Positions 1 to 64,000 of a stretch of DNA of 64,000 nucleotides are shown here, one piece after another. The notes under the pieces are model-generated. The model worked only from the letters and a program-made list of their open reading frames with translations, had not been told where the DNA came from and made no database searches. This stretch comes from Candidatus Nealsonbacteria bacterium (GTDB lineage Bacteria; Patescibacteriota; Minisyncoccia; Minisyncoccales; CAZKCU01). The position numbers and the translations under genes were made by a program. The first letter of the stretch is position 1. Every line of letters starts with the position of its first letter. The stretch lies in assembly GCA_047456305.1 (NCBI GenBank), contig CP179888.1:381307-445306 (forward strand), given 5' to 3'.

Positions 1-56
1 CGCCGGACGGAACATCGTCAGAAGAAGTCCCACCAAAAGAAACACCATTTGAGCAA

Positions 57-1661
57 TTGAGTGAGAATAAACAAGTAGAAAAAGAGATGCCGCTCGAAAT
101 AGAAGAAGGGTTACCCTTCACAGAGGAAATTGTTGCAGCCCAAGTTGTACCCACGAAGGGTCCAAATTGGACATTAATTTTGGCTATTATCGGTATAATT
201 GCAGCAATAGGAGTAGTGATATACTTCCTTTTCAAAAGGTGCAAAAAGGGGTTAAAGTTAAATAGGATAACTATTTTCTTGTTTATCCTTTTAATAATAT
301 TTTTATTAATTGGTACCTGGTTATATTTTTATATATCTCAAAAAAATGATACCGCGATTTATGATAGATCATCCGAATTTGTTTATACTAAAATACTAAA
401 AGTAATATCGCTTACTCCTGATCTTGTTTTGGTTGTTACAGAAAACCCAAAAGGACCGGCCGAATTAGGACCAACTGGAATATACAACTTTGATGCTGTT
501 TTTGCTGCTACCGAGAACCCGGATGACACAGATTCGAGCCTTGAAGTAATTGTTACCGAAAAAGAATTAATTAAATTATATGATAAAAAGATACTTGGTT
601 TTTATGTCCGCATAGGAGGATTACAAGGAGATGTTGAGAAAGCTAATGAGAGATATATATTTAAATTTAGAGGACTAAAATATCTCAAATTATTATTTGA
701 GGAAGGGTATCTTGACAAAGTTGATGTGGGTTTTTTCTACCCAGATCTTTTCGTAACAGAAGAAGGAAGAACAAAAGCATTTATTTTTGCCCATACTTTT
801 ATTACCTTTAAGCACGAACTGACACATCACAGATTTGCGACCGACCCGCTTTACCAGCAGGAAGTTATAGGAAAATGGAGAAGATTAGAAAATGAAAACA
901 AAAAGAAGATAATAATGGCCCTAATTAAGAGAGACTACTCTTTTGGGAGGGAAATAGATCTAAAAGAATGGAAAAAGTTAGACGAAGGTCAAAGAAATAA
1001 AAAAATAGAAGAGCTAATTAAGAAAGGTGAGAGACTATACGAGTTCATCGAAAAGGGTGAGAACCTACACGAGTTAATTCAAAAGAACAAGGAGATGGAA
1101 GAGGTAATCTTAAAGAATAGGTCACTAGTCATAGCCATTGATGAATGGATTGCACACTGCAACGAAGATAATAAGTATGATGCATTTGAGGGCGGTATAG
1201 ATGTTATGCAGGATATTACACAGAAGGACGGGGTTTGGGATAAACATTGGTATAACCTTGTAGATAAAAACGGAAAAGAACTTTTTTATAATGATAGTAA
1301 CGATGATGAAACATATAAAAAATATAGAGACAAACATCCTGAAAAATTTAGGACTACAGAAAAGCAGCCAAAGAGAGAAGAAGATATTCAGGAACCAGAA
1401 ATTTTTAACGAATTAGATGCAAACAAGTATTATAGTATCCATGGTACTTGTCCTCCAGGATATGAGTTGGTTGAATATCCGGGTGAGCGTGATATTCCGG
1501 GCCCAACCTATGCGGAGGCAACAAGACGTCTAGAGGAAGCAGGAAAGAGACTCGAGGAAGCTCCAAAAAATGATCCAGAAGCCATAATAAGAGCCATAAA
1601 AGAACTTAACGAAGCTACATTACTTTATCATCATGGACGCAGATGTGAAAAACAAAAATGA
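57..1661 (+). CDS. hypothetical membrane-anchored protein with an HExxH (HELTH) metallopeptidase-like motif; possibly 5'-partial
   Basis: Long ORF. The frame is open back to base 3, so the real start may lie upstream of the window (in-window candidates are TTG 57 and ATG 87). It has two hydrophobic helices, then a large soluble part containing FKHELTHHRF. No family recognised. Confidence 0.5.
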   Translation: MSENKQVEKEMPLEIEEGLPFTEEIVAAQVVPTKGPNWTLILAIIGIIAAIGVVIYFLFKRCKKGLKLNRITIFLFILLIIFLLIGTWLYFYISQKNDTAIYDRSSEFVYTKILKVISLTPDLVLVVTENPKGPAELGPTGIYNFDAVFAATENPDDTDSSLEVIVTEKELIKLYDKKILGFYVRIGGLQGDVEKANERYIFKFRGLKYLKLLFEEGYLDKVDVGFFYPDLFVTEEGRTKAFIFAHTFITFKHELTHHRFATDPLYQQEVIGKWRRLENENKKKIIMALIKRDYSFGREIDLKEWKKLDEGQRNKKIEELIKKGERLYEFIEKGENLHELIQKNKEMEEVILKNRSLVIAIDEWIAHCNEDNKYDAFEGGIDVMQDITQKDGVWDKHWYNLVDKNGKELFYNDSNDDETYKKYRDKHPEKFRTTEKQPKREEDIQEPEIFNELDANKYYSIHGTCPPGYELVEYPGERDIPGPTYAEATRRLEEAGKRLEEAPKNDPEAIIRAIKELNEATLLYHHGRRCEKQK

Positions 1662-2428
1662 ATCAAATAAAAAATTATCAGGCACTTATGAAAAAGATTA
1701 AATTAAATTTAAAATTAAAAATCCTTATTGGGATTCTGATTGTGGGAATTATTTCAATTGTTGGGTGGTGGATTCGGGAAAAACTTGAAACTAAAACCGA
1801 GATTAAAAAGAAAGTAGAGGTTCCTCTTGAGAAATGCATTGAAGCCTCTTCTTTTGTGGATTATTATGAAAAAGCTGGAATTCCTTTTGAGCCCGAATGG
1901 ATGAGTGGATTGATAAAGTCTGAGCCTATTCCAATAAAAATAAATTTCTCCGATATAGAGATCTATAATATCCCTCTTGAGAGGGCTGGCGGTGATTGGT
2001 TTACAGAGCCAATAATTAAATCTGATAACTTATATTGCGAATTAATAGATAAAAATATTGAGACACTTTTTGCTCCTATTCAAAAAAAAGAAGCAATAGA
2101 TTATGTTATTTTTCGATTAGTAACTCTTGGCCAAAGCGGATACGCGGTTGAACGCACTACCATTTTGGATAAGAAAGATTATGAAAATGATTATGAAAAT
2201 TATGAATGCGGTAAATCTATTTCTGATTTTGAAAAAAGAATTACTACTCTTCAGGAAACAAAAGGTGGCTTTTTGGTAAATTGGGTATATTATACTATCT
2301 TTGGCACAAGAGCTGGTTATTATGAGGAGAAAATAAAAGTTGGATATAATGCTAAAATAGAATTGTTTGAGGAAGCCAATGGATTCCTCAAGCCCTTTAT
2401 TGATTGTGGCGAAGGCGCCATATTTTAA
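1658..2428 (+). CDS. hypothetical protein with an N-terminal TM anchor
   Basis: ATGA overlap with the upstream gene. N-terminal hydrophobic helix (ILIGILIVGIISIVGWWI). No recognisable motif. Confidence 0.45.
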   Translation: MNQIKNYQALMKKIKLNLKLKILIGILIVGIISIVGWWIREKLETKTEIKKKVEVPLEKCIEASSFVDYYEKAGIPFEPEWMSGLIKSEPIPIKINFSDIEIYNIPLERAGGDWFTEPIIKSDNLYCELIDKNIETLFAPIQKKEAIDYVIFRLVTLGQSGYAVERTTILDKKDYENDYENYECGKSISDFEKRITTLQETKGGFLVNWVYYTIFGTRAGYYEEKIKVGYNAKIELFEEANGFLKPFIDCGEGAIF

Positions 2429-2522
2429 ATTAAGAAGAACTACAGGCTTGTCATTTGAGAATAGATAGCATTCAAGTTCACCTGCGAGTTCACCTGAAGT
2501 ATCATACAATTAAAGCAAAAAA

Positions 2523-2546
2523 AGCCCATCGCTGGGCTGTCTTTAT
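2523..2546 (-). terminator. hairpin terminator between convergent genes (better on the minus strand)
   Basis: AGCCCA-tcgc-TGGGCT hairpin. On the minus strand it is followed by a T7 run. It lies just downstream of the 2620 end of the minus-strand operon. Confidence 0.6.
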
Positions 2547-2619
2547 TTTCCTGTTATGAGTCATAATTGAGCGTTAAAATAACGCTTAGTTTTTACTAAT
2601 TACTGAAATTTAATTGTAT

Positions 2620-3147
2620 TTATAGCTCTAAATCAAGAATCTTCTTTCTAAGGGGTCGTTTGAATATGCCTTTACAAAGATGATTTATAATTTCAATAAT
2701 TGCGGAAAGTCCTCTCTTTATTACTTTTTCATATTCAGTAATATCTGTTTGATCTTCATCCTGCCGTGGGTGCGTGATTTTATCCCGAAATCTCTTGAGT
2801 TCTAGGAAATGGGGCCAAGAAGGATTACGCTCAAAATCGAAATCGGGGACAAATTTACAGATTAAGAATCTTAACTTATCTTCAAGTTTATGATACTCCA
2901 TTTGCTCAACAATTTGGAATCTCCCTTGTAAAATATCCAACTTCTTATCAGTTAAAAAAGCTATTTCATAGAGCTGAAAGATTTTACCTTGAGCAAGCGT
3001 GTCGCCAACATAATTAATGAACGCTTCAATCGCGCTCATTGCACAAAATATTGATACTCTATAGCATCGTTTTGCTTCTCGTTCTCTCCCCGCTTTAAAT
3101 GCTTCTTTGGCAAAGTAATTTGAATCCTCAAGATAATCTTCAAACAT
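2620..3147 (-). CDS. HEPN-like protein (R-x4-H motif), putative RNase effector
   Basis: 175 aa of helical-looking sequence. The motif LKRFRDKITHPR fits the HEPN Rx4-6H signature. The start ATG lies 1 nt after the stop of the upstream gene (TAA-C-ATG). Confidence 0.45.
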   Translation of the reverse strand: MFEDYLEDSNYFAKEAFKAGREREAKRCYRVSIFCAMSAIEAFINYVGDTLAQGKIFQLYEIAFLTDKKLDILQGRFQIVEQMEYHKLEDKLRFLICKFVPDFDFERNPSWPHFLELKRFRDKITHPRQDEDQTDITEYEKVIKRGLSAIIEIINHLCKGIFKRPLRKKILDLEL

Positions 3148-3148
3148 G

Positions 3149-4459
3149 TTATATTCTCTCTAGGGCTTTATCTGCTTCAAGTTTAATCTTTTTGGCTTCG
3201 TAGGATTTAATCGCAGCATTAGTCAATTTGAGAGTAATTTTATGTTGTTTTGCTTTGGTTGCTTGTAGGAAGAATACCTCAATCATTCTTCCCAACTCCA
3301 CATTATTAATACGCGACCCAAGACCACGATAAGTGTCGGGATCTACACCTTTTAATCTTGAACTCAGTAAAGCTTTTGCATTCAGTGGATCTTCTGGAGG
3401 AGACACTTTTGCAAGTGCGTAGTGGTGAGCTAATGCTTTTGGATTTCTCTGAAGGAACCCGCTAGCATACGCCCAGCTTGCTGCTACGCATGGATGTGTT
3501 GCTTTATTTGCAAATTCTATATATCTATCCGTGGTTCTTCCAAATACTCTTTGCCTTTGTAATTTATGAAGTCGAGCAAATTCTTGCCCCATTATTTTTA
3601 AAGCTTTGTCTGACCACTGAATTTTTTCGCGTAATTTTTTATAATACTCATCTAACCCAGGACCTGAAAAACAAACTATAGGAAGGTGAAAAGTATCTTT
3701 TTTTGCACCTTTTCCTAAGAAAAAATTAATCAATAAAGTTCTTGCTATGCGCACAGTAGGGATTCCTTTAGGACTTCTTTTATCCGCGAAATTCTGACCT
3801 TTTTCAAGTATCCCTGTAGCTTGGCACCAATCTCTTAGATCAGTACCTAAGAGATCTTCGTTCATTCTGTCTAATAAATCATTAGATATAGCAATTGAGG
3901 TATTATTTGCCATTGCAATATTAACCTTTTGTTCTATTGACAAATCGAAATAGATTCTAGCCCCATGAAAAGCTGAAACGTCTTTTTTTATCGCCTTCCT
4001 AATGGCAATAATTCTATGTTGCCCGCCAAAGACTTTTAGTGGTTTTTGGGGCCTGTAAGAAAGGTCATATTCCATTACTAAATCTTCGAAACTCCTTCCC
4101 TTTAGCGCATCGTCTTCCATCAATCGATACGCATAGTTGTCAGTATAAATTCCACGGTTAAGTTTGTAGTCCTCACTTTCCGTAGGGTCAAGTACGGCGT
4201 CTAAATCGGTTCTCGATGCAAGAACACTTGAATCAAGGTGACAACTTATGTAATAGGCTCCACTTCTTTTATCAAGCATAAGTAAACTTTTCGTTCCACT
4301 ATTTTTCTCAAAAGTTTGAAAAACTTTGAAGAACTTTTGAATTTTTCCAATTACCTTGGCGTCAGGAGTAAACCCTTTTGGAACAACAAGAAGCTCTTTA
4401 ACATTATTGTTTTCACTGTATCTTTTTTTAATTTTTGGTTTAGTCATTATATCTAACAA
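3149..4459 (-). CDS. ParB/DndB-like DGQHR-domain protein
   Basis: PLKVFGGQHRIIAIRKAI matches the (D/G)GQHR motif of DndB/DGQHR and ParB-Srx-fold proteins. The ORF starts at TTG 4459; ATG at 4447 (MTKPKIKK) is more plausible. Confidence 0.55.
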   Translation of the reverse strand: MLDIMTKPKIKKRYSENNNVKELLVVPKGFTPDAKVIGKIQKFFKVFQTFEKNSGTKSLLMLDKRSGAYYISCHLDSSVLASRTDLDAVLDPTESEDYKLNRGIYTDNYAYRLMEDDALKGRSFEDLVMEYDLSYRPQKPLKVFGGQHRIIAIRKAIKKDVSAFHGARIYFDLSIEQKVNIAMANNTSIAISNDLLDRMNEDLLGTDLRDWCQATGILEKGQNFADKRSPKGIPTVRIARTLLINFFLGKGAKKDTFHLPIVCFSGPGLDEYYKKLREKIQWSDKALKIMGQEFARLHKLQRQRVFGRTTDRYIEFANKATHPCVAASWAYASGFLQRNPKALAHHYALAKVSPPEDPLNAKALLSSRLKGVDPDTYRGLGSRINNVELGRMIEVFFLQATKAKQHKITLKLTNAAIKSYEAKKIKLEADKALERI

Positions 4460-4796
4460 ATCTTATGTAATTTTTTAAGGTTTACTTTAAAATAAACCTT
4501 TTATTTTACTCCATCACAATTATTTTACCTTATCACAAACAAAAAATAGAACAACAATCTTCTGGTAGAAAATCAGAATTCTGGAAGACTATCTAAACAT
4601 ATAAACTTTCATTTTCAACTCAAACCCTAGATAACTTGTGAGAAGGCTTTTTAGGACCAAGATGGGTAGTTATAAAAACACTAAATGTTTTATGGTTATA
4701 GTCCATTCGTGGGTAGAAAAAAGAATCAGATCCTTAATGTTGGTTCATTTTTATATTTCATTCTATCAAAAAATCGCCACTTTGGCGATTTTTCCA

Positions 4797-4891
4797 TTAA
4801 ACCCTCACTTCTAATTCAAACTTAAATGTTGTATTGCGTCCATAATCATAAAATGATATGAGCTCTTTAAACCTTCACCTCTAATTCAAAC
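4797..4891 (+). repeat. two 25-nt direct repeats spaced exactly 70 bp apart in a 520-bp non-coding region
   Basis: TTAAACCCTCACTTCTAATTCAAAC (4797-4821) and TTAAACCTTCACCTCTAATTCAAAC (4867-4891). A degenerate third copy lies near 4927. Confidence 0.7.
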
Positions 4892-4979
4892 CTCATATAA
4901 TTAGTAGACCATTGTACATGGTCTTTCTAAACCATGCCAACCAAACAGATTTAAACAACGCCCAGTCTCAGAGGTTGTT

Positions 4980-5723
4980 TTGACTCTCTTTTTTATTTTT
5001 GGTATAGTTTTCTTATTACTAATTATGGACAAATTTTTTTTAATTCAACTTACTACTAATCTTTATTACCTGACTTTGCTTTTTCCCAAAAAAGAGCCCT
5101 TGAGGTATAAAATAAGAGAATTGGCCGATGACATTTTAGCCGCCCTAATTTCATCTCCCCATCAACATAAATGTGACGAAGCAAGGCCTCGTCACATTAA
5201 CACTGGCGCTGATATTATACAAGAATTGGAAATTCTTGATAGCTTCTTTGAGGTGGCAAAAGCCCAAAACTGGGTAAGTCCGGCTGAAACCTTGAAATTA
5301 CAGCAAGAATATAGTAAGCTAAAAGAGAATTTGAAAACGCAGGTTAATTTTAATAGAAGTTTAGTACCAGCGACCCAAGTTAGAAACGTAACGAAGCAAG
5401 GCCTCGTTAAATTAAGTCCTCGGAGTGAAGGGGATTGCGAGAGGAGCCCCAAAGCTATTTTTGCTGAAAGGAGAGTAGTCAAAGAGGATAAATCCTCTTC
5501 TTCACCCTTCGCTGCGGCTCGGCTAAATGAACGCCAGAAAAAAATCTTGGGAATTTTAAAAGAAAGAGAAAAAGCCCAGGTTTGGGAAATTAAGAAAATT
5601 TTTCCCGAAGTGACCAAAAGAACTCTCCGAAGAGATTTTGAACAATTGCTAAAACAAGGATTTATTGAAAGAATAGGAGAAAAGAATGACACTTTTTACC
5701 AAGTTAAATCCAATTTTGACTAA
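4980..5723 (+). CDS. putative transcriptional regulator with a C-terminal DeoR-type winged HTH; carries repeat insertions
   Basis: The C-terminus NERQKKILGILKEREKAQVWEIKKIFPEVTKRTLRRDFEQLLKQGFIERIG is a DeoR-like wHTH. The likely start is ATG 5025 (MDKFF). The central part is built from GC-rich hairpin repeats. Confidence 0.55.
   Translation: MTLFFIFGIVFLLLIMDKFFLIQLTTNLYYLTLLFPKKEPLRYKIRELADDILAALISSPHQHKCDEARPRHINTGADIIQELEILDSFFEVAKAQNWVSPAETLKLQQEYSKLKENLKTQVNFNRSLVPATQVRNVTKQGLVKLSPRSEGDCERSPKAIFAERRVVKEDKSSSSPFAAARLNERQKKILGILKEREKAQVWEIKKIFPEVTKRTLRRDFEQLLKQGFIERIGEKNDTFYQVKSNFD
5478..5528 (+). repeat. family-A palindromic element, in frame (VKEDKSSSSPFAAARLN)
   Basis: GTCAAAGAGGATAAATCCTCTTCTTCACCCTTCGCTGCGGCTCGGCTAAAT. 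It has the same architecture and reading frame as the copies in murB, recJ and mnmA. Confidence 0.85.
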
Positions 5724-5747
5724 ATAAAGGTAGGACATTATATTATA

Positions 5748-5767
5748 GGTAGGACATATGTCCTACC
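5748..5767. promoter_or_regulatory. perfect 20-bp palindrome (candidate operator or terminator stem)
   Basis: GGTAGGACATATGTCCTACC, with an extra half-site GGTAGGACAT at 5729-5738. A second palindrome, TAGAGACCGGGTCTCTA, lies at 5779-5795. Both sit between the regulator gene and the sigma-factor gene. Confidence 0.5.
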
Positions 5768-5803
5768 CTTACAGTTGTTAGAGACCGGGTCTCTATCTAT
5801 CTT

Positions 5804-6307
5804 ATGGCTAATCAACGGAAAATTTTCAGCAGTATTTATGACAAATATGTAAATAAGATTTACCGTTTTATTTTTATTAAGGTTAGTTCTCAGGAAATAG
5901 CCGAGGATTTATGTTCAGAGACTTTTTTACGGGGTTGGCAGGTTTTTAAAGAAAGGAGAGACATTGAAAATCCGCCGGCCTTTTTATATCAAATTGCCCG
6001 CAATTTGGTTATTGACCATTATCGGGAAAAGGGTAAAGCCAAAATTGTTTCAGCTGAATATTGGGAAGTCACTGATCCTCACCAGAATTTAGAAGAAAAA
6101 TCTCTGTTGGGGTCCGACATCGATAATATCAGAATAGTTTTGGCTAGCCTCCGAGAAGAATATCAGGACGTGATTATTTGGCATTACTTGGATGGGTTAA
6201 CTTTTTCTGAAATGGGTCGGATATTAAACAAATCAGAGAATGCAGTGAGAGTCCAAACCCATCGTGCCTTGAAAGAACTTAGAAAAAAACTTATTCGTGA
6301 GAGCTAA
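5804..6307 (+). CDS. ECF-type RNA polymerase sigma-70 family factor
   Basis: Region 2 (YRFIFIKV...AEDLCSETFLRGW, ARNLVIDHYR) and region 4 (GLTFSEMGRILNKSENAVRVQTHRALKELR). Confidence 0.9.
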   Translation: MANQRKIFSSIYDKYVNKIYRFIFIKVSSQEIAEDLCSETFLRGWQVFKERRDIENPPAFLYQIARNLVIDHYREKGKAKIVSAEYWEVTDPHQNLEEKSLLGSDIDNIRIVLASLREEYQDVIIWHYLDGLTFSEMGRILNKSENAVRVQTHRALKELRKKLIRES

Positions 6308-7166
6308 AATCCAATTTCAAACAGATATAATAAAAAGATACGAAAATGGTGAAAGTTTGTATCAAATAGCAGAAGATGAAAGGTGTAACTACTCTACCGT
6401 ACTTAGAGAATTAAGAAGAAAAGGAGTAAACGTATCCCGGAGGTATTGGACAAAAAAGGAAATAGAAAAGCTTAAAAAACTTTATCCTATTAGTTCTCCG
6501 GAAGAACTCCTAAAAGAGTTCCTTAATAGGACAGAAAAAACAATTCGGGCCATAGCTTCCAAATTCAAAGTAAGAAAAAGAGAATGTAAGATTTGTGAAA
6601 TTTGCGGAAAAAAATTTACTATAAAACACCGGCGTAATCGCAAATATAAAACAATTTGTCGACTATGTGCAATAAAAAAATGGGGGGAAGAGCACCCAGA
6701 AAATCGTAAGAAAAGCCGAAAAAAATGGGGACAGAAAAACCCAGAATATAAAAAAGAATATAGGAAAGAACATATAAAACAAATAAGAAAGTATATGAAT
6801 GCCTATGCGAAACAACAAAGAGAGAAGGATCCTAAATTTCGTCTAGACCAAAATATGAGAAAACTTATTTGCCAATCTTTAAAAGGTAAAAAAGCGGGCA
6901 GGAGATGGGAAAAGTTGGTTAGTTATAATCTTAAGGAGCTAATGGAACACTTGGAAAATCAGTTTGATGAAAAAATGAATTGGGACAACTATGGAAGTTA
7001 TTGGCATGTTGATCATATTAGGCCAAGAAGTTTATTTAAATATACTTGCCCAGAAGACTCAGAATTTAAAAAATGCTGGGCTTTAGAAAATTTGCAGCCA
7101 TTAGAAAAAACTGCGAACTTAAGAAAAAGTAATAAAATATTGCAGAATTCCAGGATAATAGTGTAA
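6297..7166 (+). CDS. HNH endonuclease with an N-terminal HTH (free-standing, homing-type)
   Basis: C-terminal HNH motif GSYWHVDHIRPRS...ENLQPLEKTANLRKSNK. Cys pairs CKICEICG and CRLC. N-terminal HTH (ESLYQIAEDERCNYSTVLRELRRKG). GTG start overlaps the sigma gene stop. Confidence 0.8.
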   Translation: MRAKIQFQTDIIKRYENGESLYQIAEDERCNYSTVLRELRRKGVNVSRRYWTKKEIEKLKKLYPISSPEELLKEFLNRTEKTIRAIASKFKVRKRECKICEICGKKFTIKHRRNRKYKTICRLCAIKKWGEEHPENRKKSRKKWGQKNPEYKKEYRKEHIKQIRKYMNAYAKQQREKDPKFRLDQNMRKLICQSLKGKKAGRRWEKLVSYNLKELMEHLENQFDEKMNWDNYGSYWHVDHIRPRSLFKYTCPEDSEFKKCWALENLQPLEKTANLRKSNKILQNSRIIV

Positions 7167-7219
7167 TAGGAAGTCAAATCCTGCGTCATAATATAAAGGA
7201 CAACTAAAGGTATTTTAAA

Positions 7220-8002
7220 ATGACTGAAGCTGAACTCATTAAAAAAATTCAAGAACTCAAGCAGATTCAACCCAGAAAAGACTGGGTTTTGTTTACTAAA
7301 AGCCAGATTTTAGGAGAAGAACCAAAAATGGACGTGTCCCTATTTTCGTTGGTTGGCAAAATTTTCCCGATGGCGCAAATTTTCTCACCATTTCGTTTCC
7401 TTAATTTTAAAAATTTAAAACCAGTTTTAGTTACCTTAGCTTCTCTATTTATTTTAATATCCGGGGCTTTTATTTTTGCCCAAAATTCTCTACCCGGCGA
7501 TTTACTTTTTCCAGTAAAGAAAATTACTGAAAGGAGCCAGTCAGTTTTTGTCTCTGAGGACAACGTAATAAAATTTGAGTTGGATATTGCAGAGAAACGA
7601 TTAGACGACCTTGCTAAGGTTGCCGAGAAGAACTCAGTGAAGAATTTAGCGCCGGCAATTAACGAATATAAAGAAAGCGTGTCTGATGTGGCAAAGAGTT
7701 TGGCAGTAGAAAATAATAAAGAGGTTGTAAAAGAGATAGTTAGTGGAGTGAAAAAATTAGAAGAGAAAGAGCAGCAAGTGAGAACGCTGGGAGCAGTAAT
7801 AGGAGAAAATGAGGAGTTAGACAAAGCCGTTGCTCAAAAAATGGTAGAAACCTTGGAGATCCTTATTAAGGATTTAGAAGGGAGGTCTTTAACAGAAGAC
7901 CAGCAAGAGGATTTTGCTAAAGCCAAAGAATATTTTGAAGCCGGTGATTATAACCAGGCGCTTATAGAACTTCTGAATTTTGGTCAGGAAAGGGAGGATT
8001 AA
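7220..8002 (+). CDS. anti-sigma-like membrane protein (DUF5667-like)
   Basis: Short N-terminal cytoplasmic segment, one TM helix (PVLVTLASLFILISGAFIF), then a helical extracytoplasmic domain. It lies downstream of the ECF sigma gene. Confidence 0.5.
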   Translation: MTEAELIKKIQELKQIQPRKDWVLFTKSQILGEEPKMDVSLFSLVGKIFPMAQIFSPFRFLNFKNLKPVLVTLASLFILISGAFIFAQNSLPGDLLFPVKKITERSQSVFVSEDNVIKFELDIAEKRLDDLAKVAEKNSVKNLAPAINEYKESVSDVAKSLAVENNKEVVKEIVSGVKKLEEKEQQVRTLGAVIGENEELDKAVAQKMVETLEILIKDLEGRSLTEDQQEDFAKAKEYFEAGDYNQALIELLNFGQERED

Positions 8003-8076
8003 TTTTGCTCAAAATCAATAGATTGAAAATTGGAACGTCGCGAAACTCGTGACTATTACGTAAGGTCGCGAGACAC

Positions 8077-8104
8077 CAAGCACATAACAAAGATTATGTG
8101 CTCG
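8077..8104. repeat. family-B hairpin (GAGCACATAA...TTATGTGCTC)
   Basis: CCAAGCACATAACAAAGATTATGTGCTCGG. Related copies lie at 29306-29332 and, degenerate, inside pgk at 43738-43769. Confidence 0.75.
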
Positions 8105-8158
8105 GATAAATGGTCGGCGCGACAGAAATAAATTATTAATTAATAATTCAGAAAATAA

Positions 8159-10162
8159 ATGAAAAAATTAATGAAAAAGATTGTAGTAAGTATAGTGGGT
8201 TTATCAATGGTACTGATGATGGGGGGAATTGCTCAAGGCGCAACAGTTGAAGAGCTTGAAGATCAAATTGCTGACCTGTTAGCTGAAATAGAAGACTTGC
8301 AAGCTCAAGTAGCTGGGCTTACGGGAGAAGGTGTGGGCGTTTCTTGCACTTTTACTCGTAATCTTTACCCAGGAATGAGTGGCGCCGATGTCAAATGCTT
8401 GCAGGAATACTTAAATGACGCTGGCTACGCTGTAGCTGCTTCAGGTGCTGGCTCTCCTGGTAATGAGACCGAATATTTTGGTCCTCTTACCCAGGCTGCA
8501 GTTGGAGCATGGCAAGACGCTAACGGCGTTGTCTATGGAGCATATAAAGGTTATTTTGGTCCTCTTTCCCAGACTAAATACGACGCGTTAGCTGCCGCAG
8601 CTCCTGCTGAAGAGGAAGAGGAAGAAGAGGAAGCCGTCCTTGAAGGTGGCGCAGGTTCAATTACCGACGCCGACTTTATCTCTTCTCTCAACAACGAGGA
8701 GGTTGGCGAGGGCGCAGAGGATATAGAAGTCGCCGGTCTTGAGATCGAAGCAGATGAAGGTTCGGACATCGAACTTACGGCAGTGCGTCTTGTCTTTGTA
8801 AAGGAAAGCACGGGTGAGGATTCATCCGATGACTTCGAGGACTACGCCGAGGATGTCTCTCTCTGGTTTGACGGAGAGGAAGTTGCTCGCGTTGACGGAG
8901 ATAAATTCGACGACGACAATGACTACTCGCGAACGATCACTCTTGCCTCCGGTGCGGTTATTAGAGCGGACGAGACCGAAGAGCTTGTGGTAGCTGTTTC
9001 GGGAATCGGTAACCTTGACTCTAATGATGCAGGGGAAGAGTGGACCGTTGAGTTTAATAGCATCCGCTTCCGTGACGCGCAAGATGCAGTCATCACGGAT
9101 GCTAACACGGGCGACATTGATGAGGCTACGCGCGAGTTCTCCTTTGAAGTTTTTGCTACTGCAGCAGACATTGATTTGAAGATTCGCGCTGACGATGATG
9201 AAGTCAACGACGCTCACGTGATCAACGTTGATGACGACAATGACACTGATGATGTTGAGGTTCTCTCATTCACCATTGAGATTGAGGGAGATTCCGATGT
9301 AGAGCTTAAGAAGCTTCCAGTAGAGTTTGATAGTGTTAATACTACCGCAACTACATACATCGATGACATGGTATCCAGCGTCCAGCTTTTGATGGATGGT
9401 GACGAGATCGGTAGCGAAAACCTCGCTGCTGACGATGATGACAACCAAACCGTTACCTTCGAGGATCTTGACGTCGTGCTTGAGGCTGGCGAGACATACG
9501 ATTTCCTCGTAACCGCTAACTTCAACGCGCTTGACGGAAGCGACCTTGTTGCCGGTGACACGTTCGCAGCAAATATTGGCTCAACAGAACGAGGCAACAT
9601 TGATGCGGAAGACGAGTCCGGAGAGGATCTTGGGACGGGCGACATGAGCGGTACAGTAACCGGTGGAGCCCACGCGATTTATGACATCAGCTTCACCTTC
9701 GAGTTGGAGAGCATATCATCCTCAATCACTACAGCGCGCGACCCAGGCACCAGTTGTTCAGCTGATACTGCTACCTATGCCATTAAGTTTGAATTAACTG
9801 CTTTTGATGGTGATATAAGTATTGACAGAAGCAGTCAAGAAGATGACACTGATGCGGCTGGCCAAGGTGTTGAGTATGTTGTTACCAATACTACTTCAAG
9901 CTCAGCAACCAGCTCATTGACTTCAACTGCAGGTGATAACCCAGATGTTAGTGGTGCGGCATGGCTTCTTGAAGAAGGTGTGCCTGAAGAGTTCACCCTT
10001 AGTGTGGCAGTTACACCGAATGCTAATCACTTCGCGAAGGTTTACCTTGAATCAATCAACTGGGATTATGATACAGATCAGACCGCAACCTTGTTCTACA
10101 CAGCAGGACTTGGCGAAGAAAAAACATCAACAGATGAGTGTTACTTGAGTGTCACCCCCTAA
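8159..10162 (+). CDS. secreted, highly acidic surface protein with an N-terminal coiled coil and a peptidoglycan-binding domain
   Basis: Signal peptide (MKKLMKKIVVSIVGLSMVLMMGGIAQG), coiled coil (VEELEDQIADLLAEIEDLQAQVAGL), PG_binding_1-like segment (LYPGMSGADVKCLQEYLNDAGY...GPLTQAAV), an E8 run, then about 480 aa rich in D/E/T/S/A. Confidence 0.7.
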   Translation: MKKLMKKIVVSIVGLSMVLMMGGIAQGATVEELEDQIADLLAEIEDLQAQVAGLTGEGVGVSCTFTRNLYPGMSGADVKCLQEYLNDAGYAVAASGAGSPGNETEYFGPLTQAAVGAWQDANGVVYGAYKGYFGPLSQTKYDALAAAAPAEEEEEEEEAVLEGGAGSITDADFISSLNNEEVGEGAEDIEVAGLEIEADEGSDIELTAVRLVFVKESTGEDSSDDFEDYAEDVSLWFDGEEVARVDGDKFDDDNDYSRTITLASGAVIRADETEELVVAVSGIGNLDSNDAGEEWTVEFNSIRFRDAQDAVITDANTGDIDEATREFSFEVFATAADIDLKIRADDDEVNDAHVINVDDDNDTDDVEVLSFTIEIEGDSDVELKKLPVEFDSVNTTATTYIDDMVSSVQLLMDGDEIGSENLAADDDDNQTVTFEDLDVVLEAGETYDFLVTANFNALDGSDLVAGDTFAANIGSTERGNIDAEDESGEDLGTGDMSGTVTGGAHAIYDISFTFELESISSSITTARDPGTSCSADTATYAIKFELTAFDGDISIDRSSQEDDTDAAGQGVEYVVTNTTSSSATSSLTSTAGDNPDVSGAAWLLEEGVPEEFTLSVAVTPNANHFAKVYLESINWDYDTDQTATLFYTAGLGEEKTSTDECYLSVTP

Positions 10163-10216
10163 CCTGATCTGAAGTTTCCGGATAATTCGTGATCTTTTTG
10201 TCTTTCCTTGTGAGGC

Positions 10217-10250
10217 CTGAAAAGCCGCTCCTCGACGGAGCGGTTTTCAG
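10217..10250 (+). terminator. long stem-loop downstream of the surface-protein gene
   Basis: CTGAAAAGCCGCTCC-tcgac-GGAGCGGTTTTCAG forms a stem of about 14 bp with one bulge. There is no long T-run. Confidence 0.4.
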
Positions 10251-10252
10251 TT

Positions 10253-10294
10253 ACGCTGATATAGACGCCGATCTAGACGCTGAAATTACGCTGA
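10253..10294. repeat. array of four phased ACGC(T/C)GA heptamers
   Basis: Heptamers at 10253, 10265, 10277 and 10288 (spacing 12, 12, 11). The array is the inverted counterpart of the one at 10740-10780. Confidence 0.8.
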
Positions 10295-10335
10295 ATATTT
10301 GTGAAATTTCCAAAAGACATTTATAATAGTATAAT

Positions 10336-10749
10336 ATGGTTAAGAAAAAAGTTTCTGATTTCTTGTACGAAAAGGAGTCATACGAAATCTGAGGAGCATG
10401 CTTTGGTGTTTATAAAACATTTGGCGGAGCATTTAAGGAAAAAGCAATAGATCGAGCCTTAACAAAGGCTTTGGAAAAACGGGGATTAAAAGTGGAAGAG
10501 CAGAAGCGTATTGATATTTATTTTGAAAACGAGAAGGTAGGTACTTATGTCCCAGATAAAATTATTAATGAATGTATTCTTTCAGAAATTAAAGTAAAAT
10601 CTTTTTTGACTAAGCAAGATATAGACCAGTTTTGGAAATATCTAAGAGGTTCAGAATATAAACTTGGTTTTTTAATAAACTTTGGCTCAAATAAATTGAC
10701 AATAAAAAGGGTCGTATATGATACTGCTAGAAGAAATTATCAGCGTTAA
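10336..10749 (+). pseudogene. GxxExxY-family (PD-(D/E)XK-like) protein gene interrupted by one in-frame TGA
   Basis: ATG 10336 gives MVKKKVSDFLYEKESYEI, then TGA at 10390-10392. The same frame continues GACFGVYKTFGGAFKEKAIDRALTKALEKRGLKVEEQ...FLINFGSNKLTIKRVVY. The total of about 137 codons is normal for this family. Confidence 0.7.
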
Positions 10750-10780
10750 TTCAGCGTATTCATCAGCGTAACTTCAGCGT
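10740..10780. repeat. array of four phased TCAGCGT heptamers
   Basis: Heptamers at 10740, 10751, 10764 and 10774. The array ends 3 nt before the ATG of the next gene. Confidence 0.8.
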
Positions 10781-10783
10781 CAT

Positions 10784-12496
10784 ATGTCTCAAAAAGTCAA
10801 ACTTACAACAATCTTTCTTGGAATAACACTCTTGGCAGTTCCATTGGCAGTCAGCGCTGTTTCCTTGAGTCAGCAAAGCAATTTTTTTGTAGATTCCTCT
10901 TATGATTTGTATGGCAGAAAAGAAATTTCAGCTACTTTAGAAAAAATCACCAATCAAGTTTATTTTTATGTTGATACAACTTGGTGGGATAAGTTAGATT
11001 ATTCAAAAAAAATGGAAATTGGTAAAAAACTTTATGATTTGAGCGATGAATTTGAAAGAAAAATTTATCCAATCTTAACTTCTACTTTTGGTTCAGAATG
11101 GAAGCCCGGAATTGACAAAGACGAGAGAATAACGATCTTGATTCATCCGATGAAAAAAGAAGCCGGCGGTTATTTTAATTCCGGCGATGTCTATTTCAAA
11201 CTTCAATATCCGAGGTCAAATCAAAGAGAAATGGTTTATTTAAATAGCCAGCATATTGATAAACCTGAAGCAAAAAGTTTGCTTGCTCACGAATTTACCC
11301 ATTTAATCACGGTCAACCAGAAAGATTTATTAAGAAATGTGACCGAGGAGGTCTGGCTGAATGAAGCCCGGGCAGAATATGCTCCGACTTTACTGGGTTA
11401 TGACGATATTTACAAGGGAAGCAATCTTGAGAGAAGGGTCAAAGCTTTTCTGGAAAAACCAAATGATTCTTTAACCGAGTGGCGGAACGAGAAAGAAGAC
11501 TATGGCGCAATAAATTTATTTACTCAGTATCTGGTTGACTATTACGGAAAGAAGATTTTAGTTGATTCTCTGCAATCTTCAAAAGTAGGAATTCCTTCAA
11601 TAAATGAGGCCCTGACAAAAAATGGTTTCAAAGAAGATTTTTCCCAGATCTTCACTGACTGGACAATTTCTGTTTTAGTTAATGATTGTAATTTAGGAGA
11701 AAAATACTGCTATAAAAATGAAAATTTAAAAAACCTCAAAATAGTTCCTGAAAGTAGTTTTCTTTCAACAGCAATAGAAAGCAGTTTATCCGTTTACAGC
11801 CGAATAAAGGATTGGTCGGCAAGATGGCAAAGGCTTTTTGGGGGAAAAGGAGGGTTGACTTTTAAATTCAGCGGCAGAGAAGGGGTGAAATTCAAAGTTC
11901 CTTATGTGTTGTGCGATTATGCGAATAATTGCTCTGTGAAGTTTTTTAATTTAGACGAACAGCAAAAAGGAGAAGTTATTATTCCGGAATTCACTTCAAA
12001 ATATTCTTCTTTAACTTTAATTCCTTCTGTTCAAAATAAATTATCTGGTTTTACCGACAATGAGCCAACTTATCTTTTTTCTTGGGACGTTAGGATAAAA
12101 GAGGTATCAAGAGATGACCCAGAATTAGTTAAAAAACTTTTAGCTCAAATTGCGAGCCTAAAAGCAGAAATTGCCAGGCTTCAAGCTCAAATTAATACTA
12201 TTTTAGGAAAGGAACAAACTCAGGTCTCTTGTTTGAGGTTTGAAAGCAATCTTTATTATGGAATGAGAGATAATTCCGAGGTAGGTTGTTTACAGGAATT
12301 TTTAAAAAATCAGGGGCAGGAAATTTATCCTGAAGGATTGGTCACTGGAAACTTTCTTATTTTGACTAAGACTGCTGTAATTCGCTTTCAGGAAAAATAT
12401 AATTCAGAAATATTAAAACCCCTCGGTTTAGAGAGGGGAACAGGCTATGTGGGCCCAGCAACAAGAATAAAAATCAATCACCTCCTCGGCTTTTAA
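10784..12496 (+). CDS. secreted MA-clan zinc peptidase-like protein with a C-terminal coiled coil and PG-binding domain
   Basis: Signal peptide. HExxH plus a downstream Glu (LLAHEFTHLITV...WLNEARAEY). C-terminal LLAQIASLKAEIARLQAQI followed by a PG_binding_1-like segment (LYYGMRDNSEVGCLQEFLKNQG...). Confidence 0.65.
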   Translation: MSQKVKLTTIFLGITLLAVPLAVSAVSLSQQSNFFVDSSYDLYGRKEISATLEKITNQVYFYVDTTWWDKLDYSKKMEIGKKLYDLSDEFERKIYPILTSTFGSEWKPGIDKDERITILIHPMKKEAGGYFNSGDVYFKLQYPRSNQREMVYLNSQHIDKPEAKSLLAHEFTHLITVNQKDLLRNVTEEVWLNEARAEYAPTLLGYDDIYKGSNLERRVKAFLEKPNDSLTEWRNEKEDYGAINLFTQYLVDYYGKKILVDSLQSSKVGIPSINEALTKNGFKEDFSQIFTDWTISVLVNDCNLGEKYCYKNENLKNLKIVPESSFLSTAIESSLSVYSRIKDWSARWQRLFGGKGGLTFKFSGREGVKFKVPYVLCDYANNCSVKFFNLDEQQKGEVIIPEFTSKYSSLTLIPSVQNKLSGFTDNEPTYLFSWDVRIKEVSRDDPELVKKLLAQIASLKAEIARLQAQINTILGKEQTQVSCLRFESNLYYGMRDNSEVGCLQEFLKNQGQEIYPEGLVTGNFLILTKTAVIRFQEKYNSEILKPLGLERGTGYVGPATRIKINHLLGF

Positions 12497-12508
12497 TTTA
12501 AAATTAAG

Positions 12509-14827
12509 TTATTGTTCCAAGCTTCTCAAAAATTCATCTACCACTGGTTTAGCTTTAGGGTCCAACTCCAACGCTTTTAAAGCTACTTCTCTTGCTTTTC
12601 CTTTATCTCCCAATTCTTTATAAATAACAGCCAAAGAAGCATAAAGTTGGGCTTTTTTAGTTTTATCAGAGGTAATTGAAATTAATCTTGGATAAGTTTC
12701 AGCTAAACCTTGGTAGTTTTTAATTCTCATATACATATTAAGTAGTTGTGATAGAGCTTCTTTTGATTCCGTGTTGTAATCTTTTTCTTGAGCAAGGGCT
12801 ATAAAATAATTAAATTCTTCAGAATTTTCTAAATAAGCTTGGATTAATGCCATTAGCCAATAACATTCTCCAGAATTTGGATTTAAATTAATACATTGTT
12901 GGGCTTTTTCTTTTGCTTTCTGGTATTCGCCGGTTATTAAATTAGTTTTTGACCACTCAGTAAAAATTTCCTGGTGTTTTGGACTTAATAAGTGAGCTTT
13001 CTCAAAGTAATAATTTGCCTCATTTTTTAGCTTCTCTATTTCTTCTGTGATAATGTTATCATTAAGTTCAAGTTTTTTTTCCATTAAGACATTAGTGTAT
13101 TCAGCGAGCAAAAGCCAATTTCGAGTATAATAAGGATGAATCTCTATATTTTTTTTAAGAAGTTGAATTGCTTTTTTAGCAAACTCCTCAGCTGATTTTG
13201 ATTTTTCGTCAGTACAAGTTTGAATAATACCTGCACATTTTAGTCGTAAATAATTGTCTATGATACTATGGGAAGAAGAGATATTTTCTATTATTTTTAA
13301 AGATTTTTCACACTTTTCGTTTTTCGAAAAATAAATAGCTAAATTTAAATCTTTGTTAATTTGAAAAGGCTTTAGATTAAAAGACCAAATAAACCAGATT
13401 AAACAAATCAAAAGGACAAATATTATTGTTTTTTTATATTTATATAATCTATTAATAACAGCTTTCTCTATTTTTTTATTATTATTTAGAGAATCGACTT
13501 CCATTCGCAAATTAGCATTAGATATCAGATGCAAAGAATAGCTGATTAGAAGAAAGGAGATGAGATAAGAAGAAAAAGTATCAAAACTAGAAAGATTGGC
13601 TATTAAATAACCGACGAAAGTTGCCTGAATTCCATGACAAATTACAGCTGTTTCTGGTCGCTTTCTTTTTACTTTCTGGAGCTGCCAAAACAGAGTTCCA
13701 AAAAGCGAAAGATAAATTATTAGAGCCGGGATACCAGCTGCAATCGGGATATCAAAAATAAAATTATGAGCTCTATCCCACCATTCTACTCCTCTTAGAA
13801 GCAGGGAAGTATCATAATACTTGTCAAAAGCAATCATAAAATTCTCTGGTCCATAACCTAAAACTGGTCTGGCTTTAAGAGCTTCCCATGAAACTTTCCA
13901 GCTGGAAATTCGGGGGTCTCCAAGAGCGGTTTTAATTGAAAGCCGGCTTATAGTCCCTCTGATAAGTTTATTTTCCTGAATAACTTGAGGAAGTTGGGAC
14001 TGGGTATTAATATAATAAATTCCGCAAATTCCTAAAATTAAAAGAATCCCGGTAAAAACTTTAACCAAAAGCAATCTCTTTGGATAAAAAAATAAAAACC
14101 AAAGAAAACCAACAACTAATCCAATATAAACAGCTCTGGTTTTAGCTAAAAAAATAATAATAAAAAGAAACAGTAAAAAAGAAGAGAAATAAAAAATCTT
14201 TCTTTTAAAATTCTTCTTTTGAATTCCGAAAGAGAGAGTTAAAAAACTCAAAAGCAAAAGATAAATCGCCAACATTATTGGATTGCCGAAGGTGGAAAAG
14301 GGGCGGCCTTCATAAGTAATAAGGATATCTTTAAACAAACCCTGCCATTGAAAAACAGCGAAAATTGAAACAAAAATTCCAATCAAAATGGCGAAATTCC
14401 AGATTTTCTGCCAATCTAATTTTCGTAAAACTAAAAAAGATAAGACAGCAAAAATAATATAGAAAGAAAAATTTACAAAGCCGCCGGAACGATAAGGATT
14501 TCCCCAGAGGCTAAAGTGAGGGTCTAAAGAAAAAATTGTTGCCAAAAGGTAAATTCCGAATAAGGCAACCAAAAGCCAGAAGGCCAGAGATACTGATTTT
14601 ATTTTGTTTTTGATATTAAAGATATCAACTTTTTTATAGAGAATCTGCCCCAAAAACAAGAAAACTAAAATAGAAAGGATAATGCGAAAAACTATGGTTT
14701 TGCCCCAGCCAATAGGCGTAAACCAAGGGGGCAAATTCAAAAGCGGCAAAGACAAAATCAAAAAAAAGCCAATTAAATAGAACCAACGGAATCTATTTTG
14801 AGGTAAGATTATCTGCTTGTCTTTCAT
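12509..14827 (-). CDS. O-antigen ligase/polymerase (Wzy_C)-family membrane protein with C-terminal TPR repeats
   Basis: About 12 TM helices, the Wzy_C-like motif WDRAHNFIFDIPIAAGIPALIIY, and a C-terminal TPR-like half. Confidence 0.75.
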   Translation of the reverse strand: MKDKQIILPQNRFRWFYLIGFFLILSLPLLNLPPWFTPIGWGKTIVFRIILSILVFLFLGQILYKKVDIFNIKNKIKSVSLAFWLLVALFGIYLLATIFSLDPHFSLWGNPYRSGGFVNFSFYIIFAVLSFLVLRKLDWQKIWNFAILIGIFVSIFAVFQWQGLFKDILITYEGRPFSTFGNPIMLAIYLLLLSFLTLSFGIQKKNFKRKIFYFSSFLLFLFIIIFLAKTRAVYIGLVVGFLWFLFFYPKRLLLVKVFTGILLILGICGIYYINTQSQLPQVIQENKLIRGTISRLSIKTALGDPRISSWKVSWEALKARPVLGYGPENFMIAFDKYYDTSLLLRGVEWWDRAHNFIFDIPIAAGIPALIIYLSLFGTLFWQLQKVKRKRPETAVICHGIQATFVGYLIANLSSFDTFSSYLISFLLISYSLHLISNANLRMEVDSLNNNKKIEKAVINRLYKYKKTIIFVLLICLIWFIWSFNLKPFQINKDLNLAIYFSKNEKCEKSLKIIENISSSHSIIDNYLRLKCAGIIQTCTDEKSKSAEEFAKKAIQLLKKNIEIHPYYTRNWLLLAEYTNVLMEKKLELNDNIITEEIEKLKNEANYYFEKAHLLSPKHQEIFTEWSKTNLITGEYQKAKEKAQQCINLNPNSGECYWLMALIQAYLENSEEFNYFIALAQEKDYNTESKEALSQLLNMYMRIKNYQGLAETYPRLISITSDKTKKAQLYASLAVIYKELGDKGKAREVALKALELDPKAKPVVDEFLRSLEQ

Positions 14828-14864
14828 ATTATTTTATGATACAAAGAAAATATAAAAACCACAA

Positions 14865-15335
14865 ATGAAAATGGGAAATAAAAAGAAAAAAATTATTGTA
14901 GCAGTAAGTGGGGGATTTGATCCACTCCATGCCGGCCATATCAAATTATTTAAAGCAGCTAAAAAACTCGGGGATAAGTTGATAGTAATTTTAAATAATG
15001 ATAATTGGTTAAAGAAAAAGAAGGGTTTTGTATTTATCCCTCAAAATGAAAGAAAGGAGATTATTAAATCATTAAAATGGGTTGATAGAGTTATTATCGC
15101 TGGGCACGGTCCCGACCCAAAAGATCTGAGCGTGGGGGCTGAGCTTAAAAAATTGAGGCCGAACATTTTTGCCAACGGCGGGGATAGAACCAAAAAAAAT
15201 ATTCCCGAAGTAGCAATATGTAAAACAATTAACTGTAAGATGGTTTTTAATGTGGGGAAGGGCGGAAAAATTCAATCAAGTTCCTGGTTATTAAAAAAAT
15301 TCTTAAAGGCAAAAAATATTTCCCGGGAGTCATAA
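14865..15335 (+). CDS. cytidylyl/adenylyltransferase-family protein (RfaE domain II / TagD-like)
   Basis: VAVSGGFDPLHAGHIKLFKAAKKLGDKLIVILNND carries the nucleotidyltransferase HxGH signature. Confidence 0.8.
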   Translation: MKMGNKKKKIIVAVSGGFDPLHAGHIKLFKAAKKLGDKLIVILNNDNWLKKKKGFVFIPQNERKEIIKSLKWVDRVIIAGHGPDPKDLSVGAELKKLRPNIFANGGDRTKKNIPEVAICKTINCKMVFNVGKGGKIQSSSWLLKKFLKAKNISRES

Positions 15336-15429
15336 ATTACTATAGGGCTAAATTTTTAACCTAATTTTGATACTAATTGACCCCTCTTGACACCATTTTC
15401 TAAGAGGGGTTATTATTAATAATAGATAT

Positions 15430-15678
15430 ATGCCAAAAGAAATTAAACCAAATCAGGTTTATACAACTAAAGAAGCGCAGGATTTTCTAAAAATAAGCAC
15501 CAGCACTACCAAGAGATTATTAAAGAAAGGAATAATTAAAGCCTATAAAGTGGGAGGCAGATACCGAATTTGGGGAAGCGAAATCTTAAAATTGGTTTCC
15601 CCAGAAGTTGAGTCAGGGGTTTATAAGGTTTATAAACGCCTTAGAGAAAAAACCAAAAAAACCATTGAAAAATGGTGA
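15430..15678 (+). CDS. excisionase/MerR-type helix-turn-helix DNA-binding protein
   Basis: YTTKEAQDFLKISTSTTKRLLKKGIIKAYKVGGRYRI matches the HTH_17 pattern. Confidence 0.7.
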   Translation: MPKEIKPNQVYTTKEAQDFLKISTSTTKRLLKKGIIKAYKVGGRYRIWGSEILKLVSPEVESGVYKVYKRLREKTKKTIEKW

Positions 15679-15698
15679 TTTTTTAATAAAAAGTAATT

Positions 15699-17159
15699 AT
15701 GAAAATTAGAAATTTCACTGATGTTAAGTCATTATTTTTTGATAATAAAACCCTTAAACAAACGATTTTTAAAAATATTAGTTGGCTAATAGTAGCTGAA
15801 GTAATTTCAAAAGGAATTGGATTTTTAGTAGTTGTTTGGTTGGCTCGTCATTTTGGTCCAACAATTTATGGTCAATGGGCATTTGCTTTGAGTTTTGTGG
15901 CTATTTTCGCTGTATTGGCTGATTTTGGATTTTCAACTTTAACTGTAAGAGAAATTGCCAGAGATAAATTTAAAAGTGCAAAGTATATTGACAATATAAT
16001 AGGAATGAAATTAATTTTGGGACTGGTTACTCTTGGCTTGATTGCTTTTGTTATCCAATTTTTAGGAAAAGAACCGGAAATCGTAAAATTAGTCTATTTT
16101 TTAGGAATTTATGTAGTTTTAAATACTTTTGCTACCTTTTTTCACTCAATTTTTAGAGCAAATGAAAAAATGGAATATGAGGCGGCCTCTCGAGTTATTC
16201 AGAGTGTAAGTTTATTGGGATTGGTAGCCTTTTTTATTCTTAATAAAGGCTCTATTTTAACTATAAGTTATGCCTATCTCAGCGCTGTTTTAATTGGAAT
16301 AATTTTTACTTTAATTTTTATCAGGTGCTATTTTTCAAAGTTCTTTTTAAAAATTAATTTTGAAATATGTCAGGAAATTTTTAAAGAAGCCTGGCCAATC
16401 GGTTTAGTTGCTTTAGCCACTACTATTTGTTATTCTTTAGGTTCGGTATTACTTGGCCTTATGAGATCAGATATAGAAGTGGGTTGGTATAATGCTGCTT
16501 CTCGAATAATATTCGCCATTATTCCCTTCTCGAGTATCTTCTTTTTTAGCTTTTTTCCTCAAATGAGTCGAGCTTTCAAAGAAAGCTACGATAATTTAAA
16601 GAATGTCGTTGAAAAATATGCTCTTTTAATGTTCGGAGTAGGATTACCTCTGGGAATTGGCGGCTTTATAGTCGCTCCAGAGTTAATAAAATTTTTATAT
16701 GGACAGCCATATCTTGAAACCACATTGCCTTTCCAGATATTAGTTTGGAATTTGACAATAATTTTTATGATCACTCTCTATGGAAATTCTTTATGGGCCC
16801 TTGATAAACAAAAAGATTTTTTAAAAGCAGTTTTAATCGGAGCAACATTCAACATTGCTGCAAATTTAGTTTTAATACCAAAATATGGCATAATTGGAGC
16901 GGCAATTGCTGCCCTTTTAACAGAAATTGTAATATTTATAAAAGTATCTATTGAATTTAATAAAACAATCAAAATAAATTTGAAAAATATTCTTTTACCT
17001 ACTGGTGTTTCTTCCATTTCTATGGCCTTAGTTTTAATCGGAGTAAAAGAAATAGGAATTATGAATCCAATTTTATTAATTCTATGTGGTGGAATAATTT
17101 ATATTTTAATACTTTATTTCTATATAAGAAAAAATCTTGGAACGATGATAAAAATTTAA
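15699..17159 (+). CDS. polysaccharide flippase (Wzx, MOP superfamily)
   Basis: 486 aa with about 12-14 TM helices, and it sits in a glycan cluster. Confidence 0.75.
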   Translation: MKIRNFTDVKSLFFDNKTLKQTIFKNISWLIVAEVISKGIGFLVVVWLARHFGPTIYGQWAFALSFVAIFAVLADFGFSTLTVREIARDKFKSAKYIDNIIGMKLILGLVTLGLIAFVIQFLGKEPEIVKLVYFLGIYVVLNTFATFFHSIFRANEKMEYEAASRVIQSVSLLGLVAFFILNKGSILTISYAYLSAVLIGIIFTLIFIRCYFSKFFLKINFEICQEIFKEAWPIGLVALATTICYSLGSVLLGLMRSDIEVGWYNAASRIIFAIIPFSSIFFFSFFPQMSRAFKESYDNLKNVVEKYALLMFGVGLPLGIGGFIVAPELIKFLYGQPYLETTLPFQILVWNLTIIFMITLYGNSLWALDKQKDFLKAVLIGATFNIAANLVLIPKYGIIGAAIAALLTEIVIFIKVSIEFNKTIKINLKNILLPTGVSSISMALVLIGVKEIGIMNPILLILCGGIIYILILYFYIRKNLGTMIKI

Positions 17160-17177
17160 ATTAAATAAACAAGTTCT

Positions 17178-17495
17178 ATGGATCAACAACCTTTCACATT
17201 TATTAAACGTATCCGCGAGTTGCGCAAAATATCAGGAGGTTCTCTTAATTGCGGTTGGATGTGTGATGAAATTGTATTTTTATTATATAGTTTAGTAAAA
17301 GTATATAAACCAGAGCTGGTAATCCAAACAGGGCATTTATGGGGTAAATCTATTTGTATTGTGTTAGATGCTTTAACAAATGGATTTCTAATGGGTGATT
17401 ATTCGATTGAAGACCGAGAACAAAACGGCGATCTTAAATTCTTAGAGTTTCTTAAAAAAAATAAACCCGCCCCCCCCAAAAAAAATGTAAGGTGA
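17178..17495 (+). CDS. class I SAM-dependent methyltransferase, N-terminal fragment (frame broken at a C8A8 tract)
   Basis: Contains a motif-I-like strand, ELVIQTGHLWGKSICIVL. The ORF ends just after the homopolymer at 17470-17485. Confidence 0.6.
   Translation: MDQQPFTFIKRIRELRKISGGSLNCGWMCDEIVFLLYSLVKVYKPELVIQTGHLWGKSICIVLDALTNGFLMGDYSIEDREQNGDLKFLEFLKKNKPAPPKKNVR
17470..17485 (+). repeat. homopolymer C8 followed by A8 at the junction of two ORF fragments
   Basis: GCCCCCCCCAAAAAAAATG. Adding one nt (or removing two) fuses 17178..17495 with 17492..18004. Confidence 0.9.
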
Positions 17496-18004
17496 TGAGT
17501 ATCGATCCGGATCCCTCTGGGGTCCCACATATTGAAGAAAGTATTAGATATCTTATTTCTCATTATGATAACTTCGAATTTAAGAAGATGAAAAGTTCAG
17601 AATTTTTTGACAAATATAGAAATCAACTATCTGTCGACTTCAAAGGAAAAAGAGTATTGGGTATTATCGATGGCGACCATTCAGCATATGGGTGCATTCG
17701 AGACCTTTACGATTTCTATAGTATTGGAGCGGGCTTAATACTCGTAGATGATACTGTTTGGTTACCTCATATTGGTAGAATAGCTCGATTATTTGCGAAA
17801 CGGAAAGGATATGAATTTTTTGATTTCTCGCTTTATAACGGTATGGGTATATTGTATAAAAAACCTACCATTACTATCGGCACTTCTTCTGTATTTGACA
17901 AAATAATTTATTGGTTATGGTTTTTTGGGAACAATACAAATTTTCTCCACACTACTGTCAAATTTGTCCGTAAAGTAAAATCAATTATCAAAAAGTATTT
18001 TTAA
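17492..18004 (+). CDS. class I SAM-dependent methyltransferase, C-terminal fragment
   Basis: VMSIDPDP (beta-2/acidic motif), then VLGIIDGDHSAYGCIRDLYDFYSIGAGLILVDD (Methyltransf_24-like). This frame is open upstream to 17465. Confidence 0.6.
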   Translation: MMSIDPDPSGVPHIEESIRYLISHYDNFEFKKMKSSEFFDKYRNQLSVDFKGKRVLGIIDGDHSAYGCIRDLYDFYSIGAGLILVDDTVWLPHIGRIARLFAKRKGYEFFDFSLYNGMGILYKKPTITIGTSSVFDKIIYWLWFFGNNTNFLHTTVKFVRKVKSIIKKYF

Positions 18005-18128
18005 AAACTTATTATGATAAGTAAATCAAATAAAATTTGTCTGGTAACAACAACTATTAGTAAAGGCGATTTTCTTGATTATTATTTAGAGAAATTTATG
18101 TGGGCGAATGTGCCTTAAGTAAAATATT

Positions 18129-18842
18129 ATGAAGATCATAAAACGTCTTACATATAGCCGAAAATTTAGAAGATTAGCTCGATTCCTTCATCTTAGCAAT
18201 ATTCTCAGGAAATTATATTACTATTTCTTGCATCCACCAGATGGGATACTTACATTAGAAGTCAGTGGGATAACTGCTCAATTCTATATTCGGACACCTG
18301 GGGAATTAAGGGTGCTAGAATCAATGGGAGGAGAACAGCATATTTTAAAGCTATTAATTCCTAGACTCCGCCCAGGAGATGTCGTCTACGATATTGGAGG
18401 ATATGTTGGTCTCTATACTATTCTTCTAGCAAAAGTAGTAGGGCAAAAAGGTCAGGTGATTGCTTTTGAACCCCAGAGTCAAAATTTTGAGCATCTTTTA
18501 GATAACTTAAAGTTGAACCGTTTAACAAACGTTCGGGTTTTTCAAAAAGCCTTAGGCGATCGAGAAGAAAAAAGAAAGCTTTACTTAGGTGAGGGTACTT
18601 GGACTGCTAGTTTAGTTCGACCATTCAAAACAGAGACAGATTACACATTGGTAGAGCTTGTGAAAGGGGACCAATTCGTAAAGGCTGAGAATTTGTCTAT
18701 ACCAAAGGCGGTGAAGATTGATGTCGGGGGATACGAATATAATATGATTAAGGGGTTGCGTCGTACCCTAGCGCATCCCGCTTGTGAAATAGTATGCTGT
18801 GAGGTTCACCCCCCCCCTGTTACCAGCCGGAATTGCTTCTGA
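18129..18842 (+). CDS. FkbM-family methyltransferase, truncated by a frameshift at a C9 tract
   Basis: VVYDIGGYVGLYTILLAKVVGQKGQVIAFEPQSQNFEHLLDNLKLNRLTNVRVFQKALG. After C9 (18809-18817) the +1 frame continues with LLPAGIASDAIPGLLKSFGFKRVEIYP... and reaches TAA at 18967-18969. Confidence 0.75.
   Translation: MKIIKRLTYSRKFRRLARFLHLSNILRKLYYYFLHPPDGILTLEVSGITAQFYIRTPGELRVLESMGGEQHILKLLIPRLRPGDVVYDIGGYVGLYTILLAKVVGQKGQVIAFEPQSQNFEHLLDNLKLNRLTNVRVFQKALGDREEKRKLYLGEGTWTASLVRPFKTETDYTLVELVKGDQFVKAENLSIPKAVKIDVGGYEYNMIKGLRRTLAHPACEIVCCEVHPPPVTSRNCF
18809..18817 (+). repeat. homopolymer C9 inside the FkbM methyltransferase gene
   Basis: CACCCCCCCCCTG. Loss of one C restores a protein of about 279 aa. 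Confidence 0.9.
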
Positions 18843-19007
18843 TGCGATTCCCGGTTTGTTAAAATCATTCGGCTTTAAACGGGTCGAAATTTATCCTCGT
18901 GAGAGCGAGCACCATATAGTTGCTTATAAAACAGCTCTAACTAAAGAATTAAGAAATTCATCGAATTAACAAAGAGAGAGGATTAAAATGAAACCAAAAA
19001 ATAATCT

Positions 19008-20120
19008 ATGAAACAATGTTTAGTGCTCACAACCATTAATATACCTTATTTACTCCGCGATTATGCGAAAAATTTTGTAAAATATAAACACCAAAAAGAC
19101 GTTGAAATATTGGTTATTGGAGATATTAAGACACCGGCTAAAGTTAATTCTTTAATAGATGAGGTCAGGAGTTTGGGAGTATCGGCACACTATATTAATA
19201 TTTCCACTCAAAAGAATTGGTTGAGTAAATTTCCTACCTTAGATAATATTATTCCTTATAACTCAGATAATCGGCGCAATATTGGCTACTTGATGGCAGT
19301 TGAGCGAGGAGCTGGCATTATCGTTATCATTGATGATGATAACTTCGTGGATCCAAAGCAAGATTTCTTTAAGGATCATTCGATAGTTGGTCAAGTTGTC
19401 GAATTTGATGCAGTTAGTTCCGAAAGTGGCTGGTTTAATGTTTGCTCAATGTTAAAAGTAAAGCCAGATCGGGTTATTTTTCCTCGTGGTTTTCCTTATT
19501 CTAAGCGATGGAAAGGTGGAGATATTAGACAGCGGAGAACCCGCGGACGCGTAGTTATTAATGAAGGACTTTGGTTCAATGACCCGGACATTGATTCAAT
19601 TACAAGGTTGACAGAAGATGTAAAGGTAACAGGGATTATTAAAGATCGGTTGGTGCTGGATCAAGGTACTTTTGCTCCAATTAATACCCAAAATACTGCA
19701 TTCCACCGGGATATCTTACCATGTGCCTATTTTTTACTTATGGGTAAAAACATACGAGGCCTGAAGATTGACCGCTACGGCGATATTTGGTTTGGATTGT
19801 TCGCTAAAAAAATTATTGACCATTTGAATGACTACGTAAGTTTTGGAAAACCCTTTTCAATTCACCGGCGTAATCAACATAATCTTTTTAAAGATCTCCA
19901 GCAAGAACTTTGGGCAATAATCTTAACTGATACCTTGGTTGAATTCTTAGAATCTATAAACCTTAAAAGCTCCACTTATAACGACTGTTATCATGAGTTA
20001 GCTGATCAACTCGAGAAGTTTGCTTCAAATAACAAGAATTTGGATAAAGAAGTCCAGTCCTACTTTAAAGAGATTTCATCAGCTATGAGAGTTTGGTTGA
20101 GTGTTTGTGCATCTCTTTAG
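19008..20120 (+). CDS. putative glycosyltransferase (RGP/GT75-like, DDD motif)
   Basis: CLVLTTINIPYLL... and GIIVIIDDDNFV resemble the reversibly-glycosylated-polypeptide family. The assignment is tentative. Confidence 0.45.
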   Translation: MKQCLVLTTINIPYLLRDYAKNFVKYKHQKDVEILVIGDIKTPAKVNSLIDEVRSLGVSAHYINISTQKNWLSKFPTLDNIIPYNSDNRRNIGYLMAVERGAGIIVIIDDDNFVDPKQDFFKDHSIVGQVVEFDAVSSESGWFNVCSMLKVKPDRVIFPRGFPYSKRWKGGDIRQRRTRGRVVINEGLWFNDPDIDSITRLTEDVKVTGIIKDRLVLDQGTFAPINTQNTAFHRDILPCAYFLLMGKNIRGLKIDRYGDIWFGLFAKKIIDHLNDYVSFGKPFSIHRRNQHNLFKDLQQELWAIILTDTLVEFLESINLKSSTYNDCYHELADQLEKFASNNKNLDKEVQSYFKEISSAMRVWLSVCASL

Positions 20121-20166
20121 CAATAAAATTCAAGATTAATATCTCTCACTTAAATTAAGCGAATTT

Positions 20167-21390
20167 ATGAAGATTTTACTTGTACAACCATATGCACTTG
20201 GACCTGGTCATTATGAAGCTTACACCCAGAGATTGTGTGCGGGCTTTTGCAAATTAAGTGTGGATACCACTTTAATAACTGCTGCTGGAACAAGAGGAGG
20301 TTGGGAAAATGAATTGCCACTTCGGTCCCTCCAAGCAATGAAAGCTAATTCATCTTTTCTTTTCACTTTAGATGCTGGTAAAAAATTACAGGTAATCGAT
20401 AGAGTAATGGGACGAATACGCTTTCTCTGGACAAGTTGGGTTGTTGAAAGAGTAGCTTTTACTCATTTTGTTAAAGATGACTACGACATTTTACATTTTA
20501 TTGACGCTGAACCAATAACCCTATCGATACTTTTTTTGTTATTTGGTAAGCCCCAAAATGTTTTTTTGACCATTCCAGCACCTTATACCATTCCTGCTCG
20601 TGGAAAATCTATTTATCGATATACTTATGACCCCCTTAGAAGAGCCATGGCTCGTTGGCTATTTAAATATATCAAGCCCATTACTCATAGCCAACATGTT
20701 AAAAAATCTCTTTTTAATCTTAAAATTGTATCTAAGGTGGAAGTGCCGGTTATTCCTTGGGGAATCGATACTCCCTCCTTAACTTGCAACCGTTTAGAAG
20801 CTCGACAAAAATTAGGAATCAAAGAAGATTCTCCCATTTTAGGTTTTTTTGGTTACCTCCTTCCCCAAAAAGGATTTGATCTGGTCCTTAAAACCTGGCC
20901 CTCTTTAAACCAAAAATGCCTTCTTTTAGCTTTTGTTCATTCGGATAGACCTGGTGGGGAAAGCAAGATTAGAAATCGAGTCCAGGAAGCAGGTATTAAT
21001 AATCGCACTCTTATTAAATTTGGTTATGCTTCAGAAAAGGAGTTAGCCCTCCATATTCGGGCCTGCGATGGTATTCTCTTGCCTTATCAAAAAACCTTTC
21101 AAGGAGAAAGTGGCATTATGGCTTTGGCCCTTTCTCACCAAATTCCCTTAATTGCTGCTAATACCGGTAGAATAGGGGAGGTGGTTTCTCAAAACAATCT
21201 TGGGATTATATTTAAACCAGATTCTTCCTTGTCATTTAAGGAGGGGATAGATAAATTTCTTAATTTTAAAAAAGAAGAAATTAATCAAATAAAAAAGAAT
21301 ATTAACTTGTATACTAAATTGTATAGTTGGAAAGAAATTGCCAATCAGCACTTAATGGCCTACCAGAAAGATAAAAAATATGAGCGATGA
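20167..21390 (+). CDS. glycosyltransferase family 4 (GT-B)
   Basis: The C-terminal half resembles glycos_transf_1 (ILGFFGYLLPQKGFDL..., LLPYQKTFQGESGIMALALSHQIPLIA). Confidence 0.7.
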   Translation: MKILLVQPYALGPGHYEAYTQRLCAGFCKLSVDTTLITAAGTRGGWENELPLRSLQAMKANSSFLFTLDAGKKLQVIDRVMGRIRFLWTSWVVERVAFTHFVKDDYDILHFIDAEPITLSILFLLFGKPQNVFLTIPAPYTIPARGKSIYRYTYDPLRRAMARWLFKYIKPITHSQHVKKSLFNLKIVSKVEVPVIPWGIDTPSLTCNRLEARQKLGIKEDSPILGFFGYLLPQKGFDLVLKTWPSLNQKCLLLAFVHSDRPGGESKIRNRVQEAGINNRTLIKFGYASEKELALHIRACDGILLPYQKTFQGESGIMALALSHQIPLIAANTGRIGEVVSQNNLGIIFKPDSSLSFKEGIDKFLNFKKEEINQIKKNINLYTKLYSWKEIANQHLMAYQKDKKYER

Positions 21391-22645
21391 GAGAGAAAAA
21401 TTAAAAGTTTTAGTGTGCGCCTATGCCTGCCAACCAGGAGGTTCTTTAAAATGGGTGGGGCTTGGAGAGTTGATTTTGGGTTGGAACATTGTTAACCAAC
21501 TTGGTCGGTTTCATCGAATTTGGGTTTTGACCCATTCTCAGAATCGTGCTGGTATAGAAGCTGCACTTCAAAAAAAAATTCTCTCTAATGTCCATTTTTA
21601 TTATATTGATTTACCCGCTTTATTCAGACCTTTATTAAATTTTGAAGGAGGTATTCACCTCTATGCTTATTTGTGGCAAATAAAAGCATATTTTGTATCC
21701 CGTAAATTACATCAAAAGCTTCATTTTGATGTTTTTCACCATGTTACTTATGCCAATGACTGGATGGCTTCTTTCATTGGTGCTTTATTGCCCATTCCCT
21801 ACATTAGAGGACCAGGGGGAGGGGCTCATTGTGTTCCAAAAGGTTTTTTTCAAGAATTCTCCTTTCGAGAGCATTTCTGGGATCTGCTTCGTGCAATTGG
21901 ACAATGGCTCTTTCGGCATGATATATTTTTCATATTGGGTCAGCGGCGTGCCCGGGCGATTATGGTTTGTAGCCGTGAATCACTGGGGGCAATACCTGAA
22001 AAGTGGCGGCAAAAAACCCATCTTTTCCCAGTAAACGGAATAACGAGAAGAGATTTGACCCTCCTTGCTCCAAGAAAAATAAACAGTAATAAATTCCGCG
22101 TTTTTTCTGTTGGCAAATTAATCCGAATTAAAGCCTTTAACTTAGCAATAAAAGCTTTTAAAATCTTTGCCGATAAAGTTCCAGAAGCTGAATTAACTAT
22201 TATTGGTGATGGGCCAGAACTTACACGATTGAAAAATTTATCTTCCAAATTGGACCTTGAGAAAAAAGTTCATTTTCTAGGTTGGTTACCTCGGGAGGAA
22301 TTATTATTTAAAATGCCTTCATTCGATGTATTTCTTTTTCCCGGCTTGGGTGGAACGGTAGTAATGGAAGCAATGGCCGCTGGTAAACCAGTGATCTGCC
22401 TTGATATCGCGAGTCCTGGGATAAATGTTACAAATGACTGTGGTATAAAAATCAAACCTTATTCTCCTGACCAGGTAATCAAAAAAATGGCAGAAGCTTT
22501 AGAACGTTTATATCGAGACAAAGAATTAAGGCTTCGATTAGGAAATGCAGCCAGAATCCGGGTAGAGAGAGAGTATCGCTGGGATCGTTTAGGCGAACGC
22601 CTACTAAAAATCTATCAAGAAGTTCTAAGAAAAAATAAAGCATGA
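21380..22645 (+). CDS. glycosyltransferase family 4 (GT-B)
   Basis: GDGPELTRLKNLSSKLDLEKKVHFLGWLPREEL...VMEAMAAGKPVICLD is a typical group-1 GT signature. Confidence 0.8.
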   Translation: MSDEREKLKVLVCAYACQPGGSLKWVGLGELILGWNIVNQLGRFHRIWVLTHSQNRAGIEAALQKKILSNVHFYYIDLPALFRPLLNFEGGIHLYAYLWQIKAYFVSRKLHQKLHFDVFHHVTYANDWMASFIGALLPIPYIRGPGGGAHCVPKGFFQEFSFREHFWDLLRAIGQWLFRHDIFFILGQRRARAIMVCSRESLGAIPEKWRQKTHLFPVNGITRRDLTLLAPRKINSNKFRVFSVGKLIRIKAFNLAIKAFKIFADKVPEAELTIIGDGPELTRLKNLSSKLDLEKKVHFLGWLPREELLFKMPSFDVFLFPGLGGTVVMEAMAAGKPVICLDIASPGINVTNDCGIKIKPYSPDQVIKKMAEALERLYRDKELRLRLGNAARIRVEREYRWDRLGERLLKIYQEVLRKNKA

Positions 22646-24021
22646 AATCTGTTACTTTAACTACTTCAATTAAAGACCAACCCACAATAAAAAATAAGAT
22701 TTTAGACACAGATCAAAAGTTGGCGCCTGGTTTATTGCTAAGCCTAATACTTTGGCTTATGCTTTGGGTGGGATATAATATTGGAATCGAACGAGCAATT
22801 TCTCCTGGTTTTCCACATAGCACACTCGATTTAATTCATAGGGTTCGCGCCTTTCTGCCCCTTTCGTCTGCTTATTTAGCCATTATCTTACTATTGGGAC
22901 GGCATCCTCTTTCCATAAGGCTCTTTAGAGGTCCTTTGGGCCTGCTGGCACTCTACACTATTTTTGGTATTACTTCGTCAATACTTTCAAGGGAACCGTT
23001 TACGGCTTTATCCTGGGCTATTTTGTATGGTGCTGTTTTGATAGTGGTCTGGGCAATTTCGGTTGGTTCAAATTCGTTGTCTCGTCTTTCCTCCGTCATT
23101 AATCTTAACTGGGCTATCGTTGCTGTCGTGGGAGTTTCCTTACTTGTGTTTTTTCTATTTCAGCCAGGCGTAATTTCATCGCTAATCGCTGGTAATTTTC
23201 CGGTTGGAAGACCTTATGGGGAATTAGCAGGAGAGGAAAAGGAAATAATGGGAATGCCAGGAACCCGTCCCACCGGTCTTGGAAGATATGCTGGGGTAGT
23301 AGCAATTGTTTTCTTGGCCAGACTTTTATTTCCTAAAAAGAGGTCAAAGTCTCTTTGGTTTTTCTTATTCCTCTTTTTTCTATTTTTACTTATTTTTTCC
23401 CAGGCCCGGACAGCCATTTTAGCTTTTCTTGCTGGAGGGCTTTTGATTCTTTGGTTGAAGACTCGGTCAAAACTCCTCTTAACCTTCGGAATAATCTTTG
23501 GTCTCTTTCTCCTTGGTCTGACCGGATTTTACCAGGCTTTTTATACCTATTTAATAGAAAAGATGCCTTTTGTTTTTACTTTAAGCGGTCGAACTATTGG
23601 CGTCTGGCCCGAGGCTTGGCAGTTTTTTTTGAGTTCGCCATTTTTAGGTTGGGGATTTCATGCCGATAGAATTTTTTTAGAAGGCCAGCATATCCACAAC
23701 GCCGTTCTTCATGCACTAGTTCAAACAGGATTAATTGGCACTATTTTTTTTGTCTCCGCCTTTATTTGGGCCTGGATCATTTTATTTCGGCTTCTTAAAC
23801 AGCCACGATTTCAAAAAACGGAAAAGCCTCGTTTAATTGAGATAGCCGGGGTGCTGGCTTTTTTTACAGTCAGAAGTATTACCGAATCAACCGGAGCATT
23901 TTTTGGGGCGGACTGGATTTTGCTGGCTCCTCTTTTGGCCTATATTACAATTCTAAATCAGAGAAATTTTTATTTTAAGTCAGTGAAAGGACAATATATT
24001 AAGAAAAAAGAAGTTGCTTAA
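22642..24021 (+). CDS. O-antigen polymerase/ligase (Wzy)-family membrane protein
   Basis: Polytopic membrane protein with the Wzy_C-like motif GQHIHNAVLHALVQTGLIGTIFF. Confidence 0.75.
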   Translation: MKSVTLTTSIKDQPTIKNKILDTDQKLAPGLLLSLILWLMLWVGYNIGIERAISPGFPHSTLDLIHRVRAFLPLSSAYLAIILLLGRHPLSIRLFRGPLGLLALYTIFGITSSILSREPFTALSWAILYGAVLIVVWAISVGSNSLSRLSSVINLNWAIVAVVGVSLLVFFLFQPGVISSLIAGNFPVGRPYGELAGEEKEIMGMPGTRPTGLGRYAGVVAIVFLARLLFPKKRSKSLWFFLFLFFLFLLIFSQARTAILAFLAGGLLILWLKTRSKLLLTFGIIFGLFLLGLTGFYQAFYTYLIEKMPFVFTLSGRTIGVWPEAWQFFLSSPFLGWGFHADRIFLEGQHIHNAVLHALVQTGLIGTIFFVSAFIWAWIILFRLLKQPRFQKTEKPRLIEIAGVLAFFTVRSITESTGAFFGADWILLAPLLAYITILNQRNFYFKSVKGQYIKKKEVA

Positions 24022-24024
24022 TCT

Positions 24025-24810
24025 ATGGTGAAAAATAACTTCAAACAAATTCCATCTATTCAGATTTTAGGCAGCAGGGTCCATATGGTTCAAATTCCAG
24101 AAGTAGTGGAGCTCATAGCTCATTGGATTGAAAAGGAGTCTCAAAAATACCATTGGATTGTTGTTACTGGTATGCATGGGGTGATGGAAGCTTACAGAGA
24201 TGTAAAATTCAAAGCCATTCTTAACTCAGCTGATCTTTTTGTTCCAGACGGGATTTCTCTAATTTGGATAGCTCGTTATCGAGGTTTTCCCCTTAAAAAA
24301 AGAGTATCTGGAGCTGACTTAATGTGGGAATATTTTAAACTTGCCAACAAAAAAGGTTATCGGAATTTTTTCTATGGCGATACCAAAGAGACGCTTCAGG
24401 AGTTAGCTAAAAAGCTGTTAATAGATTTCCCCGAGCTTAAAATAGTAGGTCTTTATTCTCCTCCATTTCGGGCTTTAACTCCAGAAGAAGATGCAGAGAT
24501 TGTCAGGAAAATCAACGAAAAAAAACCAGATATTCTTTGGGTGGCTCTTGGTTTACCGGAGCAGGAACGTTGGATATTTGAACACCGAGACAAATTGGAA
24601 ATCCCTGTAGTAATAGGCGTTGGGGCAGCTTTTAAGTTTTTAAGTGGTAAAGTAAAAAGAGCTCCGGCCTGGTTAGGAGATTTGGGATTAGAATGGTTGT
24701 GGAGATTTTTTCACGAACCCCGGAAACTTTGGCGTCGAGTTTTTTTAGACATACCTGCTTTTATTTTTTTAGTTTTACTTGAATTGATTGGATTTAAAAC
24801 TAAAAAATGA
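24025..24810 (+). CDS. WecG/TagA/CpsF-family glycosyltransferase (GT26)
   Basis: ADLFVPDGISLIWIARYRG..., PDILWVALGLPEQERWI, VGAAFKFLSGKVKRAP. Confidence 0.85.
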   Translation: MVKNNFKQIPSIQILGSRVHMVQIPEVVELIAHWIEKESQKYHWIVVTGMHGVMEAYRDVKFKAILNSADLFVPDGISLIWIARYRGFPLKKRVSGADLMWEYFKLANKKGYRNFFYGDTKETLQELAKKLLIDFPELKIVGLYSPPFRALTPEEDAEIVRKINEKKPDILWVALGLPEQERWIFEHRDKLEIPVVIGVGAAFKFLSGKVKRAPAWLGDLGLEWLWRFFHEPRKLWRRVFLDIPAFIFLVLLELIGFKTKK

Positions 24811-24824
24811 TAAAATAAAATAAT

Positions 24825-25796
24825 ATGGAAAAAACAGAAAAAATTTTAGTTACGGGTGCAGGTGGTTTTATTGGCCATTATTTAGTTAGATTTTTAAAGA
24901 AAAAAGGATATTGGGTAAGAGGAGTTGATATTAAATATCCAGAATTCTCTTCAAAAGATGAAGCTGATGAATTTTTATTATTAGATTTAAGATTCTTAGA
25001 TAATTGCCTTAAAGCGACTAAAGGAATAGATGAAGTTTATGCCTTAGCTGCCAATATGGGCGGAATTGGATTTATTACCTTTCACACCTCAGACGTTCTT
25101 TATGATAATGTTTGCATTAATGCTAACACAGCCGAGGCTTCCAAGAGAAATGGAGTTAAAAGATTACTCTTTTCTTCATCAGCTTGTATTTATCCAACAT
25201 TCAAACAAGAAAATCCAGACGTAACAGCGTTGAAAGAAAGCGATGCTTATCCGGCTTTTCCTGATAATGAATATGGATGGGAGAAATTATTTTCAGAAAG
25301 ATTATATAAAAGTTACTCTGATTTTTATGGGGTGAGAATAACTAGATACCATAATATCTATGGGCCAGAAGGAACTTTCGAAGGAGGAAGAGAAAAAGCG
25401 CCGGCTGCACTCTGTCGGAAAATAGCTTTAGTCAAAGACGGAGGAGAGATTGAGGTGTGGGGAGATGGAAATCAGACGCGATCATTCTATTATATAGATG
25501 ATTGCTTAGAAGGAACTTATAAATTAATGAGGTCAAATTATAAAGAACCTCTAAATGTTGGTTCTGACAGATTAATAACTATTAATGATTTTATAGATTT
25601 AATTGCTAATATTGCGGGCAAGAAAATCAAAAAGAGACACAATTTAACTAAACCCCAAGGAGTGAGGGGTAGAAATTCTGATAATACTCTTTGTAAAAAG
25701 ATTCTTAATTGGAAATCTAAGATTCCCCTTGAAGAGGGTTTAAAAAGAACCTACCAATGGATTGAAAAAGAACTAAGAAAGCAGGGAAGAATTTAA
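24825..25796 (+). CDS. NAD-dependent epimerase, GDP-mannose 3,5-epimerase-like
   Basis: VTGAGGFIGHYL. A long stretch (AANMGGIGFI...GVKRLLFSSSACIYP...LKESDAYPAFPDNEYGWEKL...RYHNIYGPEGTFEGGREKAPAALCRK) closely follows the GME family pattern. Confidence 0.8.
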   Translation: MEKTEKILVTGAGGFIGHYLVRFLKKKGYWVRGVDIKYPEFSSKDEADEFLLLDLRFLDNCLKATKGIDEVYALAANMGGIGFITFHTSDVLYDNVCINANTAEASKRNGVKRLLFSSSACIYPTFKQENPDVTALKESDAYPAFPDNEYGWEKLFSERLYKSYSDFYGVRITRYHNIYGPEGTFEGGREKAPAALCRKIALVKDGGEIEVWGDGNQTRSFYYIDDCLEGTYKLMRSNYKEPLNVGSDRLITINDFIDLIANIAGKKIKKRHNLTKPQGVRGRNSDNTLCKKILNWKSKIPLEEGLKRTYQWIEKELRKQGRI

Positions 25797-25797
25797 A

Positions 25798-27120
25798 ATG
25801 CAAAAAAAGATTTTTTTAAAATTCGTTCTTATAATTGGAGATGTTTTTTTAATGTATGGGGCTTTGCTTTTGACTCTAGCCTTAAGATACAGAGATTTTT
25901 CTTTCCTGCCAGGTTCCCAAACTAAAATTTTTCTTTTTCATTTTTCTTTTATTTATCTATTTTGGCTTTTTTTTCTCTTTCTCCTAGATTTTTATGAAAT
26001 TCCGCCCTTCAAAAAAGTTTTCGATTTTTTCTCTAATTTAATAATTTTCCTTTTTTTGGCTGGCACCTTTGGAATAATTTATTTTTATCTCCGGCCTCAG
26101 ATGATTATTACTCCAAAGACCATTTTAGTTTTAGATGTTTTAATATTTGGGCTTTTTCTTTGCGGTTGGCGATATGTTTTTAGTTGGATTTTAAAACTTC
26201 AGAATTTTAGAGAAAAAATGGTAATAATTGGCTTTCAGCCAGAACTTAAAGATATATCATCAAACCTACTTTACCAAAATGGGTATGAAATTGTAGCGTC
26301 TTTTGACCCCGATTCTTTTGAGATTTCTAAACTCAAAGAAATAATAGAGAAAGAAAATATTAATTCAATAGTTTTTGCTTTAGATTTTCACAAAAATGAA
26401 GAATTAGTACAGCAGATTTTTCAAAATTTACCTCTTAAATTGAACTATATTAGCTTCGTCGATTTTTATGAGTCATTAACTAAAAAAGTACCTATTGAAG
26501 GTATCAGCGAAATCTGGTTTTTAGAGAATCTCTCCCGGGCGGAAAGAAAAATTGATGAAGTCCTAAAACGGAGTTTCGATATTATATTTTCCTTAATTGG
26601 ACTTTTAATTACTGCTATTTTGTTTCCCTTCATTGCTTTAGCGATAAAATTAGATTCTCCTGGTTCTATTTTTTATATTCAAAAAAGAGTTGGTAAAGAT
26701 AGAAAAATTTTTACTTTATATAAATTTCGAACTATGAAAGAAAGCCCAAATCAATACAAAGAACCCTGGAGGGAGAGGGATCCCAGCCAGATTACCAGAG
26801 TCGGTAAGGTATTACGAAAAACTAATTTAGATGAATTTCCTCAATTTTGGAGTATTTTAAAAGGAGATTTGAGCTTTATTGGACCAAGGGCAGAATGGGA
26901 AAAATTGGCTAGGGTTTTTGAAAAAGAAATTCCTTTTTATTCTCAACGTTGTCTAATAAGACCTGGCTTTACTGGTTGGGCCCAAATTAATTTCCCCCCT
27001 TCTACCTCAATTGAAGAAGCAAAAGAGAAATTTAAATATGACCTTTACTATATTAAAAATCGCTCCTTCTTTTTGGATTTGGGAATTATTTTAAAAACGA
27101 TTAGAATCATTTTTAAATAG
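25798..27120 (+). CDS. polyprenyl-phosphate glycosyl-1-phosphate transferase (WbaP/EpsB-type bacterial sugar transferase)
   Basis: KRSFDIIFSLIGLLIT...LDSPGSIFYIQKRVGKDRKIFTLYKFRTM...DEFPQFWSILKGDLSFIGPRAE. Confidence 0.9.
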   Translation: MQKKIFLKFVLIIGDVFLMYGALLLTLALRYRDFSFLPGSQTKIFLFHFSFIYLFWLFFLFLLDFYEIPPFKKVFDFFSNLIIFLFLAGTFGIIYFYLRPQMIITPKTILVLDVLIFGLFLCGWRYVFSWILKLQNFREKMVIIGFQPELKDISSNLLYQNGYEIVASFDPDSFEISKLKEIIEKENINSIVFALDFHKNEELVQQIFQNLPLKLNYISFVDFYESLTKKVPIEGISEIWFLENLSRAERKIDEVLKRSFDIIFSLIGLLITAILFPFIALAIKLDSPGSIFYIQKRVGKDRKIFTLYKFRTMKESPNQYKEPWRERDPSQITRVGKVLRKTNLDEFPQFWSILKGDLSFIGPRAEWEKLARVFEKEIPFYSQRCLIRPGFTGWAQINFPPSTSIEEAKEKFKYDLYYIKNRSFFLDLGIILKTIRIIFK

Positions 27121-27162
27121 ACATTCCCCGAAGGTAAATTATTTGCTATAATTAGAAAATAC

Positions 27163-27876
27163 ATGAACCAACAAGAAAACATTCAAACAGAATATGAGGA
27201 GGAAATTGATTTAATGGATTATATTAAAGTGATATTTAAAAGGAAGTGGTTGATTTTAGTTATATTTTTAGTGGCTGTAATTGCAGCTGGAGTTTTTAGT
27301 TATTTCGCCCCCAAAATTTATAAAATTAGTGCTTCTTTTGAGATAGGGATAATAGGAGATAAAATAATAGAAGAACCTAACCAGGTAATAGGAAAAATTA
27401 ACGGTGATGCCTATGGGATTTTAGTGAGAGAAAAATTAGGGATATTAGAGTACCCAGAAGTAAAAGCTGAGAATCCAAAAGGGACCAATTTGGTAATAAC
27501 TGAAACAGAATCTATTAATCCGGAGTTGACTAAAAACGTTTTAAATGAAATTAATAATTTAATCATAGAAGACCACCAAAGAGAAATTAACCTCCGAAAA
27601 GAACTTTTAGAAAAAGAGATTCAAGGATTGCAGGAAAGTATTAATTATTTAATTTCCAAAAACCAGGAAATAGTCCTTCTTCAATTAAAGCTGCATGACT
27701 TACAAAAACAAAAAGAGAATTTTCAACCTACCCAGGTAATTTTAAAAGCTACGGTTTCTAAAAAACCGATAAAACCAAAACTGGCCTTAAATATCATTAT
27801 AGCCGGGGTATTGGGAATTTTCGTGGGACTATTTTTTGCTTTTGGAAAAGAATGGTGGGAGAAGAATAGAACGTAA
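27163..27876 (+). CDS. Wzz-like polysaccharide chain-length determinant
   Basis: EIDLMDYIKVIFKRKWLILVIF... (TM1), a coiled-coil middle part, and a C-terminal TM helix (LNIIIAGVLGIFVGLFFAF). Confidence 0.75.
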   Translation: MNQQENIQTEYEEEIDLMDYIKVIFKRKWLILVIFLVAVIAAGVFSYFAPKIYKISASFEIGIIGDKIIEEPNQVIGKINGDAYGILVREKLGILEYPEVKAENPKGTNLVITETESINPELTKNVLNEINNLIIEDHQREINLRKELLEKEIQGLQESINYLISKNQEIVLLQLKLHDLQKQKENFQPTQVILKATVSKKPIKPKLALNIIIAGVLGIFVGLFFAFGKEWWEKNRT

Positions 27877-27879
27877 CTA

Positions 27880-27908
27880 TTGACAAAAATTGTTTGTTTT
27901 GCTAATAT
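27880..27908 (+). promoter_or_regulatory. sigma-70-type promoter (TTGACA-17 nt-TAATAT)
   Basis: TTGACA at 27880-27885 and TAATAT at 27903-27908, with a 17-nt spacer, directly after the wzz stop. Confidence 0.55.
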
Positions 27909-27914
27909 AGAAAC

Positions 27915-27986
27915 AGTGAGTGCGCCAAACGGCACTCCATCTAAGTCGACGACAGGCTTCCCTCGAGCGAAGCCTGTTGTTTTTTA
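27915..27986 (+). ncRNA. candidate small RNA (promoter + two hairpins + intrinsic terminator)
   Basis: Hairpin GAGTGC-gccaaacg-GCACTC, then ACAGGCTTC-cctcgagc-GAAGCCTGT followed by TTGTTTTTTATT. No ORF. Identity unknown. Confidence 0.35.
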
Positions 27987-28162
27987 TTAATCTTTGATAA
28001 AATATAATTGGGTCGGGAGGATAGCACTCACTAAAGACTTAGAATAGGAGTTAACTCTCCCGGCCCTTTTTATTTTTGTGGTAGAATAAAGACGATGAGA
28101 TTTCTGCGAAATTTCATCTAAGAAGCTTCGTAAATTTCTAACGAAATTTACTTGCTAAATTA

Positions 28163-29068
28163 ATGAGTATTAAAAAACTTTTACCAAGAGTTAAAACGAA
28201 TACTTCTTTAAAAAACTACACTACTTTTAAGATTGGGGGTCGGGCTAAATACTTTTATGTAGCAAAAACAAAAGAGAATTTGGTGAAAGCAGTAAGGGTG
28301 GTAAAGAAAATGAAATTGCCATTTTTTGTTTTGGGAGGAGGCTCAAATTTATTGATTTCTGACAAAGGGTTTAAAGGACTAGTTATAAAATTCGGTCAAC
28401 CGCTTTCTTTATATGTTTCAAAAGGCCTAGAATGGGCAGTTGGTATTCCCGGAACTATTCAGGGAGCAGTTTGGAGTAATGCTGGCGCTTTCAAAAAGTC
28501 AATGAAAGATGTTGTTAAAGAAGTTGAGGTTTTTGATACTAAAACAGGAAAAGTTAAAATTTTTAAAAATAAAGACTGCCGGTTTTCCTACAGAAATAGC
28601 ATTTTCAGAAAGGAAAAAAATTTAATTATTCTTTCGGTAAAAATCAAATCGAAAAAAAGTAATACCAAAAAAATAAAGCAATATTCAGACTATAGAAAAA
28701 AAACTCAACCATTAGAGTTTCCTTCAGCAGGAAGTATTTTTAAGAATCCGAAGAACTTAGTGGCAGGAGAATTATTGGGCGAAGAAGATAAACCTTCTTC
28801 TTCAGCCTTCGCTGCCGCTCGGCTAATTGGCGAAGAAGATAAACCTTCTTCTTCAGCCTTCGCTGCCGCTCGGCTAATTGAAGAATGCGGATTGAAAGGA
28901 AAAAAAATTGGAGAGGTTCAGGTTTCTAAAAAACATGCAAATTTTATTATTAATTTAGGAGATGGAAAGGCAAGAGATGTTAAAAAATTGATAAATTTAA
29001 TAAAAAGAAAAGTGAAAAGTAAATTTGGAGCAAATTTGGAAGAGGAGATTCAATATTTAGGTTTTTAA
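28163..29068 (+). CDS. murB: UDP-N-acetylenolpyruvoylglucosamine reductase MurB (with a 34-aa repeat insertion)
   Basis: LKNYTTFKIGGRAKYF, FFVLGGGSNLLISD, PSAGSIFKNP, IEECGLKGKKIGEVQVSKKHANFIINLG. Confidence 0.93.
   Translation: MSIKKLLPRVKTNTSLKNYTTFKIGGRAKYFYVAKTKENLVKAVRVVKKMKLPFFVLGGGSNLLISDKGFKGLVIKFGQPLSLYVSKGLEWAVGIPGTIQGAVWSNAGAFKKSMKDVVKEVEVFDTKTGKVKIFKNKDCRFSYRNSIFRKEKNLIILSVKIKSKKSNTKKIKQYSDYRKKTQPLEFPSAGSIFKNPKNLVAGELLGEEDKPSSSAFAAARLIGEEDKPSSSAFAAARLIEECGLKGKKIGEVQVSKKHANFIINLGDGKARDVKKLINLIKRKVKSKFGANLEEEIQYLGF
28778..28879 (+). repeat. family-A palindromic element, two perfect tandem 51-bp copies, in frame in murB
   Basis: GGCGAAGAAGATAAACCTTCTTCTTCAGCCTTCGCTGCCGCTCGGCTAATT occurs twice (28778-28828 and 28829-28879). 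Each encodes GEEDKPSSSAFAAARLI. Confidence 0.95.
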
Positions 29069-29140
29069 AAATGAAAATTTTTTAATTTTTAACTTTTCCA
29101 CTATTGACAAACTTTCTTGAAATGAAAAAATAAAGTAATA

Positions 29141-29189
29141 GGAACCGTTTGCTTCGCTCACTGTAATTTGCTCTGCAAATTAAAAAAAA
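29141..29189 (+). repeat. family-C/D element (short form)
   Basis: GGAACCGTTTGCTTCGCTCACTGTAATTTGCTCTGCAAATTAAAAAAAA. It is related to the copies at 33262-33317 (minus strand) and 40284-40424. Confidence 0.7.
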
Positions 29190-29246
29190 CTTTTTTCCAA
29201 ATAGTGGTCGACTATTTGCGGCATTTTTTAAAAAAAATCTAATTTC

Positions 29247-29294
29247 ATGGCAAAGAAAAAAAAGAAAAAGAAGAAGAAAAAGAAGAAGAAATAA
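29247..29294 (+). CDS. 15-codon micro-ORF, MAK(13) (poly-lysine); coding status uncertain
   Basis: ATG GCA followed by 13 AAG/AAA codons and TAA, immediately upstream of a strong terminator hairpin. Confidence 0.2.
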   Translation: MAKKKKKKKKKKKKK

Positions 29295-29305
29295 AATCTT
29301 CTCAG

Positions 29306-29342
29306 CCGAGCACATAAATCTTATGTGCTCGGTTGTTTTTTT
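29306..29342 (+). terminator. intrinsic terminator (family-B hairpin)
   Basis: CCGAGCACATAA-atc-TTATGTGCTCGG is a perfect 12-bp stem, followed by TTGTTTTTTT. Confidence 0.8.
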
Positions 29343-29366
29343 GTATAGATTTGTTAATATTGAATG

Positions 29367-29420
29367 ACGAAGAGAATTTCATTCTCTTCTTTACCTTCGC
29401 TTCCTTCGGAAGCTCGGTGT
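29367..29420 (+). repeat. family-A palindromic element, intergenic copy just upstream of hpf
   Basis: GACGAAGAGAATTTCATTCTCTTCTTTACCTTCGCTTCCTTCGGAAGCTCGGTGT. It artificially extends the hpf ORF at the 5' end. Confidence 0.8.
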
Positions 29421-29867
29421 ATGAAGATTATTATAAAAACGAAAAATATAAAACTAAACCGGCCCCTCAAGGATTATATTGAGGAAAAACTAAACTCTCT
29501 TGAAAAATTTTTAAAAACTTTTCAAAAGAAAATATATTATAATCATTTTTTTGGCAAAGGAAAGCCAAGAATTGAGGCCTGGGTAGAAATTGGGAAGGAA
29601 AGTTTACATCATCGAAAGGGGCCTGTTTTTCGGGCCGAAGTTCAAATGAGATTTCCGGGAATGAGTTTGAGAGCAGAAGCTGTTTCAAAAAATTTAAGAA
29701 CAGCTATAACCGAAGTAAAGGATGAATTACAGAGAGAATTTAAACAATATAAAGAAAAAATAACTTCTTTGGGCAAAAGAAAAACCAGGGCTCTAAAAAA
29801 AGACCTCCGTCTATCTCCTCAGGCGAGGTTTTATAGAAAGGGAAGAATAAGGGAAGAGGGAATATAG
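29421..29867 (+). CDS. hpf: ribosome hibernation-promoting factor / ribosome-associated inhibitor (HPF/RaiA family)
   Basis: MKIIIKTKNIKLNRPLKDYIEEKLNSLEKF... is typical of the family. The ORF-track start at 29364 lies inside a repeat, so ATG 29421 is preferred. Confidence 0.8.
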   Translation: MKIIIKTKNIKLNRPLKDYIEEKLNSLEKFLKTFQKKIYYNHFFGKGKPRIEAWVEIGKESLHHRKGPVFRAEVQMRFPGMSLRAEAVSKNLRTAITEVKDELQREFKQYKEKITSLGKRKTRALKKDLRLSPQARFYRKGRIREEGI

Positions 29868-29890
29868 AAGCTAAAAGTTTAAAGACTAAA

Positions 29891-29920
29891 TAAACCCCGT
29901 TAGAGACTAACGGGGTTTAC
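29891..29920. terminator. palindrome TAAACCCCGTTAG-AGA-CTAACGGGGTTTA between convergent genes
   Basis: Perfect hairpin shared by the hpf 3' end and the stop region of the minus-strand ATPase gene. The same arm sequence recurs at 34338-34403. Confidence 0.6.
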
Positions 29921-32123
29921 TAAAATCGATATTATATCTACCACATCTTGAGCCCAGAGAGGCAATTTTTTTTCCATCTCTTATTATATTTATTACCTCA
30001 CAACGATTTGAACACTTATGACAAGTAAAAGAAGCGGTAGTGTATTGGAAGTTAGCTAAATTAAATCCTTTAAAAAGAGATTTAGTTGGGTTGGCTTCTT
30101 GGGCAAGAATAGCCGCCCCAATTGCACCAATTATTGGGGCATGTTTGGGGACAATTACTTTATGGGAAAGTTCTTCCTCCAATGCTTTTACCACTGCTTT
30201 GTTAAGAGCAACACCTCCCTGGAAAATATAAGGTGGTTTTATATCTTTTCCCTTAGCAACCAGGGCAAGATAATTTCTGACAAGACTTTTAGCTACTCCT
30301 GATAAAATATTTTCTTTTGCCACTCCGGCATTCAATTTATGGACACAGGAGGTTGTTCCAAAGACAGCACATTTAGCGCTAATTGTGGCAGTTGATTTTG
30401 CTTTAAGGGCAAGATTACCAAATTTTTCTATTGGAATTCCTAATCTGAAGGACACATTCTCAAGGTAGGCGCCACAGCCGCCAGAACAATTATGAACTGT
30501 CAAAAGATTAGCTATATATGAATTATCATCTTCTGTTTTTAGATTATACACCTTTCCTTTAAAGTCTTTTTTTTCAATTTGTTCTATCGGCTCGAACAGC
30601 CAATTAGAATGAATAAATGACTTAAAAGGACTTCTCTTAGATACTTTTTTATCGATAAGTCTATTAATATCAGTGCCATAAACTGCAATATGATAACTGA
30701 TATTTCCACTCGTGGTCTTTTGGTTAGAATTGAAAAGTTTACATTTAATCTGATTTCCTAACAATATCCAATATAACTGATGTGCTAATTTTTCAGACGT
30801 CGTTGTTGCTGTATAGCTATTAGCGCTTTTTCCGTGTCTTTTGTCTTTTTTAATTCTAAGACAACCATCTCCTATAAAAAAACCCTTCACCAATTCCAGT
30901 TGTAGCTTTGGAGCCAGAGTCATAAGTTCTGCTGCTATTTCTTTTTTATTGCAATATTCACCACAGAGATAGTTAAATATAGAAGCGAGACTTTTATTAT
31001 AGACTTCTAACTTTAAAGTTTTGTGTTGTGGTAAAAAAGAAACTTTTGTGGATACATCAAAATTTTTTGTTAAAGTCTGAATTATTTCATCCACGTAATT
31101 TTTTTCTTTTATATTAAAAACAAATATGATACCGGCAATATGCTTAATTTTTTTGTTAGTTCTTTTTTTATTCCAAGAAAGATTGCCTTCAGCTAAATAA
31201 TAGCCTAAAACACGCAATAGTTTTGGGGTGAAGGAGAATTTACTAACTTCTCTCAATTTATGATGTTTAAGATATATAGTTTTACCTTTCCAATCTAGAT
31301 ATTCTTTGTTGTTTATTTCTTGTGGTAAGGGAGTAACAATAAAATCTCCCATTTTTAACTCTTTGGCTTGAATAAATTCTGGTTCATAAAACATTTTAGA
31401 ACCTTTCTTACATCTATGCCTTTTGCACCAATCTACATTTCTTTCTCCAAGTGGTTTACATACTCTAATCTTTTCTATTTTTCCTTCCCGAAAATCCTGA
31501 TAACATTTAATAGTATCTCTTTTCAAAGCCAAAACAGGATGTTCTGGTGTTATTTTTAATTCTTTCTTTCCTATCTTGATTTTTAATATTTTTCCACTAT
31601 AATTTCGAATAAACTTATTTTTCACTTTTTTGAATTGGCCGCGATGTGTTAATACTTTTTCATTAGGTTTAACATCTTTTATGGGTTTTGGTATGTAACT
31701 CTCAGCAGTAATTTTTGTATCGTCAGGCACACAAATTTGATTCATACCAAAGTCTATTAAAACCTCGTTTCTCAAAATAAGAATTTTACTGTCTTCTTGT
31801 CCAAGGTCAAAAATAGTTTGAGCATTGGGTATAAAATGCAAGGTGCCAACAGCATGGGCAAGGATTTCAGTTTTTGTTATATCAGCGCCAATAAAAGCCC
31901 CTCCTAATTTTCTACCTGCCCCGGTAGTTCCAACAGCTGTGATTTCAACATCTTTCCTGAGTTTTTTTAATCCCTTTTTGATGGTTTCAATCACTCCAAG
32001 GTTTTTTATATAAACCCAATCAATTAATTTACCTTCTTTTGTTATTAAGGCAAATTTTATTGTTCCATTTCCGATGTCAAGGCCCAAAGCTGCTTTTATT
32101 TTGCTGATTTTTTTCGTTTCCAT
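29907..32123 (-). CDS. BcrAD/BadFG-type ATPase (acyl-CoA dehydratase activase-related) interrupted by an intein
   Basis: N-extein is LGLDIGNGTIKFAL...AVGTTGAGRK...DLGQEDSKILIL...FGMNQI. C-extein is CSGGCGAYLE...SAKCAVFGTTS...IFQGGVALNKAVVKALEEEL...GAIGAAILA, plus a C-terminal CHKCSNRC...RCGRY Cys cluster. Confidence 0.85.
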   Translation of the reverse strand: METKKISKIKAALGLDIGNGTIKFALITKEGKLIDWVYIKNLGVIETIKKGLKKLRKDVEITAVGTTGAGRKLGGAFIGADITKTEILAHAVGTLHFIPNAQTIFDLGQEDSKILILRNEVLIDFGMNQICVPDDTKITAESYIPKPIKDVKPNEKVLTHRGQFKKVKNKFIRNYSGKILKIKIGKKELKITPEHPVLALKRDTIKCYQDFREGKIEKIRVCKPLGERNVDWCKRHRCKKGSKMFYEPEFIQAKELKMGDFIVTPLPQEINNKEYLDWKGKTIYLKHHKLREVSKFSFTPKLLRVLGYYLAEGNLSWNKKRTNKKIKHIAGIIFVFNIKEKNYVDEIIQTLTKNFDVSTKVSFLPQHKTLKLEVYNKSLASIFNYLCGEYCNKKEIAAELMTLAPKLQLELVKGFFIGDGCLRIKKDKRHGKSANSYTATTTSEKLAHQLYWILLGNQIKCKLFNSNQKTTSGNISYHIAVYGTDINRLIDKKVSKRSPFKSFIHSNWLFEPIEQIEKKDFKGKVYNLKTEDDNSYIANLLTVHNCSGGCGAYLENVSFRLGIPIEKFGNLALKAKSTATISAKCAVFGTTSCVHKLNAGVAKENILSGVAKSLVRNYLALVAKGKDIKPPYIFQGGVALNKAVVKALEEELSHKVIVPKHAPIIGAIGAAILAQEANPTKSLFKGFNLANFQYTTASFTCHKCSNRCEVINIIRDGKKIASLGSRCGRYNIDFSKPR
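30489..31733 (-). mobile_element. 415-aa intein with a LAGLIDADG homing-endonuclease domain
   Basis: Begins with Cys (CVPDDTKI, codon 31733-31731). TxxH block (ITPEHPVL). LAGLIDADG motifs LGYYLAEGN and VKGFFIGDGC. Ends ...YIANLLTVHN, followed by the +1 Cys (codon 30488-30486). Confidence 0.9.
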
Positions 32124-32150
32124 AATAATGTCCTAATTTGGATAGGTTAT

Positions 32151-33281
32151 TTATTTTTCCCTCTCCTTTTTTCTTTTAATCATTTCAACAAAAGCCTCGA
32201 TTCTGTTATCTATAGCTGTTTCAGATGTATTCTCATCAAAGGAAAGAGCAAGAAAGGGGATATTATATTTTTGGGAAATTGTCGGCAAAAACATCTGGGC
32301 AATGTTTTCTGGCATACAGCCTCGGGGTTGGATAAGAATAAGGCCATCATAGCCTTCTTTTCCGTAAAGGATAGCTTTTCCAATTGATTGTTGGTCCTCG
32401 CCTCCACCCGGGACCTTTAAATATTGAGGAGCAATCATATGCTTTATCCACCAACGGGGAAAATTTAGTTTAACTGAAGCGAGCAACCATCCTGCTTCAG
32501 ATGTTTTTTGGCTTACAAGTACACCTCTTTCCCCAAGTTTAGATTCTATATTTTTATTGACAAAAGGTTCAAGGACGCAAAAAGCTTCCCCAAGTATCCC
32601 TACCTTTAAAATATCATGAGGGTCTTTCTTATCTCTTTTTATAATTTTAAACATTTCATTTATTTTTAAATTTAGCAAACTCATTTCTTTTAATGTTTGA
32701 GCTTTATCTACTTCTTTGAGAGCTTCTTCCATTACTTTTGAACTTTCACCCTTTCTTAACTCATAGGGTCTTGTCTTTCTGGCTAAAATTTCTATTTTTT
32801 CTATAACTTTTAATTTTCTCCAAAAAAAAGGAATGGGTTTTAAGCTTTTTTTTAGTGATATTTTGGGATTTGCTTTTTTTAGAGTTTTTATTGCATCTTG
32901 AGGGTTACTTGCAGTAATTATTCTAAATTTATATCCAATCTTTTTTAATGTTATTCTTTGGAGTTTAGAATAATAGCGAAGCCTGCAGAGACTTCCTTTC
33001 CCACCAGCCATAATTATGACCGTTGCTCCTTTTTCAAGGCACTCTATCATATTACCAAGAGTGAGCTTATATGGATAACAGGCGTCTGTTGGAGAATATT
33101 TTACCCCAAGTTTTTCCGTGTGTTTGGAGATTGGAGGCGGAATTAAAACATTAAAACCAAGCTTTTCAAGAAATGCTTTACCAGCAATCCAGGTATATCC
33201 GCAATTGGGAAAGGTGATAATTTCTTTCATAGTGTTGATTATTTCTGAATTTATATTTAATTTGCGAAGCAAATTGCCCAC
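32151..33281 (-). CDS. acyl-CoA dehydratase activase-related protein (DUF2229/HGD-D-like subunit)
   Basis: ITFPNCGYTW...SPTDACYPYKLTLGNMIECLEKGA...GSLCRLRYY...LSFDENTSETAIDNRIEAFVEMI. The probable true start is ATG 33230 (MKEIITF), because the first 17 codons of the ORF are a repeat element. Confidence 0.7.
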   Translation of the reverse strand: MGNLLRKLNINSEIINTMKEIITFPNCGYTWIAGKAFLEKLGFNVLIPPPISKHTEKLGVKYSPTDACYPYKLTLGNMIECLEKGATVIIMAGGKGSLCRLRYYSKLQRITLKKIGYKFRIITASNPQDAIKTLKKANPKISLKKSLKPIPFFWRKLKVIEKIEILARKTRPYELRKGESSKVMEEALKEVDKAQTLKEMSLLNLKINEMFKIIKRDKKDPHDILKVGILGEAFCVLEPFVNKNIESKLGERGVLVSQKTSEAGWLLASVKLNFPRWWIKHMIAPQYLKVPGGGEDQQSIGKAILYGKEGYDGLILIQPRGCMPENIAQMFLPTISQKYNIPFLALSFDENTSETAIDNRIEAFVEMIKRKKEREK

Positions 33282-33317
33282 TATTCACACACAGCAGTGA
33301 GGGCAGCTGACGGTTCC
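33262..33317 (-). repeat. family-C/D element (long form) between two operon genes
   Basis: Minus strand reads GGAACCGTCAGCTGCCCTCACTGCTGTGTGTGAATAGTGGGCAATTTGCTTCGCAAA. It contains the 22-nt core GCTGTGTGYGAAYAGTGGGCAA. Confidence 0.75.
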
Positions 33318-33327
33318 TTTTAAGGAT

Positions 33328-34239
33328 TTAACCTTTTCTTTTTAACATTTCGAGGAAGGCCTCAATTCTTGTTTTGACGGTTTCTTTGCTAGTGTTTTCA
33401 TCAACAAGGATAGAAAGAATTGGTTTTTTTGAGTCTTCAAGCAATAACTGTTCATGGAGAAGAGAATCCGGACCGCAATTGAAAGAAGAAATAAGAATGA
33501 GGCCTGATATTTTTTTAACAGATAAGGCCCAATAAGCAGCTCCAATAACTTCCCTTTCATATGACCAATAAATAAAAGGCTTTTCTTTGAGATATCTATC
33601 AGAAAGAGATTGAGGCACAAGATTAGAGGTGATAACATTGACATTTTGCTTTTCTATTTCAGAGATTAATCCTTGATTGATATAATTATCATAAATGTTA
33701 TATTCGTGACCTACCACGGCGACAGTAAGGAGAGGCGAGGCTAATTTTTTTTGAAACTCCTTTTCAAGAGAAATTTTATTCATTTCTTGGGCATTAAGAG
33801 CCGCTCTCCAAGCTTTTATAATTTTTAGAGGGTTTTTTTTAAGTTTCAAGCCCAAAAGGAAAAAAGAGAGAAATATTGGTTTTCTTTTAATATTGATTGT
33901 TGTCGTTAATATCTTTTGGGGGGATTTACTCCTGATGACCATGGTAGCTGTATCTGGTAAGGTTATAAGCTTTGGGCAGGTTATACTTTTTTTATCGATT
34001 ATCCAGTATCTTGGGATAAAAATCCAGTCGCATTTATCAATAAGGTCAAGACAGTGCCCATAAAAATTTTTTACTGGAATACAAAGTTCATCAACTGATT
34101 TTTTTGTTCCCTGTTCAACTATCTTTTTGTTTGTATCAGATGAGTTAACAACCTCCATTCCGAGTTTTTTAAAGAATACCTCCCAGAGACTGTGATATTT
34201 ATACCAAAGTAATCCTTTGGGAAGACCTATTTTTTTCAT
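33328..34239 (-). CDS. acyl-CoA dehydratase activase-related protein (DUF2229-like subunit)
   Basis: IGLPKGLLWYKYHSLWEVFFKKLGMEVVNSSDTNKKIVEQG...ELCIPVKNFYGHCLDL...LSILVDENTSKETVKTRIEAFLEML. Confidence 0.7.
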   Translation of the reverse strand: MKKIGLPKGLLWYKYHSLWEVFFKKLGMEVVNSSDTNKKIVEQGTKKSVDELCIPVKNFYGHCLDLIDKCDWIFIPRYWIIDKKSITCPKLITLPDTATMVIRSKSPQKILTTTINIKRKPIFLSFFLLGLKLKKNPLKIIKAWRAALNAQEMNKISLEKEFQKKLASPLLTVAVVGHEYNIYDNYINQGLISEIEKQNVNVITSNLVPQSLSDRYLKEKPFIYWSYEREVIGAAYWALSVKKISGLILISSFNCGPDSLLHEQLLLEDSKKPILSILVDENTSKETVKTRIEAFLEMLKRKG

Positions 34240-34337
34240 ATTTTCTAACTTTCCTTTTGAAACTGTATTTCTATTATATCATATATCAAAAATATAAAAT
34301 GTAGAAAAGACTTCCAAGATTTTCCCAAATATAAGGC

Positions 34338-34403
34338 TTTACCCCGTTAGAGATTTGCTTTTTTTGTACTTTCTCTATGCCTTTGTAATCTCTAACGGGG
34401 TTT
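34338..34403. repeat. inverted repeat AAACCCCGTTAGAGAT ... ATCTCTAACGGGGTTT (32-nt spacer)
   Basis: The arms are identical to the palindrome at 29891-29920. It lies in the divergent region between the activase operon and secA. Confidence 0.8.
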
Positions 34404-34428
34404 ACAAATCCCTTAATTTTAATATAAT
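34401..34428 (+). promoter_or_regulatory. candidate secA promoter (TTTACA-16 nt-TATAAT)
   Basis: -35 at 34401-34406 and -10 at 34423-34428. The ATG at 34440 implies a leader of only about 5 nt. Confidence 0.4.
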
Positions 34429-34439
34429 TAAAAAGTATT

Positions 34440-36926
34440 ATGCCATTCCTTACTAAAATTTTTGGTGATGCTAACGAAAAATATTTAAAAAAACTTCAGC
34501 CCCTGATTGAGGAAATAAATAAACTCGAACCAGAATTCGAGAATTTTTCTAATGAGAAACTGAAAGAGAAAACTTTAGAATTTAGAGAGAGGTTAAAAGC
34601 GGCTCCCAAAGAGAAATGTTTAGATGATATTTTACCTGAGGCCTTTGCCCTGGTTCGAGAAGGAGCAAAAAGAACTTTAAAACAACGGCATTTTGATGTC
34701 CAGTTAATTGGCGGAATAGTTTTGCATCAAGGAAAAATCGCTGAAATGAAAACCGGTGAAGGGAAAACTTTAGCTGCTACCCTGCCGGTTTATTTAAATG
34801 GTTTAGAAGAAAAAGGAGTTCATATTGTTACTGTTAATGATTATTTAGCCAGGAGAGATACGGTCTGGATGGGACAAATCTACCATGTCTTAGGACTCTC
34901 GGTTGGTTGTTTAAACCACGACCAAACCTTTTTATATGACCCAGAATACAAAAAGGCCGAAGAAGAGGATAAGATTAGAGATGAGATGGGAGGTTTTAAA
35001 GTGGTTGAAGATTTTCTGAAACCTTGTTCTCGAAAAGAGGCTTATTTAGCTGATATTACCTACGGAACCAATAACGAGTTTGGCTTTGATTATTTAAGAG
35101 ACAATATGGTCTATGATTTGAAAGACCAGGTTCAACGTGGTTTTCATTATGCCATTATTGATGAGGTTGACTCGATTTTAATTGATGAAGCCAGGACTCC
35201 CTTAATTATCTCTGCTCCCGATACCGAGAGTTCAAAATGGTATCAAGAGTTTGCCAAAATTATTCCAAAATTGAATCCAAAGACTGATTATGAAATTGAT
35301 GAGAAGCAGAAGGCAGTTACCTTAACTGAAGAGGGAATAAATAAAATAGAAAAAATTTTGGGGTTAGAAAATATTTATAAGGATAAAGGAATAAAATATT
35401 TACATCATTTAGAACAGGCCTTAAAGGCTGAGGCGATGTTCAAGCGTGACAGAGATTACGTAGTTAAAGATGGGCAGGTTGTCATTGTTGATGAATTTAC
35501 CGGCAGGTTAATGCCGGGTCGTCGTTGGTCAGGCGGGCTGCACCAAGCTATTGAGGCTAAAGAAGGAGCGGAGGTGCAACCTGAATCATTGACATTAGCT
35601 ACCATTACTTTTCAAAATTATTTCCGTCTTTATAAAAAATTGGCCGGAATGACCGGGACAGCTGTTACCTCGGCTGAGGAATTTGATAAAGTTTATAGGT
35701 TGGAGGTTATTGTTGTGCCAACCAACAAACCGCTGATTAGAAAGAGTTTGGCAGATAGCATTTACAAAACCGAGAGAGGAAAATTTAAGGCAGTAATTCA
35801 AGGAATTAAGGAAAAAAATTTAAGAGGTCAGCCAGTTTTAGTGGGCACTACCTCAATTGTGAAAAATGAATATCTGGGGAAATTACTGGATAGGGAAGGG
35901 ATTCCTCATCAGATTTTAAATGCCAAACATCATGAAAGAGAAGGGGAAATCATTGCTCAGGCAGGCAGGAAAGGAGCAGTAACTATAGCTACTAATATGG
36001 CAGGTAGGGGGGTGGATATAATTTTAGGAGGTAACCCTCCAAATCCTGAAGAGGCTAAAGGAGTCAAAGAGCTTGGCGGACTCCATGTTATTGGCACCGA
36101 ACGCCATGAGGCTAGAAGAATTGATAACCAGCTTCGGGGAAGATCAGGAAGGCAGGGTGATTCGGGTTCCAGTCAATTTTTTGTTTCTTTGGAAGATGAT
36201 TTATTGAGAATTTTTGGCGGAGATAGAATAAAATCTTTGATGGGTTATTTAAAAATTCCCGAGGACCAGCCGATTGAGGCTAATCTTATTTCCGGGGTGA
36301 TTGAGCAGTCCCAGACAAAAATTGAGGGAATGAACTTTGATTTAAGAAAACATGTTTTAGAGTATGATGATGTAATGAATAAACACCGGGAAACAATCTA
36401 TAAAAAAAGAAAAGAAATACTCAAAGCATCCCCTGAACAGTTAAGGGAAAGAATTTTACAAATGATAAAAAAAACAGGTTTCTCAGAAAAAGATTATAGA
36501 GCTAAAGAAAAAGAGATAGGTCCAGAAAATATGCCAAAAATTGAGAAATTAGTCAGTTTAAGAACCTTAGATATGTTATGGATGGACCATTTATATTATA
36601 TGGAAGATTTAAGAGGTTCGGTCAGCCTGCGAGCTTACGGTCAAAGAGACCCTTTGGTTGAATACAAATCAGAAGGACACAAAATGTTTCAGAGATTACT
36701 TTCAACAATCGAATCAACTATTGCCAACACTATTTTAAAAGTAAAGCTCCAGCCCCAGATTGGAAGACCGTTGATTCAGGCAGATAAAAAAGCTGATTTA
36801 GCTCGATTTAATCAAGGGATCAAAAATAAGCCTGGCCGAAACGATCCCTGTCCCTGCGGGAAAATTAACCCTCAGACCGGAAAACCAATTAAATACAAGA
36901 AATGCTGTTATCCTAAATACGGCTAA
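34440..36926 (+). CDS. secA: preprotein translocase ATPase SecA
   Basis: Walker [38 protein letters not shown], and the C-terminal zinc motif CPCG...KKCC. Confidence 0.98.
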
Positions 36927-36935
36927 ATTAATAAG

Positions 36936-38318
36936 ATGAAAAAAAGAAAAATCTATTTTAAAATTTTAGTTATTTTTATCTTAGCCTTTTTTGTTGGGAA
37001 TTTAAGCTACCCTAAATATTTTAATCAGGGGATTGATTTTTTGAATCAAAAATTTTCCTGGAAATTAGCTCATTTCTGGGAAATACCTTTTAAATTAGGT
37101 TTAGATCTTCAGGGTGGCGTCCACCTTCTTTATCAGGCTGATCTCTCCAATATTTTGCCAGAAGATAGGGGAAGTTCGATGGAAGGTTTGAGAGATGTCA
37201 TTGAGAGAAGAGTAAATCTTTTCGGAGTAAAGGAACCAGTGGTTCAAGTTCAGGGAGAAAGATTAATCATTGAGTTAGCTGGAATAAAAGATGTTTCAGA
37301 AGGAATTCGAATGATTGGCCAAACTCCCTATTTAGAATTCAAAGAACAAAGGTCAGAACAAGAAACCCAAAAAATACTTGCCAAACAAAAAGAAATGGAA
37401 GGTTTGACCTTAGAACAAATGAAAGAAGTTCAAGATTGGCAATTGGCTCTTGAAGACCCTTATTTTAAATCCACTCCTTTGACTGGAAAATATTTAAAAA
37501 AATCTGAAATTGGCTTTGACCAGACTACTCAAAAGCCCCTAATTTTGCTTCAATTTGATGAAGAGGGATCGAAAATTTTTGAAGATTTAACTTCAAAAAA
37601 TATTGGGAAACCATTAGCAATATATTTGGATTATCAACTTCAACAAGCTCCAATAGTTCAAGAAAAAATTTCTGGCGGTAAGGCTCAAATTACCGGTAAC
37701 TTTACTTTAGATGAAGTTAAAAAAAGAGTAAGAGAATTAAATGCTGGAGCTCTACCTGTACCCATTGAATTAATTTCTCAACAAGCAGTAGGACCGAGTC
37801 TGGGTAAAATTTCTTTGGAACAATCTTTAAAAGCCGGAGTTTTTGGTTTTTTAGCCATAATTTTATTTATGATTCTTTTTTATAGGTTAGCCGGGATCCT
37901 ATCTTCAATTGCCTTAGGAATTTATATTGCTTTAGTTTTATCTCTCTTTAAAATTATTCCAGTTACTCTTACCTTGGCTGGAATCGGTGGTCTTATTTTA
38001 TCTATCGGTATGGCAGTTGATGCTAATATTTTAATTTTTTCTCGAATGAAAGAAGAGTTAGCTGAGAAAAAAACCTTTTCAGCTTCTCTGGAAGAAGGAT
38101 TCAAGAGGGCCTGGCCTTCCATTCGAGATGGAAACCTAACCACCTTAATTGTGGTTCTAATTTTATTTAGCTTTGGTACCAGTTTCATTAAGGGTTTTGC
38201 TCTGACTTTGGGTTTAGGAATTTTCTTAAGTATGTTTTCAGCAATTTTCATTACCAAGAACTTCTTGAAATCTTTTGAAGGAACAAAATTAGAGAAAATA
38301 GGTTGGCTGTGGAGATGA
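36936..38318 (+). CDS. secD: protein translocase subunit SecD
   Basis: LGLDLQGGVHLLYQAD, the periplasmic domain, and the C-terminal 6-TM bundle (ILSIGMAVDANILIFSRMKEE). Confidence 0.93.
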   Translation: MKKRKIYFKILVIFILAFFVGNLSYPKYFNQGIDFLNQKFSWKLAHFWEIPFKLGLDLQGGVHLLYQADLSNILPEDRGSSMEGLRDVIERRVNLFGVKEPVVQVQGERLIIELAGIKDVSEGIRMIGQTPYLEFKEQRSEQETQKILAKQKEMEGLTLEQMKEVQDWQLALEDPYFKSTPLTGKYLKKSEIGFDQTTQKPLILLQFDEEGSKIFEDLTSKNIGKPLAIYLDYQLQQAPIVQEKISGGKAQITGNFTLDEVKKRVRELNAGALPVPIELISQQAVGPSLGKISLEQSLKAGVFGFLAIILFMILFYRLAGILSSIALGIYIALVLSLFKIIPVTLTLAGIGGLILSIGMAVDANILIFSRMKEELAEKKTFSASLEEGFKRAWPSIRDGNLTTLIVVLILFSFGTSFIKGFALTLGLGIFLSMFSAIFITKNFLKSFEGTKLEKIGWLWR

Positions 38319-39208
38319 ATATTAATTTTCTAAAATTTAAAAAAATTTATTTCGTTTTTTCTGGGATTTTAATCTTGGGGAGTTTGGTTTGTCTAATTAT
38401 TTTTGGTTTAAATCCGGGAATTGATTTTACTGGCGGAAGTATTTTGGAAGTGGAATACAAACAGGAAAGGCCTTCAAATAAGATAATAAAGGAAAAACTG
38501 GTTGACATTGATTTGGGGAAAATTTACGTTCAACCTACTGGAGAAAGGGGAGTGATTTTAAGAATGAAAGATATTTCAGAAGATACTCATCAGGAGGTTT
38601 TGCAAAAGTTAAAGGAAAACAATGAAGTTGAGGAAAAACGTTTTGAAGCAATTGGGCCAGCGATTGGTAGTGAATTAAAGAAAACTACTAAAATTGTTAT
38701 AATATTCTCTTTGTTGGCAATAGTTCTCTATATTGCCTTTGCCTTTAGAAAAATTTCTCGACCAGTTAAATCTTGGCAATATGGAATTGCTGCCCTTTTA
38801 GCCCTTTTCCATGATGTTTTAATACCTTTAGGGGTTTTTTCAGTTTTGGGAAAAATTTATGGCATCCAAATAACTATTCCGGTAGTTGTTGCTCTGCTTA
38901 CGGTCTTGGGTTATTCTATTAATGATACAGTAGTAGTTTTTGATAGAATAAGAGAAAATCTCTGGAAGATAACAGGTCTAAGCTTTGAAGAAACAGTAAA
39001 TAAAAGCCTTAACCAAACTTTGGTTCGATCAATTAACACCTCTTTAACTAGCTTATTTGTTTTGGCAGCTATCTTTTTCTTTGGAGGGGAGACTTTAAGA
39101 TATTTTTCTTTAGTTTTGATTATTGGAGTATTATGCGGTGTTTATTCTTCAATCTTTATTGCCAGCCCCCTATTGGTTAGTTGGTCAAAATGGCGAAAGA
39201 AGGGTTGA
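38315..39208 (+). CDS. secF: protein translocase subunit SecF
   Basis: GIDFTGGSILEV, LGYSINDTVVVFDRIREN. ATG 38315 makes an ATGA overlap with the secD stop (the ORF-track TTG at 38303 is less likely). Confidence 0.92.
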   Translation: MNINFLKFKKIYFVFSGILILGSLVCLIIFGLNPGIDFTGGSILEVEYKQERPSNKIIKEKLVDIDLGKIYVQPTGERGVILRMKDISEDTHQEVLQKLKENNEVEEKRFEAIGPAIGSELKKTTKIVIIFSLLAIVLYIAFAFRKISRPVKSWQYGIAALLALFHDVLIPLGVFSVLGKIYGIQITIPVVVALLTVLGYSINDTVVVFDRIRENLWKITGLSFEETVNKSLNQTLVRSINTSLTSLFVLAAIFFFGGETLRYFSLVLIIGVLCGVYSSIFIASPLLVSWSKWRKKG

Positions 39209-39241
39209 CCAAATGTCCTAAGCGTGCTTAAATAATATAAT

Positions 39242-40282
39242 ATGAACTTTAATTATCTTAAAATTTGTCAAGACTTAGTCAGTGATTTACCTCAGAGAAC
39301 AAAAGATATTATCTTGCGCCGTTTCGGTTTAAAAAAATCCGGCCAGAAGGAAACCTTAGAGCAAATTGGGAAAAGTTATGGTATTACTCGAGAGAGGGTT
39401 CGCCAGATCGAAGATGATGGGATGGCGAAGTTGAAGCCAAAAATAGGGAAATATCAAGAAATTTTCCAGTATTTTGCTAATCAGCTTAAAGCTACAGGTG
39501 GTTTAAAGAAAGAAGATATCTTGCTTAATCTTTTTGGAGGTAAAAGGTTTCAAAATCATGTTTTCTTTTTATTGACTTTAAGCCCTTCCTTTAACAGGCT
39601 TTCAGAGACTAAAGACTTCTATTCTTTATGGGCAATAGATTCCAATGTTTTAGCTCTTGCCAAAAAGGCAATAGGTTCTTTTTATAATATTCTTGGGGAG
39701 ACAAAGTCCTCTCTAATTATAGAAGAACTTGAACCTTATCAAATTTTTGGAAAAGACTTAGAAAAACAAACCGTCAACTGCTTAAGTTCCCAGGCCTTAC
39801 TTTCTTTCCTTGAAATTTCAAAATTAATACAGCAAAATCCCCAAGGTTTATTTGGCCTAAAAGATTGGCCAGAGATTAATCCCAGGGGAATTAAAGACAA
39901 AGCTTATCTAATCCTAAAAAAGGAAGATAGGCCCCTCCATTTTACTAAAATAACTCAGTTTATTGGCAAGGCGAATCTGGGATGGAAGTTTTTTCATCCA
40001 AATCTCCAGAGCGTTCATAACGAATTAATCCGAGATCCCAGATTTGTTTTAGTTGGCCGAGGACTTTATGCCTTGAGAGAGTGGGGATATGAACAGGGAG
40101 TAGTAAAAGATATTATTTCTAAAATTTTAAAAGAAAAAAAAGAACCCCTTTCGAAAGAAGAAATTGTTGAAAATGTTTTAAAACAGCGCTTTGTTAAAGA
40201 AAATACGATTTTATTGAATTTAAACAACAAAGAATATTTTTTAAGAGACCCAAAGGGAAAATATACTATCAGAGAGATTTGA
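39242..40282 (+). CDS. sigma-70 region-4-like HTH plus HARE-HTH domain protein
   Basis: The N-terminus ETLEQIGKSYGITRERVRQIEDDGMAKLK is sigma region 4.2-like. The C-terminal parts PLHFTKITQFI...RFVLVGRGLYALREWGY and PLSKEEIVENVL are HARE-HTH-like. Confidence 0.6.
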   Translation: MNFNYLKICQDLVSDLPQRTKDIILRRFGLKKSGQKETLEQIGKSYGITRERVRQIEDDGMAKLKPKIGKYQEIFQYFANQLKATGGLKKEDILLNLFGGKRFQNHVFFLLTLSPSFNRLSETKDFYSLWAIDSNVLALAKKAIGSFYNILGETKSSLIIEELEPYQIFGKDLEKQTVNCLSSQALLSFLEISKLIQQNPQGLFGLKDWPEINPRGIKDKAYLILKKEDRPLHFTKITQFIGKANLGWKFFHPNLQSVHNELIRDPRFVLVGRGLYALREWGYEQGVVKDIISKILKEKKEPLSKEEIVENVLKQRFVKENTILLNLNNKEYFLRDPKGKYTIREI

Positions 40283-40283
40283 T

Positions 40284-40424
40284 AACCGGTCGCTTTATCG
40301 CTCCCTGTAATTTGCTCGCAATTAAAATAACCGGTTCCCTGCTGTGTGCGAACAGTGGGCAATACAAACCAGTTGGGCTAACGCCCTCCTTGTAATTGCT
40401 CCGCAATTAAAAAAAATAAAAAAG
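40284..40424 (+). repeat. two adjacent family-C/D elements
   Basis: AACCGGTCGCTTTATCGCTCCCTGTAATTTGCTCGCAATTAAAAT followed by AACCGGTTCCCTGCTGTGTGCGAACAGTGGGCAA...CTTGTAATTGCTCCGCAATTAAAAAAAA. Confidence 0.75.
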
Positions 40425-41723
40425 ATGCCTTTAGAGATTTCAGATTTAATAATGGTTTCTGGACCGATTTTAGAAAAGGTTTGGCTAATTTTCAAAACCT
40501 GGTGGTGGATAGCATTGCCTTTTTTATTTTGGCGACCATTTCGAATTCTTTATTTTTATCTTATTCAAGAAAGATGGGATGATAGCATACCAAAGATTAT
40601 ACTCGAGATTAGAATGCCAAAAGAGGTATTAAAACCCATCAAAGCCATGGAGCAGGTCTTTGCCGGTCTCCACTCAATCCACGATGTCTTCACCTGGAGA
40701 GAAAAATGGATTGAAGGTCAATTTTTGCCTTCAATATCTTTGGAAATTGTCAGTATAGGTGGCGAAGTTCATTTTTATATCAGGGCGTTCAAGATGTTTC
40801 GGAATGTCATTGAATCAAATATCTACTCTCAATATCCAGAAGCAGAGATTTTTGAAGTCGAAGATTATACCAAACTCGTCCCTCAGGATATTCCCAACAA
40901 AGATTGGGACCTCTGGGGTACGAGTTTTATTAATACTAAGCCAGATCCCTATCCAATCAAAACCTATCCCAAATTTGAATTAGAAAGAGAAATTAAAGAA
41001 GAAAAAAGGATTGATCCTTTAGCCGGGCTTCTTGAGGGAATGGCAAGTCTTAAACCAGGAGAACAACTCTGGCTTCAGATTAGAGCCACCCCAATTAGAG
41101 AAGAGAAACCCTGGATAAAAGAGGGCTTGAAGATAAAGGATAAGTTAGTCAGAAGGCCGGAGAAACCAAAGTCCAAGCCAATGATTCAAGAAGCTGCTGA
41201 AGTTTTAATTACTGGCAAGCCGCCTGGAGTAGCTCCGCCAGAGGAAAAAGAAATTATCCCTCCGGAAATGAAACTTACTCCCGGGGAGAGAGAAATAGTA
41301 GCGGCTATTGAAGAAAAAATTGGTAAATTTGGCTACGATTGCCATATTAGGTTTATCTATCTTGGAAAGCAAGATGTTTTTTTTAAACCAATGGTTAAAA
41401 GTGTTTTTGGTTTTTTTAAGGAAATTTCTACTGAGAACTTAGGTGGTTTTAAGCCTGACAAAAGGATACAGACTAAAGTAAAATCAGTTCCCTTCTGGTT
41501 TTTGGACGCAAGGAGAGTTTATATAAGGAAAAGAAGACTGTTTAGAAATTATCAGAAGAGATGGACTCCTTGGTTTCCCAGAACGGGAGGGACATCTATT
41601 TTAAATACTGAGGAATTAGCCACCTTGTATCATTTTCCTGGCAGAATTGTTGCTCCCGCTCCCGCTATCCCTCGAGTTGAAGCTAAAAAAGGAGAGGCAC
41701 CTCCGGGATTACCAACTGAGTAA
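40425..41723 (+). CDS. conserved hypothetical membrane protein (partner of the downstream TraD-like ATPase)
   Basis: The ORF-track start at 40344 lies in a repeat, so ATG 40425 (MPLEISDLIM) is preferred. Two N-terminal TM helices, then a soluble domain of about 380 aa. No family named. Confidence 0.5.
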   Translation: MPLEISDLIMVSGPILEKVWLIFKTWWWIALPFLFWRPFRILYFYLIQERWDDSIPKIILEIRMPKEVLKPIKAMEQVFAGLHSIHDVFTWREKWIEGQFLPSISLEIVSIGGEVHFYIRAFKMFRNVIESNIYSQYPEAEIFEVEDYTKLVPQDIPNKDWDLWGTSFINTKPDPYPIKTYPKFELEREIKEEKRIDPLAGLLEGMASLKPGEQLWLQIRATPIREEKPWIKEGLKIKDKLVRRPEKPKSKPMIQEAAEVLITGKPPGVAPPEEKEIIPPEMKLTPGEREIVAAIEEKIGKFGYDCHIRFIYLGKQDVFFKPMVKSVFGFFKEISTENLGGFKPDKRIQTKVKSVPFWFLDARRVYIRKRRLFRNYQKRWTPWFPRTGGTSILNTEELATLYHFPGRIVAPAPAIPRVEAKKGEAPPGLPTE

Positions 41724-41851
41724 TAAAAAAATGAATAGTCAAAGAGAACTCCGTTCTCTTTTCCATCTTCGTTTTAATAAATTAAAACTCGATGAATAAA
41801 AACTCGAGTTATAGTCAAAGAAGGTAAACCTTCTTTTTCATCTTCGTTTTT
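41724..41851 (+). repeat. tandem duplication of a hairpin unit related to family A
   Basis: ATAGTCAAAGAGAACTCCGTTCTCTTTTCCATCTTCGTTTT...AAAACTCGATGAATAA and ATAGTCAAAGAAGGTAAACCTTCTTTTTCATCTTCGTTTTT...AAAACTCGATGAATAA. Confidence 0.8.
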
Positions 41852-43477
41852 ATGAATAAAAACTCGATGAATAACGATATAATTTTTTTTGCTGAAACCA
41901 CTTTTCGTAATATCAGGAAAAAATTCGGCATAAAAACCGACGATAGACGTCGGCATATTTATGTTGTTGGGAAAACCGGTATGGGTAAAACAGTGATGAT
42001 GGAAAATATGGCAATCCAGGATATAAAGCAGGGCAAGGGAATTGCTTTTATTGATCCCCACGGAGAGGCTGCTGAAAACCTTTTAAATTTTATTCCTTCT
42101 GATCGAATTAATGATGTTATCTATTTTAATCCGGCTGATTTAAATTATCCCATCGCTTTTAATGTTATGGAAAAAGTTGATTTAGAGCATAGACATTTGG
42201 CGGCCTCGGGCCTAATGGGGGTTTTTAAAAAAATCTGGCCCGATGTCTGGTCAGCCAGAATGGAATATATTTTGAATAATTCCATTTTAGCTTTACTTGA
42301 ATATCCGGGCTCAACCCTGCTTGGAGTAAACCGAATGCTGGCTGATCCCGATTATCGAAAAAAAGTGGTGGAGAGGATCACTGACCCGGTGGTTAAAGCT
42401 TTTTGGATTACTGAATTTGCTCGTTACACCCAGAGATACGAAGTTGAGGCAACAGCTGCCATCCAGAATAAAGTTGGTCAGTTTATTTCCGCCCCTTTAA
42501 TTAGGAATATTATTGGTCAGGTTCAATCTTCGATTGATATGAGGAAAGTAATGGATGATGGCAAAATCTTAATTGCTAATATATCTAAAGGAAAGGTGGG
42601 AGAGGATAATTCCTTGCTTTTGGGAGCTCTTTTGATTACCAAAGTGCAGTTAGCTGCGATGTCAAGAGTAGATATGCCTGAAGAGCAGAGACGAGATTTC
42701 TTTTTATATGTTGATGAATTTCAGAACTTTGCCACTGAATCTTTTGTCAATATCTTATCTGAGGCAAGGAAATATAGGTTGTCTTTAGTTTTAGGGCATC
42801 AATACATTGCTCAGATGGAAGAAAAGGTAAGAGATGCTGTTTTCGGCAACATTGGAACAATAGTTTCTTTTAGAGTTGGAGCTGAAGATGCTGAATATCT
42901 GGAAAAAGAATTTGTTCCTGAATTTACAGCTACTGACTTAGTTAATCTTGGAAAATATAATATCTATTTGAAATTAATGATTGATGGAATAGCCGGCAGA
43001 CCTTTCTCGGCTGAAACCTTGCCTCCAATGTTAAAACCGGAGAAATCGAATCGAGAGAAGATTATTAAAGTTTCCCGCGAAAGATATGGGACTCCTCGGC
43101 AAGTTGTTGAGGAAAAAATTAAGCGCTGGATAGGAACTTTAGAATTTCCGGTTAGTCCCCAGTCCGTCTCCCCGGTTCTTTATGATGCCAAATGTTCTCT
43201 CTGCGGAAAATGGACCAAGGTTGTTTTTCCTCCTGATGGGGTCCGGCCGGTTTATTGTAAACCCTGCCGAAAAAAAATGGAAAGAGAGAAGGAACAAAGA
43301 GAAAATGGAGTTATTTCCCTGAAAGAGGCAACTAAAAAAGAGCCTGTTTCTTTTTTGCCCTCAAAAAAAACTTTCGGGCGAGAAAAAACTGAAAAAGAGA
43401 AAAAAAGAAAAACCGTTAACTTAGAAGAATTAAAAAAAACCCTGGAAGAATCCCTGAAAAAAAGAAAAAAGCAATAA
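41852..43477 (+). CDS. TraD/VirD4-like (type IV coupling protein / HerA-FtsK superfamily) P-loop ATPase with a C-terminal zinc ribbon
   Basis: Walker A VVGKTGMGKT, Walker B FFLYVDEFQNF, LVLGHQY, and C-terminal CSLCGKWTKVVFPPDGVRPVYCKPCRKK. Confidence 0.7.
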   Translation: MNKNSMNNDIIFFAETTFRNIRKKFGIKTDDRRRHIYVVGKTGMGKTVMMENMAIQDIKQGKGIAFIDPHGEAAENLLNFIPSDRINDVIYFNPADLNYPIAFNVMEKVDLEHRHLAASGLMGVFKKIWPDVWSARMEYILNNSILALLEYPGSTLLGVNRMLADPDYRKKVVERITDPVVKAFWITEFARYTQRYEVEATAAIQNKVGQFISAPLIRNIIGQVQSSIDMRKVMDDGKILIANISKGKVGEDNSLLLGALLITKVQLAAMSRVDMPEEQRRDFFLYVDEFQNFATESFVNILSEARKYRLSLVLGHQYIAQMEEKVRDAVFGNIGTIVSFRVGAEDAEYLEKEFVPEFTATDLVNLGKYNIYLKLMIDGIAGRPFSAETLPPMLKPEKSNREKIIKVSRERYGTPRQVVEEKIKRWIGTLEFPVSPQSVSPVLYDAKCSLCGKWTKVVFPPDGVRPVYCKPCRKKMEREKEQRENGVISLKEATKKEPVSFLPSKKTFGREKTEKEKKRKTVNLEELKKTLEESLKKRKKQ

Positions 43478-43479
43478 TT

Positions 43480-44691
43480 ATGAAAACATTAAAAGATTTT
43501 AATTTTAAAAATAAACGAGTATTGGTTAGATGTGATTTTAATGTTCCATTTGATGAAAAGGGAGGGATAGGTGATGATTTCCGAATTAAACAGTCCCTGC
43601 CTACTATTGAATATTTAAAAAAGAAGGGGGCTAAAATAATTTTAATCAGTCATTTGGGAAGGCCAAAAGGCAAAGAGAAAAAATATAGTTTAAAACCAGT
43701 TTCTCTGAGATTAGAGCAATTATTAGAGCAAAAGGTTCACCGAGCACATAACGGATTATCTGCTTTGGTAAAATTTTTAGATGACTGCCTGGGAGAGAAA
43801 GTAAAAAAGGAAATAGAAAATATGAAAGCTGGAGAAGTATTTCTTTTGGAAAACCTCAGATTTTATGAAGAAGAAGAGCAAAATAAGGAAAATTTTGCCA
43901 AAGCCCTTTCAGAATTAGCCGATATCTATATTAATGATGGATTTGGCGCTTGTCACAGAGCGCATGCTTCAGTCGCAGGAATACCAAAATATCTGCCTTC
44001 TGGAGCCGGGTTTTTGCTTGAAAAAGAAGTTAAAATTCTTTCTAAAGTTTTGGAAAATCCTTGGCGGCCTTTAATAATGGTGATTGGCGGGGTAAAAATT
44101 TCTACTAAAATTAAAGTAATTGAAAATTTTTTAAAAACAGCTGACCATCTACTTTTAGGAGGAGAAATTGCTAATGCTGTTTTAGAGCTAAAAGGGATTT
44201 TGATTGGTAAGGGCTTGCCAGAGAGTTCTGAAGTAATGAGGAAAATTGAAAAAATTAATTTAACTAATCCCAGACTTCATCTGCCAATTGATGGAGTTAT
44301 TTCATTAGCTGATGTTGAAAGAGGATTAGAGGAGGGTTATATCAGACAGTCAGCTCCGGGAATAGTAAAAAGAGAAGAAGGGTTTTATGATATTGGTCCA
44401 GAAACAATCAAAATTTTTTCTGAAATAATTAAAGAAGCTAAAATGATTATCTGGTCGGGCCCTCTGGGAATGTATGAGAAAGAGCAATTTGAAAAAGGAA
44501 CAAAAGAAATAGCCAAAACCATTGCCAGAAATTATTCGGCTTTTAAAATTGTTGGCGGAGGAGATCTCATCTCGGCCTTAAATAAATTTAATCTCTTAGA
44601 TAAATTTGACCATGTTTCCACCGGCGGCGGGGCAATGCTTGAATTTTTGAGCGGTGAAAAACTACCGGGAATCGAAGCACTATCAAAATAA
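43480..44691 (+). CDS. pgk: phosphoglycerate kinase
   Basis: VLVRCDFNVP, SHLGRPKG, NDGFGACHRAHAS, GGGDLISA, STGGGAMLEFL. Confidence 0.97.
   Translation: MKTLKDFNFKNKRVLVRCDFNVPFDEKGGIGDDFRIKQSLPTIEYLKKKGAKIILISHLGRPKGKEKKYSLKPVSLRLEQLLEQKVHRAHNGLSALVKFLDDCLGEKVKKEIENMKAGEVFLLENLRFYEEEEQNKENFAKALSELADIYINDGFGACHRAHASVAGIPKYLPSGAGFLLEKEVKILSKVLENPWRPLIMVIGGVKISTKIKVIENFLKTADHLLLGGEIANAVLELKGILIGKGLPESSEVMRKIEKINLTNPRLHLPIDGVISLADVERGLEEGYIRQSAPGIVKREEGFYDIGPETIKIFSEIIKEAKMIIWSGPLGMYEKEQFEKGTKEIAKTIARNYSAFKIVGGGDLISALNKFNLLDKFDHVSTGGGAMLEFLSGEKLPGIEALSK
43738..43769 (+). repeat. degenerate family-B hairpin inside pgk (in frame)
   Basis: CACCGAGCACATAACGGATTATCTGCTTTGGT encodes HRAHNGLSAL, which is extra relative to the usual ...LLgkeVkF... 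segment of PGK. Confidence 0.6.
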
Positions 44692-44696
44692 TTCCT

Positions 44697-45932
44697 ATGG
44701 AAATAAAAAATCTTAAAAAAGCAGCTGAGCGAATTTTAAAAGCGATAAAAAAGAAGGAAAAAATTATTATTTATGGTGATGCTGATTTAGATGGAGCAAC
44801 CTCGGTAATTATTTTAAAAGAAAGTATTCAAAATTTAGGCGGAGAGGTTTCGGCAATTTATTTTCCCGATCGAGAAAAAGAAGGATATGGGATAAATAAA
44901 ACAGCCCTTGATTTTTTAAAAACCATTAGTCCTGCTTTGTTGGTTGCCTTAGATTGTGGAATTGGGAATTTTGAGGAAGTGAAAATAGCTAAAACTTTAG
45001 GTTTTGAAGTAATAATTATTGACCATCATCAAATCTTAGATAAGTTACCTAAAGCCCAAATTATTGTTGATCCTAAACAAAAAGGAGATAAATATCCATT
45101 TAAAGGGCTAGCTACCGTAGGAATAATTTTTAGGCTTTCCCGACTTCTTTTAAAAGAAAAAATGTCAGAAGTAATGAGAAAAAATTTCTTGGAATTAGTG
45201 GCTTTGGGCACTATCGCCGATATGATGCCAGAAGAAAATGAAAATCAGCTTTTTATAACGGAGGGCTTAGAGTCATTAGAAAATTCCTGGCGACCAGGAA
45301 TTAAAGTATTTTTAAATAGCATCCCTTTTACTTTCCAAGAGAAAAAATATCCGAATTTCCGTCAGAAAATCTCTAAAATAATTTCTATTTTAAATGTCAG
45401 GGATATTGAGAATAAAATGCCAGCTTCATTTAGAGTTTTGGCAAGTTCCTCTTTGAAAGATGCAAAAAAGATTATCGAAAAACTTTTAAAGAAAAATGAA
45501 CTAAAAAAAGAAAAAATAAAGGAAATGATTCAGGAGGTCGAAGAAGATTTATTTTCTTCTTCCCCCTTCGCTGGCGCTCGGGAAACGGGCGATGAAGCTA
45601 AAGCTTCATCTTCACCCTTCGCTAACGCTCGGGTAAATGAAGAAATTATTTTTAAAGGAAAATCTAATTGGGAATTAATTTTACTCAGTCAGGTAGCTTC
45701 AATAATTTGTAATAAATATAAAAAACCTACTTTTCTTTTCAAAGAGGGAGAAACAAAGAGCCAGGGAACGGTAAGAATACCCAAGGGATTAGATGGAGTG
45801 AAGGCTATGATGAGTTGCCGTCAACTTCTGGAAACTTATGGAGGTCATCCTGCAGCTGCAGGTTTTTCATTAGAAAATGAGAATTTAGAAAAATTTAGAG
45901 AATGTCTAAATAAATATTTTAAAAAAATATGA
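44697..45932 (+). CDS. DHH/DHHA1 phosphoesterase, RecJ-like
   Basis: IIIYGDADLDGATS, VIIIDHH, GGHPAAAGF. Confidence 0.8.
   Translation: MEIKNLKKAAERILKAIKKKEKIIIYGDADLDGATSVIILKESIQNLGGEVSAIYFPDREKEGYGINKTALDFLKTISPALLVALDCGIGNFEEVKIAKTLGFEVIIIDHHQILDKLPKAQIIVDPKQKGDKYPFKGLATVGIIFRLSRLLLKEKMSEVMRKNFLELVALGTIADMMPEENENQLFITEGLESLENSWRPGIKVFLNSIPFTFQEKKYPNFRQKISKIISILNVRDIENKMPASFRVLASSSLKDAKKIIEKLLKKNELKKEKIKEMIQEVEEDLFSSSPFAGARETGDEAKASSSPFANARVNEEIIFKGKSNWELILLSQVASIICNKYKKPTFLFKEGETKSQGTVRIPKGLDGVKAMMSCRQLLETYGGHPAAAGFSLENENLEKFRECLNKYFKKI
45537..45638 (+). repeat. two adjacent family-A palindromic elements, in frame in the recJ-like gene
   Basis: GTCGAAGAAGATTTATTTTCTTCTTCCCCCTTCGCTGGCGCTCGGGAAAC and GGGCGATGAAGCTAAAGCTTCATCTTCACCCTTCGCTAACGCTCGGGTAAAT. 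They encode VEEDLFSSSPFAGARETGDEAKASSSPFANARVN. Confidence 0.9.
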
Positions 45933-46369
45933 AAAAAATAATAATTTATACCGATGGAGGATCTCGAGGCAATCCCGGGCCGGCAGCAATTGGATTTCTG
46001 TTTTGTAATGAAAAAGACCAAATTATTAAAAAATATTCTGAGTATCTTGGTACAGCTACTAATAATGAGGCTGAATATCAGGCAGTGATTTTTGCCTTAA
46101 AAAAATTTAAAGCTCTCTTTGGAAAAAAATTAGCCAAATCCTCAGAAATTGAATTAAGATTAGACTCCGAACTTTTAATAAAACAATTAAAGGGAGAATA
46201 TAAAGTTCTTGATTCAAAAATTCAGCTTTTATTCATTACCGTCTGGAATCTAAAGATTGATTTCAAAAAAGTTAAATTTAAACTTATTTCTCGCAACAAA
46301 AATAAAGAAGCTGACAAATTGGTCAATGAAGCTTTAGACTACAACCCACCCGCCACCCTCCCATTATAG
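45929..46369 (+). CDS. rnhA: ribonuclease HI family protein
   Basis: IIIYTDGGSRGNPGPAAIGF, TNNEAEYQAVIFAL, NKEADKLVNEAL. Confidence 0.85.
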   Translation: MKKIIIYTDGGSRGNPGPAAIGFLFCNEKDQIIKKYSEYLGTATNNEAEYQAVIFALKKFKALFGKKLAKSSEIELRLDSELLIKQLKGEYKVLDSKIQLLFITVWNLKIDFKKVKFKLISRNKNKEADKLVNEALDYNPPATLPL

Positions 46370-46425
46370 ATGGGTCCCTGTCAAACCAAAGCTCAGAAAC
46401 TATTTTAAAAAGAAACATTTTAAAT

Positions 46426-46457
46426 CAAAAAAACAGAGAACCGGTCTCTGTTTTTTT
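46426..46457. terminator. bidirectional intrinsic terminator
   Basis: A8-CAGAGA-accgg-TCTCTG-T7. It serves rnhA on the plus strand and the RNase P RNA on the minus strand. Confidence 0.75.
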
Positions 46458-46460
46458 GAT

Positions 46461-46892
46461 GTCCCAGTAAGTCTGTAAGCCGAATTCTGTCTTGCCCTCC
46501 CAACTTTTGCCACGGGATTTCAAAAAAATCAGCAAATTCTTTGGCAAAAGTTAGGAGGGTGAAGTGATTATCTATCTAGGCCTGAGATTGCTCCCAGGCT
46601 CAAGCGAACTACTTTGAACCCTTTCAACTTTGCGTAAAAAGTTGCGGGGCTTTGTTCTTGCTCTTGGGCAGGAATTTAACCGTTTCACTCCCGGAGTTAC
46701 CTCCAGGATTCATCCAATTATTGGATGCCTCTTGTCTTACGATTTGAGGCGTCACTGTTCGCATCCCTCGTCTCGCGACGTACGGGTATTGCCCGTTACC
46801 ATTTTAACCAGTTTTAAAACTGGTAAGAGTTCGGACTTTCCTCCCCCTTTTTCTGATTAGAAAAAGAGAGCAATCACTCAACTTACAAGGAC
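46461..46892 (-). ncRNA. rnpB: RNase P RNA (bacterial type)
   Basis: The minus strand contains GGGGGAGGAAAGTCCGAACTC (the universally conserved GAGGAAAGUCC region) near the 5' end and ACAGAATTCGGCTTACAGAC (the ACAGAAnnCGGCUUA region) near the 3' end. P1 pairs GTCCTTGTAAGT at the 5' end with ACTTACTGGGAC at the 3' end. Confidence 0.9.
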
Positions 46893-46898
46893 ATATTC

Positions 46899-46927
46899 AT
46901 TTTACCCCTTTAAATTTTTTCTGTCAA
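46899..46927 (-). promoter_or_regulatory. rnpB promoter (TTGACA-17 nt-TAAAAT)
   Basis: On the minus strand, TTGACA is at 46927-46922 and TAAAAT at 46904-46899. The predicted TSS, about 7 nt downstream, coincides with the start of P1 at 46892. Confidence 0.65.
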
Positions 46928-46955
46928 GGATTATAATGATATATTGCTTTAAATT

Positions 46956-48599
46956 ATGAATTTTAATAAATTTTTAAATTCTCAGACAAAGACCGTTACT
47001 TTCGCTGCTGTTTTGCTTGGGTTATCGGCCGGAATTAGCGCCATTTTAGGATTGATAAGAGACAGGCTTTTAGCCGGGAGGTTTGGAGCAGGAATTGAGC
47101 TAGATATTTATTTTGCCGCTTTCCGAATTCCCGATTTTGTCTATGGAATTTTGATTGTCGGAGGAATTACCGCCGCCTTTTTACCAGTATTTTCTGAATA
47201 TTTTCAGAAAAACTCCAAAGAAGGCTGGGAGCTCACAAATAATGTCTTAAATTGCTTTTTAATTTTACTTATTTTTATTTGTCTAATATTGGCTATTTTT
47301 ACCCCTTTTATTATTAATTTTGTCGCTCCGGGTTTTGGGCCTGAACAAAAAGTCCTGACAATCGCCCTGACCAGAATAATGTTTTTTAGCCCGATTTTAT
47401 TTGGTATTTCCAGCATTTTTTCTGGAATTTTACAATATTTCAATAGATTTTTAGTTTATTCTCTAGCTCCAATTTTATATAATTTAGGCATCATCTCAGG
47501 TATTTTATTTTTTGTTCCTATTTTTGGTCTTTTTGGCTTAGCTTACGGTGTAATTTTAGGAGCTTTTTTGCACCTTTTTATCCAGATTTTCTCGGTTAAG
47601 GGCTCAGGATATTGCTATCGGCCCTTTTTTAATTTTAAATACCCTGGTCTAAGAAAAATTTTTAGGTTAATGATTCCAAGAACTATTGGTCAGGCCTCTT
47701 ATCATCTAAATTTAATTGTCATTACCGCTATTGCCTCAACCTTGGCTTCTGGAAGTATTGCCATTTTTAACTTTTCTAACAATCTTCAATGGTTTCCGGT
47801 TGGAATAATTGGAGTTTCCTTTGCCATAGCTGCTTTTCCAACTCTATCTCGGGCCTGGATACGCCGGCAAAAAGAAAAATTTCTTGAAACTTTCTCCTCG
47901 GTTTTTCGGCAGATTCTCTTTTTAATAATTCCAGTCAGTATCTTGATGTTTATTTTAAGAGCCCAATTAGTTCGACTTATTTTGGGAACGGGTCAATTCG
48001 GTTGGCTGGAAACAAGACTGACAGCAGCTTCTCTTGGTCTTTTTTCCTTCGCTCTTTTTGCTTCCAGTCTTATTCCTCTCACTGCTCGAGCCTTTTTTTC
48101 TTTTCAGGACACCAAAACCCCGGTAATAATTGCTATTTTCTCAATGGTTTTAAATATTATTTTATGTTTTCTGTTTGTCTGGCTTTTAAAGTTTCCAAAT
48201 CTTTTTCAGAACTTCATGGTAAATTTTTTTAAACTTCAGGGAATTAAAAATATAAGCGTCATTGGTCTTCCATTAGCTCTGTCCATATCAGGGATATTTC
48301 AAGTATCTCTGCTTTTAACTTTTTTATACAGAAAAATTGGAGATTTTAAACAAAAAGAGATTTACCACTCTCTTAAAAAAATTCTTCTTTCTGGCATTTT
48401 AATGATACCTTTTGTCTATTTAACCCTTAAAATTGTAGCTATTTTTGTCAATATGCAGACTTTTTTTGGAGTTTTCTGCCAGACAATCTTTGCCGGCCTG
48501 GTAGGAGTTTTTATTTATACAGTAAGCACCAAACTTTTAAAATCACCAGAGCTCAAAACTATTAAATCTTCAATTTTAAGACAGTTTACCAAAACTTAA
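46956..48599 (+). CDS. murJ: lipid II flippase MurJ (MviN family)
   Basis: LGLIRDRLLAGRFGAGIELDIYFAAFRIPDF and about 14 TM helices. Confidence 0.9.
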   Translation: MNFNKFLNSQTKTVTFAAVLLGLSAGISAILGLIRDRLLAGRFGAGIELDIYFAAFRIPDFVYGILIVGGITAAFLPVFSEYFQKNSKEGWELTNNVLNCFLILLIFICLILAIFTPFIINFVAPGFGPEQKVLTIALTRIMFFSPILFGISSIFSGILQYFNRFLVYSLAPILYNLGIISGILFFVPIFGLFGLAYGVILGAFLHLFIQIFSVKGSGYCYRPFFNFKYPGLRKIFRLMIPRTIGQASYHLNLIVITAIASTLASGSIAIFNFSNNLQWFPVGIIGVSFAIAAFPTLSRAWIRRQKEKFLETFSSVFRQILFLIIPVSILMFILRAQLVRLILGTGQFGWLETRLTAASLGLFSFALFASSLIPLTARAFFSFQDTKTPVIIAIFSMVLNIILCFLFVWLLKFPNLFQNFMVNFFKLQGIKNISVIGLPLALSISGIFQVSLLLTFLYRKIGDFKQKEIYHSLKKILLSGILMIPFVYLTLKIVAIFVNMQTFFGVFCQTIFAGLVGVFIYTVSTKLLKSPELKTIKSSILRQFTKT

Positions 48600-48716
48600 A
48601 TAATGCTACAATAAAGGGACCAATAGAAAGGCAACCATACTCAAAACAACCAGAGAGATTAAAATAATCCAAACTATTTTAAAAATTGTTTTCGCTTTAA
48701 TCTTGGTCATTATCTT

Positions 48717-49145
48717 ATGATACAAAGAATAAGGAAATTTAAAAAGGGGCGGGCTCGCCCGCCCAAATTTCGAAGAAACTTGGTGCGGGCTCGCCAGACA
48801 ATACTTTTTTCTGCACTGCTCATATTATTATTTTTTTTAGCGATAGGTTTTCTAATCATTTCTAATTGGAGAATAAATCAGAGGAGGTCAGGGCTCATTT
48901 CCCAAATTAGGAATTTACAAGAAGAGATTCAAGTTTTAGAGGAAAAAAATCAAGAATTGAAGGCCGGAATTTCTCAGATTTCAAGCCAAAGTTATTTAGA
49001 AAAAGTGGCTCGAGAAAGCCTTGGCCTTAAAAAACCAGGCGAAGAGGTAACAGTAGTTTTACCACCTCCAGAAGAAGAAAAAGAAGTTAAAGAAGAAGAA
49101 AAAGGAATTTGGGAAAGGTTCTTAGAAAAGCTGAAATTTTGGTAA
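48717..49145 (+). CDS. septum formation initiator (FtsB/DivIC family)
   Basis: Basic N-tail, one TM helix, coiled coil (IRNLQEEIQVLEEKNQELKAGI), and YLEKVARESLGLKKPGE. The N-tail contains a GC-rich hairpin, so the start is uncertain. Confidence 0.75.
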   Translation: MIQRIRKFKKGRARPPKFRRNLVRARQTILFSALLILLFFLAIGFLIISNWRINQRRSGLISQIRNLQEEIQVLEEKNQELKAGISQISSQSYLEKVARESLGLKKPGEEVTVVLPPPEEEKEVKEEEKGIWERFLEKLKFW

Positions 49146-49148
49146 GCT

Positions 49149-49219
49149 GCGGGATTAGTTGAGAGGTTCAACGTCACCTTCCCAAGGTGAAAACACGGGT
49201 TCGATTCCCGTATCCCGCT
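49149..49219 (+). tRNA. tRNA-Gly (anticodon CCC)
   Basis: Cloverleaf: acceptor GCGGGAT/ATCCCGC, D stem GTTG/CAAC, anticodon stem TCACC/GGTGA with loop TTCCCAA, T arm ACGGG-TTCGATT-CCCGT. No encoded CCA. Confidence 0.85.
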
Positions 49220-49222
49220 TAG

Positions 49223-49294
49223 GCCGGGATAGCTCAGTGGAAGAGCAATGGTTCCGTAAACCATGGGTCGAGAGTTCGAATCTCTCTCCCGGCT
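49223..49294 (+). tRNA. tRNA-Thr (anticodon CGT) with an unusual C at position 33
   Basis: Acceptor GCCGGGA/TCCCGGC, D stem GCTC/GAGC, anticodon stem ATGGT/ACCAT with loop TCCGTAA, T arm GAGAG-TTCGAAT-CTCTC. Confidence 0.7.
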
Positions 49295-49354
49295 AAGAAT
49301 TTTATAGGGGTTTACTTTTTTAAAAATTATGTTAAATTAAAAAAGAAAAGGACG

Positions 49355-50429
49355 ATGACTGATATAGTTTTACAATTAAAGGAACTTCAATCTAAACTCC
49401 ATCATTTGATGGACTGTCTTTGACATTGCCAAAAAGAGAGAAAAAATTAAAGAATTAGAAAAAAAGACAGAAAAATCAGATTTTTGGCAAGACAAAGAAA
49501 GGGCAAGAAAAACCAGTCAGGAGATAGCAAAAATAAGGGAAGAATTAGAAGAGTTTGACGAATTAGAGATTAAACTGGAATTACTAAAAGAAGAAAAGGA
49601 TGAAAAGAAAATCGAAGATTTCAAGAGAGAATTAAAACAAAAGGAGCTCCGAGTTTTTCTTTCTGGAAAATATGACAAAGGGAATGCTATTTTAGAAATT
49701 TCAGCTGGAGCAGGAGGACAGGACTCTCAAGATTGGGCAACAATGCTGCTCAGGGTTTATGAAAGATATTGTGCTTTGAAAGGATATAAAACAAAAATTT
49801 TGAGTCAATCCTTTGGAGAAGGAGGAGGCCCTGAAGGAAGAATCGGGACAAAACAAGTTTCCTTGGAAATTAAAGGAGCTTCAGCTTATGGTTTTTTGAA
49901 AAGAGAAACCGGGGTTCACAGACTCGTGCGAATTTCTCCCTTCTCAGCTAAAAATCTTCGCCATACCTCTTTTGCTTTAGTTGAAGTTTTACCTGAGATT
50001 TCTGAGAAAGAGGAACCTGAAATAAAAATTAGACCAGAAGACCTAAAATTAGAAACCTTTAGAGCTTCGGGTCCTGGTGGCCAATATGTTAATCGACGGG
50101 AATCAGCAGTGAGAATTACCCATCTTCCAACCGGGATTCAGGCAGCTTCCCAAGCAGAAAGACTGCAGGGGGTAAATCGAGAAAAGGCGATGAAAGTTTT
50201 AACTGCCAAACTCTATCAGTTAAAAGAGGCAGAGCGCCAAAAAAAATTAAAGGAAATTAAAGGAAAACAAATCTCGGCCAGTTGGGGAAATCAGATTAGG
50301 TCTTATATTTTGCATCCTTACAAACTGGTAAAAGATTTGAGAACAAAAGTTCAAACCTCAGATATTGAGGGAGTATTAGATGGAAATTTAGATAAATTTA
50401 TTGAAGCTGAAATAAAATATAATTCGTGA
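49355..50429 (+). CDS. prfB: peptide chain release factor 2, with programmed +1 frameshift
   Basis: Frame 0 reads ATG 49355...CTT TGA (49418-49423). Shifting +1 at CTT-TGA-C continues with DIAKKREKIKELE... into ORF 49743..50429, which carries SPF (SPFSAKN) and GGQ (SGPGGQYVN). Confidence 0.92.
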
Positions 50430-51121
50430 TAAAATTTCAAAATATTACCAAAATTTATCCTCCTCATTCATTTGGGGAAGCGACTGTTGCCATAGAGGAC
50501 GTCTCTTTTAAAGTAAATAAAAAAGAGTTTGTTTCAGTTGTCGGTAGGTCAGGAGCTGGTAAAACAACCTTATTAAAACTACTTCTTGGCGAAGAAAAAC
50601 CAACTAAAGGCCGGGTTTTTTTTGACGGTCAAGATGTTCATAAAATAAAACCAGCAGATTTTTTTAAGCTCCGGCGAAGAATTGGAACGGTTTTCCAAGA
50701 TTATAAATTATTTCCCTCAAAAACAACCTATGAAAATATTGCCTATGTGATGGAAGTAATGGGGGCCAGTGAAGAAGAAATATCAAGGAATGTGCAAGAA
50801 GTCCTGAAAATCGTTGGTTTAACTAGTAGAGCTTATAATTTTCCTGAGGAGCTTTCTGGAGGTGAGCGCCAAAGAGTAGCCATTGCCAGAGCTTTAATCC
50901 ACCGGCCGGAAGTGATTTTAGCTGATGAGCCAACTGGCAACCTCGATCCCTATAATACCTTGGATATCATTCGGCTTTTATTAAAAATTCATGAATTTGG
51001 TGCCACTGTTATTTTAGCCACCCATGATAAACAAACTATCAATGTTCTGGGAAAGAGGGTGATAACCTTAGAACAAGGCAGGATTATCAGGGATGAGGAG
51101 AAGGGAAGATTCATTTTTTAA
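50426..51121 (+). CDS. ftsE: cell-division ABC ATPase FtsE
   Basis: [40 protein letters not shown]. It is followed by ftsX. Confidence 0.9.
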
Positions 51122-51302
51122 ATTTTAAAATACATCCCAAATCGGAAAGGGGTCGGGAGAACCCTTCGGTTCTCCCGTGTAGGAAAATATTAAAAACCGA
51201 GGGTTTTTAAGGAGCGAGCCCGAAGCGAGGCGGAGCCGAGCGCTGGCACTTTGTGCCAGAGAGGGCGAGCGACCTCACAATGTATTACCACTATGCTTAT
51301 TT

Positions 51303-52198
51303 CGCTTAAAAGAATAATTCGTTCTGGCTGGTTAAATTTCTCCCGTAATAAGGGGCTTTCTTTGGCTACTATTTTTATTATGGTGATGACTATTTCTTTG
51401 GTGACCTCGCTTTTCCTTTTTAGAGATATAAGCCAATTTTTAATCTCGAGCCTTCAGGAAAAAGTTGATATTAGTGTCTATTTTAAAGAAGCTGTTCAGG
51501 AAGAAGATATTTTGCGCTTTAGAGAAGAAATTAACAAAATTCCAGAAGTGAAAAATGTTGAATATGTTTCTCGCGAAACCGCTTTGGAGCGTTTTATCCA
51601 GAGATATAAAGATAACCAGATTATAATGGAGTCTTTGGCTGAAGTAGGGAATCCTCTTTTGGCTTCTTTAAATATTAAAGCCTGGGAGGCCAGTCAATAT
51701 ATAACGGTAACAAATTTTTTGGAAACCTCTTCCTATAAAAATCTAATTGATAAAGTTGACTATTATCAAAGAAAACCGGTGATTGAAAGAATTTTTTCCA
51801 TAACCTCTACTATTAATAAAACTGGAATTGGATTTTCCCTAATATTGGCTATATTGGCGATTTTAGTTGCCTTCAATACTATAAGATTAGCAATTTATAA
51901 TTCAAAAGAAGAAATTTCAGTTATGAGATTGGTTGGAGCTTCTGACTGGTTTATTCGGGGACCTTTCTTGGTTCAAGGGGCAATTTCTGGTTTTGCTGCA
52001 GTCCTAATTACCCTTTTAATTTTTACTGGAGCTCTTTTCTTTTTAAGTCCAAAACTAGAAATTTTGTTCCCAGGACTTAATATTTTTAATTCTTTTACCG
52101 GCAATCTCGGGATATTATTTTTAATTCAGATTTTTACTGGAGTAGGCCTGGGAGTGGTTTCAAGCATTATCGCTATCAGAAAATATTTAAAGGTATAA
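51303..52198 (+). CDS. ftsX: cell-division permease-like protein FtsX
   Basis: MLISLKRIIRSGWLNFSRNKGLSLATIFIM... has FtsX topology (TM1, periplasmic domain, three C-terminal TM helices). The ORF-track start at 51251 lies in a GC-rich repeat. Confidence 0.88.
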
Positions 52199-52211
52199 CA
52201 AGTGAAAATAT

Positions 52212-52282
52212 TGCCGGGTGGTGTAATGGTAGCACACGAGATTCTGGCTCTCGTAATCTTGGTTCGAGTCCAAGCCCGGCAG
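52212..52282 (+). tRNA. tRNA-Gln (anticodon CTG)
   Basis: U1-A72 acceptor (TGCCGGG/CCCGGCA) and discriminator G. Anticodon stem CGAGA/TCTCG with loop TTCTGGC. T arm CTTGG-TTCGAGT-CCAAG. Confidence 0.8.
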
Positions 52283-52374
52283 CACTTCATTTTTGGACTC
52301 AAATTTCACTAACTAGGCGTGGACGTTAGAACTTTTATCGCCAATCAGGCGGTTTTTTGATAAAATGAAATAAT

Positions 52375-54150
52375 ATGCTTATCACAGAAGGTAGAGCTAA
52401 CGGTAAATATATTTTAATCGTTGTTGTTTTAACTGCCATTGTTGGCGGAGGAGTTTGGTTATTAGCGAAACGAGACGTTCGTTTTACTGAATTTTCTGAG
52501 ATAAATAAACCAGAAGAAAATGGAATGGATGTTAATAATGAGATTAATATCCATGAATATCCGAGTGATAGCGAGCAATTTAGAAATCTGACTATAAAAT
52601 TTGTGAGAGAGATAGCTGAGAATTACTTTGATGAACAACTGATAAAATACCCGGAGGAATTAGGAATTAGAGGTAATTGGGTTCCTTATATAACCATATA
52701 TCATCAGGGAGAAATAAAAGGGCATGGGAAAGGAGAAAATGAAATATTATCTTTTGCTTTAGCTGAAGCAACAAAAGTTGCTTTTAGTGATGAGAGGTGC
52801 GAAAACTTAACTAAAAAAGATCTTAAGGATGTAATATTTTTGGTCAAATTTTTAATTCCTCCAAATCAGTTTTCTTTTGTAGAATATGACGGGAAAGGGA
52901 AAGAACTTGTTGGAGATTTAGTAGTAATCCGAAATTTAGACAAAGAGTTAATTCGTCAGAAAATTGAACAAGGAAAAGAATTTTTATACAGGGTAATGAA
53001 TAAAAATGAGTACGGTTTCTATAAAAAATATGATGCTCTAAATGATGATTTTGAAGATAGACTGCATACTGTATATTCTGCTTCAATTATATATACTTTT
53101 TTATACATTTATGATTTGGAAAAGGACGAGAAAATTTTAGAATACATACCCGATTGGGGCAACTTTCTTTTTTTCATGCAAAACAAAGATGAGGAAGATG
53201 AAAGGTACGGCGCCTTTCATTATTCTTACTATTTAGATAGCAAGGAACGAGAAAAGAAATTTGTAGTTGGGACAAGTGCATTAACTATATTTACATTATT
53301 AAGATTATATGATTTAACTAACGACTCAAAATACTTGGAATCTGCGAAATTGGCTGGTGATTGGTTAACTACAATGCAGAAACCAGATGGAAGCATAAGG
53401 TCCTATGTAAGATATTCAGATGGGCAATGGGTGTACGGTGATAAAGAATCCCTTCTTTACAACGGCCAGGTGCTTTCTGCTCTTTCTAAGCTTTTTCAAG
53501 CTACCGGAGATAAAAAGTATTACGATACTGCTGAAGGAATTGCAAAACTGTTCGTAGAGAAATATGAAAAAGAAAAAGGTTATATTAAAGGTGAATATCG
53601 AGAGAAAAATCCGATATCAAATTCTTGGGTAGTAATGTCATTAATGGATTTTTATAGAGTAAATCAAGCTGATTATTACAAAAACATAATTTTTGAACTA
53701 AGTGAAAAAATTTTAGAAAATCAAAAAAATGACATGAATAACCTTTTACATTATGGTGGCTGGGGTGAAGTGTATTCAACAAGTGGAATTGGTTGGATAA
53801 GTGAAGTGATGGTGGAAACATATATATTCTGCAAAGAATTCACCCCTACACCAAATTTTGGTGTGGGGGCAAGCAAAGAAGATTGTAATAAGTATAAAGA
53901 TTCTGCGATAAAGGCAATGAGATTACTTATTCAGAATACCTATTCAGAAGAAAACACCTTTTTTCTTAAAAATCCAAAAAGAGCAATGGGAGGTGTTTTT
54001 TGGAATGAACAAAATAAATATGTAAGAACTGATTCGGTATGTCATGCTTTAAATGGTTATGTCAGAATAATGAATGATTTAGAGGATGGATTATTACTTT
54101 CGGTTCCAGAGAAATCATTTGAAGCAATTTTAAATGAGCTTAAAAAATAA
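52375..54150 (+). CDS. hypothetical membrane-anchored protein with a probable (alpha/alpha)6-toroid-like repeat domain
   Basis: N-terminal TM helix. Repeated helical hairpins such as LTIFTLLRLYDLTNDSKYLESAKLAGDWLTTMQKPDGS. No confident family. Confidence 0.4.
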   Translation: MLITEGRANGKYILIVVVLTAIVGGGVWLLAKRDVRFTEFSEINKPEENGMDVNNEINIHEYPSDSEQFRNLTIKFVREIAENYFDEQLIKYPEELGIRGNWVPYITIYHQGEIKGHGKGENEILSFALAEATKVAFSDERCENLTKKDLKDVIFLVKFLIPPNQFSFVEYDGKGKELVGDLVVIRNLDKELIRQKIEQGKEFLYRVMNKNEYGFYKKYDALNDDFEDRLHTVYSASIIYTFLYIYDLEKDEKILEYIPDWGNFLFFMQNKDEEDERYGAFHYSYYLDSKEREKKFVVGTSALTIFTLLRLYDLTNDSKYLESAKLAGDWLTTMQKPDGSIRSYVRYSDGQWVYGDKESLLYNGQVLSALSKLFQATGDKKYYDTAEGIAKLFVEKYEKEKGYIKGEYREKNPISNSWVVMSLMDFYRVNQADYYKNIIFELSEKILENQKNDMNNLLHYGGWGEVYSTSGIGWISEVMVETYIFCKEFTPTPNFGVGASKEDCNKYKDSAIKAMRLLIQNTYSEENTFFLKNPKRAMGGVFWNEQNKYVRTDSVCHALNGYVRIMNDLEDGLLLSVPEKSFEAILNELKK

Positions 54151-54207
54151 AGATATAGCGAATAACAGGGTGGGGCTATGTCCAGAATACGAGTAGTTAA
54201 GCAAGAA

Positions 54208-54231
54208 GCCCATCGCTGGGTGATTTTTTTT
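54208..54231 (+). terminator. intrinsic terminator
   Basis: GCCCA-tcgc-TGGGT followed by T8. It shares the 15-nt string AAGCCCATCGCTGGG with the terminator at 2523. Confidence 0.5.
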
Positions 54232-54365
54232 CGGCCTTGACTTTTTCCTGAATTGTTATTAAGATATAAAATCACGAGAGACGAAGGAGGACGGTATGGG
54301 AAGTGCCTTAAAAAGTGAATATGGATTAAAACAAAAAGACAGAATTAAAAAAAAGGAGGTAACAA

Positions 54366-56318
54366 ATGAAAAGGAAGACAGCTTTTCAAAAGATCATTGA
54401 CAGTCATCTGGTAAAGATCCTTCCTGACGGAGGGATGGTTTTGAAGCTAGACTGGGTTTGGGGACATGAGATTACCACACCGAACGCCATAATAGACATG
54501 AAAGTACGAGGATGTGAAGCCGTTTTCGATCCTAACAAGATTAAGATGATGATTGATCATGTTAACCCGCCCAAAGACACAGCTTCGGCTATTCAAGCCG
54601 AAATCGTCCGTAAATGGAGCGAAGCCCACGGTATCGAGTTTCTCGATGTCGGACGTAACGGTGTATGCCACGCTATTATTCCGGAAAAGGGATGGATACT
54701 CCCTGGTCAGATTGGTATTATGGGCGACAGTCACACCTGCACACATAGCGCTTTCTGCGCTTTCACGGCAGGAGTTGGTACGACAGAACTCGAAAACGGT
54801 ATTATTACTGGTCTTTGGATCTGTCCGTCACAGAAAGTCATCCGCGTTAATTTCACTGGCAAATTGCCGGCAAATGTTTTTGCAAAGGATCTTATTCTGG
54901 CGCTCATTGCGAAGATCGGCGTCAAGGGTGCGACTAACGCAGTGCTCGAATTCGATGGCCCTGTAATTACAGACATGACCATGGAAGGCAGAATGACAAT
55001 CGCCAACATGTCAGTAGAAGCTGGAGCCACATCAGGCATGATGATGGTTGATAAAAAGACCATAGATTATCTGTATCCGATTTTAGATAAAATGTTCCAT
55101 GATGGTTCCCTGGGAGATATAAATCTTGAAGAATGGGACAGTGATTCGGATGCGGAGTATGATCGGGTTATCGAGATTGATGTTTCTAATATGGTTCCAG
55201 TCATTACGGATAAATATTCACCTGGCGATGTTGTGAAGGTTTCCGAACTTGTCGGCAAACGGGTCAATCAGGTTTATATCGGTTCATGCACGAATGGCAG
55301 AATCGAAGATCTGAGGATAGTGGCCAGCATTTTCCGTCAGGTAGGCGCCAGGGTAGCGGACAATTTACGTTGTATAGTTGTTCCCGCCACCCAGTACATC
55401 TACGAGAGGGCGCTTCAGGAAGGAATAATCGAGACTTTCGTAAAAGCTGGATGTTTCGTAAGCGGACCAACCTGTGGTGCATGCCTTGGTATGAGCTGCG
55501 GTGTTATTGCTCCCGGAGAGGTATGCGTTTCCACTACGAACCGCAATTTTCCCGGACGTATGGGCAAAGGCGGAATGGTGCATTTAACATCTCCGGCAAC
55601 AGCAGCCCTTACTGCTCTTAAGGGTGAGATCGCTGAACCGACAATTAAGATGTGCGAGCGTACACTCAATGATTGTTCCGTCATTGTTCCACCTAAAAGG
55701 GAGGCTATTCAGTTGTCGGGATGGGGAAAAACGGAATCAAAACGACCCGAATACAGCAACCTTTTAAGCCTTATCGGCGGAGGACAGCATAAGGATTTTT
55801 CAGGAAAGGTGTTCTATTTACCCGTTGACAATGTTGATACCGACCAGATTATTCCAGCCAAGTATTTGACTGAGACAAAAAAAGAAGAGTTTGGCAAACA
55901 CTGCCTTGAGGATGCTTCGATATCTTCCGAGGACAGACCAAAGCTTTTCCAGTCACAGATAATCGTAGCTGGCGATAATTTCGGTTGTGGCTCTTCAAGG
56001 GAGCACGCACCATGGGCATTAGAAGGAGTCGGCATCAGGTGTGTCATTGCTCCGAGCTTTGCGCGCATCTTTGAGAACAATATGTTCGCGAATGGGCTTC
56101 TTTGTATCACCTTTCCGAAGGAAACGATAGAATTTCTTTTTGATGAAAAGCCTGAAGAACTCTCGGTCGACTGGGAAAAAGGCATTGTGAAGTGGGATAC
56201 CAATGGTGACGCCAGCTTCGAGATTTCAGACTACCAAAAAGAGCTAATCAAGAAAGGTGGAAGCGTCGGCATTATGCTTAAACTCGCCGCAGATCTGCAG
56301 GCAGAAGGTAAAATATAG
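54366..56318 (+). CDS. fused aconitase-family dehydratase, large + small subunit (LeuC-LeuD / homoaconitase-like)
   Basis: N-terminal part: GHEITTPNAI, MGDSHTCTHSAFCAF, GSCTNGRIEDL, GPTCGACLGM, STTNRNFPGRMG. C-terminal part: NVDTDQIIPAKYL, GDNFGCGSSREHAPWAL. A strong SD (AAGGAGGT) lies 8 nt upstream. Confidence 0.88.
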   Translation: MKRKTAFQKIIDSHLVKILPDGGMVLKLDWVWGHEITTPNAIIDMKVRGCEAVFDPNKIKMMIDHVNPPKDTASAIQAEIVRKWSEAHGIEFLDVGRNGVCHAIIPEKGWILPGQIGIMGDSHTCTHSAFCAFTAGVGTTELENGIITGLWICPSQKVIRVNFTGKLPANVFAKDLILALIAKIGVKGATNAVLEFDGPVITDMTMEGRMTIANMSVEAGATSGMMMVDKKTIDYLYPILDKMFHDGSLGDINLEEWDSDSDAEYDRVIEIDVSNMVPVITDKYSPGDVVKVSELVGKRVNQVYIGSCTNGRIEDLRIVASIFRQVGARVADNLRCIVVPATQYIYERALQEGIIETFVKAGCFVSGPTCGACLGMSCGVIAPGEVCVSTTNRNFPGRMGKGGMVHLTSPATAALTALKGEIAEPTIKMCERTLNDCSVIVPPKREAIQLSGWGKTESKRPEYSNLLSLIGGGQHKDFSGKVFYLPVDNVDTDQIIPAKYLTETKKEEFGKHCLEDASISSEDRPKLFQSQIIVAGDNFGCGSSREHAPWALEGVGIRCVIAPSFARIFENNMFANGLLCITFPKETIEFLFDEKPEELSVDWEKGIVKWDTNGDASFEISDYQKELIKKGGSVGIMLKLAADLQAEGKI

Positions 56319-56331
56319 AAAGGAGAAAGAT

Positions 56332-57489
56332 ATGATAGAAAAAAGAATTGCATTAGTACTGGGAGACGGTTCGGGGCCAGAAATGATGAAATTTGCATGT
56401 GCAATTGCCATCGAAGCGGCCAAGAAAGACGGGATAGAGATTGTTTTTGAAGAAACACCGATGGGATGGAATGCCTACGAAAAGTATGGCGATACCCTTC
56501 CGCAGGAATCATTTAAGAGAGCGGTTGATATCGGCATCATATTTTTCGGTGGCGTTGGCGACCCGAAATTCGACAATACCATCGGCGCGAAAAAACCAGA
56601 GATGAAACCCGAAGCAAGAGCATTGCTCTCTTTGAGGAGTAATATGGGACTTCTTCTAAACTTCCGTCCCATGATCTACTACAAAGCGCTCGCTCATCTC
56701 GCGAACGTGAAACCCGAAACGATACCGGACGAAGGAATCCAGCAGATCTGGATACGCTTTCTTCTCGAAGATAGTTACTTTGGTAATCAGGATTTCATCG
56801 ACGATATCCCAGCTGAAGTGAATAAGAAGCTTGGAATAAAGCTGAAGAAAGAGATAACCGGCAATGAGGAAATCGTGACCGATATCGCTTACTTTCGCAA
56901 GAGTACGGTCGAAAAATATCTGAGATCGGCCTTCTCTTATGCCCGGGATATAAAACTGCCTCTCATTTCGATCGACAAAGCTAACGTCATGGCGCGGTAT
57001 GATTTCTGGAGGAAGGTTGCGACAAAAATTGGAAGAGACGAATTTCCTGATGTTCCACTTATTCATCAGTATGTTGATTCAGCTAACGCTCTTCTCTTTA
57101 CCCCCGCGAAACTTCACGGCGTGATTGCATGCGGGAACGAACATGGCGATATTCTTTCTGATGGCGCGGCTGTTGCTCTCGGAAGTATGGGAATGATGTG
57201 TTCATCGGCCATCAATCCTGATACTGGCGCGGCCATGTTCGAAAGCGGTGCCGGAACAGCTCCTACACTAGCCGGACAGGATAAAGCGAATCCTTTAGGT
57301 CGTATTCTCACTGCCGCCATGATGCTCAGGCACATCGGTGCAGTGAATGGCGCAAGTGCGATTGAAACAGCAGTTAATAAGGTCTTGCAGGACGGCTATC
57401 GCACGAGTGATCTTTTCTGCGCTACCGACGACCCTAAAAAACTTCTAGGAACTTCGGAGATGGGAGAAATAGTTCTTTCTTATATGTGA
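56332..57489 (+). CDS. isocitrate/isopropylmalate dehydrogenase-family protein (LeuB-like, divergent)
   Basis: IALVLGDGSGPEMM, FFGGVGDPKFD, NEHGDILSDGAAVALGSMGM, DKANPLGRILTAAMML. The start ATG 56332 is preceded by AAGGAG (the ORF-track start at 56257 overlaps the upstream gene). Confidence 0.82.
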   Translation: MIEKRIALVLGDGSGPEMMKFACAIAIEAAKKDGIEIVFEETPMGWNAYEKYGDTLPQESFKRAVDIGIIFFGGVGDPKFDNTIGAKKPEMKPEARALLSLRSNMGLLLNFRPMIYYKALAHLANVKPETIPDEGIQQIWIRFLLEDSYFGNQDFIDDIPAEVNKKLGIKLKKEITGNEEIVTDIAYFRKSTVEKYLRSAFSYARDIKLPLISIDKANVMARYDFWRKVATKIGRDEFPDVPLIHQYVDSANALLFTPAKLHGVIACGNEHGDILSDGAAVALGSMGMMCSSAINPDTGAAMFESGAGTAPTLAGQDKANPLGRILTAAMMLRHIGAVNGASAIETAVNKVLQDGYRTSDLFCATDDPKKLLGTSEMGEIVLSYM

Positions 57490-57513
57490 ATCTCATTAAA
57501 CGATGATGTGAAA

Positions 57514-57550
57514 GGCGCTAACAATTCAATGTTAGCGCCATTTCTTTTTT
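57514..57550 (+). terminator. intrinsic terminator after the LeuB-like gene
   Basis: GGCGCTAACA-attcaa-TGTTAGCGCC is a 10-bp stem, followed by ATTTCTTTTTT. Confidence 0.8.
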
Positions 57551-57850
57551 ATTGACTAGAGTTGCTTTGTAATAATTCTGTTGATTATTGTAAAATTAAC
57601 TTGGGATATTGGATTATTTCTAACCAGTTCATTTTTCTAAAATCGTCTAATAATCCTAAACGAACAGAATTATGCTCGGTTCTTGTGACCGAGCCGCCTC
57701 AATTTATCGCCAAGCCCGCCCAAGTTTTTGGAAAAAAATTTAGGTGGGCAAAAGGGTGGTTTTTTAAAGCTGTTTAGGTTCATATAGTATAAACCTGGGC
57801 CAGTATAATTTTTTGACTTTTTTTACAGATATAATATAATATAAGGTATT

Positions 57851-59854
57851 ATGGCCGCCAACCTACTTAAACAACTATTAACTTCTATTCATTTGTATTA
57901 TGATTTAGGCTCAGCTTCTCTACGGGCGCGAGCCGTAGGTGAAATTATTGCAAAGGTACTTTTTGTCAAAAATGGACGGGGACTTATGTTTGAAGAAATC
58001 GCTGAAGAGGTAGCTCATCTGGTTGAGGTTAAAAAAATGCCAAAAGATGATATTTTAGAGGGGCTCGAATTTTTAAGAGATAAGGAAGCTGTAATTTGGC
58101 AGGAATCAACAGACCGGTGGCTTTTAACAAATAAAGCAATAGAGCAAATAGACAATGATTTAAGAAACAGCCAATTGAGGACTAAAAAGATTTTAGAGAA
58201 TTATTTTAGCAGAAAAATTGATTACAAAAGACTGGTTGAATGGTTTAGGTCCGCCTGTGCAGATTTTTTTGGTGCTTACGGTGAAATATGGGTGAAGACC
58301 ATTTATTGTAAGAAAATAGTTGAATTACCAGCAAGAAGCTTTTTAGAAAAAATACTTTCTCATTCAATTAAGAAATGCGGTTTGGAATCTTATTCAAAGG
58401 AGCTTCTAACTGCTTTCCGTCAGTTTTTGCTAAGTTCTAATGAGCAGATAAATACAGCCCAGATTTGGTCATATGCCCAAGCTATGCTTTCTGCAAAATT
58501 AGTAGTTGCCGGTGTAGGACCAGATCCAATGGCAATTAATAAATTTAGAGGCGGACAACTATTTTTTGATACAAATATGTTGTTTGGGATAGTATTGAGG
58601 GAGGATCCTAACGACAAAAGGTTTGTCGGCATAGCTGAATCCTTAAAAGACATAGGAGTTTCTTTACGTATTACTAAGAGAACAAAGGAAGAATACGATA
58701 CTGTAGTAAAGAGGGAGAGAGAAAAATTAATAAAGCTCCTGAAAATTTTGCCCAAGAAAACTTTCAGAGAAGTAATGAAGGATTCGAGAGACCAATTTGC
58801 TTTAGTAGCAATTGCAAGAAATTATGATACCGTAAGAGATTACAAAGCCTTTTTTGAAGAAATTAAAAATCCTCCTACCAGAATGGGAAATCTTAAAATC
58901 AAGATGGAGGATAATCCAGAAATTGATAAAGTAGTCAAGGAAAGTGAAAATTATACAGAAAGGCAGAGGGAGATAGAAAAAGAATGGTTAAAGTATTATT
59001 CCTGGCCAAAACGAAAAAGTTCTATTAACCACGATGTGGCTTTAGATGCCGTTGTTGATTTTCTACGGAAAAGTAATCCAAAAACCTGGATTCTAACAGC
59101 CGATCGATCTATGCAGAGTCTTTCGCGGAAGTGGTCTATCACTTATTTTCCAGCATGGCTTTCATTGGGCACAATGATCCAATTATTGGCAATTTATGAT
59201 ACTGGTCCCAAGTATGATCCATATAATTTTGCTCCTCTGCTCAGTAAATTGATTGAGGCGGAAATTCAAGTTACAGAAGACTTGTATATGGTTGAAGATG
59301 TTATTGAGCTTATTGATATTGAGGAAAGGTCTAAAGAATTGTCAAAGGAAGAGATTAAGGCCTTGGCCAATAAGATTGCTAGGGCACGCATGCTTGGTAA
59401 ATCAAGATATGACAGAGAATTAGCTTTGGATATTAAAAGAGTCTTACAACGGAAAAAGATTATAAAAGAGGAGCAGATTCAGCAGATGGAACAGAGAACA
59501 GTGAATTTGGAAGAAGAGCTTACTCAGGAGCACAAAAAGAAAAATGCTTTTTTTGCAGCTTTAGTCAAAAAATTAGCAAGCAAAAAGAGGCAACAGGAAA
59601 GAATTAAGTACATATTAATATTTATTCTTCTTTTGATAGTAGGAGTGTTAATTATGCTTTTGGGTTTTTACTTATGGAAAAGGAAAGGCAATATAAATAT
59701 AGGAATTATGTGTCTTGGTCTCGGCTTAACAGAAATTATTTTACCAACTTTAAAATGGATATTTCCAAAATATAAAGAGGTTGGAAGAAAAGCAGAAGAG
59801 TGGGCAAGAGATCAGGCACTCCATTTAGCAAACCGGGAAAAAAAGCAAGACTAA
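57851..59854 (+). CDS. membrane-tethered PIN-like nuclease-domain protein (N-terminal wHTH-like, C-terminal coiled coil + 2 TM)
   Basis: PIN-like acidic quartet candidates: LFFDTNMLFG, ITKRTKEEY, NHDVALDAVV, WILTADRSM. Coiled coil at about aa 520-590. TM helices YILIFILLLIVGVLIMLLGFYLW and IGIMCLGLGLTEIILP. Confidence 0.5.
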   Translation: MAANLLKQLLTSIHLYYDLGSASLRARAVGEIIAKVLFVKNGRGLMFEEIAEEVAHLVEVKKMPKDDILEGLEFLRDKEAVIWQESTDRWLLTNKAIEQIDNDLRNSQLRTKKILENYFSRKIDYKRLVEWFRSACADFFGAYGEIWVKTIYCKKIVELPARSFLEKILSHSIKKCGLESYSKELLTAFRQFLLSSNEQINTAQIWSYAQAMLSAKLVVAGVGPDPMAINKFRGGQLFFDTNMLFGIVLREDPNDKRFVGIAESLKDIGVSLRITKRTKEEYDTVVKREREKLIKLLKILPKKTFREVMKDSRDQFALVAIARNYDTVRDYKAFFEEIKNPPTRMGNLKIKMEDNPEIDKVVKESENYTERQREIEKEWLKYYSWPKRKSSINHDVALDAVVDFLRKSNPKTWILTADRSMQSLSRKWSITYFPAWLSLGTMIQLLAIYDTGPKYDPYNFAPLLSKLIEAEIQVTEDLYMVEDVIELIDIEERSKELSKEEIKALANKIARARMLGKSRYDRELALDIKRVLQRKKIIKEEQIQQMEQRTVNLEEELTQEHKKKNAFFAALVKKLASKKRQQERIKYILIFILLLIVGVLIMLLGFYLWKRKGNINIGIMCLGLGLTEIILPTLKWIFPKYKEVGRKAEEWARDQALHLANREKKQD

Positions 59855-59940
59855 ATTTGATTTACTTTTTTATTGCGTTAGAATAAAAGAAGGAGAATAA
59901 TAACAAACAAAGGTCGGTGAGAATTAATTAAAAAGACTTA

Positions 59941-60228
59941 GTGATTATGGCCAACTTTGTTATAAAAAAAGATGGGACAAAGGAACCCTTTGATGCTGAA
60001 AAGATTAGAAGAGCAATTACAGGTGCTGCCCAAAGAACTAATCTTCCAGAAGAGCGAAAAAAAGAGGTAGTAGAACAGGTTTTAAATACAGCACTACAAT
60101 TAGCGAGAGAGAAAGAGGAGATAGCAACTTCAGAGCTTAAAGAAAAAATTCTTAGTGAGTTAGATGCTATTGAACCTTCTATTTCAGAGACCTGGAGAAA
60201 CTACGCTCAAGAGAAAGGCGGGGTTTAA
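59941..60228 (+). CDS. stand-alone ATP-cone domain protein
   Basis: VIKKDGTKEPFDAEKIRRAITGA...EIATSELKEKILSEL matches the ATP-cone pattern. ATG 59947 is the likely start. Confidence 0.7.
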   Translation: MIMANFVIKKDGTKEPFDAEKIRRAITGAAQRTNLPEERKKEVVEQVLNTALQLAREKEEIATSELKEKILSELDAIEPSISETWRNYAQEKGGV

Positions 60229-60248
60229 TACAGAATATTTTTTCACTT

Positions 60249-60304
60249 ACCCGAGCCGCAGGCGAAGGGCGAAGGGTGAAGAAAAGGACGAAGTCCTCTT
60301 CGCC
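60249..60304 (-). repeat. family-A palindromic element, intergenic, reverse orientation
   Basis: Plus strand reads ACCCGAGCCGCAGGCGAAGGGCGAAGGGTGAAGAAAAGGACGAAGTCCTCTTCGCC, the reverse complement of the hairpin + CTTCGC...GGCTCGGGT architecture. Confidence 0.8.
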
Positions 60305-60475
60305 TTTCCAATATAGGTTTTGAAATTGTCCAGTCATACTGGAGTCCCGGCTCGCGAGCTTCGCTCGCGGGCTTTTAAAATAAGTAAAAATTTGTAATAA
60401 TGATTAGACGAACTTATGTGAGAAGAAATTAAAAAAAATGACTAGTACTTTGTGATTTATTTGTAAGATAAACTC

Positions 60476-61192
60476 ATGAAAAAAATTTTACTTAAAATTA
60501 AAAAAATAAAGGCAAAGGCTAATGAGAAAGAGATATTAAAGGGAGTGAGTTTTCAAATAAAAAGGGGAGAAATTCAGGCCCTTTTGGGTCCAAATGCTTC
60601 AGGCAAAAGCACTTTTGCCCAGGTAATAATAGGAAATCCAAAATATAAAATAACTGGAGGAGGAATTTTTTTTGAGGGAAAAGAAATTACAAAATTTTCT
60701 CCTGAAAGGAGAGTAAAATTGGGGATGGCTTTGGCTTGGCAATCTCCTCCCAAAATAAAAGGGGTAAAGCTTTCTCAAATATTGGAGAGAATTTCTCAGC
60801 GGGAAATAGAAATTGAGGAAGCTGAATCTCTTTTGGAAAAGGAAGTAAATCTAGATTTTTCAGGCGGTGAGAAAAAAATCTCAGAACTTTTGCAAGTCAT
60901 ATCTTTGAACCCCAAATTGGTGATTTTTGATGAAATTGATTCCGGTTTAGATATAAAAAGATTGGAAAAAGTGGCAAAAATGATAAAAAAGGAATTAGTT
61001 GATAAAGGGGTTTCTGTTTTATTAATCACTCACTTGGGACAAATTTTACAGTTTCTAAAACCAAATTTAACCAATGTAATGTTAGATGGGAAAATTATTT
61101 GTAAGGGAAGAGATTTTCGAGAAATTTTGAGGACTATTAAAAAATATGACTATGAAAAATGTAAAAAATGTTTATCCACCAAAGTTTCCTGA
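60476..61192 (+). CDS. sufC: Fe-S cluster assembly ATPase SufC
   Basis: LGPNASGKSTFAQVIIGNPKYKITGGGIFFEGKEI, FSGGEKKISELLQ, VIFDEIDSGLD. Confidence 0.85.
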   Translation: MKKILLKIKKIKAKANEKEILKGVSFQIKRGEIQALLGPNASGKSTFAQVIIGNPKYKITGGGIFFEGKEITKFSPERRVKLGMALAWQSPPKIKGVKLSQILERISQREIEIEEAESLLEKEVNLDFSGGEKKISELLQVISLNPKLVIFDEIDSGLDIKRLEKVAKMIKKELVDKGVSVLLITHLGQILQFLKPNLTNVMLDGKIICKGRDFREILRTIKKYDYEKCKKCLSTKVS

Positions 61193-62096
61193 AAAGAAAT
61201 TTGGTCAGGTAAATTATTGGCAGATTGACCACGAGGTCAAAAATATTTTTGAGATAGGAGGAGTAACCATTTTACCAAGTTCCGAAGCTTGGCAGAAATT
61301 TGCTTGGACAAGAAAATTTTTCGGAGAAAAACCAAAAGAAGGATACTTTATTTGGGTCAAAAGAAAAATAGATTTCCCCTTGGCTACTTGTATCACTATT
61401 GCCTCACCAAAAATTTCCCAGGATTTAAGAAATTTATTAGTGATTGAAAAAAATATCAAAGCCAGAGCCAATGTAATTTGTAATGCTAAAGAGAGATTTC
61501 TTTGTGGTAAACATTTAGCCAGAGGAAAACTTATTCTCAAAGAGGGAGTTTTTTTAGAATATAATCATATTCATAAATGGGGCGAGAAAGATAATGTTCA
61601 GCCGGATTATGAATTTACTTTGGAGAAAGGCGCTCGTTTAATTTATAATTATCGAAATTTATTTCCTCCAGAAAATTTGGAGTTCAAGACCACAATTCAT
61701 AGTGGGGAAAATACCTCCTCAAATTTAAATTTTATTATTAATTCTTTAAATTCCAAAACAAAGGTAAAAGATACTGTTTTTTTAGAAGGCAAAAATTCTC
61801 AGACAGTTGTTAGATTAAGATTAGTTGGAAGAAAAAAGAGCCAGATTGAGGCAATTAGTCAGATTTTTGCCTTCTCGCCAGGAAAAGGACATTTGGATTG
61901 TCAGGGATTGTTGGTCGACAAAACTGCCAAAATTTCTTTGATTCCTCAATTAGTTTGCCAAAACAAGAAAGCTCAAATTACTCATGAAGCCTCAATTGGA
62001 AAAATTTCAGAAGAAGAATTAACTTATTTGAGGATGAGGGGATTGACTGAAAAGGAGGCGATAGATTTAATTGTCAGTGGATTTTTAAAAGCATGA
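61146..62096 (+). CDS. SufB/SufD-family Fe-S assembly protein
   Basis: The C-terminal SufBD signature is GHLDCQGLLVDKTAKISLIPQLVCQNKKAQITHEASIGKISEEELTYLRMRGLTEKEAIDLIVSGFL. The start is uncertain (overlaps sufC). Confidence 0.8.
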   Translation: MTMKNVKNVYPPKFPEKKFGQVNYWQIDHEVKNIFEIGGVTILPSSEAWQKFAWTRKFFGEKPKEGYFIWVKRKIDFPLATCITIASPKISQDLRNLLVIEKNIKARANVICNAKERFLCGKHLARGKLILKEGVFLEYNHIHKWGEKDNVQPDYEFTLEKGARLIYNYRNLFPPENLEFKTTIHSGENTSSNLNFIINSLNSKTKVKDTVFLEGKNSQTVVRLRLVGRKKSQIEAISQIFAFSPGKGHLDCQGLLVDKTAKISLIPQLVCQNKKAQITHEASIGKISEEELTYLRMRGLTEKEAIDLIVSGFLKA

Positions 62097-63415
62097 AAAA
62101 TTTAAGTAAAAGGAAAATTGTGGTTGCAATGTCTGGTGGGATAGATAGTTTCGTGGCGGCAACCCTTTTGAAAAGAGTTGGAGTCGATGAACTTCGTTCA
62201 TCTTCACGCACGAGCTCGTTAGAGCGAGTAAGAAAGAATTTTAATTCTTTCGGCTTCGCTAACGCTCGCGTTTTTGTCGATGAACTTCGTTCATCTTCAC
62301 GCTTCGCTAACGCTCGCGTTTTTGTCGATGAACTTCGTTCATCTTCACGCTTCGCTAACGCTCGCGTTTTTGATGTGGTGGGAGTTTTTATGAAACTTAC
62401 TGATCTGCCAAGGTTTAAAGAAAATGAAATGAGAGCTAAAAAAGTTGCTAAAATTCTGGGGATTCCGCTTTTAGTTTTAGATTTAAGAAGGGAATTTAAA
62501 GAAAGAGTTATTAATTTGTTTTTAAAAGAATATAAATTAGGACTAACTCCTAACCCTTGCATAGTCTGTAACAAAGAAATAAAATTTGGATTATTATTAG
62601 AAAAAGCTCTTTCTTTGAATGCAGACTGTATAGCTACTGGTCACTATGCAAGAATTCGAAAATTCGCTGTGTGTGAACAGTGGGCAAATTCGAAACGGAT
62701 TCGTTATTCGTTGATGACTGCTAAAGACAAAGAGAAAGACCAGTCTTATTTTTTATGGCAACTTAATCAAAAGCAATTAAAACATATTTTATTTCCCATC
62801 GGAGATTACACTAAAACTCAAGTTAGAATTATATCAAAAAAATTTAAATTGCCTGTTTTGAAAATTCCAGAATCTCAGGAAATTTGTTTTATTAAGACAA
62901 CTATAAATGATTTTTTAAAGAAATATCTCAAACCAAAACCCGGCCAAATTATTTACTCAACACCCAAGGTTAAGTATCGTGTAATTGGGCGACATCAAGG
63001 ATTAGCCTTTTATACTATTGGACAGCGAAAGGGGATAAAACTTCCCGGAGGACCATATTGGGTTTTGGATAAAGATTTGAAAAAGAATGCTTTAATTGTT
63101 ACCAAGAACGAAAAGGACTTATATAAAAAGGAATTGATTGCCAAGAAGGTTAACTGGATTTCTGGACTCCAACCCACCCTCCGCCCTCCCGCTCGCCAGA
63201 GGCGAGCGGGCCCCTGCCCCAAATTGCCATTAAAAATAAAGGCAAAAATTCGCTATCGTCACGAACCTGCTTCAGCCGTAATTACCCGAAGTTTAAAGTC
63301 TAAAGTTAGTTTAAGGTTTACTCAGCCCCAGCGGGCAATTACTCCTGGCCAGTCAGTAGTTTTTTACAAAGGTCAGGAAGTCTTGGGCGGAGGAGTAATT
63401 AGTGAGTCCTATTAA
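62093..63415 (+). CDS. mnmA: tRNA-specific 2-thiouridylase MnmA (about 80 aa longer than usual because of repeat insertions)
   Basis: PP-loop VVAMSGGIDSFVAA, TPNPCIVCNKEIKF, ATGHYAR, KDQSYFLW, ITPGQSVVFY...LGGGVI. Confidence 0.92.
   Translation: MKNLSKRKIVVAMSGGIDSFVAATLLKRVGVDELRSSSRTSSLERVRKNFNSFGFANARVFVDELRSSSRFANARVFVDELRSSSRFANARVFDVVGVFMKLTDLPRFKENEMRAKKVAKILGIPLLVLDLRREFKERVINLFLKEYKLGLTPNPCIVCNKEIKFGLLLEKALSLNADCIATGHYARIRKFAVCEQWANSKRIRYSLMTAKDKEKDQSYFLWQLNQKQLKHILFPIGDYTKTQVRIISKKFKLPVLKIPESQEICFIKTTINDFLKKYLKPKPGQIIYSTPKVKYRVIGRHQGLAFYTIGQRKGIKLPGGPYWVLDKDLKKNALIVTKNEKDLYKKELIAKKVNWISGLQPTLRPPARQRRAGPCPKLPLKIKAKIRYRHEPASAVITRSLKSKVSLRFTQPQRAITPGQSVVFYKGQEVLGGGVISESY
62183..62371 (+). 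repeat. three tandem family-A elements in frame in mnmA (the first carries a nested 45-nt insertion)
   Basis: GTCGATGAACTTCGTTCATCTTCACGCTTCGCTAACGCTCGCGTTTTT occurs at 62276-62323 and 62324-62371. Copy 1 (62183-62275) is interrupted by ACGAGCTCGTTAGAGCGAGTAAGAAAGAATTTTAATTCTTTCGG. Confidence 0.95.
62666..62687 (+). repeat. family-C core inside mnmA (in frame, AVCEQWAN)
   Basis: GCTGTGTGTGAACAGTGGGCAA. The same 22-mer, with 1-2 differences, occurs at 40341-40362 and on the reverse strand at 33274-33295. Confidence 0.8.
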
Positions 63416-63585
63416 AACAATTTCTATAAAAGGGAAAGACTCAACTTATATTATTGGAGGGAATAAAAATGGTTTAAATAAGAGATTTTTTGACTGTGGA
63501 TATTAAAACCTTGACAGACCATAGTTATGAATATATACTTATAACAGAAAGGTCGACTTTGTTTAAATTTAATTTTTAAAATACT

Positions 63586-63942
63586 ATGCCATTAGGAGAT
63601 AGAACAGGTCCAAGGGGACTTGGACCAATGACGGGAAGAGGATTAGGTTACTGCGCTGGCTATCCTTATCCTGGTTATCTGCACCCTTATGGATTTGGTC
63701 GGGGAAGAGGTTTTGGTCGAGGATGGGGCAGAGGATGGGGCAGAGGTTGGAGAGGGCCTGGTTGGTGGACGGTTCCACCTTATGACCTGGATTATCCTTA
63801 TTCACCTCAGTATCCTTTTCAACCACCAACACCAAAAGAAGAAAAAGGAATGCTAACAGAAGAACTGAAAGCATTGCGAGAAGAAATGAAAGCTATTGAA
63901 GAAAGAATGAAGGAATTAGAGACTAAGAAAAAGAAGAAGTAA
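63586..63942 (+). CDS. DUF5320-like protein with an RGW/RGF repeat and a C-terminal coiled coil
   Basis: The N-terminus MPLGDRTGPRGLGPMTGRGLGYCAGY is typical of DUF5320. It is followed by GRGRGFGRGWGRGWGRGWRG and EELKALREEMKAIEERMKELE. Confidence 0.6.
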   Translation: MPLGDRTGPRGLGPMTGRGLGYCAGYPYPGYLHPYGFGRGRGFGRGWGRGWGRGWRGPGWWTVPPYDLDYPYSPQYPFQPPTPKEEKGMLTEELKALREEMKAIEERMKELETKKKKK

Positions 63943-64000
63943 GAACCTTGCCTTCGGAGAGAACCTTGAATGTTTTCCTCGCTCGGCTCGAAAATCCATA

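Follow-up and report, generated by a model that had tools for sequence, protein, structure and literature searches.

The window, a 64,000-nucleotide stretch of the genome of a Candidatus Nealsonbacteria bacterium (a tiny-genome organism of the Patescibacteria/CPR type), carries a three-gene operon on the minus strand, in which two genes for DUF2229/HGD-D-like proteins are followed by the gene for an ATPase as the last one. The first partner gene (33328..34239, minus strand, as for all features described below) encodes a 303-aa protein with a DUF2229 domain and a weak HGD-D match, and the second one (32151..33281) encodes a 376-aa protein with DUF2229 and an HGD-D C-terminal region; both are intact. 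The same order of three genes is found in L001–L005, L082 and L084. The C-terminal region of the partner aligns weakly (E 0.04–0.2) with the DCCP structures 7YYL_C and 6ENO, and the ATPase appears to be genomically associated with an Fe-S partner of the HGD-D/DCCP type. The ATPase gene itself (29907..32123) is an uninterrupted open reading frame of 738 codons plus stop, whose product is identical to the database protein P0172. A terminator-like hairpin with a 15-bp stem (29889..29921), which was detected by the consensus scan alone, overlaps the stop codon.

The 738-aa product consists of an N-extein (aa 1–130; 31734..32123), an intein of 415 aa (30489..31733) and a C-extein of 193 aa (29910..30488). 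The division proposed in the preliminary description, a 323-aa ATPase with a 415-aa intein at 30489–31733, matches these coordinates to the base, as the exteins of 130 and 193 aa add up to 323. The N-extein corresponds to the N-terminal half of a BcrAD/BadFG (ASKHA) ATPase, contains the phosphate motifs LGLDIGNGTIK and DLGQEDSK, and ends with ...DFGMNQI. The intein extends from CVPDD (from precursor aa 131) to TVHN (to aa 545) and represents a class-1 Hint domain that is split by a LAGLIDADG homing-endonuclease domain. The Fe/S domain and the second ASKHA lobe lie in the C-extein, together with a C-terminal extension. The GC content of the intein is 0.296, versus 0.346 and 0.387 in the exteins.

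The assignment of the host protein is based on scores well above the cut-offs for Pfam BcrAD_BadFG (PF01869; 122.6 bits vs 31.5) and NCBIfam TIGR00241 (164.7 vs 125.4), on phmmer matches to the solved structures 1HUX, 4EHT, 9GAI and 7YYL (E 4e-28 to 1e-19), and on a model of the spliced exteins (pLDDT 93.2), on which MbdQ, HadI and HgdC superpose at 1.7–2.5 Å with TM scores of 0.87–0.90 to 9GAI_D, 4EHT and 1HUX. As judged from the model, the host is a BcrAD/BadFG/HgdC-type ATPase with the ASKHA fold.

The residue that follows the intein, Cys546 of the precursor and Cys131 of the spliced protein (30486..30488), is predicted to be both the +1 nucleophile of splicing and the first ligand of the [4Fe-4S] cluster. 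In the phmmer alignment it falls on the Cys of MNDKCAAGTGRFL, which has the number 127 in 1HUX and 115 in chain E of 7YYL, as counted from the alignment. The second ligand (30369..30371; spliced aa 170, in SAKC) aligns to residue 166 of 1HUX and residue 152 of 7YYL_E, and lies at the N-terminal end of a helix predicted by AF2 (171–183, the 'cluster helix'). Both cysteines are invariant in all 118 homologues. The cluster ligands of HgdC are reportedly Cys127 and Cys166, as described by Locher et al. in 2001. In DCCP-R, it is C115 and C152 that coordinate the bridging [4Fe4S] cluster (PMC9351452). The preliminary description had placed the junction at a cluster-ligating cysteine and had named the Cys of SAKC as the second ligand; both assignments hold, and alignment of the exteins with HgdC-type structures leaves the junction at the ligand Cys. 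Each subunit is thus predicted to possess the two cluster-binding cysteines of the family, but only after splicing. Because the ligand Cys would become free only at that point, the unspliced protein is not expected to be an active electron donor, and it can be soundly inferred, as had been suggested, that the ATPase would be strictly dependent on splicing.

The C-terminal extension contains a further CxxCxxxC...C motif (29943..30023; spliced C286, C289, C293 and C312), which is conserved in 114–118 of the 118 homologues. It lies outside the HgdC core, in a region modelled as β-strands (280–308), and probably represents an additional metal or cluster site of the subfamily. Cys135, the residue at position +5 of the C-extein (CSGGC), was considered as the true ligand and rejected, as it is a Cys in only 23 of 118 homologues. 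Two proteins whose lengths had suggested mini-intein carriers turned out to be a tandem-ATPase fragment (P0066, 513 aa) and a partner-ATPase fusion (P0077, 566 aa).

All the motifs of an intein that had been listed in the preliminary description (Cys1 in CVPDD, TPEH, two LAGLIDADG motifs, and HN followed by the +1 Cys) were found, and their conservation was assessed in an alignment of 15 related inteins. Block A (CVPDDTKITAESY; 31695..31733) begins with Cys1 (codon 31731–31733), which is invariant in 15 of 15 sequences, and block B (TPEH; 31539..31550) contains the invariant residues T62, P63 and H65. Blocks F and G (GKVYNLKTEDDNSYIANLLTVHN; 30489..30557), recognised from the alignment and by the NCBIfam intein_Cterm model, end with His414 and Asn415; within them (VYNLKTEDDNSYIANLLTVHN), D403, S405, Y406 and N415 are invariant, with a conservation of at least 90% for H414. 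In the window copy the splicing residues C1, T62, H65, D403, H414, N415 and the +1 Cys are all intact. The Pfam Intein_splicing profile is matched with 47.4 bits (cut-off 35.8) and intein_Cterm with 21.8 (cut-off 15.6), while intein_Nterm, at 22.6, is slightly below its cut-off of 24.5. The AF2 model of the intein (pLDDT 86.6, pTM 0.87) retrieves TliVMA (4.9e-19), PI-SceI (9e-18), PI-PkoII (1e-16) and PI-PfuI (4e-14) with Foldseek, and the insert is accordingly modelled with a Hint fold. The earlier identification of a class-1 LAGLIDADG intein is therefore borne out by profiles above the Pfam thresholds, by the predicted fold and by the likeness to related inteins. An optional insert in the Hint domain (31410..31505), seen in the alignment and modelled at low confidence (pLDDT 53–57), carries four cysteines (intein C77, C92, C103 and C108). 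It is present in the inteins of the ATPase site and in two inteins of partner sites and deleted in others, and its cysteines are lost in P0128; possibly it forms a metal-binding knuckle.

The endonuclease domain scores 28.4 bits with Pfam LAGLIDADG_3 (cut-off 22.5). Its first motif (LLRVLGYYLAEGN, with LGYYLAEG; 31182..31220) includes the catalytic acid E182, with G177, Y178, L180 and G183 invariant among the relatives and a conservation of at least 90% for A181 and E182, and the second one (LVKGFFIGDGC; 30861..30893) includes the catalytic acid D289, where G288 and D289 are invariant. In the model, the order of helices and strands in residues 170–352 fits the pseudo-dimeric αββαββα fold, and Foldseek matches this part to the endonucleases I-DmoI, I-Tsp061I and I-OnuI at 1e-8 to 1e-5 (I-DmoI at about 1e-6). 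At two positions that are nearly invariant in relatives, the window intein has substitutions, Gly in place of R326 and Trp in place of Y187, which cast some doubt on its nuclease activity; the nuclease may be decaying while splicing is intact.

A search for intein-less alleles, which the preliminary description had proposed, yielded a syntenic intein-free allele (L081) and the eight closest homologues (P0001–P0008; 75–93% identity), all of them intein-free. L081 is 93% identical in amino acids and 87–92% in nucleotides, and both flanks align around a clean gap of 1245 bp, in frame and codon-exact. Its 48-bp empty site consists of GTAGATTTTGGCATGAATCAAATT joined directly to TGTAGTGGCGGTTGTGGCGCCTAC and reads FGMNQI-CSGGCGAYLE without a break; the insertion of 1245 bp is therefore exact. 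The ligation product that had been predicted, ...FGMNQI-CSGGCGAYLE..., is also encoded as such by the intein-free P0001, P0002 and P0008. The dN/dS of the exteins relative to L081 is 0.134 at a dS of 0.25, an average over both lineages since their divergence that would also be compatible with a very recent loss of function. This apparent purifying selection (dN/dS 0.13) speaks in favour of a functional host gene and hence of an intein that splices. The distribution of the intein among close relatives is patchy, as is compatible with mobility. Since the nearest sampled intein is only 51% identical, no recent donor is among the sampled sequences, and the data would fit a recent gain or an older one that the relatives later reversed by precise loss.

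At least 14 other public sequences carry a related intein at the same ATPase site, at 42–51% identity (P0121–P0126, P0128, P0147, P0173 and L001–L007 are such relatives), and those with an organism label all belong to Patescibacteria. Two of them, L006 and L007, lack the penultimate His (VAN and SRN). Sister lineages are inserted at two further sites, each a conserved Cys, of the neighbouring DUF2229/HGD-D partner protein, and one genome has two inteins in this operon. In partner gene 2 of the window, the sites ACYPYKLTLG and RGCMPENI, both of which hold related inteins elsewhere, are unbroken, and a search with an HMM of the lineage found no second copy of it within the 64-kb window. In a bootstrapped tree of Poisson-corrected distances, the site-specific clades are supported at 94–100%, and the three site lineages as an exclusive monophyletic group at a weak 60%. 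An exclusive radiation of inteins within the operon is not claimed, given this 60% support and a methyltransferase intein (P0134) that is about as close. By its sequence, the window copy appears to be a member of a small site-specific intein lineage of Patescibacteria, whose nearest relatives have colonised the two Cys sites of the partner.

Very probably, the insert of 1245 bp is a mobile class-1 intein that is able to splice, carries a two-motif LAGLIDADG endonuclease and lies in the gene of an archerase-type ATPase for ATP-driven electron transfer. The 738-aa precursor would be translated first, and Cys1 would then undergo an N-S acyl shift assisted by the Thr and His of block B. Attack of the +1 Cys thiol on the thioester would produce the branched intermediate, cyclisation of Asn415 with the help of His414 would release the 415-aa intein, and an S-N shift would leave a native peptide bond in ...GMNQI-CSGGCG.... 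Only after these steps would Cys131 and Cys170, together with the same pair of a second subunit, hold the bridging [4Fe-4S] cluster. The freed intein would cut intein-free alleles at the junction of ATGAATCAAATT and TGTAGTGG and copy itself by homing. A location at the ligand Cys could be explained by the need for Cys, Ser or Thr at the +1 position and by the invariance of the motif, which provides a conserved DNA target and bars imprecise deletion.

A more elaborate scheme, which we consider unlikely, is that a single intein lineage has specialised on this one Fe-S operon of the CPR, has moved among three non-homologous sites, and couples its splicing to the redox or Fe-S state. Such coupling would follow from the fact that the +1 nucleophile of each copy is a conserved, probably metal-binding thiol. 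If this were the case, the intein would serve as a post-translational gate on the assembly of an oxygen-sensitive enzyme.

It is quite improbable, too, that the window intein is a domesticated switch, retained because redox or Fe-S status controls its splicing and thereby restricts maturation of the ATPase to reducing, anoxic conditions. The gate could be a disulfide of Cys1 or the +1 Cys with the +5 Cys, or a metal at the four-Cys insert. One thiol would act as both splicing nucleophile and cluster ligand, a further Cys (C135) is found four positions after it in the window subfamily, the Hint domain contains a four-Cys module, and there is a precedent in the redox-sensitive inteins of SufB and DnaB that are documented in the literature (e.g. 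PMC8891592). However, the eight closest homologues are intein-free and yet retain both the CSGGC/CGGGC motif and the operon, so the host does not need the intein. Moreover, conservation of the endonuclease motifs is what a selfish mobile element would show, and relatives can do without the four-Cys insert.

A dead element, with an intein that has lost splicing and an ATPase gene reduced in effect to a pseudogene, seems very improbable. The two altered endonuclease positions would fit such decay, and the absence of the penultimate His in L006 and L007 indicates that the lineage tolerates drift. Nevertheless, the frame of 738 codons is unbroken with its splicing residues in place, the selection on the exteins and the intact operon partners point to a working gene, and the changed residues are in the nuclease domain, outside the splicing domain. 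A chimeric metagenome join or annotation error mimicking an insertion can be practically dismissed: the exact protein is absent from the gene records of the contig index, but the insertion is in frame and codon-exact, the same protein is present as P0172 in a collection of 15 billion proteins, and independent assemblies contain homologous inteins at the same codon.

With the insert read as a splicing-competent mobile intein, the data support an ordinary intein mechanism that changes no concept, in a host and at a site that are new as far as the searched literature goes. Archerase-type systems are strictly anaerobic, low-potential Fe-S enzymes, and the list of intein hosts gains their ATPases together with the DUF2229/HGD-D partners. 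The example is an unusually clean one: as the splicing nucleophile would also be a cluster ligand, maturation of the apo-protein and cofactor binding would compete for one thiol. The operon is a compact natural system for the ectopic spread of inteins: its two host proteins offer three insertion sites, a single operon can hold as many as two inteins, mini-intein derivatives occur, and a sister allele with 87–92% DNA identity is intein-free. It could be used to ask whether splicing is redox-conditional. The invariant cysteines of the partner proteins that are marked by inteins are likely functional residues of a widespread operon.

It is well known that metabolic, ATP-binding and Fe-S-assembly proteins, for example SufB, can host inteins. 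The suggestion in the preliminary description that the host is atypical is weakened by these precedents and by the same-site carriers, at least 14 in number; it stands to the extent that our literature searches found no paper linking inteins to the BcrAD/BadFG/HgdC-type ATPase family. The main text of the 2016 intein survey by Novikova does not mention this host family, and in the literature on inteins in the candidate phyla radiation, the searches found work on rRNA introns alone.

The intein in SufB from Mycobacterium tuberculosis resembles that of the window in being a class-1 intein with Cys1, a block B His, a penultimate His, a terminal Asn and a +1 Cys. It also has an endonuclease domain, and its Fe-S assembly host is dependent on splicing (PMC8891592). 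Distant relatives of the window intein are found in SufB at ...YVEG-C..HN-CTAP (L027, L059 and L072; hyphens mark the splice junctions here and below), and the SufB inteins are about 24–28% identical to the window intein. SufB, however, is an ABC-type scaffold and the window host an ASKHA electron-transfer ATPase, in which, unlike in SufB, the +1 Cys aligns with a residue that binds the permanent [4Fe-4S] cluster in the mature enzyme.

The inteins TliVMA (7QSS), PI-SceI (1VDE), PI-PkoII (2CW7) and PI-PfuI (1DQ3) have the same layout of a Hint domain with a two-motif LAGLIDADG domain, with TM scores of 0.55–0.64 to the model of the window intein at 11–17% identity; PI-PkoII is the best sequence match in the PDB (1.4e-8). 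These VMA-type and archaeal inteins differ in their hosts, V-ATPase subunit A, DNA polymerase and RNR, and the four-Cys insert of the window intein occupies the place of the DNA-recognition region of PI-SceI.

The host family is that of the archerases HgdC, HadI, DCCP-R and BcrAD-MbdPQ (1HUX, 4EHT, 7YYL_E and 9GAI), on which the model superposes at 1.7–3.2 Å over about 260 residues. In contrast to the window protein, the solved members are all without an intein. They have CAAGTG at the ligand position where the window subfamily has CSGGCG, and the window subfamily has an extra 55-aa C-terminal extension with four conserved cysteines and DUF2229-type partners.

The closest counterparts are the same-site inteins of Patescibacteria, such as those of P0121 (Candidatus Paceibacterales) and L001 (Nealsonbacteria CP179887), which share the codon, the architecture and the operon with the window intein as well as the insertion pattern ...MNx(I/V/L/M)-C...HN-C(A/S/G)(A/G/S)G.... 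Together with it they form a clade with 94% bootstrap support, at 42–51% identity between inteins and 42–49% between exteins. Those carriers have hosts of the CAAGTG subfamily, whereas the window protein is the only intein-bearing member of the CSGGCG subfamily that was found.

The ATPase precursor is encoded by a minus-strand ORF of 738 aa (29907..32123), the sole long ORF across the site, in which 130 residues of host protein on the N-terminal side and 193 on the C-terminal side flank an insert of 415 aa (31733..30489, minus; CVPDD from aa 131, ...TVHN to aa 545). These boundaries, taken from the ORF, reproduce exactly those of the preliminary description, which had placed a LAGLIDADG intein within a BcrAD/BadFG (HgdC-type) ATPase, and the domain profiles agree. 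The Pfam BcrAD_BadFG match is split in two pieces around the insert (122.6 bits, cut-off 31.5), the precursor matches NCBIfam TIGR00241 'acyl-CoA dehydratase activase' (164.7 bits, cut-off 125.4), and within the insert we identified Pfam Intein_splicing (47.4 bits, cut-off 35.8) and LAGLIDADG_3 (28.4 bits, cut-off 22.5). NCBIfam intein_Cterm scored above its threshold and intein_Nterm slightly below.

We aligned the insert with 14 related inserts excised from proteins found in the database searches. The class-1 splicing residues are conserved across this alignment and the complete set is present in the window intein: Cys1 (block A), T62-P63-x-H65 (block B), D403, S405 and Y406 (block F), and His414 (at least 90% conserved) and Asn415 (block G). 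Both LAGLIDADG helices, LGYYLAEG with the catalytic acid E182 and KGFFIGDG with D289, are also conserved, and the window intein departs from the near-consensus only at R326->G and Y187->W, two positions of the nuclease domain. An AlphaFold2 model built on the alignment (pLDDT 86.6, pTM 0.87; weak only at residues 80-110 and 151-160) retrieved from the PDB with Foldseek the TliVMA intein (4.9e-19) and PI-SceI (9e-18) as top matches, followed by PI-PkoII (1e-16) and PI-PfuI (4e-14), with free-standing LAGLIDADG enzymes such as I-DmoI ranking after the intein-endonucleases; PI-PkoII is also the best PDB match by sequence (1.4e-8). Alignment, profiles and predicted fold thus bear out the Cys1, TPEH, two LAGLIDADG motifs and terminal HN read earlier from the sequence. 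The Hint domain also carries, after block B and ahead of the endonuclease domain, a four-Cys insert (C77, C92, C103, C108; intein aa 77-108; 31410-31505, minus), which lies in a low-confidence region of the model and could recognise DNA as a zinc knuckle. Most inteins at the ATPase site keep it, as do two from the partner sites, and it is cleanly deleted in others; in the database protein P0128, every one of its Cys residues is replaced.

With the spliced 323-aa extein as query, 498 homologues were retrieved, eight of them at 75-93% identity, and no intein was found in the 120 listed of these 498. The search for intein-less alleles proposed in the preliminary description yielded a syntenic empty site. 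Protein P0001, 93% identical to the extein, reads ...LVDFGMNQICSGGCGAYLENV... uninterrupted, exactly as predicted for the ligation of ...FGMNQI to CSGGCGAYLE.... At the DNA level, the P0001 contig (L081) and the window are syntenic: L081 1-960 corresponds to window 32649-31731 (87% identity) and L081 951-1539 to window 30495-29907 (92% identity), and the next gene matches as well. The intein-free junction joins ATGAATCAAATT directly to TGTAGTGGC; in the window, ATGAATCAAATT is followed by 1245 bp and then by TGTTCTGGC. The intein (GC 0.296) is more AT-rich than the two extein segments (0.346 and 0.387). The Ser codon after the +1 Cys (30483-30485) is TCT in the window versus AGT in L081, a difference that requires more than one substitution and may be a trace of donor-allele co-conversion in homing or a change of the endonuclease target.

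The insert is most probably a class-1 intein able to splice, a selfish element that carries a homing endonuclease. A domesticated switch, in which splicing would be gated by redox state or Fe-S, appears unlikely, as close relatives of the host are intein-free. Still less probable is a dead element in a decaying gene: the splicing residues are intact, and between the window and L081 alleles the extein has dN/dS = 0.134 at dS = 0.25, so the host ATPase gene is kept under purifying selection, which is hard to explain if the intein does not splice. That the insert is an assembly artefact can be dismissed almost entirely.

The preliminary description had also held that the +1 Cys is one of the two [4Fe-4S] ligands of HgdC-type activators, with the Cys of SAKC as the other. 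A phmmer search of the spliced extein against PDB sequences retrieved MbdQ (9GAI_D, 4e-28), HadI (4EHT, 7e-28), HgdC (1HUX, 5e-25) and DCCP-R (7YYL_E, 1e-19). Counted along the printed alignments, C131 (the +1 Cys, spliced numbering; motif MNDKC) corresponds to 1HUX residue 127 and 7YYL_E residue 115, and C170 (SAKC) to residues 166 and 152, respectively. Cys127 and Cys166 are reportedly the cluster ligands of HgdC. In DCCP-R, the bridging [4Fe4S] cluster is held by C115 and C152 (PMC9351452). Both C131 and C170 are invariant (118/118 homologues each), whereas the neighbouring C135 of CSGGC is Cys in only 23/118. In the model of the spliced extein (pLDDT 93.2), which superposes on MbdQ, HadI and HgdC at 1.7-2.5 A, C131 lies just after strand 121-127 and C170 directly before helix 171-183. 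Alignment, invariance and model therefore support the ligand interpretation, in which the predicted intein +1 nucleophile is a cluster-ligating Cys of the ATPase. The unspliced precursor would be unable to assemble the Fe/S domain because 415 residues part strand 121-127 from the ligand Cys; splicing would restore the native peptide bond and free the thiol for the cluster. Past the HgdC-like core, the C-terminal extension of the ATPase contains a CxxCxxxC...C motif (29943-30023, minus; 114-118/118 homologues), which points to an additional metal or Fe-S site peculiar to ATPases pairing with DUF2229 proteins.

The ATPase is the third and last gene of a minus-strand operon (29907..32123), preceded by two DUF2229 proteins, partner 1 (33328..34239, minus; weak HGD-D match) and partner 2 (32151..33281, minus; HGD-D C-terminal region); promoter-like sites lie upstream, and the ATPase stop codon is the site of a strong hairpin. 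This gene order is repeated by the intein-free relatives L082 and L084 and by the intein-bearing loci L001-L005; in L006 and L007 the region covered does not include partner 1. Around the operon lie bacterial housekeeping genes (murB, hpf, secA, secDF, a sigma factor and RNase P RNA), and the GC content is 36%; together with the Patescibacteria labels of related ATPase-site loci, this makes a CPR bacterium the most likely source of the window. The MurB homologue (ORF 28163..29068) contains a perfect 51-bp tandem duplication (28778-28880, +; 2.0 copies, 100% match) that encodes GEEDKPSSSAFAAARLI twice in its C-terminal domain and lengthens the Pfam MurB_C match to 130 residues over 95 profile positions; the duplication is in frame and appears very recent. 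The bacterial class A RNase P RNA (46460-46889, minus; 119 bits) spans 430 nt versus a 367-position model and therefore has insertions relative to the consensus.

Related inteins, 42-51% identical to that of the window, also occupy the ATPase-site codon. They are found in proteins P0121-P0126, P0128 and P0173, in P0137 and P0138 (fragments that lack their N-terminus and end in this junction) and in seven species representatives (L001-L007), one of them a complete Nealsonbacteria genome. At this site P0147 has a mini-intein of 160 aa. The penultimate His is lost in the L006 and L007 inteins. All ATPase-site loci bearing a taxon label are Patescibacteria. Their hosts belong to another subfamily (CAAGTG after the Cys), 42-49% identical to the window extein; in the CSGGCG subfamily the window intein is the only one found, with no close donor among the sampled sequences.

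Further related inteins (36-45% identical) interrupt the DUF2229/HGD-D partner, where they use two different conserved Cys residues (hyphens mark intein boundaries): site a, ...S(A/S)(E/D)M(M/F)-C...HN-C(F/M)P(F/Y)K, in P0129, P0130, P0132 and locus L009, and site b, ...H(L/I)xP(L/F)x-C...HN-C(M/S)PE, in P0127, P0133, P0135, P0136, P0141, P0145, P0174, P0175, P0180 and loci L008 and L010-L013. P0141 and P0145 are mini-inteins without endonuclease, and some partner-site host contigs are labelled Dehalococcoidia or Pacearchaeota, not Patescibacteria. Site b has a weak alignment (E 0.04-0.2) to the double-cubane protein DCCP, where it falls on the Cys of FCQP, close to the C-terminus. Both sites are empty in the window partner protein. 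Contig L006 (JASEJL010000004.1, Patescibacteria group bacterium Yes71-31) carries two related inteins in one operon, in partner 2 (1590-3611; ...LLPAF-C..CHN-CMPE) and at the ligand Cys of the ATPase (4001-5254), the latter ending in VAN, not VHN.

In a neighbour-joining tree (200 bootstraps), the inteins group by site (ATPase site 94%, site a 100%, site b 98%), sites a and b group together (96%), and all three are united at 60%; the intein of methyltransferase P0134 is about as near as the three site lineages are to one another. More distant relatives (23-31% identity) interrupt IscU/NifU-type scaffolds at the first and second conserved Cys motifs (GNPS-C..-CGDVM and FKTFG-C..-CGAAIATSS), which we take to be the cluster-ligand motifs of IscU, with the +1 residue a cluster-binding Cys; the carriers are P0143, P0144, P0149, P0151-P0154 and P0157. 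Others occur in SufB (EG-C..-CTAP), class II RNR and the SAM-binding loop of methyltransferases (DVG-C..-CGxG). What the insertion sites share is a conserved Cys within an invariant motif, not Fe-S chemistry as such. A profile search of 1.84 billion representatives detected thousands of LAGLIDADG inteins and only a handful of 50%-identity clusters at the three operon sites.

In the literature searched, we found no paper linking inteins to this ATPase family or its partners; the main text of a large 2016 intein survey mentions neither, and the annotation of the intein carriers in public databases goes no further than 'BadF/BadG/BcrA/BcrD ATPase family protein'. The main gain beyond the first finding is that several sites of one operon have been colonised by related inteins. 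The element itself is a standard intein, and its position follows the established logic of a conserved motif that offers a Cys at +1; within Fe-S metabolism, SufB provides an intein precedent (PMC8891592).

Follow-up and report, generated by a model that had tools for sequence, protein, structure and literature searches.

What are the two adjacent repeats inside a DHH/DHHA1 (RecJ-like) gene of a Candidatus Nealsonbacteria bacterium, and on what does selection act to keep their hairpin stems paired? Genomes of the Patescibacteria (Candidate Phyla Radiation, CPR) are regarded as streamlined and poor in mobile DNA. Within the window, i.e. the whole 64-kb stretch of DNA that was analysed, the initial annotation had described two neighbouring elements at 45537-45638 with stems of different sequence, each still paired and each followed by the same tail, and the sequence is indeed as described. 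Apparently, these repeats represent an undescribed family of mobile DNA elements, 45-60 bases long with two hairpins each, a recent invader of this ultra-small Nealsonbacteria genome. The features of the gene are as follows:

45537..45587, plus strand: repeat unit 1, 51 nt, in frame in the DHH/DHHA1 (RecJ-like) gene
45588..45635, plus strand: repeat unit 2, 48 nt, in frame in the same gene
45636..45644, plus strand: native target-like flank AATGAAGAA, found in empty orthologous sites and fitting the downstream logo TTGAAGA

Unit 1 is composed, in order, of GTC, a first hairpin (H1, 45540-45559/62), a TTC linker, a second hairpin (H2, 45563-45583) and AACG. In its H1, GAAGAAGA (45540-45547) pairs with TCTTCTTC (45555-45562), while in the register of the family the partner is TTTTCTTC (45552-45559), one G·T included; its H2 reads CCCC-TTC-GC-TGGC-GC-TC-GGGA. 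Unit 2 follows the same order with GGC, H1 (45591-45610), the TTC linker, H2 (45614-45634) and a final A. Here, GATGAAGC (45591-45598) pairs with GCTTCATC (45603-45610) around a TAAA loop, and H2 reads ACCC-TTC-GC-TAAC-GC-TC-GGGT. A covariance model of the family scores the two units at 65.9 bits (E 1.4e-17) and 75.2 bits, respectively. Both lie in frame, as had been reported, the ORF 44697..45932 reading through them as ...EEDLFSSSPFAGARETGDEAKASSSPFANARVNEE.... The proposed conserved tail, TTC-NCCC-TTCGCT-NNC-GCTCGGG, is present directly after H1 in both units, but it is not a mere tail, being itself a second covarying hairpin, H2. Two copies alone are insufficient to reveal covariation, for which the family is needed.

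With the covariance model, 14 copies were found within the window (E-values from 1e-16 to 1e-20) and 177 across low-GC Patescibacteria loci totalling 511 kb. For the motif CCCTTCGCTNNCGCTCGGG, 0.10 matches would be expected by chance and 8 are present. Element copies make up about 1% of the window and have a G+C content of about 50%, compared to 35% for the genome. A pattern scan of the genome collection had returned 114 loci, about half of them chance matches from high-GC genomes lacking H1, which were removed by GC content and a hairpin test. The alignment was built by anchored extraction, plain MAFFT having put hairpins with 3-nt loops out of register. The resulting unit layout is G(G/T)C, H1, TTC(A), H2 and TA. 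H1 has a conserved outer stem of 5 bp, GA[A/T]GA/TC[T/A]TC, with a variable inner stem and loop. H2 comprises an outer stem of 3-4 bp (CCC/GGG, CGC/GCG, CAC/GTG, CTC/GAG or GCC/GGC), a conserved TTC/TC internal loop (UUC/UC as RNA) and an inner stem which extends from 2 bp up to 6-8 bp (e.g., TCCCGC/GCGGGA, CTTCC/GGAAG, TTTTAT/ATAAAA), with the CTTCG...CTCGG flanks retained in both long and short inner-stem variants. The unpaired TTCGC, GCTCGG and TCTTCA are strongly conserved over many metagenome-assembled genomes (MAGs) and subfamilies.

Among 55 distinct copies, 92.5% of the H1 cells are paired, against 79.1% in shuffled alignments, and the covariation score is 0.283 against 0.082, none of 500 shuffles attaining either observed value. 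Among 145 distinct copies, the corresponding figures are 93.7% against 76.6% and 0.389 against 0.122. Sliding the partner register leaves only 35-66% of H1 cells paired (35-50% in the 55-copy set), and in an unbiased mutual-information scan, the 7 highest-ranking MI/APC column pairs coincide exactly with the helix pairs. The earlier view that the hairpin is the selected feature, its stems varying while pairing stays, is thus supported on a much larger and independently gathered copy set, with covariation clearly exceeding the shuffled and slid controls in both hairpins. Nor are the stems simple purine-rich low-complexity sequence: 26 copies have A-T at the third pair of H1 and 31 have T-A, with a single mismatch, under an extraction pattern which permitted all 9 combinations. 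Degenerate copies also swap amino acids yet retain pairs, such as CCU/AGG in locus L119.

The copies cited by the initial annotation in murB, mnmA, the regulator gene and upstream of hpf were all recovered. Beyond the recJ-like gene, the window contains:

5478..5526, plus strand: single copy, in frame in an HTH_DeoR-type regulator ORF (4980..5723), read as ..VKEDKSSSSPFAAARLNE..
28778..28877, plus strand: two tandem copies (28778 and 28829) with a 51-nt period, in frame in the MurB_C domain of the murB ORF (28163..29068)
29366..29421, plus strand: long-H2 variant with the inner stem CTTCC-TTCG-GGAAG, adjoining the likely ATG (29421) of an hpf-like gene
41738-41796 and 41814-41871, plus strand: two divergent AT-rich copies, intergenic, the second terminating on the ATG (41869) of a TrwB/TraG-like gene
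60247..60304, minus strand: the sole minus-strand copy, intergenic, with the internal CTTCGCC duplicated
62183..62369, plus strand: four-unit array with a 48-nt period, in frame in mnmA, where it follows the PP-loop motif (SGGIDS) and precedes the remaining HUP domain; its first unit is truncated or rearranged

Comparison with orthologous loci indicates that the elements are insertions. The recJ site is empty in three related loci (L115, L117 and L120), which read GAA ACA|AAT GAA GAA, and unit 2 is a clean insertion relative to these orthologues; the nearest recJ orthologues (~80-96% identity) lack the insert. Remnants consisting of a solo H1 are found in L116 and L118. At a single murB site, orthologues possess 0, 1 or 2 copies, the empty form in L124 reading TTA|ATA GAA GAA. 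This murB site is filled in orthologues that share 70-93% identity, so that a part of the copies is old and might have taken on host roles. The syntenic relatives L120 and L124 lack both intergenic copies at 41.7 kb, and the covariance model, run with its filters off, detected no copy in 34.5 kb of two close relatives. Near-identical units are also found in unrelated genes of different MAGs. Because orthologous sites are empty in close relatives, selection has most likely acted on the propagation of the element itself and not on a host function.

Covariation of two helices is also what would be expected of a cis-acting mRNA structure, i.e. a regulator of translation or stability, or an RNA thermometer, selected by the host. 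Among 150 copies, 88 lie within open reading frames, 58 in sense and 30 in antisense orientation, the frames being always open; the remaining ones adjoin start codons or are intergenic. The predominance of sense copies would suit such an mRNA structure, as would the 9 copies which terminate a few nucleotides from a start codon (such as those at the hpf-like and trwB-like genes) and the long-H2 variants, which sequester GGAAG/GGGA-like purines 8-11 nt 5' of the ATG. However, non-Watson-Crick cells on the plus strand are mostly A·C (66, against 14 for G·T, which is G·U in a transcript), and consequently the complement is the better-folding strand in over 90% of the copies: it is the stabler one in 127 of 139 under RNA parameters and in 133 of 139 under DNA parameters. 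This counts against an mRNA structure, although the A·C excess could be partly a mutational bias. The antisense third of genic copies, the empty orthologous sites and the unrelated protein positions (a DHH linker, MurB_C, the HUP domain of MnmA, HrcA) also argue against it, together with the lack of an Rfam family: over the window as a whole, Rfam identifies solely RNase P RNA and three tRNAs at gathering threshold, and the best sub-threshold matches of the elements (E≤10) reach at most 20 bits, far under gathering. We therefore consider a host-selected mRNA structure quite improbable. Likenesses to hammerhead, pistol and twister ribozymes and to the bulge-helix-bulge motif were weighed by eye and dropped.

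The better-folding strand is the complement of the coding strand that the initial annotation had read. Within the window, 13 copies are on the plus strand and 1 on the minus strand, a bias which is not significant when independent loci are counted (6 versus 1). Local GC skew tracks the coding strand and hence cannot separate replication strand from gene orientation; on the assumption that the leading strand is the one with positive GC skew, the better-folding strand would be on the leading-strand template.

Insertion is site-selective, occurring directly 5' of NNTGAAGA and often after xTA. Among 105 non-tandem copies, the flank logo reads T-G-A-A-G-A from +2 to +7, with A at +4 in 91, and the upstream flank reads G-T-A in 42, 52 and 61 copies, respectively. 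NNTGAAGA mimics the 5' end of the element, while the upstream xTA resembles its 3' end, so that both flanks resemble a unit-unit junction. Insertion 5' of a sequence that mimics the element itself accounts for the head-to-tail arrays, which have periods of 45, 46, 48 and 51 nt. The upstream dinucleotide equals the terminal dinucleotide of the element in 42 of 105 copies (20.5±3.3 when shuffled). This partial 2-nt identity excess is all that is left of a strict target-site duplication, which was considered and rejected, the recJ site having none. The junctions between units in arrays form GTA|G directly before H1, and GTAG occurs in 13 of the 105 isolated copies. From one subfamily to another, the target changes together with the element ends, GAG being found with GAG and GTA with GTA. 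The type of H1 (GAAGA or GATGA) is no predictor of the downstream flank, which is TGAAG either way.

Site selectivity also bears on the reading frame. As insertion takes place 5' of NNTGAAGA, most genic copies fall at a GAA-GAx codon boundary and are read in a stop-free, Ser-rich frame (..EEDKSSSSPFAxAR..), which host proteins presumably tolerate in linkers and loops. This frame is shared by 36 of 38 sense copies in long ORFs despite a second open sense frame, which might be taken to mean that selection acts on the peptide (E/D)(E)DKSSSSPFAxAR(V/L) itself, as a flexible linker or modification site, pairing being incidental. The murB unit would fit such a protein module, its last codon encoding Leu (CTA or CTG, the usual one being GTA) and restoring the native ..L-IEECG. 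Yet the preferred frame follows from the phase of the target, NNT GAA GAx, and the same structure is kept in intergenic and antisense copies. Moreover, compensatory changes alter residues (EEDK..SSS versus DEAK..ASS versus DELR..SS), and the "x" codon and the loops vary, whereas synonymous positions in the stems and TTCGCT/GCTCGG are fixed. Selection on the peptide is hence highly improbable.

Collectively, we favor, with a probability of about 0.6, a miniature non-autonomous mobile DNA element akin to Rickettsia palindromic elements (RPE), REP sequences and IS200/IS605-derived repeats, with hairpins needed for its propagation. The element inserts as DNA at selected sites, directly 5' of NNTGAAGA, and the covariation reflects selection for two hairpins in the copies that propagate. 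In single-stranded DNA, probably that of the strand opposite the coding one, the hairpins would be recognised by an enzyme acting in trans. The unpaired TTC and the outer helices may be counterparts of the guide/cleavage-site pairings of IS200/IS605 and REP/RAYT (HUH Y1) systems. A more specific version is that these helices (NCCC/GGGN in H2) and the invariant TTC are no simple structural stems but the guide/cleavage-site pairings of a base-pair-guided insertion of single-stranded DNA, the smallest known with ~45 nt, driven by a CPR enzyme or enzyme-free, in which the target xTA^NNTGAAGA would be read by self-complementarity. A target read by complementarity to the element would explain that target and element ends co-vary by subfamily; we nevertheless put this version forward as tentative and doubtful.

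Regarding the enzyme, Pfam searches of the main window ORFs yielded neither a transposase nor a HUH or RAYT gene, a few ORFs at 48.7-52.2 kb being judged solely from the matching genes of L120, and a HUH...Y motif scan of 883 ORFs from related loci gave no candidate. These results would agree with an enzyme-free spread, in which hairpins stall replication and copies arise by template switching or slippage, combined with homologous or microhomology recombination and aided by the uptake of DNA from other strains. The mechanism itself would then create microhomology at the two junctions, in line with flanks that mimic the unit-unit junction on either side, with the head-to-tail arrays and with the solo-H1 remnants. 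Such a process is nonetheless unlikely: the conserved unpaired TTCGC, GCTCGG and TCTTCA suggest that a protein recognises these sequences specifically, template switching alone would hardly yield dispersed, precisely ended single copies in the hundreds, and the junction of recJ unit 2 lacks usable upstream microhomology (ACA versus GTA). A phage link was also considered and discarded, viral contigs giving only 3 pattern-driven chance matches of 23-29 bits.

Among known systems, RPE are hairpin repeats inserted in frame in unrelated housekeeping genes, where they add a conserved and tolerated peptide, and are also intergenic (PMC10969869). The Nealsonbacteria element likewise lies in frame in DHH/DHHA1, MurB, MnmA and DeoR-type genes, adding a predicted conserved peptide. 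By description, RPE are set apart by their size (~100-150 bp versus 45-60 nt), their host (Rickettsia, Alphaproteobacteria) and presumably their sequence, which falls into the families RPE-1 to RPE-10, while in-frame tandem arrays and a defined target motif are features of the Patescibacteria element.

With REP/REPIN-RAYT systems, the element shares short imperfect palindromes, covarying stems, high copy number, sometimes inverted pairs, and a presumed recognition of single-stranded hairpins. The GTAG (or CGTC) tetranucleotide conserved at the 5' foot of REP palindromes may have a counterpart in the GTA|G that precedes H1 in arrays and in 13 of 105 isolated copies. In contrast, REPs are extragenic by definition, whereas the copies described here are mostly intragenic; a REP is usually one hairpin of 20-40 nt instead of two unlike ones; and REPs accompany a REP-flanked RAYT gene, none being found in the window or the 883 ORFs.

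Like the PATEs, the ORF-less derivatives of IS200/IS605, the element has two distinct subterminal hairpins, both covarying here, and lacks terminal inverted repeats. Its target logo and the simple insertion at the recJ site may also recall PATEs, which insert beside a short specific sequence and duplicate no target; by analogy, the paired feet of the hairpins could be guide/cleavage-site pairings. It is however far smaller than any described member, its strongest target signal is 3' of the insertion point (as viewed on the coding strand), its strand bias appears incomplete and no TnpA was found in the window or the 883 ORFs. In textbook IS608, insertion has its target solely on the 5' side and produces no duplication. 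The element departs from this scheme by its strong downstream target preference and weak 2-nt flank identity, and, if the GC-skew assumption holds, by a better-folding strand on the leading-strand template, the opposite of IS608, for which the active strand is on the lagging-strand template.

Modular tandem repeats such as pneumococcal BOX (45-nt boxB) and mycobacterial MIRU resemble the element in their units of 45-53 nt, variable number, co-orientation with neighboring genes and open frames. Both are intergenic (MIRU between operon genes), unrelated in sequence, and show neither two-hairpin covariation nor insertion into conserved domains. A classical MITE was rejected, as one end, G(G/T)CGA..., is no inverted repeat of the other, ...CGGGTA, and no duplication recurs consistently. 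Among the papers searched, none gave an account of such elements in CPR bacteria.

The genes which carry in-frame copies include essential ones: murB, mnmA, the RecJ-like phosphoesterase and, in a relative, hrcA. This would be a second independent case, in a very distant bacterial lineage, of the phenomenon known from RPE, namely proteins remodelled by in-frame mobile hairpins. For annotation and binning, the elements are a source of length-variable orthologues, assembly-breaking repeats and false "low-complexity" peptides, while providing a sensitive strain marker. Their tiny size, two covarying hairpins and readable target motif make them tractable for finding the mobilising enzyme and, if recognition by base pairing proves true, they might help to uncover a new kind of guided DNA insertion. 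A crude regular-expression search, aimed at solo hairpins (H1 or H2) and at long elements with cargo, gave no autonomous element; it showed inverted element pairs and variant forms of H2.

The initial annotation had described, at 45537-45638 in the recJ-like gene, two adjacent elements with different but perfectly paired stems, and it had listed further copies in other genes. On inspection, this sequence description proved exact, and all the additional copies were found (regulator gene, 5478; murB, 28778 and 28829; mnmA, 62183-62369; upstream of hpf, 29366). Both recJ-like units are in frame within ORF 44697..45932, which encodes a DHH/DHHA1 (RecJ-like) phosphoesterase, and the insert (residues ~284-315) falls between the DHH (residues 22-172) and DHHA1 (residues 318-410) domains. 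The motif CCCTTCGCTNNCGCTCGGG, common to the copies, occurs eight times in the window against 0.10 expected, always on the + strand. Searched with filters off, the element covariance model (R1) recovered 14 copies in the window, including those listed here.

Elements in the window found by covariance model R1 (starts, unless a range is given)
5478, + strand: regulator gene
28778 and 28829, + strand: murB, two units within the MurB_C domain
29366, + strand: spacer upstream of hpf
41738 and 41814, + strand: intergenic pair
45537 and 45588, + strand: recJ-like gene, tandem units
60247-60304, - strand: single element
62183, 62232, 62276 and 62324, + strand: mnmA, four in-frame units directly after the PP-loop

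The same model gave 177 matches (E≤0.001) in 511 kb of related loci. A pattern scan of the genome collection (one genome per species) gave 114 loci, of which about half were chance matches in high-GC genomes where the hairpin is lacking. The others are low-GC Patescibacteria MAGs, labelled Candidatus Nealsonbacteria, Parcubacteria, Paceibacter normanii, Paceibacterota and, for some, Saccharibacteria. Viral contigs gave element matches no better than chance. Among the 150 best copies, 88 are inside open frames (58 sense, 30 antisense), nine end a few bases from the start codon of an ORF of ≥80 aa and the others are intergenic. In a relative, the hrcA-grpE-dnaK operon carries eight copies in 2.4 kb.

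The unit is 45-60 nt long and, at ~50% G+C, more GC-rich than the genome (35%), and each copy folds into two hairpins, H1 (7-9 bp) and H2. With DNA folding parameters, the same two hairpins form on both strands, with z-scores down to -5.3. H2 consists of an outer stem of 3-4 bp (variants ACCC/GGGU, ACGC/GCGU, AGCC/GGCU and CAUC/GAUG), an internal loop (5' UUC, 3' UC) and an inner stem, which is merely GC-NNNN-GC in "family A" copies and 6-8 bp in others (CTTCC-TTCG-GGAAG at 29366, TTTTAAT..ATTAAAA at 41.7 kb, TCCCGC..GCGGGA in other genomes). H2 had previously been read as a conserved tail following a single hairpin; its flanking CTTCG...CTCGG is indeed conserved, in both short and long inner-stem forms, but the tail itself folds.

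Both hairpins covary. Pairs were counted in 58 distinct copies, anchored on conserved motifs with the register fixed.

Base pairs at variable helix positions (58 distinct copies)
H1 pair 3: A-T 26, T-A 31, mismatch 1
H1 pair 6: G-C 14, A-T 42
H1 pair 7: G-C 26, C-G 15, A-T 8, T-A 2
H2 outer pair 3: C-G 43, G-C 8, A-T 1, T-A 1

In element alignment A3 (55 distinct copies), 92.5% of the cells are paired vs 79.1% after shuffling, the covariation score is 0.283 vs 0.082, and slid registers give 35-50% paired. The corresponding values in A4 (145 distinct copies), which is biased towards structure since it was aligned by covariance model, are 93.7% vs 76.6%, 0.389 vs 0.122 and 40-66%. For either alignment, none of 500 shuffles reached the observed value of either measure. 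In a structure-blind mutual-information scan (APC-corrected), the seven variable helix pairs were the top seven column pairs. Collectively, these results uphold the proposal that the stems differ while pairing is kept, and run counter to the outcome that the initial annotation had named as refuting it; the pairing is far above the level of low-complexity purine-rich sequence.

Selection at the protein level is unlikely, as compensatory changes alter the peptide, variation in the loops and at the 'x' codon is unrestricted and the fold is retained in non-coding and antisense copies. The frame reading ..SSSPFAxAR.. is used by 36 of 38 sense copies in a stricter count (ORFs ≥150 aa), a preference attributable to the target phase NNT GAA GAx, which would yield that frame. 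Selection for mRNA structure is likewise unlikely because 1) among non-Watson-Crick cells on the coding strand, A·C/C·A outnumber G·T (66 vs 14), with C·A or A·C fixed in whole subfamilies, and 2) the complementary strand is the more stable in 127/139 copies with RNA parameters and 133/139 with DNA parameters (Wilcoxon p ~1e-22). The unpaired TCTTCA, CTTCG and CTCGG segments are invariant in many genomes, which points to recognition of the element by a putative protein.

The elements are insertions, polymorphic between relatives. In the recJ-like gene, the insert is absent from the closest homologues (~80-96% identity), whose native DNA reads ..CTT GAA GAA CTG ATA ATA GAA ACA^AAT GAA GAA ATT.., while in the window unit 2 interrupts it cleanly, adding 48 nt between GAA ACG and AAT GAA GAA. 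Two related loci (L116, L118) retain a solo H1 in this gene, and a third (L119) carries a degenerate 2×48-nt array with the co-varied outer H2 stem CCU/AGG. Similarly, murB orthologues (70-93% identity) have zero, one or two copies at a single site, empty as GGT TAT TTA^ATA GAA GAA TGC. The window's own MurB matches, at 100% identity, a protein encoded on a 639,534-nt contig of a Candidatus Nealsonbacteria MAG. L120 and L124, two syntenic relatives, lack both intergenic copies at 41.7 kb and gave zero copies over 34.5 kb together (model search, filters off). In the window, the two AT-rich elements lie in the spacer preceding the trwB-like gene. This spacer is 9 nt only in L120, and in L124 (10750-10920) it holds a different segment of 130 nt, GC-rich and apparently structured (..GCTTCGGAGAACCGCAGAATTTC..CCGCCTTCGGCGGAACC..).

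Insertion is site-selective and is followed by tandem growth. In the flanks of 105 non-tandem copies, the downstream consensus is T-T-G-A-A-G-A (+3 G 68, A 33; +4 A 91; +6 G 51) and the upstream flank is G-T-A (42, 52 and 61, respectively). The three empty sites, ACA^AATGAAGAA, TTA^ATAGAAGAA and ^ATGAATAAC, all agree with this target. The downstream motif resembles G(G/T)CGA(A/T)GA, the 5' end of the element; a 5' end that is itself a target accounts for the head-to-tail arrays (periods of 45, 46, 48 and 51 nt). The upstream flank resembles the element's 3' end, subfamily by subfamily: its -1 base correlates with the element's penultimate base, and in 42/105 copies the upstream and terminal dinucleotides are identical (20.5±3.3, maximum 32, in 2000 shuffles). 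A classical target-site duplication is unsupported, since the downstream flank is not predicted by whether H1 is of GAAGA or GATGA type and there is no duplication at the recJ site.

The hairpins would act in single-stranded DNA, as substrate of a putative trans-acting enzyme. The layout of the element recalls IS200/IS605 ends and REP/RAYT substrates: it combines two different subterminal hairpins, helices at their feet, termini that are not inverted repeats and insertion beside a short motif. It differs from the textbook case of IS608 in that the target is mainly downstream and the strand bias incomplete. No transposase or HUH gene was found among the main ORFs of the window, nor any candidate by motif among 883 ORFs of related loci, and enzyme-free spread via template switching or recombination is possible. 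The closest functional parallel is the Rickettsia palindromic elements, hairpin repeats present in frame in housekeeping genes (PMC10969869), from which this family differs by being two to three times smaller, in an unrelated host, and by its in-frame arrays and readable target. REPs are defined by an extragenic location and MITEs by terminal inverted repeats and duplication, features which these elements do not share. No Rfam family was matched, and no description of these elements was found in the literature searched.

Several variants were observed. The first mnmA unit (62183-62271) is rearranged: H1 and ACGC are followed by ACGAGCTCGTTAGAGCGAGT, similar to an H2 fragment in inverted orientation, and then by a unit whose H1 differs (GAAAGAAT/ATTCTTTC); the whole stretch is still in frame. 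Inverted pairs (L006 5453-5550; L087 2335-2410; L077, L084, L020, L031), in which H1 on one strand runs straight into a reverse-complement full element (H1-TTCACC, then TACCCGAGC...), look similar to REPIN/BIME arrangements, and there is also an H2 variant with a symmetric internal loop, CC-TC-AGC-TGAA-GCT-TC-GG. In hrcA of a relative (L103, ORF 4950..5816, - strand), the tandem in-frame repeat SPMSPAKRDGIKKRTQFS ×2 at 5170-5290, GGCGAAGAGAACTGCGTTCTCTTCTTTATTCCATCCCGCTTTGCGGGACTCATA on the opposite strand, belongs to the same superfamily as an antisense-oriented variant whose H2 differs. In the MurB alignment (A5), orthologues P0195 and P0226 have lineage-specific in-frame insertions at other positions (NRASEGSEDEDENEVLIAS; CQMSNVKCQNSKVEAGAGVLL), and one element contains a further insertion (SSSATERAKLSEGRKERIFFDFAAARL), which suggests additional in-frame element families.

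A separate short repeat, CTC(A/C)CTGTAATTTGCTC(T)GCAA(A)TTAAAA, contains the palindrome TAATTTGC..GCAAATTA and occurs intergenically or at gene ends (29157-29186, 40301-40330, 40386-40415). It may serve as operator or promoter element, or belong to another repeat family. At 60340-60375 and 29300-29340, perfect GC-rich hairpins with T runs behind them (CGCGAGC-TTC-GCTCGCG; CCGAGCACATAAATCTTATGTGCTCGG and TTGTTTTTTT) look like intrinsic terminators, the former including CTTCGCTCG, which recalls the H2 core without its inner stem. A BcrAD_BadFG-type ATPase ORF (29907-32120, - strand) is interrupted by an intein (Pfam Intein_splicing and LAGLIDADG_3 homing-endonuclease domain, residues ~250 to 544), which gives the window two kinds of selfish in-frame insertion. 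G+C is markedly higher at 8001-10000 and 54001-58000 (0.44-0.48 vs ~0.35), stretches possibly acquired horizontally that encode a 667-aa PG_binding_1 protein and an aconitase and isocitrate/isopropylmalate dehydrogenase pair. Finally, a bacterial class A RNase P RNA (46460-46889, - strand) scores 119 bits against a gathering threshold of 100 and, at 430 nt for a 367-position model, has apparent extra sequence beyond the consensus.

Follow-up and report, generated by a model that had tools for sequence, protein, structure and literature searches.

The 189 nt at positions 62183-62371 of the window, by which we mean the whole 64-kb stretch of DNA analysed, form an array that lies wholly in frame within the mnmA ORF and comprises a first unit, into which a 45-nt piece is nested, followed by two 48-nt units that are identical to each other. 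The reading that we favour, with a probability of about 0.7, is that this array is a translated and tolerated repeat, comparable to the Rickettsia palindromic elements (RPE), that sits in surface loops as an old and recurrent polymorphism. The 189 nt would then be a tandem array of three copies of a small, non-autonomous DNA repeat with two hairpins, found in CPR/Patescibacteria and here called family A. The family would persist chiefly through insertions that keep the frame, contain no stop and fall in loops of housekeeping proteins, where it would be translated into a short hydrophilic peptide, presumably without harm to the host protein. The features of the window are collected in Table 1.

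Table 1. Positions of the mnmA array, of the other inserts in mnmA and of further family-A copies in the window
Feature	Coordinates	Strand	Remarks
mnmA (tRNA 2-thiouridine synthase) ORF	62093..63415	+	440 aa; PP-loop SGGxDS and catalytic Cys motifs NPC and EICF present
Unit 1, long (composite) form, 93 nt	62183..62275	+	5' half, nested 45 nt, 3' half
Nested 45-nt module	62210..62254	+	contains two small hairpins, GCTCGTTAGAGC and AAAGAATTTTAATTCTTT
Unit 2, 48 nt	62276..62323	+	two hairpins; peptide VDELRSSSRFANARVF
Unit 3, same sequence as unit 2	62324..62371	+	final codon TTT matches host Phe codon
3' flanking patch TTTGATGTGGTG	62369..62380	+	travels with the element (ortholog comparison)
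'Family C' 21-nt core GCTGTGTGTGAACAGTGGGCA	62666..62686	+	in frame (AVCEQWA); absent from L002
GC-rich in-frame insert	63167..63217	+	perfect 10-bp hairpin at 63188-63210; absent from L002
Family-A copy in DeoR-type HTH protein	5478..5525	+	in frame; ORF 4980-5723
Two identical 51-nt family-A units in murB	28778..28879	+	in frame, inside MurB_C domain; ORF 28163-29068
Weak family-A-like copy, S30AE/HPF gene	29361..29422	+	5' end or leader; ORF 29364-29867
Two degenerate AT-rich family-A-like copies	41732..41860	+	intergenic; 41732-41797 and 41808-41860, with 75-nt repeat
Two diverged 51-nt family-A units in DHH/DHHA1 protein	45537..45638	+	in frame; ORF 44697-45932
Family-A copy after small ATP-cone ORF	60246..60310	-	intergenic, just after ORF 59947-60228

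The host ORF is identified as MnmA by Pfam, with HUH, PRC-barrel and C-terminal domains. A preliminary description of this DNA had placed the array between two segments that are contiguous in ordinary MnmA, and LLKRVG and FDVVGVFMK do adjoin directly both in solved MnmA structures and in the closest relative (L001). The same description had counted 63 extra codons; the array stands but the number does not, the net gain over the empty allele being 186 nt or 62 codons, with the closing TTT representing the host Phe codon. Units 2 and 3 are identical 48-mers (GTCGATGAACTTCGTTCATCTTCACGCTTCGCTAACGCTCGCGTTTTT), for which the chance expectation is 0 matches, and are built from a first hairpin, GATGAAC/GTTCATC, and a second one, ACGC/GCGT, around the loop TTCGCTAACGCTC. 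The 5' half of unit 1 (62183-62209) comprises hairpin 1 and TCTTCACGC, and its 3' half (62255-62275) reads TTCGCTAACGCTCGCGTTTTT; the two small palindromes claimed for the 45 nt between them are both present. The analysis bears out three tandem units of which one carries a nested piece. On folding, the nested module pairs with the conserved loop of its host unit to give one long hairpin (-31.4 kcal/mol and z -3.2 for the long form of unit 1 as RNA), and compensatory variants of this pairing are found at other loci. The minus strand of 62201-62260 scores as a family-A element in a covariance model (15.2 bits, E 0.007), and the nested piece looks like a family-A module in inverted orientation. 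The composite form, of 90-93 nt, recurs at many loci, and the idea of a one-off nested hairpin insertion has to be abandoned. The copy number of the perfect repeats rests on the assembly, and a contig near-identical to the window (L142) shows 2 units.

The basic family-A unit is 45 nt long, against a period of 48 nt in the mnmA array, and in it a variable hairpin is joined through the linker TCTTC to a short stem that encloses the invariant 13-nt loop CTTCGCTnnCGCTCG. Compensatory changes occur in both of the stems: 89% of the cells form pairs, and a covariation score of 0.291 compares with 0.081 in shuffles, none of 500 reaching the observed value, and with at most 0.086 when the partners are slid. 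Folding z-scores range from -2 to -4, and the GC content of the elements is 0.45-0.53 versus about 0.35 for the window, which also carries a bacterial class-A RNase P RNA, tRNAs, murB and suf genes. The conserved core CTTCGCTNNCGCTCG has 8 matches in the 64-kb window where 0.25 are expected, and is found there only inside full elements; a covariance-model census of the same window gives 8 coding and about 4 non-coding copies, roughly 1 copy per 5 kb. In the S30AE/HPF ORF, whose 5' end or leader overlaps a weak copy, the Pfam domain begins only at residue 22. A scan of genome contigs found the family in many CPR assemblies, and more than 120 metagenome loci carry it, which is a lower bound.

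Rfam has no match at the elements, either at the gathering threshold on the window or at E <= 1 on 62000-63500, and full-text literature searches returned no description of this family or of such elements in CPR. Among the viral contigs scanned for the family core there was a single chance match, devoid of hairpin 1, and thus no sign of a phage vector. Matches in high-GC genome contigs (Actinomycetes, Thermoleophilia and others) also lack hairpin 1 and were set aside as chance. A protein-database search with the concatenated element peptides, a short and low-complexity query that probably suffered word filtering, gave one weak match. CRISPR repeats, integron attC sites and diversity-generating retroelement repeats were rejected for want of matching features, as were archaeal bulge-helix-bulge introns, the organism being moreover bacterial.

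The genes that host family A encode MnmA, MurB, TopA, FolD, GpsA, UvrB, TsaD, SerRS, a class-I aminoacyl-tRNA synthetase, CTP synthase, IF-2 and GluRS, which are functionally unrelated and essential or housekeeping. Some copies lie between genes, and those within genes may run either with or against the host gene. Among 149 distinct copies, 97 lie inside long ORFs and 52 have no long ORF running through them; of the 97, sense phase 0 accounts for 74, the other open sense phase for 2 and the one open antisense frame for 12, so that 74/76 of the sense-strand intragenic copies share one codon phase. Short-form copies are 45 or 48 nt long in 133 cases out of 137, and the phase-0 peptide is short and hydrophilic (..DE..SSS.FA.AR..). 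The phase bias could come in part from a target preference for GAW (Asp/Glu) codons.

Most copies are bordered by (G)TA on both sides and by direct repeats, TAnnYGAWG, that are imperfect and some 10 nt long; the mnmA copies have no TA flanks, and empty sites differ from the flanks of filled ones. The element ends, G[GT]CGA... and ...TCGSG, have only CGA/TCG in common. The copies yielded neither a convincing terminal inverted repeat nor a clean duplication of the target, and none of the ORFs scanned, which came from the 64-kb window and from loci of at most 14 kb, showed a transposase domain. Tandem copy number would change, probably by slippage between the imperfect direct repeats at the two ends of the element.

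The mnmA site is polymorphic at short range. Four closely related sequences, the window among them, carry 0 (L001), 1 (L002), 2 (L142) and 3 units, and the three full-length mnmA genes among these (0, 1 and 3 units) have a DNA identity of about 96.5%; the empty site belongs to the closest relative. On a wider scale, family A occupies this site in 30 of 121 orthologs, as clade-specific variants, and at least 20 gains or losses are needed to explain the distribution. The pattern would fit vertical inheritance of the element within clades. The test proposed in the preliminary description was whether relatives hold the same residues as an ancient conserved domain; the residues are indeed present in relatives, but the claim is not refuted, since the repeat structure is kept at the nucleotide level and the closest relative is empty. 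Substitutions are clustered beside the indel in three near-identical filled/empty pairs, and in one example 14 of the 22 mismatches are confined to roughly 50 nt on its 5' side and 17 nt on its 3' side. The hexamer TTTGAT is invariant in 7/7 filled orthologs compared, where empty alleles read TTCGAGGCAATA, TTTGAGGTAAGA or TTTTAGTGTGAT. These flanking patches point to homologous recombination, by which filled and empty alleles would be swapped between strains. Within the element, codons are identical in 94% of same-amino-acid pairs versus 52% in 40 flanking codons, and it persists across orthologs that are only 55-70% identical. Such near-frozen synonymous sites and such persistence at one site exceed what is predicted for a neutral, tolerated insert, and the favoured reading therefore needs an added assumption, either a constraint on hairpin and loop or concerted evolution among copies.

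The same observations could be taken to indicate a homing-like drive element that encodes no protein, which we consider unlikely. The double hairpin and its invariant loop would be recognised by a cell function (DNA uptake, a recombination or a repair protein), element-bearing segments would be preferentially imported by transformation and recombined into orthologous sites, such as the alpha-1/beta-2 loop of mnmA, across CPR lineages with a short stretch of flanking codons carried along, and hairpins and loop would be selected at the nucleotide level, giving site-specific spread without a transposase. That this element recurs at one mnmA site in scattered lineages, that its nucleotide conservation is far above that of the flanks, and that 3/3 filled/empty pairs show a substitution patch reminiscent of a co-conversion tract would all follow. 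So would the arrangement in one locus (L110), where a foreign mnmA 5' fragment with the element is fused upstream of a complete mnmA with an empty site, and one report describes Saccharibacteria (CPR) as naturally competent (PMC10187176). The conserved tract, however, stops almost exactly at the element plus TTTGAT, whereas the ends of co-conversion tracts should vary, and patches of this kind would arise just as readily around any long-standing polymorphism where a population recombines. The motif, found only inside full elements at about 12 per 64 kb, is far sparser than known uptake sequences, and the family lies in many unrelated genes, which means that de novo insertion must occur too.

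It is less probable still that the element is a nucleic-acid signal of benefit to the host, for instance a hairpin that acts in mRNA stability, pausing or processing, or a binding site for a protein, located by chance in coding DNA. Stem covariation around an invariant 13-nt loop, conservation at synonymous sites, retention within clades and the position of some copies at gene ends or in leaders are what such a signal would produce. Its presence or absence nevertheless differs between genes that are 96-99% identical, its copy number goes from 0 to 3, it occurs in both orientations relative to functionally unrelated hosts, and it has no Rfam match.

The preliminary description had also offered removal of the elements before the protein folds, that is, RNA excision or ribosomal bypass yielding an MnmA without them. 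Strong hairpins at the site and the number of inserts borne by an essential enzyme would suit it, but we find no support for this proposal and regard it as very improbable. Phase and length would be immaterial for an element that is removed, and the bias to one phase and to 45 or 48 nt therefore counts against removal; antisense copies are likewise in an open frame. The array has no in-frame stop, as it lies within an uninterrupted ORF, the codons before and after it (GGA and TTT GAT) are not matched as take-off and landing codons, and Rfam gives no ribozyme or intron family. In addition, genes whose PP-loop is interrupted by another repeat family keep a duplicated intact N-terminus, which suggests that PP-loop insertions are disruptive and not spliced out. 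Finally, an ordinary functional protein motif or lineage-specific MnmA loop enlarged by local tandem duplication is scarcely credible, for although the peptide (V/G/S)DELRSSSRFANARV is nearly invariant at the site in the 30 orthologs, synonymous sites are as conserved as non-synonymous ones, the stems covary, the same DNA element is found in unrelated proteins, in antisense and between genes, the closest relative has no element, and 9 orthologs hold unrelated inserts at the same site.

The favoured reading brings family A nearest to the RPE (Ogata et al. 2000 Science, 2002 Genome Res; review PMC10969869). Both are palindromic, multi-copy, non-autonomous and hairpin-forming repeats, inserted in frame in unrelated housekeeping genes of reduced-genome bacteria, read in a single frame into a conserved peptide, present outside genes too, and with no transposition mechanism known. 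Compared in host, length and architecture, they differ in host (CPR/Patescibacteria versus Rickettsiales) and in length, family A measuring 45-51 nt (90-93 nt in the composite) against about 100-150 bp; family A also has two small hairpins with an invariant loop, is frequently in tandem arrays and occupies the same site across deeply diverged orthologs. Mitochondrial double-hairpin elements are about 30-80 nt long and richer in G+C than the compact, A+T-rich genomes that carry them, lie in intergenic and coding DNA and have TA- or TAG-like flanking repeats. To our knowledge, no transposase is associated with them. Like these double-hairpin elements, GC clusters or repetitive hairpin-forming elements of fungal and sponge mtDNA (e.g. 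PMC2800124), family A has two adjacent small hairpins, is richer in G+C than its genome and occurs in both coding and intergenic DNA. It differs in that the genome here is bacterial, with a bacterial RNase P RNA, rather than that of an organelle, and in what appears from the ORFs to be a strong bias to one translated frame.

Other systems are more distant. REPs are extragenic, have a GTAG head and are associated with a tyrosine (HUH) transposase. Family A shares with REP/BIME-RAYT and IS200/IS605-derived repeats a short hairpin-based form without long terminal inverted repeats, in which structure is conserved over stem sequence, but about two thirds of it is intragenic (97/149) and it has no GTAG head. 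Similarly to Correia and other bacterial MITEs with TA target duplication, it is small and non-autonomous with TA (GTA) at both ends of most copies; unlike them it has no convincing terminal inverted repeats (classically about 10 bp or more), and its mnmA copies lack the TA flanks. A unit of 15-16 aa with no stop and no Rfam match at E <= 1 sets it apart from self-splicing introns, inteins and bypass elements, and DUS/USS differ because the family-A core is not over-represented on its own, all 8 matches in 64 kb being in full elements.

The preliminary description was also right about two more inserts, belonging to other families, in an mnmA that is otherwise intact, though their extents change. 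The 'family C' core, given as 62666-62687, is 21 nt long and has two more copies in the window, both intergenic (33275-33295 on the minus strand and 40341-40361 on the plus strand). The GC-rich hairpin, given as 63168-63222, is present as a shorter hairpin within an insert with the limits of Table 1; relative to L002 the insert amounts to a net 45 nt, and the version in L001 is shorter and diverged. A GC-rich stretch at 46337-46362 is related to it. In an AlphaFold2 model built from a 121-sequence alignment, which is poor (mean pLDDT 66), the residues with pLDDT <50 (30-70, 192-198 and 358-372) largely coincide with the three insert types, all of which lie between predicted secondary-structure elements, the array falling between helix 17-27, which is alpha-1 after the PP-loop, and strand 94-101, which is beta-2. 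Foldseek retrieves MnmA structures from the PDB (E about 1e-25, TM 0.29-0.35), a TM of about 0.3 being too low to place the inserts relative to the tRNA, so that their likely surface exposure is taken from topology only. The nearly invariant SGGxDSS motif carries the substitution S20F in the window, and the function of this mnmA allele is for that reason not assured. The tolerance of such inserts had been called unusual; they are common in CPR MnmA, and within CPR this mnmA is consequently not unusual. The alternative first proposed to removal, insertion pressure combined with tolerance in loops, fits the dispersal of the family, the 45/48-nt lengths, the single hydrophilic phase and the position of the inserts between structural elements.

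If the favoured reading is true, selfish palindromic DNA inside protein-coding genes would be widespread in the Candidate Phyla Radiation, whose members have tiny and gene-dense genomes and represent a large part of bacterial diversity, and would extend beyond a curiosity of Rickettsia. It would account for many unexplained short inserts in CPR proteins and would matter when genes are called, protein families aligned, structures predicted and CPR metagenomes assembled. As copy number and presence vary between strains that are 96-99% identical, the elements could also serve as population markers. The puzzle that they pose is how an element of 45 nt, for which no enzyme is known, stays nearly constant in sequence across lineages in which the synonymous sites of the host genes are saturated.

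The tandem array in mnmA is a real, non-chance feature of a gene whose catalytic motifs are intact and whose product has MnmA structures as its closest solved relatives. The preliminary description of two perfect 48-bp units behind an interrupted first unit was borne out (table); an identical 48-nt pair of this kind is not expected by chance. The residues flanking the array, LLKRVG and FDVVGVFMK, are contiguous in solved MnmA proteins and in L001, the empty-site locus of the closest relative recovered (~96.5% DNA identity to the window mnmA). Relative to this empty allele, the window gene is longer by 213 nt, of which the family-A site accounts for 186 and the GC-rich site for 27. Its two additional inserts also proved genuine, the family-C core having two further copies in the window, and each is absent or altered in one or both close relatives. 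The family-A site separates the helix after the PP-loop (17-27) from strand 94-101; the family-C insert sits at a beta-hairpin tip, and the GC-rich insert within a loop of the C-terminal barrel. Residues with pLDDT below 50 largely match the three insert types in a structure model of poor global quality, and because of that quality the putative distance of the inserts from the tRNA and ATP sites was judged from the Rossmann-type topology alone. Separately, the window protein reads SGGIDSF at 62144-62152 in place of the nearly invariant SGGxDSS, which is shared by the two closest relatives and by at least 90% of the 121 orthologs overall (S20F; TTC vs TCG); the window allele may be impaired.

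Main features of the window (+ and - denote strands)
Feature	Positions	Strand	Remarks
Family-A copy, DeoR-type HTH protein	5478-5525		in frame
G+C-rich region	8001-10000		667-aa protein with peptidoglycan-binding domain (8159-10162)
Family-A copies, murB	28778-28879		two units, in frame
Family-A copy	29361-29422		degenerate/non-coding; covariance model
Family-C core	33275-33295	-	intergenic, immediately upstream of a gene
Family-C core	40341-40361	+	intergenic, immediately upstream of a gene
Family-A copies	41732-41860		degenerate/non-coding; covariance model
Family-A copies, DHH/DHHA1 protein	45537-45638		two units, in frame
RNase P RNA match	46460-46889	-	bacterial class A; 430 nt for 367-position model
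G+C-rich region	54001-58000		aconitase and isocitrate/isopropylmalate dehydrogenase (54366-57489)
Family-A copy	60246-60310	-	degenerate/non-coding; covariance model
Terminator-like GC hairpin	60348-60380		CGCGAGC TTC GCTCGCG, then TTTT
mnmA ORF	62093-63415	+	440 aa; all three MnmA domains matched (Pfam)
Family-A array, mnmA	62183-62371		in frame throughout with mnmA
Nested piece in unit 1	62210-62254	+	45 nt, after 27th base of unit 1
Tandem unit 2	62276-62323	+	48 nt, identical to unit 3
Tandem unit 3	62324-62371	+	48 nt, identical to unit 2
Family-C core, mnmA	62666-62686	+	21 nt
GC-rich insert, mnmA	63167-63217	+	perfect 10-bp hairpin

The mnmA unit belongs to a dispersed family, family A, in which a 5' end, G[GT]CGA[AT]GAA, is followed by a first hairpin of variable stem, a TCTTC linker and the invariant loop (C)TTCGCTnnCGCTC(G) closed by a stem of 3-4 bp. 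Compensatory changes occur in both stems, with 89% of cells paired, and stem covariation reaches 0.291, against 0.081 after shuffling (0/500 reach 0.291) and at most 0.086 with partners slid; single units have folding z-scores of -2 to -4. A covariance model was built from 56 copies. With one genome per species, the core pattern matched ~60 low-GC CPR loci from Nealsonbacteria, Paceibacter, Parcubacteria, Minisyncoccales and assemblies labelled Saccharibacteria; high-GC matches, which miss the first hairpin, were set aside as chance. Ten further hosts were scanned (topoisomerase I, FolD, GpsA, UvrB, TsaD, SerRS, a class-I aminoacyl-tRNA synthetase, CTP synthase, IF-2 and GluRS), and a metagenome scan found the mnmA subfamily at 120 loci or more. 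The nested 45-nt piece is likewise not confined to mnmA, the same 90-93-nt composite occurring at many unrelated loci among the matches listed. Both of its hairpins vary in a compensatory way, with GCTCGTTAGAGC, CCCCGTTAGGGG and GCCCGTTAGGGC in one and AAAGAATTTTAATTCTTT, AAAGAACTTTAGTTCTTT and AAAGAGCGGTAGCTCTTT in the other, and pairing between the piece and the conserved loop of its host unit yields a single long hairpin (-31.4 kcal/mol, z -3.2). It also scores weakly for family A on the opposite strand in the covariance model; we read it as an inverted family-A-like module, which would either spread jointly with the host unit or target that exact position.

Several other window features were observed. 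The intergenic family-C cores adjoin AATTTGC..GCAAATT-type hairpins (also at 29157-29186, 40301-40330 and 40386-40415) and may be part of a composite intergenic repeat or regulatory motif. A GC-rich segment at 46337-46362 matches the first part of the mnmA GC-rich insert (63165-63190) at 88% identity and makes up the C-terminal end of an RNase H-like ORF (45929-46369), just ahead of the gene for RNase P RNA; the latter, matched at a modest 119 bits (cut-off 100), may also carry insertions. Two degenerate, AT-rich copies resembling family A, spaced at a 75-nt period within 41732-41874, retain CTTCG...CTCG, have the palindrome TTTTAATAAATTAAAA in place of the loop, and overlap the called start of the TraG/VirD4-like coupling-protein gene (41852-43477) from just upstream. 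The terminator-like hairpin lies downstream of an ATP-cone ORF and the minus-strand family-A copy. The two G+C-rich regions (0.44-0.48 vs ~0.35 for the window) may have been acquired laterally or may contain many GC-rich inserts. A DUF5320 protein (63586-63942) combines a GRGWGRGWGRGW repeat (12-nt tandem repeat, 63719-63750) with a Lys/Glu-rich tail.

Among the 121 MnmA orthologs, the site after G30 holds family A in 30, unrelated short inserts (e.g. FALRQAQGNPEQRRR, PAPEQARYGVN) in nine and nothing in 82. A single unit is present in 28 of these 30, two units in one and three in the window; the long form, which carries the nested piece, occurs in eight. A tree from core columns implies at least 20 gains or losses, and presence differs within near-identical pairs, yet private variants (AGC first codon; AKAR variant) are common to clades. 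In seven orthologs picked by protein similarity only, codons of same-amino-acid pairs are identical in 94% of cases inside the element vs 52% in 40 flanking codons, conservation stopping at the element and the next two codons, TTT GAT. In three independent filled/empty pairs, otherwise 96-99% identical, substitutions cluster directly beside the indel (5/12 nt, 7/16 nt, and 14/22 total mismatches within ~50 nt 5' and 17 nt 3'); therefore turnover looks like allelic replacement by homologous recombination, not in-situ transposition or excision. Homing-like, recombination-driven spread of family A itself is a less likely reading. For the tandem array, whose 48-nt period takes in the host TTT, the simplest explanation is slippage, which would act between the element 5' end and a similar sequence past its 3' end, an imperfect direct repeat; four close relatives carry 0, 1, 2 and 3 units, a series that fits slippage.

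The nine other inserts, all at the alpha-1/beta-2 junction (62182/62183), comprise four of the FALRQAQGNPEQRRR type, three of the PAPEQARYGVN type, one of 26 aa and one of 7 aa. Further recurrent sites (slash) are TTI/NDFLKKYL, YRV/IGRH and NWIS/G..PKLPL. CPR MnmA thus has a few hot spots, each open to insertion, that several repeat families share. Seven proteins (P0022, P0023, P0032, P0054, P0076, P0088, P0115) and the relative locus L110 (90-330) have a complete mnmA to whose upstream side a diverged mnmA 5' end plus repeat element is directly fused: in L110, 90 nt and a family-A unit precede the ATG of an empty-site gene, and in the P0022 group MAKVVVAMS-PKESLRLPTGQA-GG... precedes the full N-terminus. 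These may be relics of partial recombination or of rescue after disruptive insertion, or else assembly chimeras. In some relatives (L227:1-1023, L230/L231:1-258) the NifU-like gene upstream of mnmA contains, by its Pfam hits, an intein with a LAGLIDADG endonuclease, so this operon also houses a selfish in-frame element of a different kind.

A frame census of 149 distinct family-A copies placed 74 in sense phase 0 of a long ORF, two in the other open sense phase, which is hydrophobic, 12 in frame 4, the only antisense frame that is open in the mnmA unit, and nine in antisense frames 3 and 5; 52 had no long ORF through them. Of 137 short-form copies, 133 are 45 or 48 nt long. Because its copies run in either orientation and also lie in intergenic DNA, family A is a repeat at the DNA level, not a device of the sense RNA. 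A filter for peptides that can be translated and tolerated would yield this phase bias, and a GAW-codon target preference could contribute. Removal before translation is unlikely, and no catalytic or bypass signature was found at the family-A insert.

Family A is not a classical MITE, having no long terminal inverted repeats, nor a REP, not being extragenic. It works like the Rickettsia palindromic elements but fails on size and host, and resembles mitochondrial double-hairpin/GC-cluster elements in architecture but is not in an organelle, so it belongs to neither; full-text literature searches turned up no account of elements of this type in CPR. Most likely, family A is a selfish double-hairpin repeat family of CPR bacteria whose copies are translated and tolerated.
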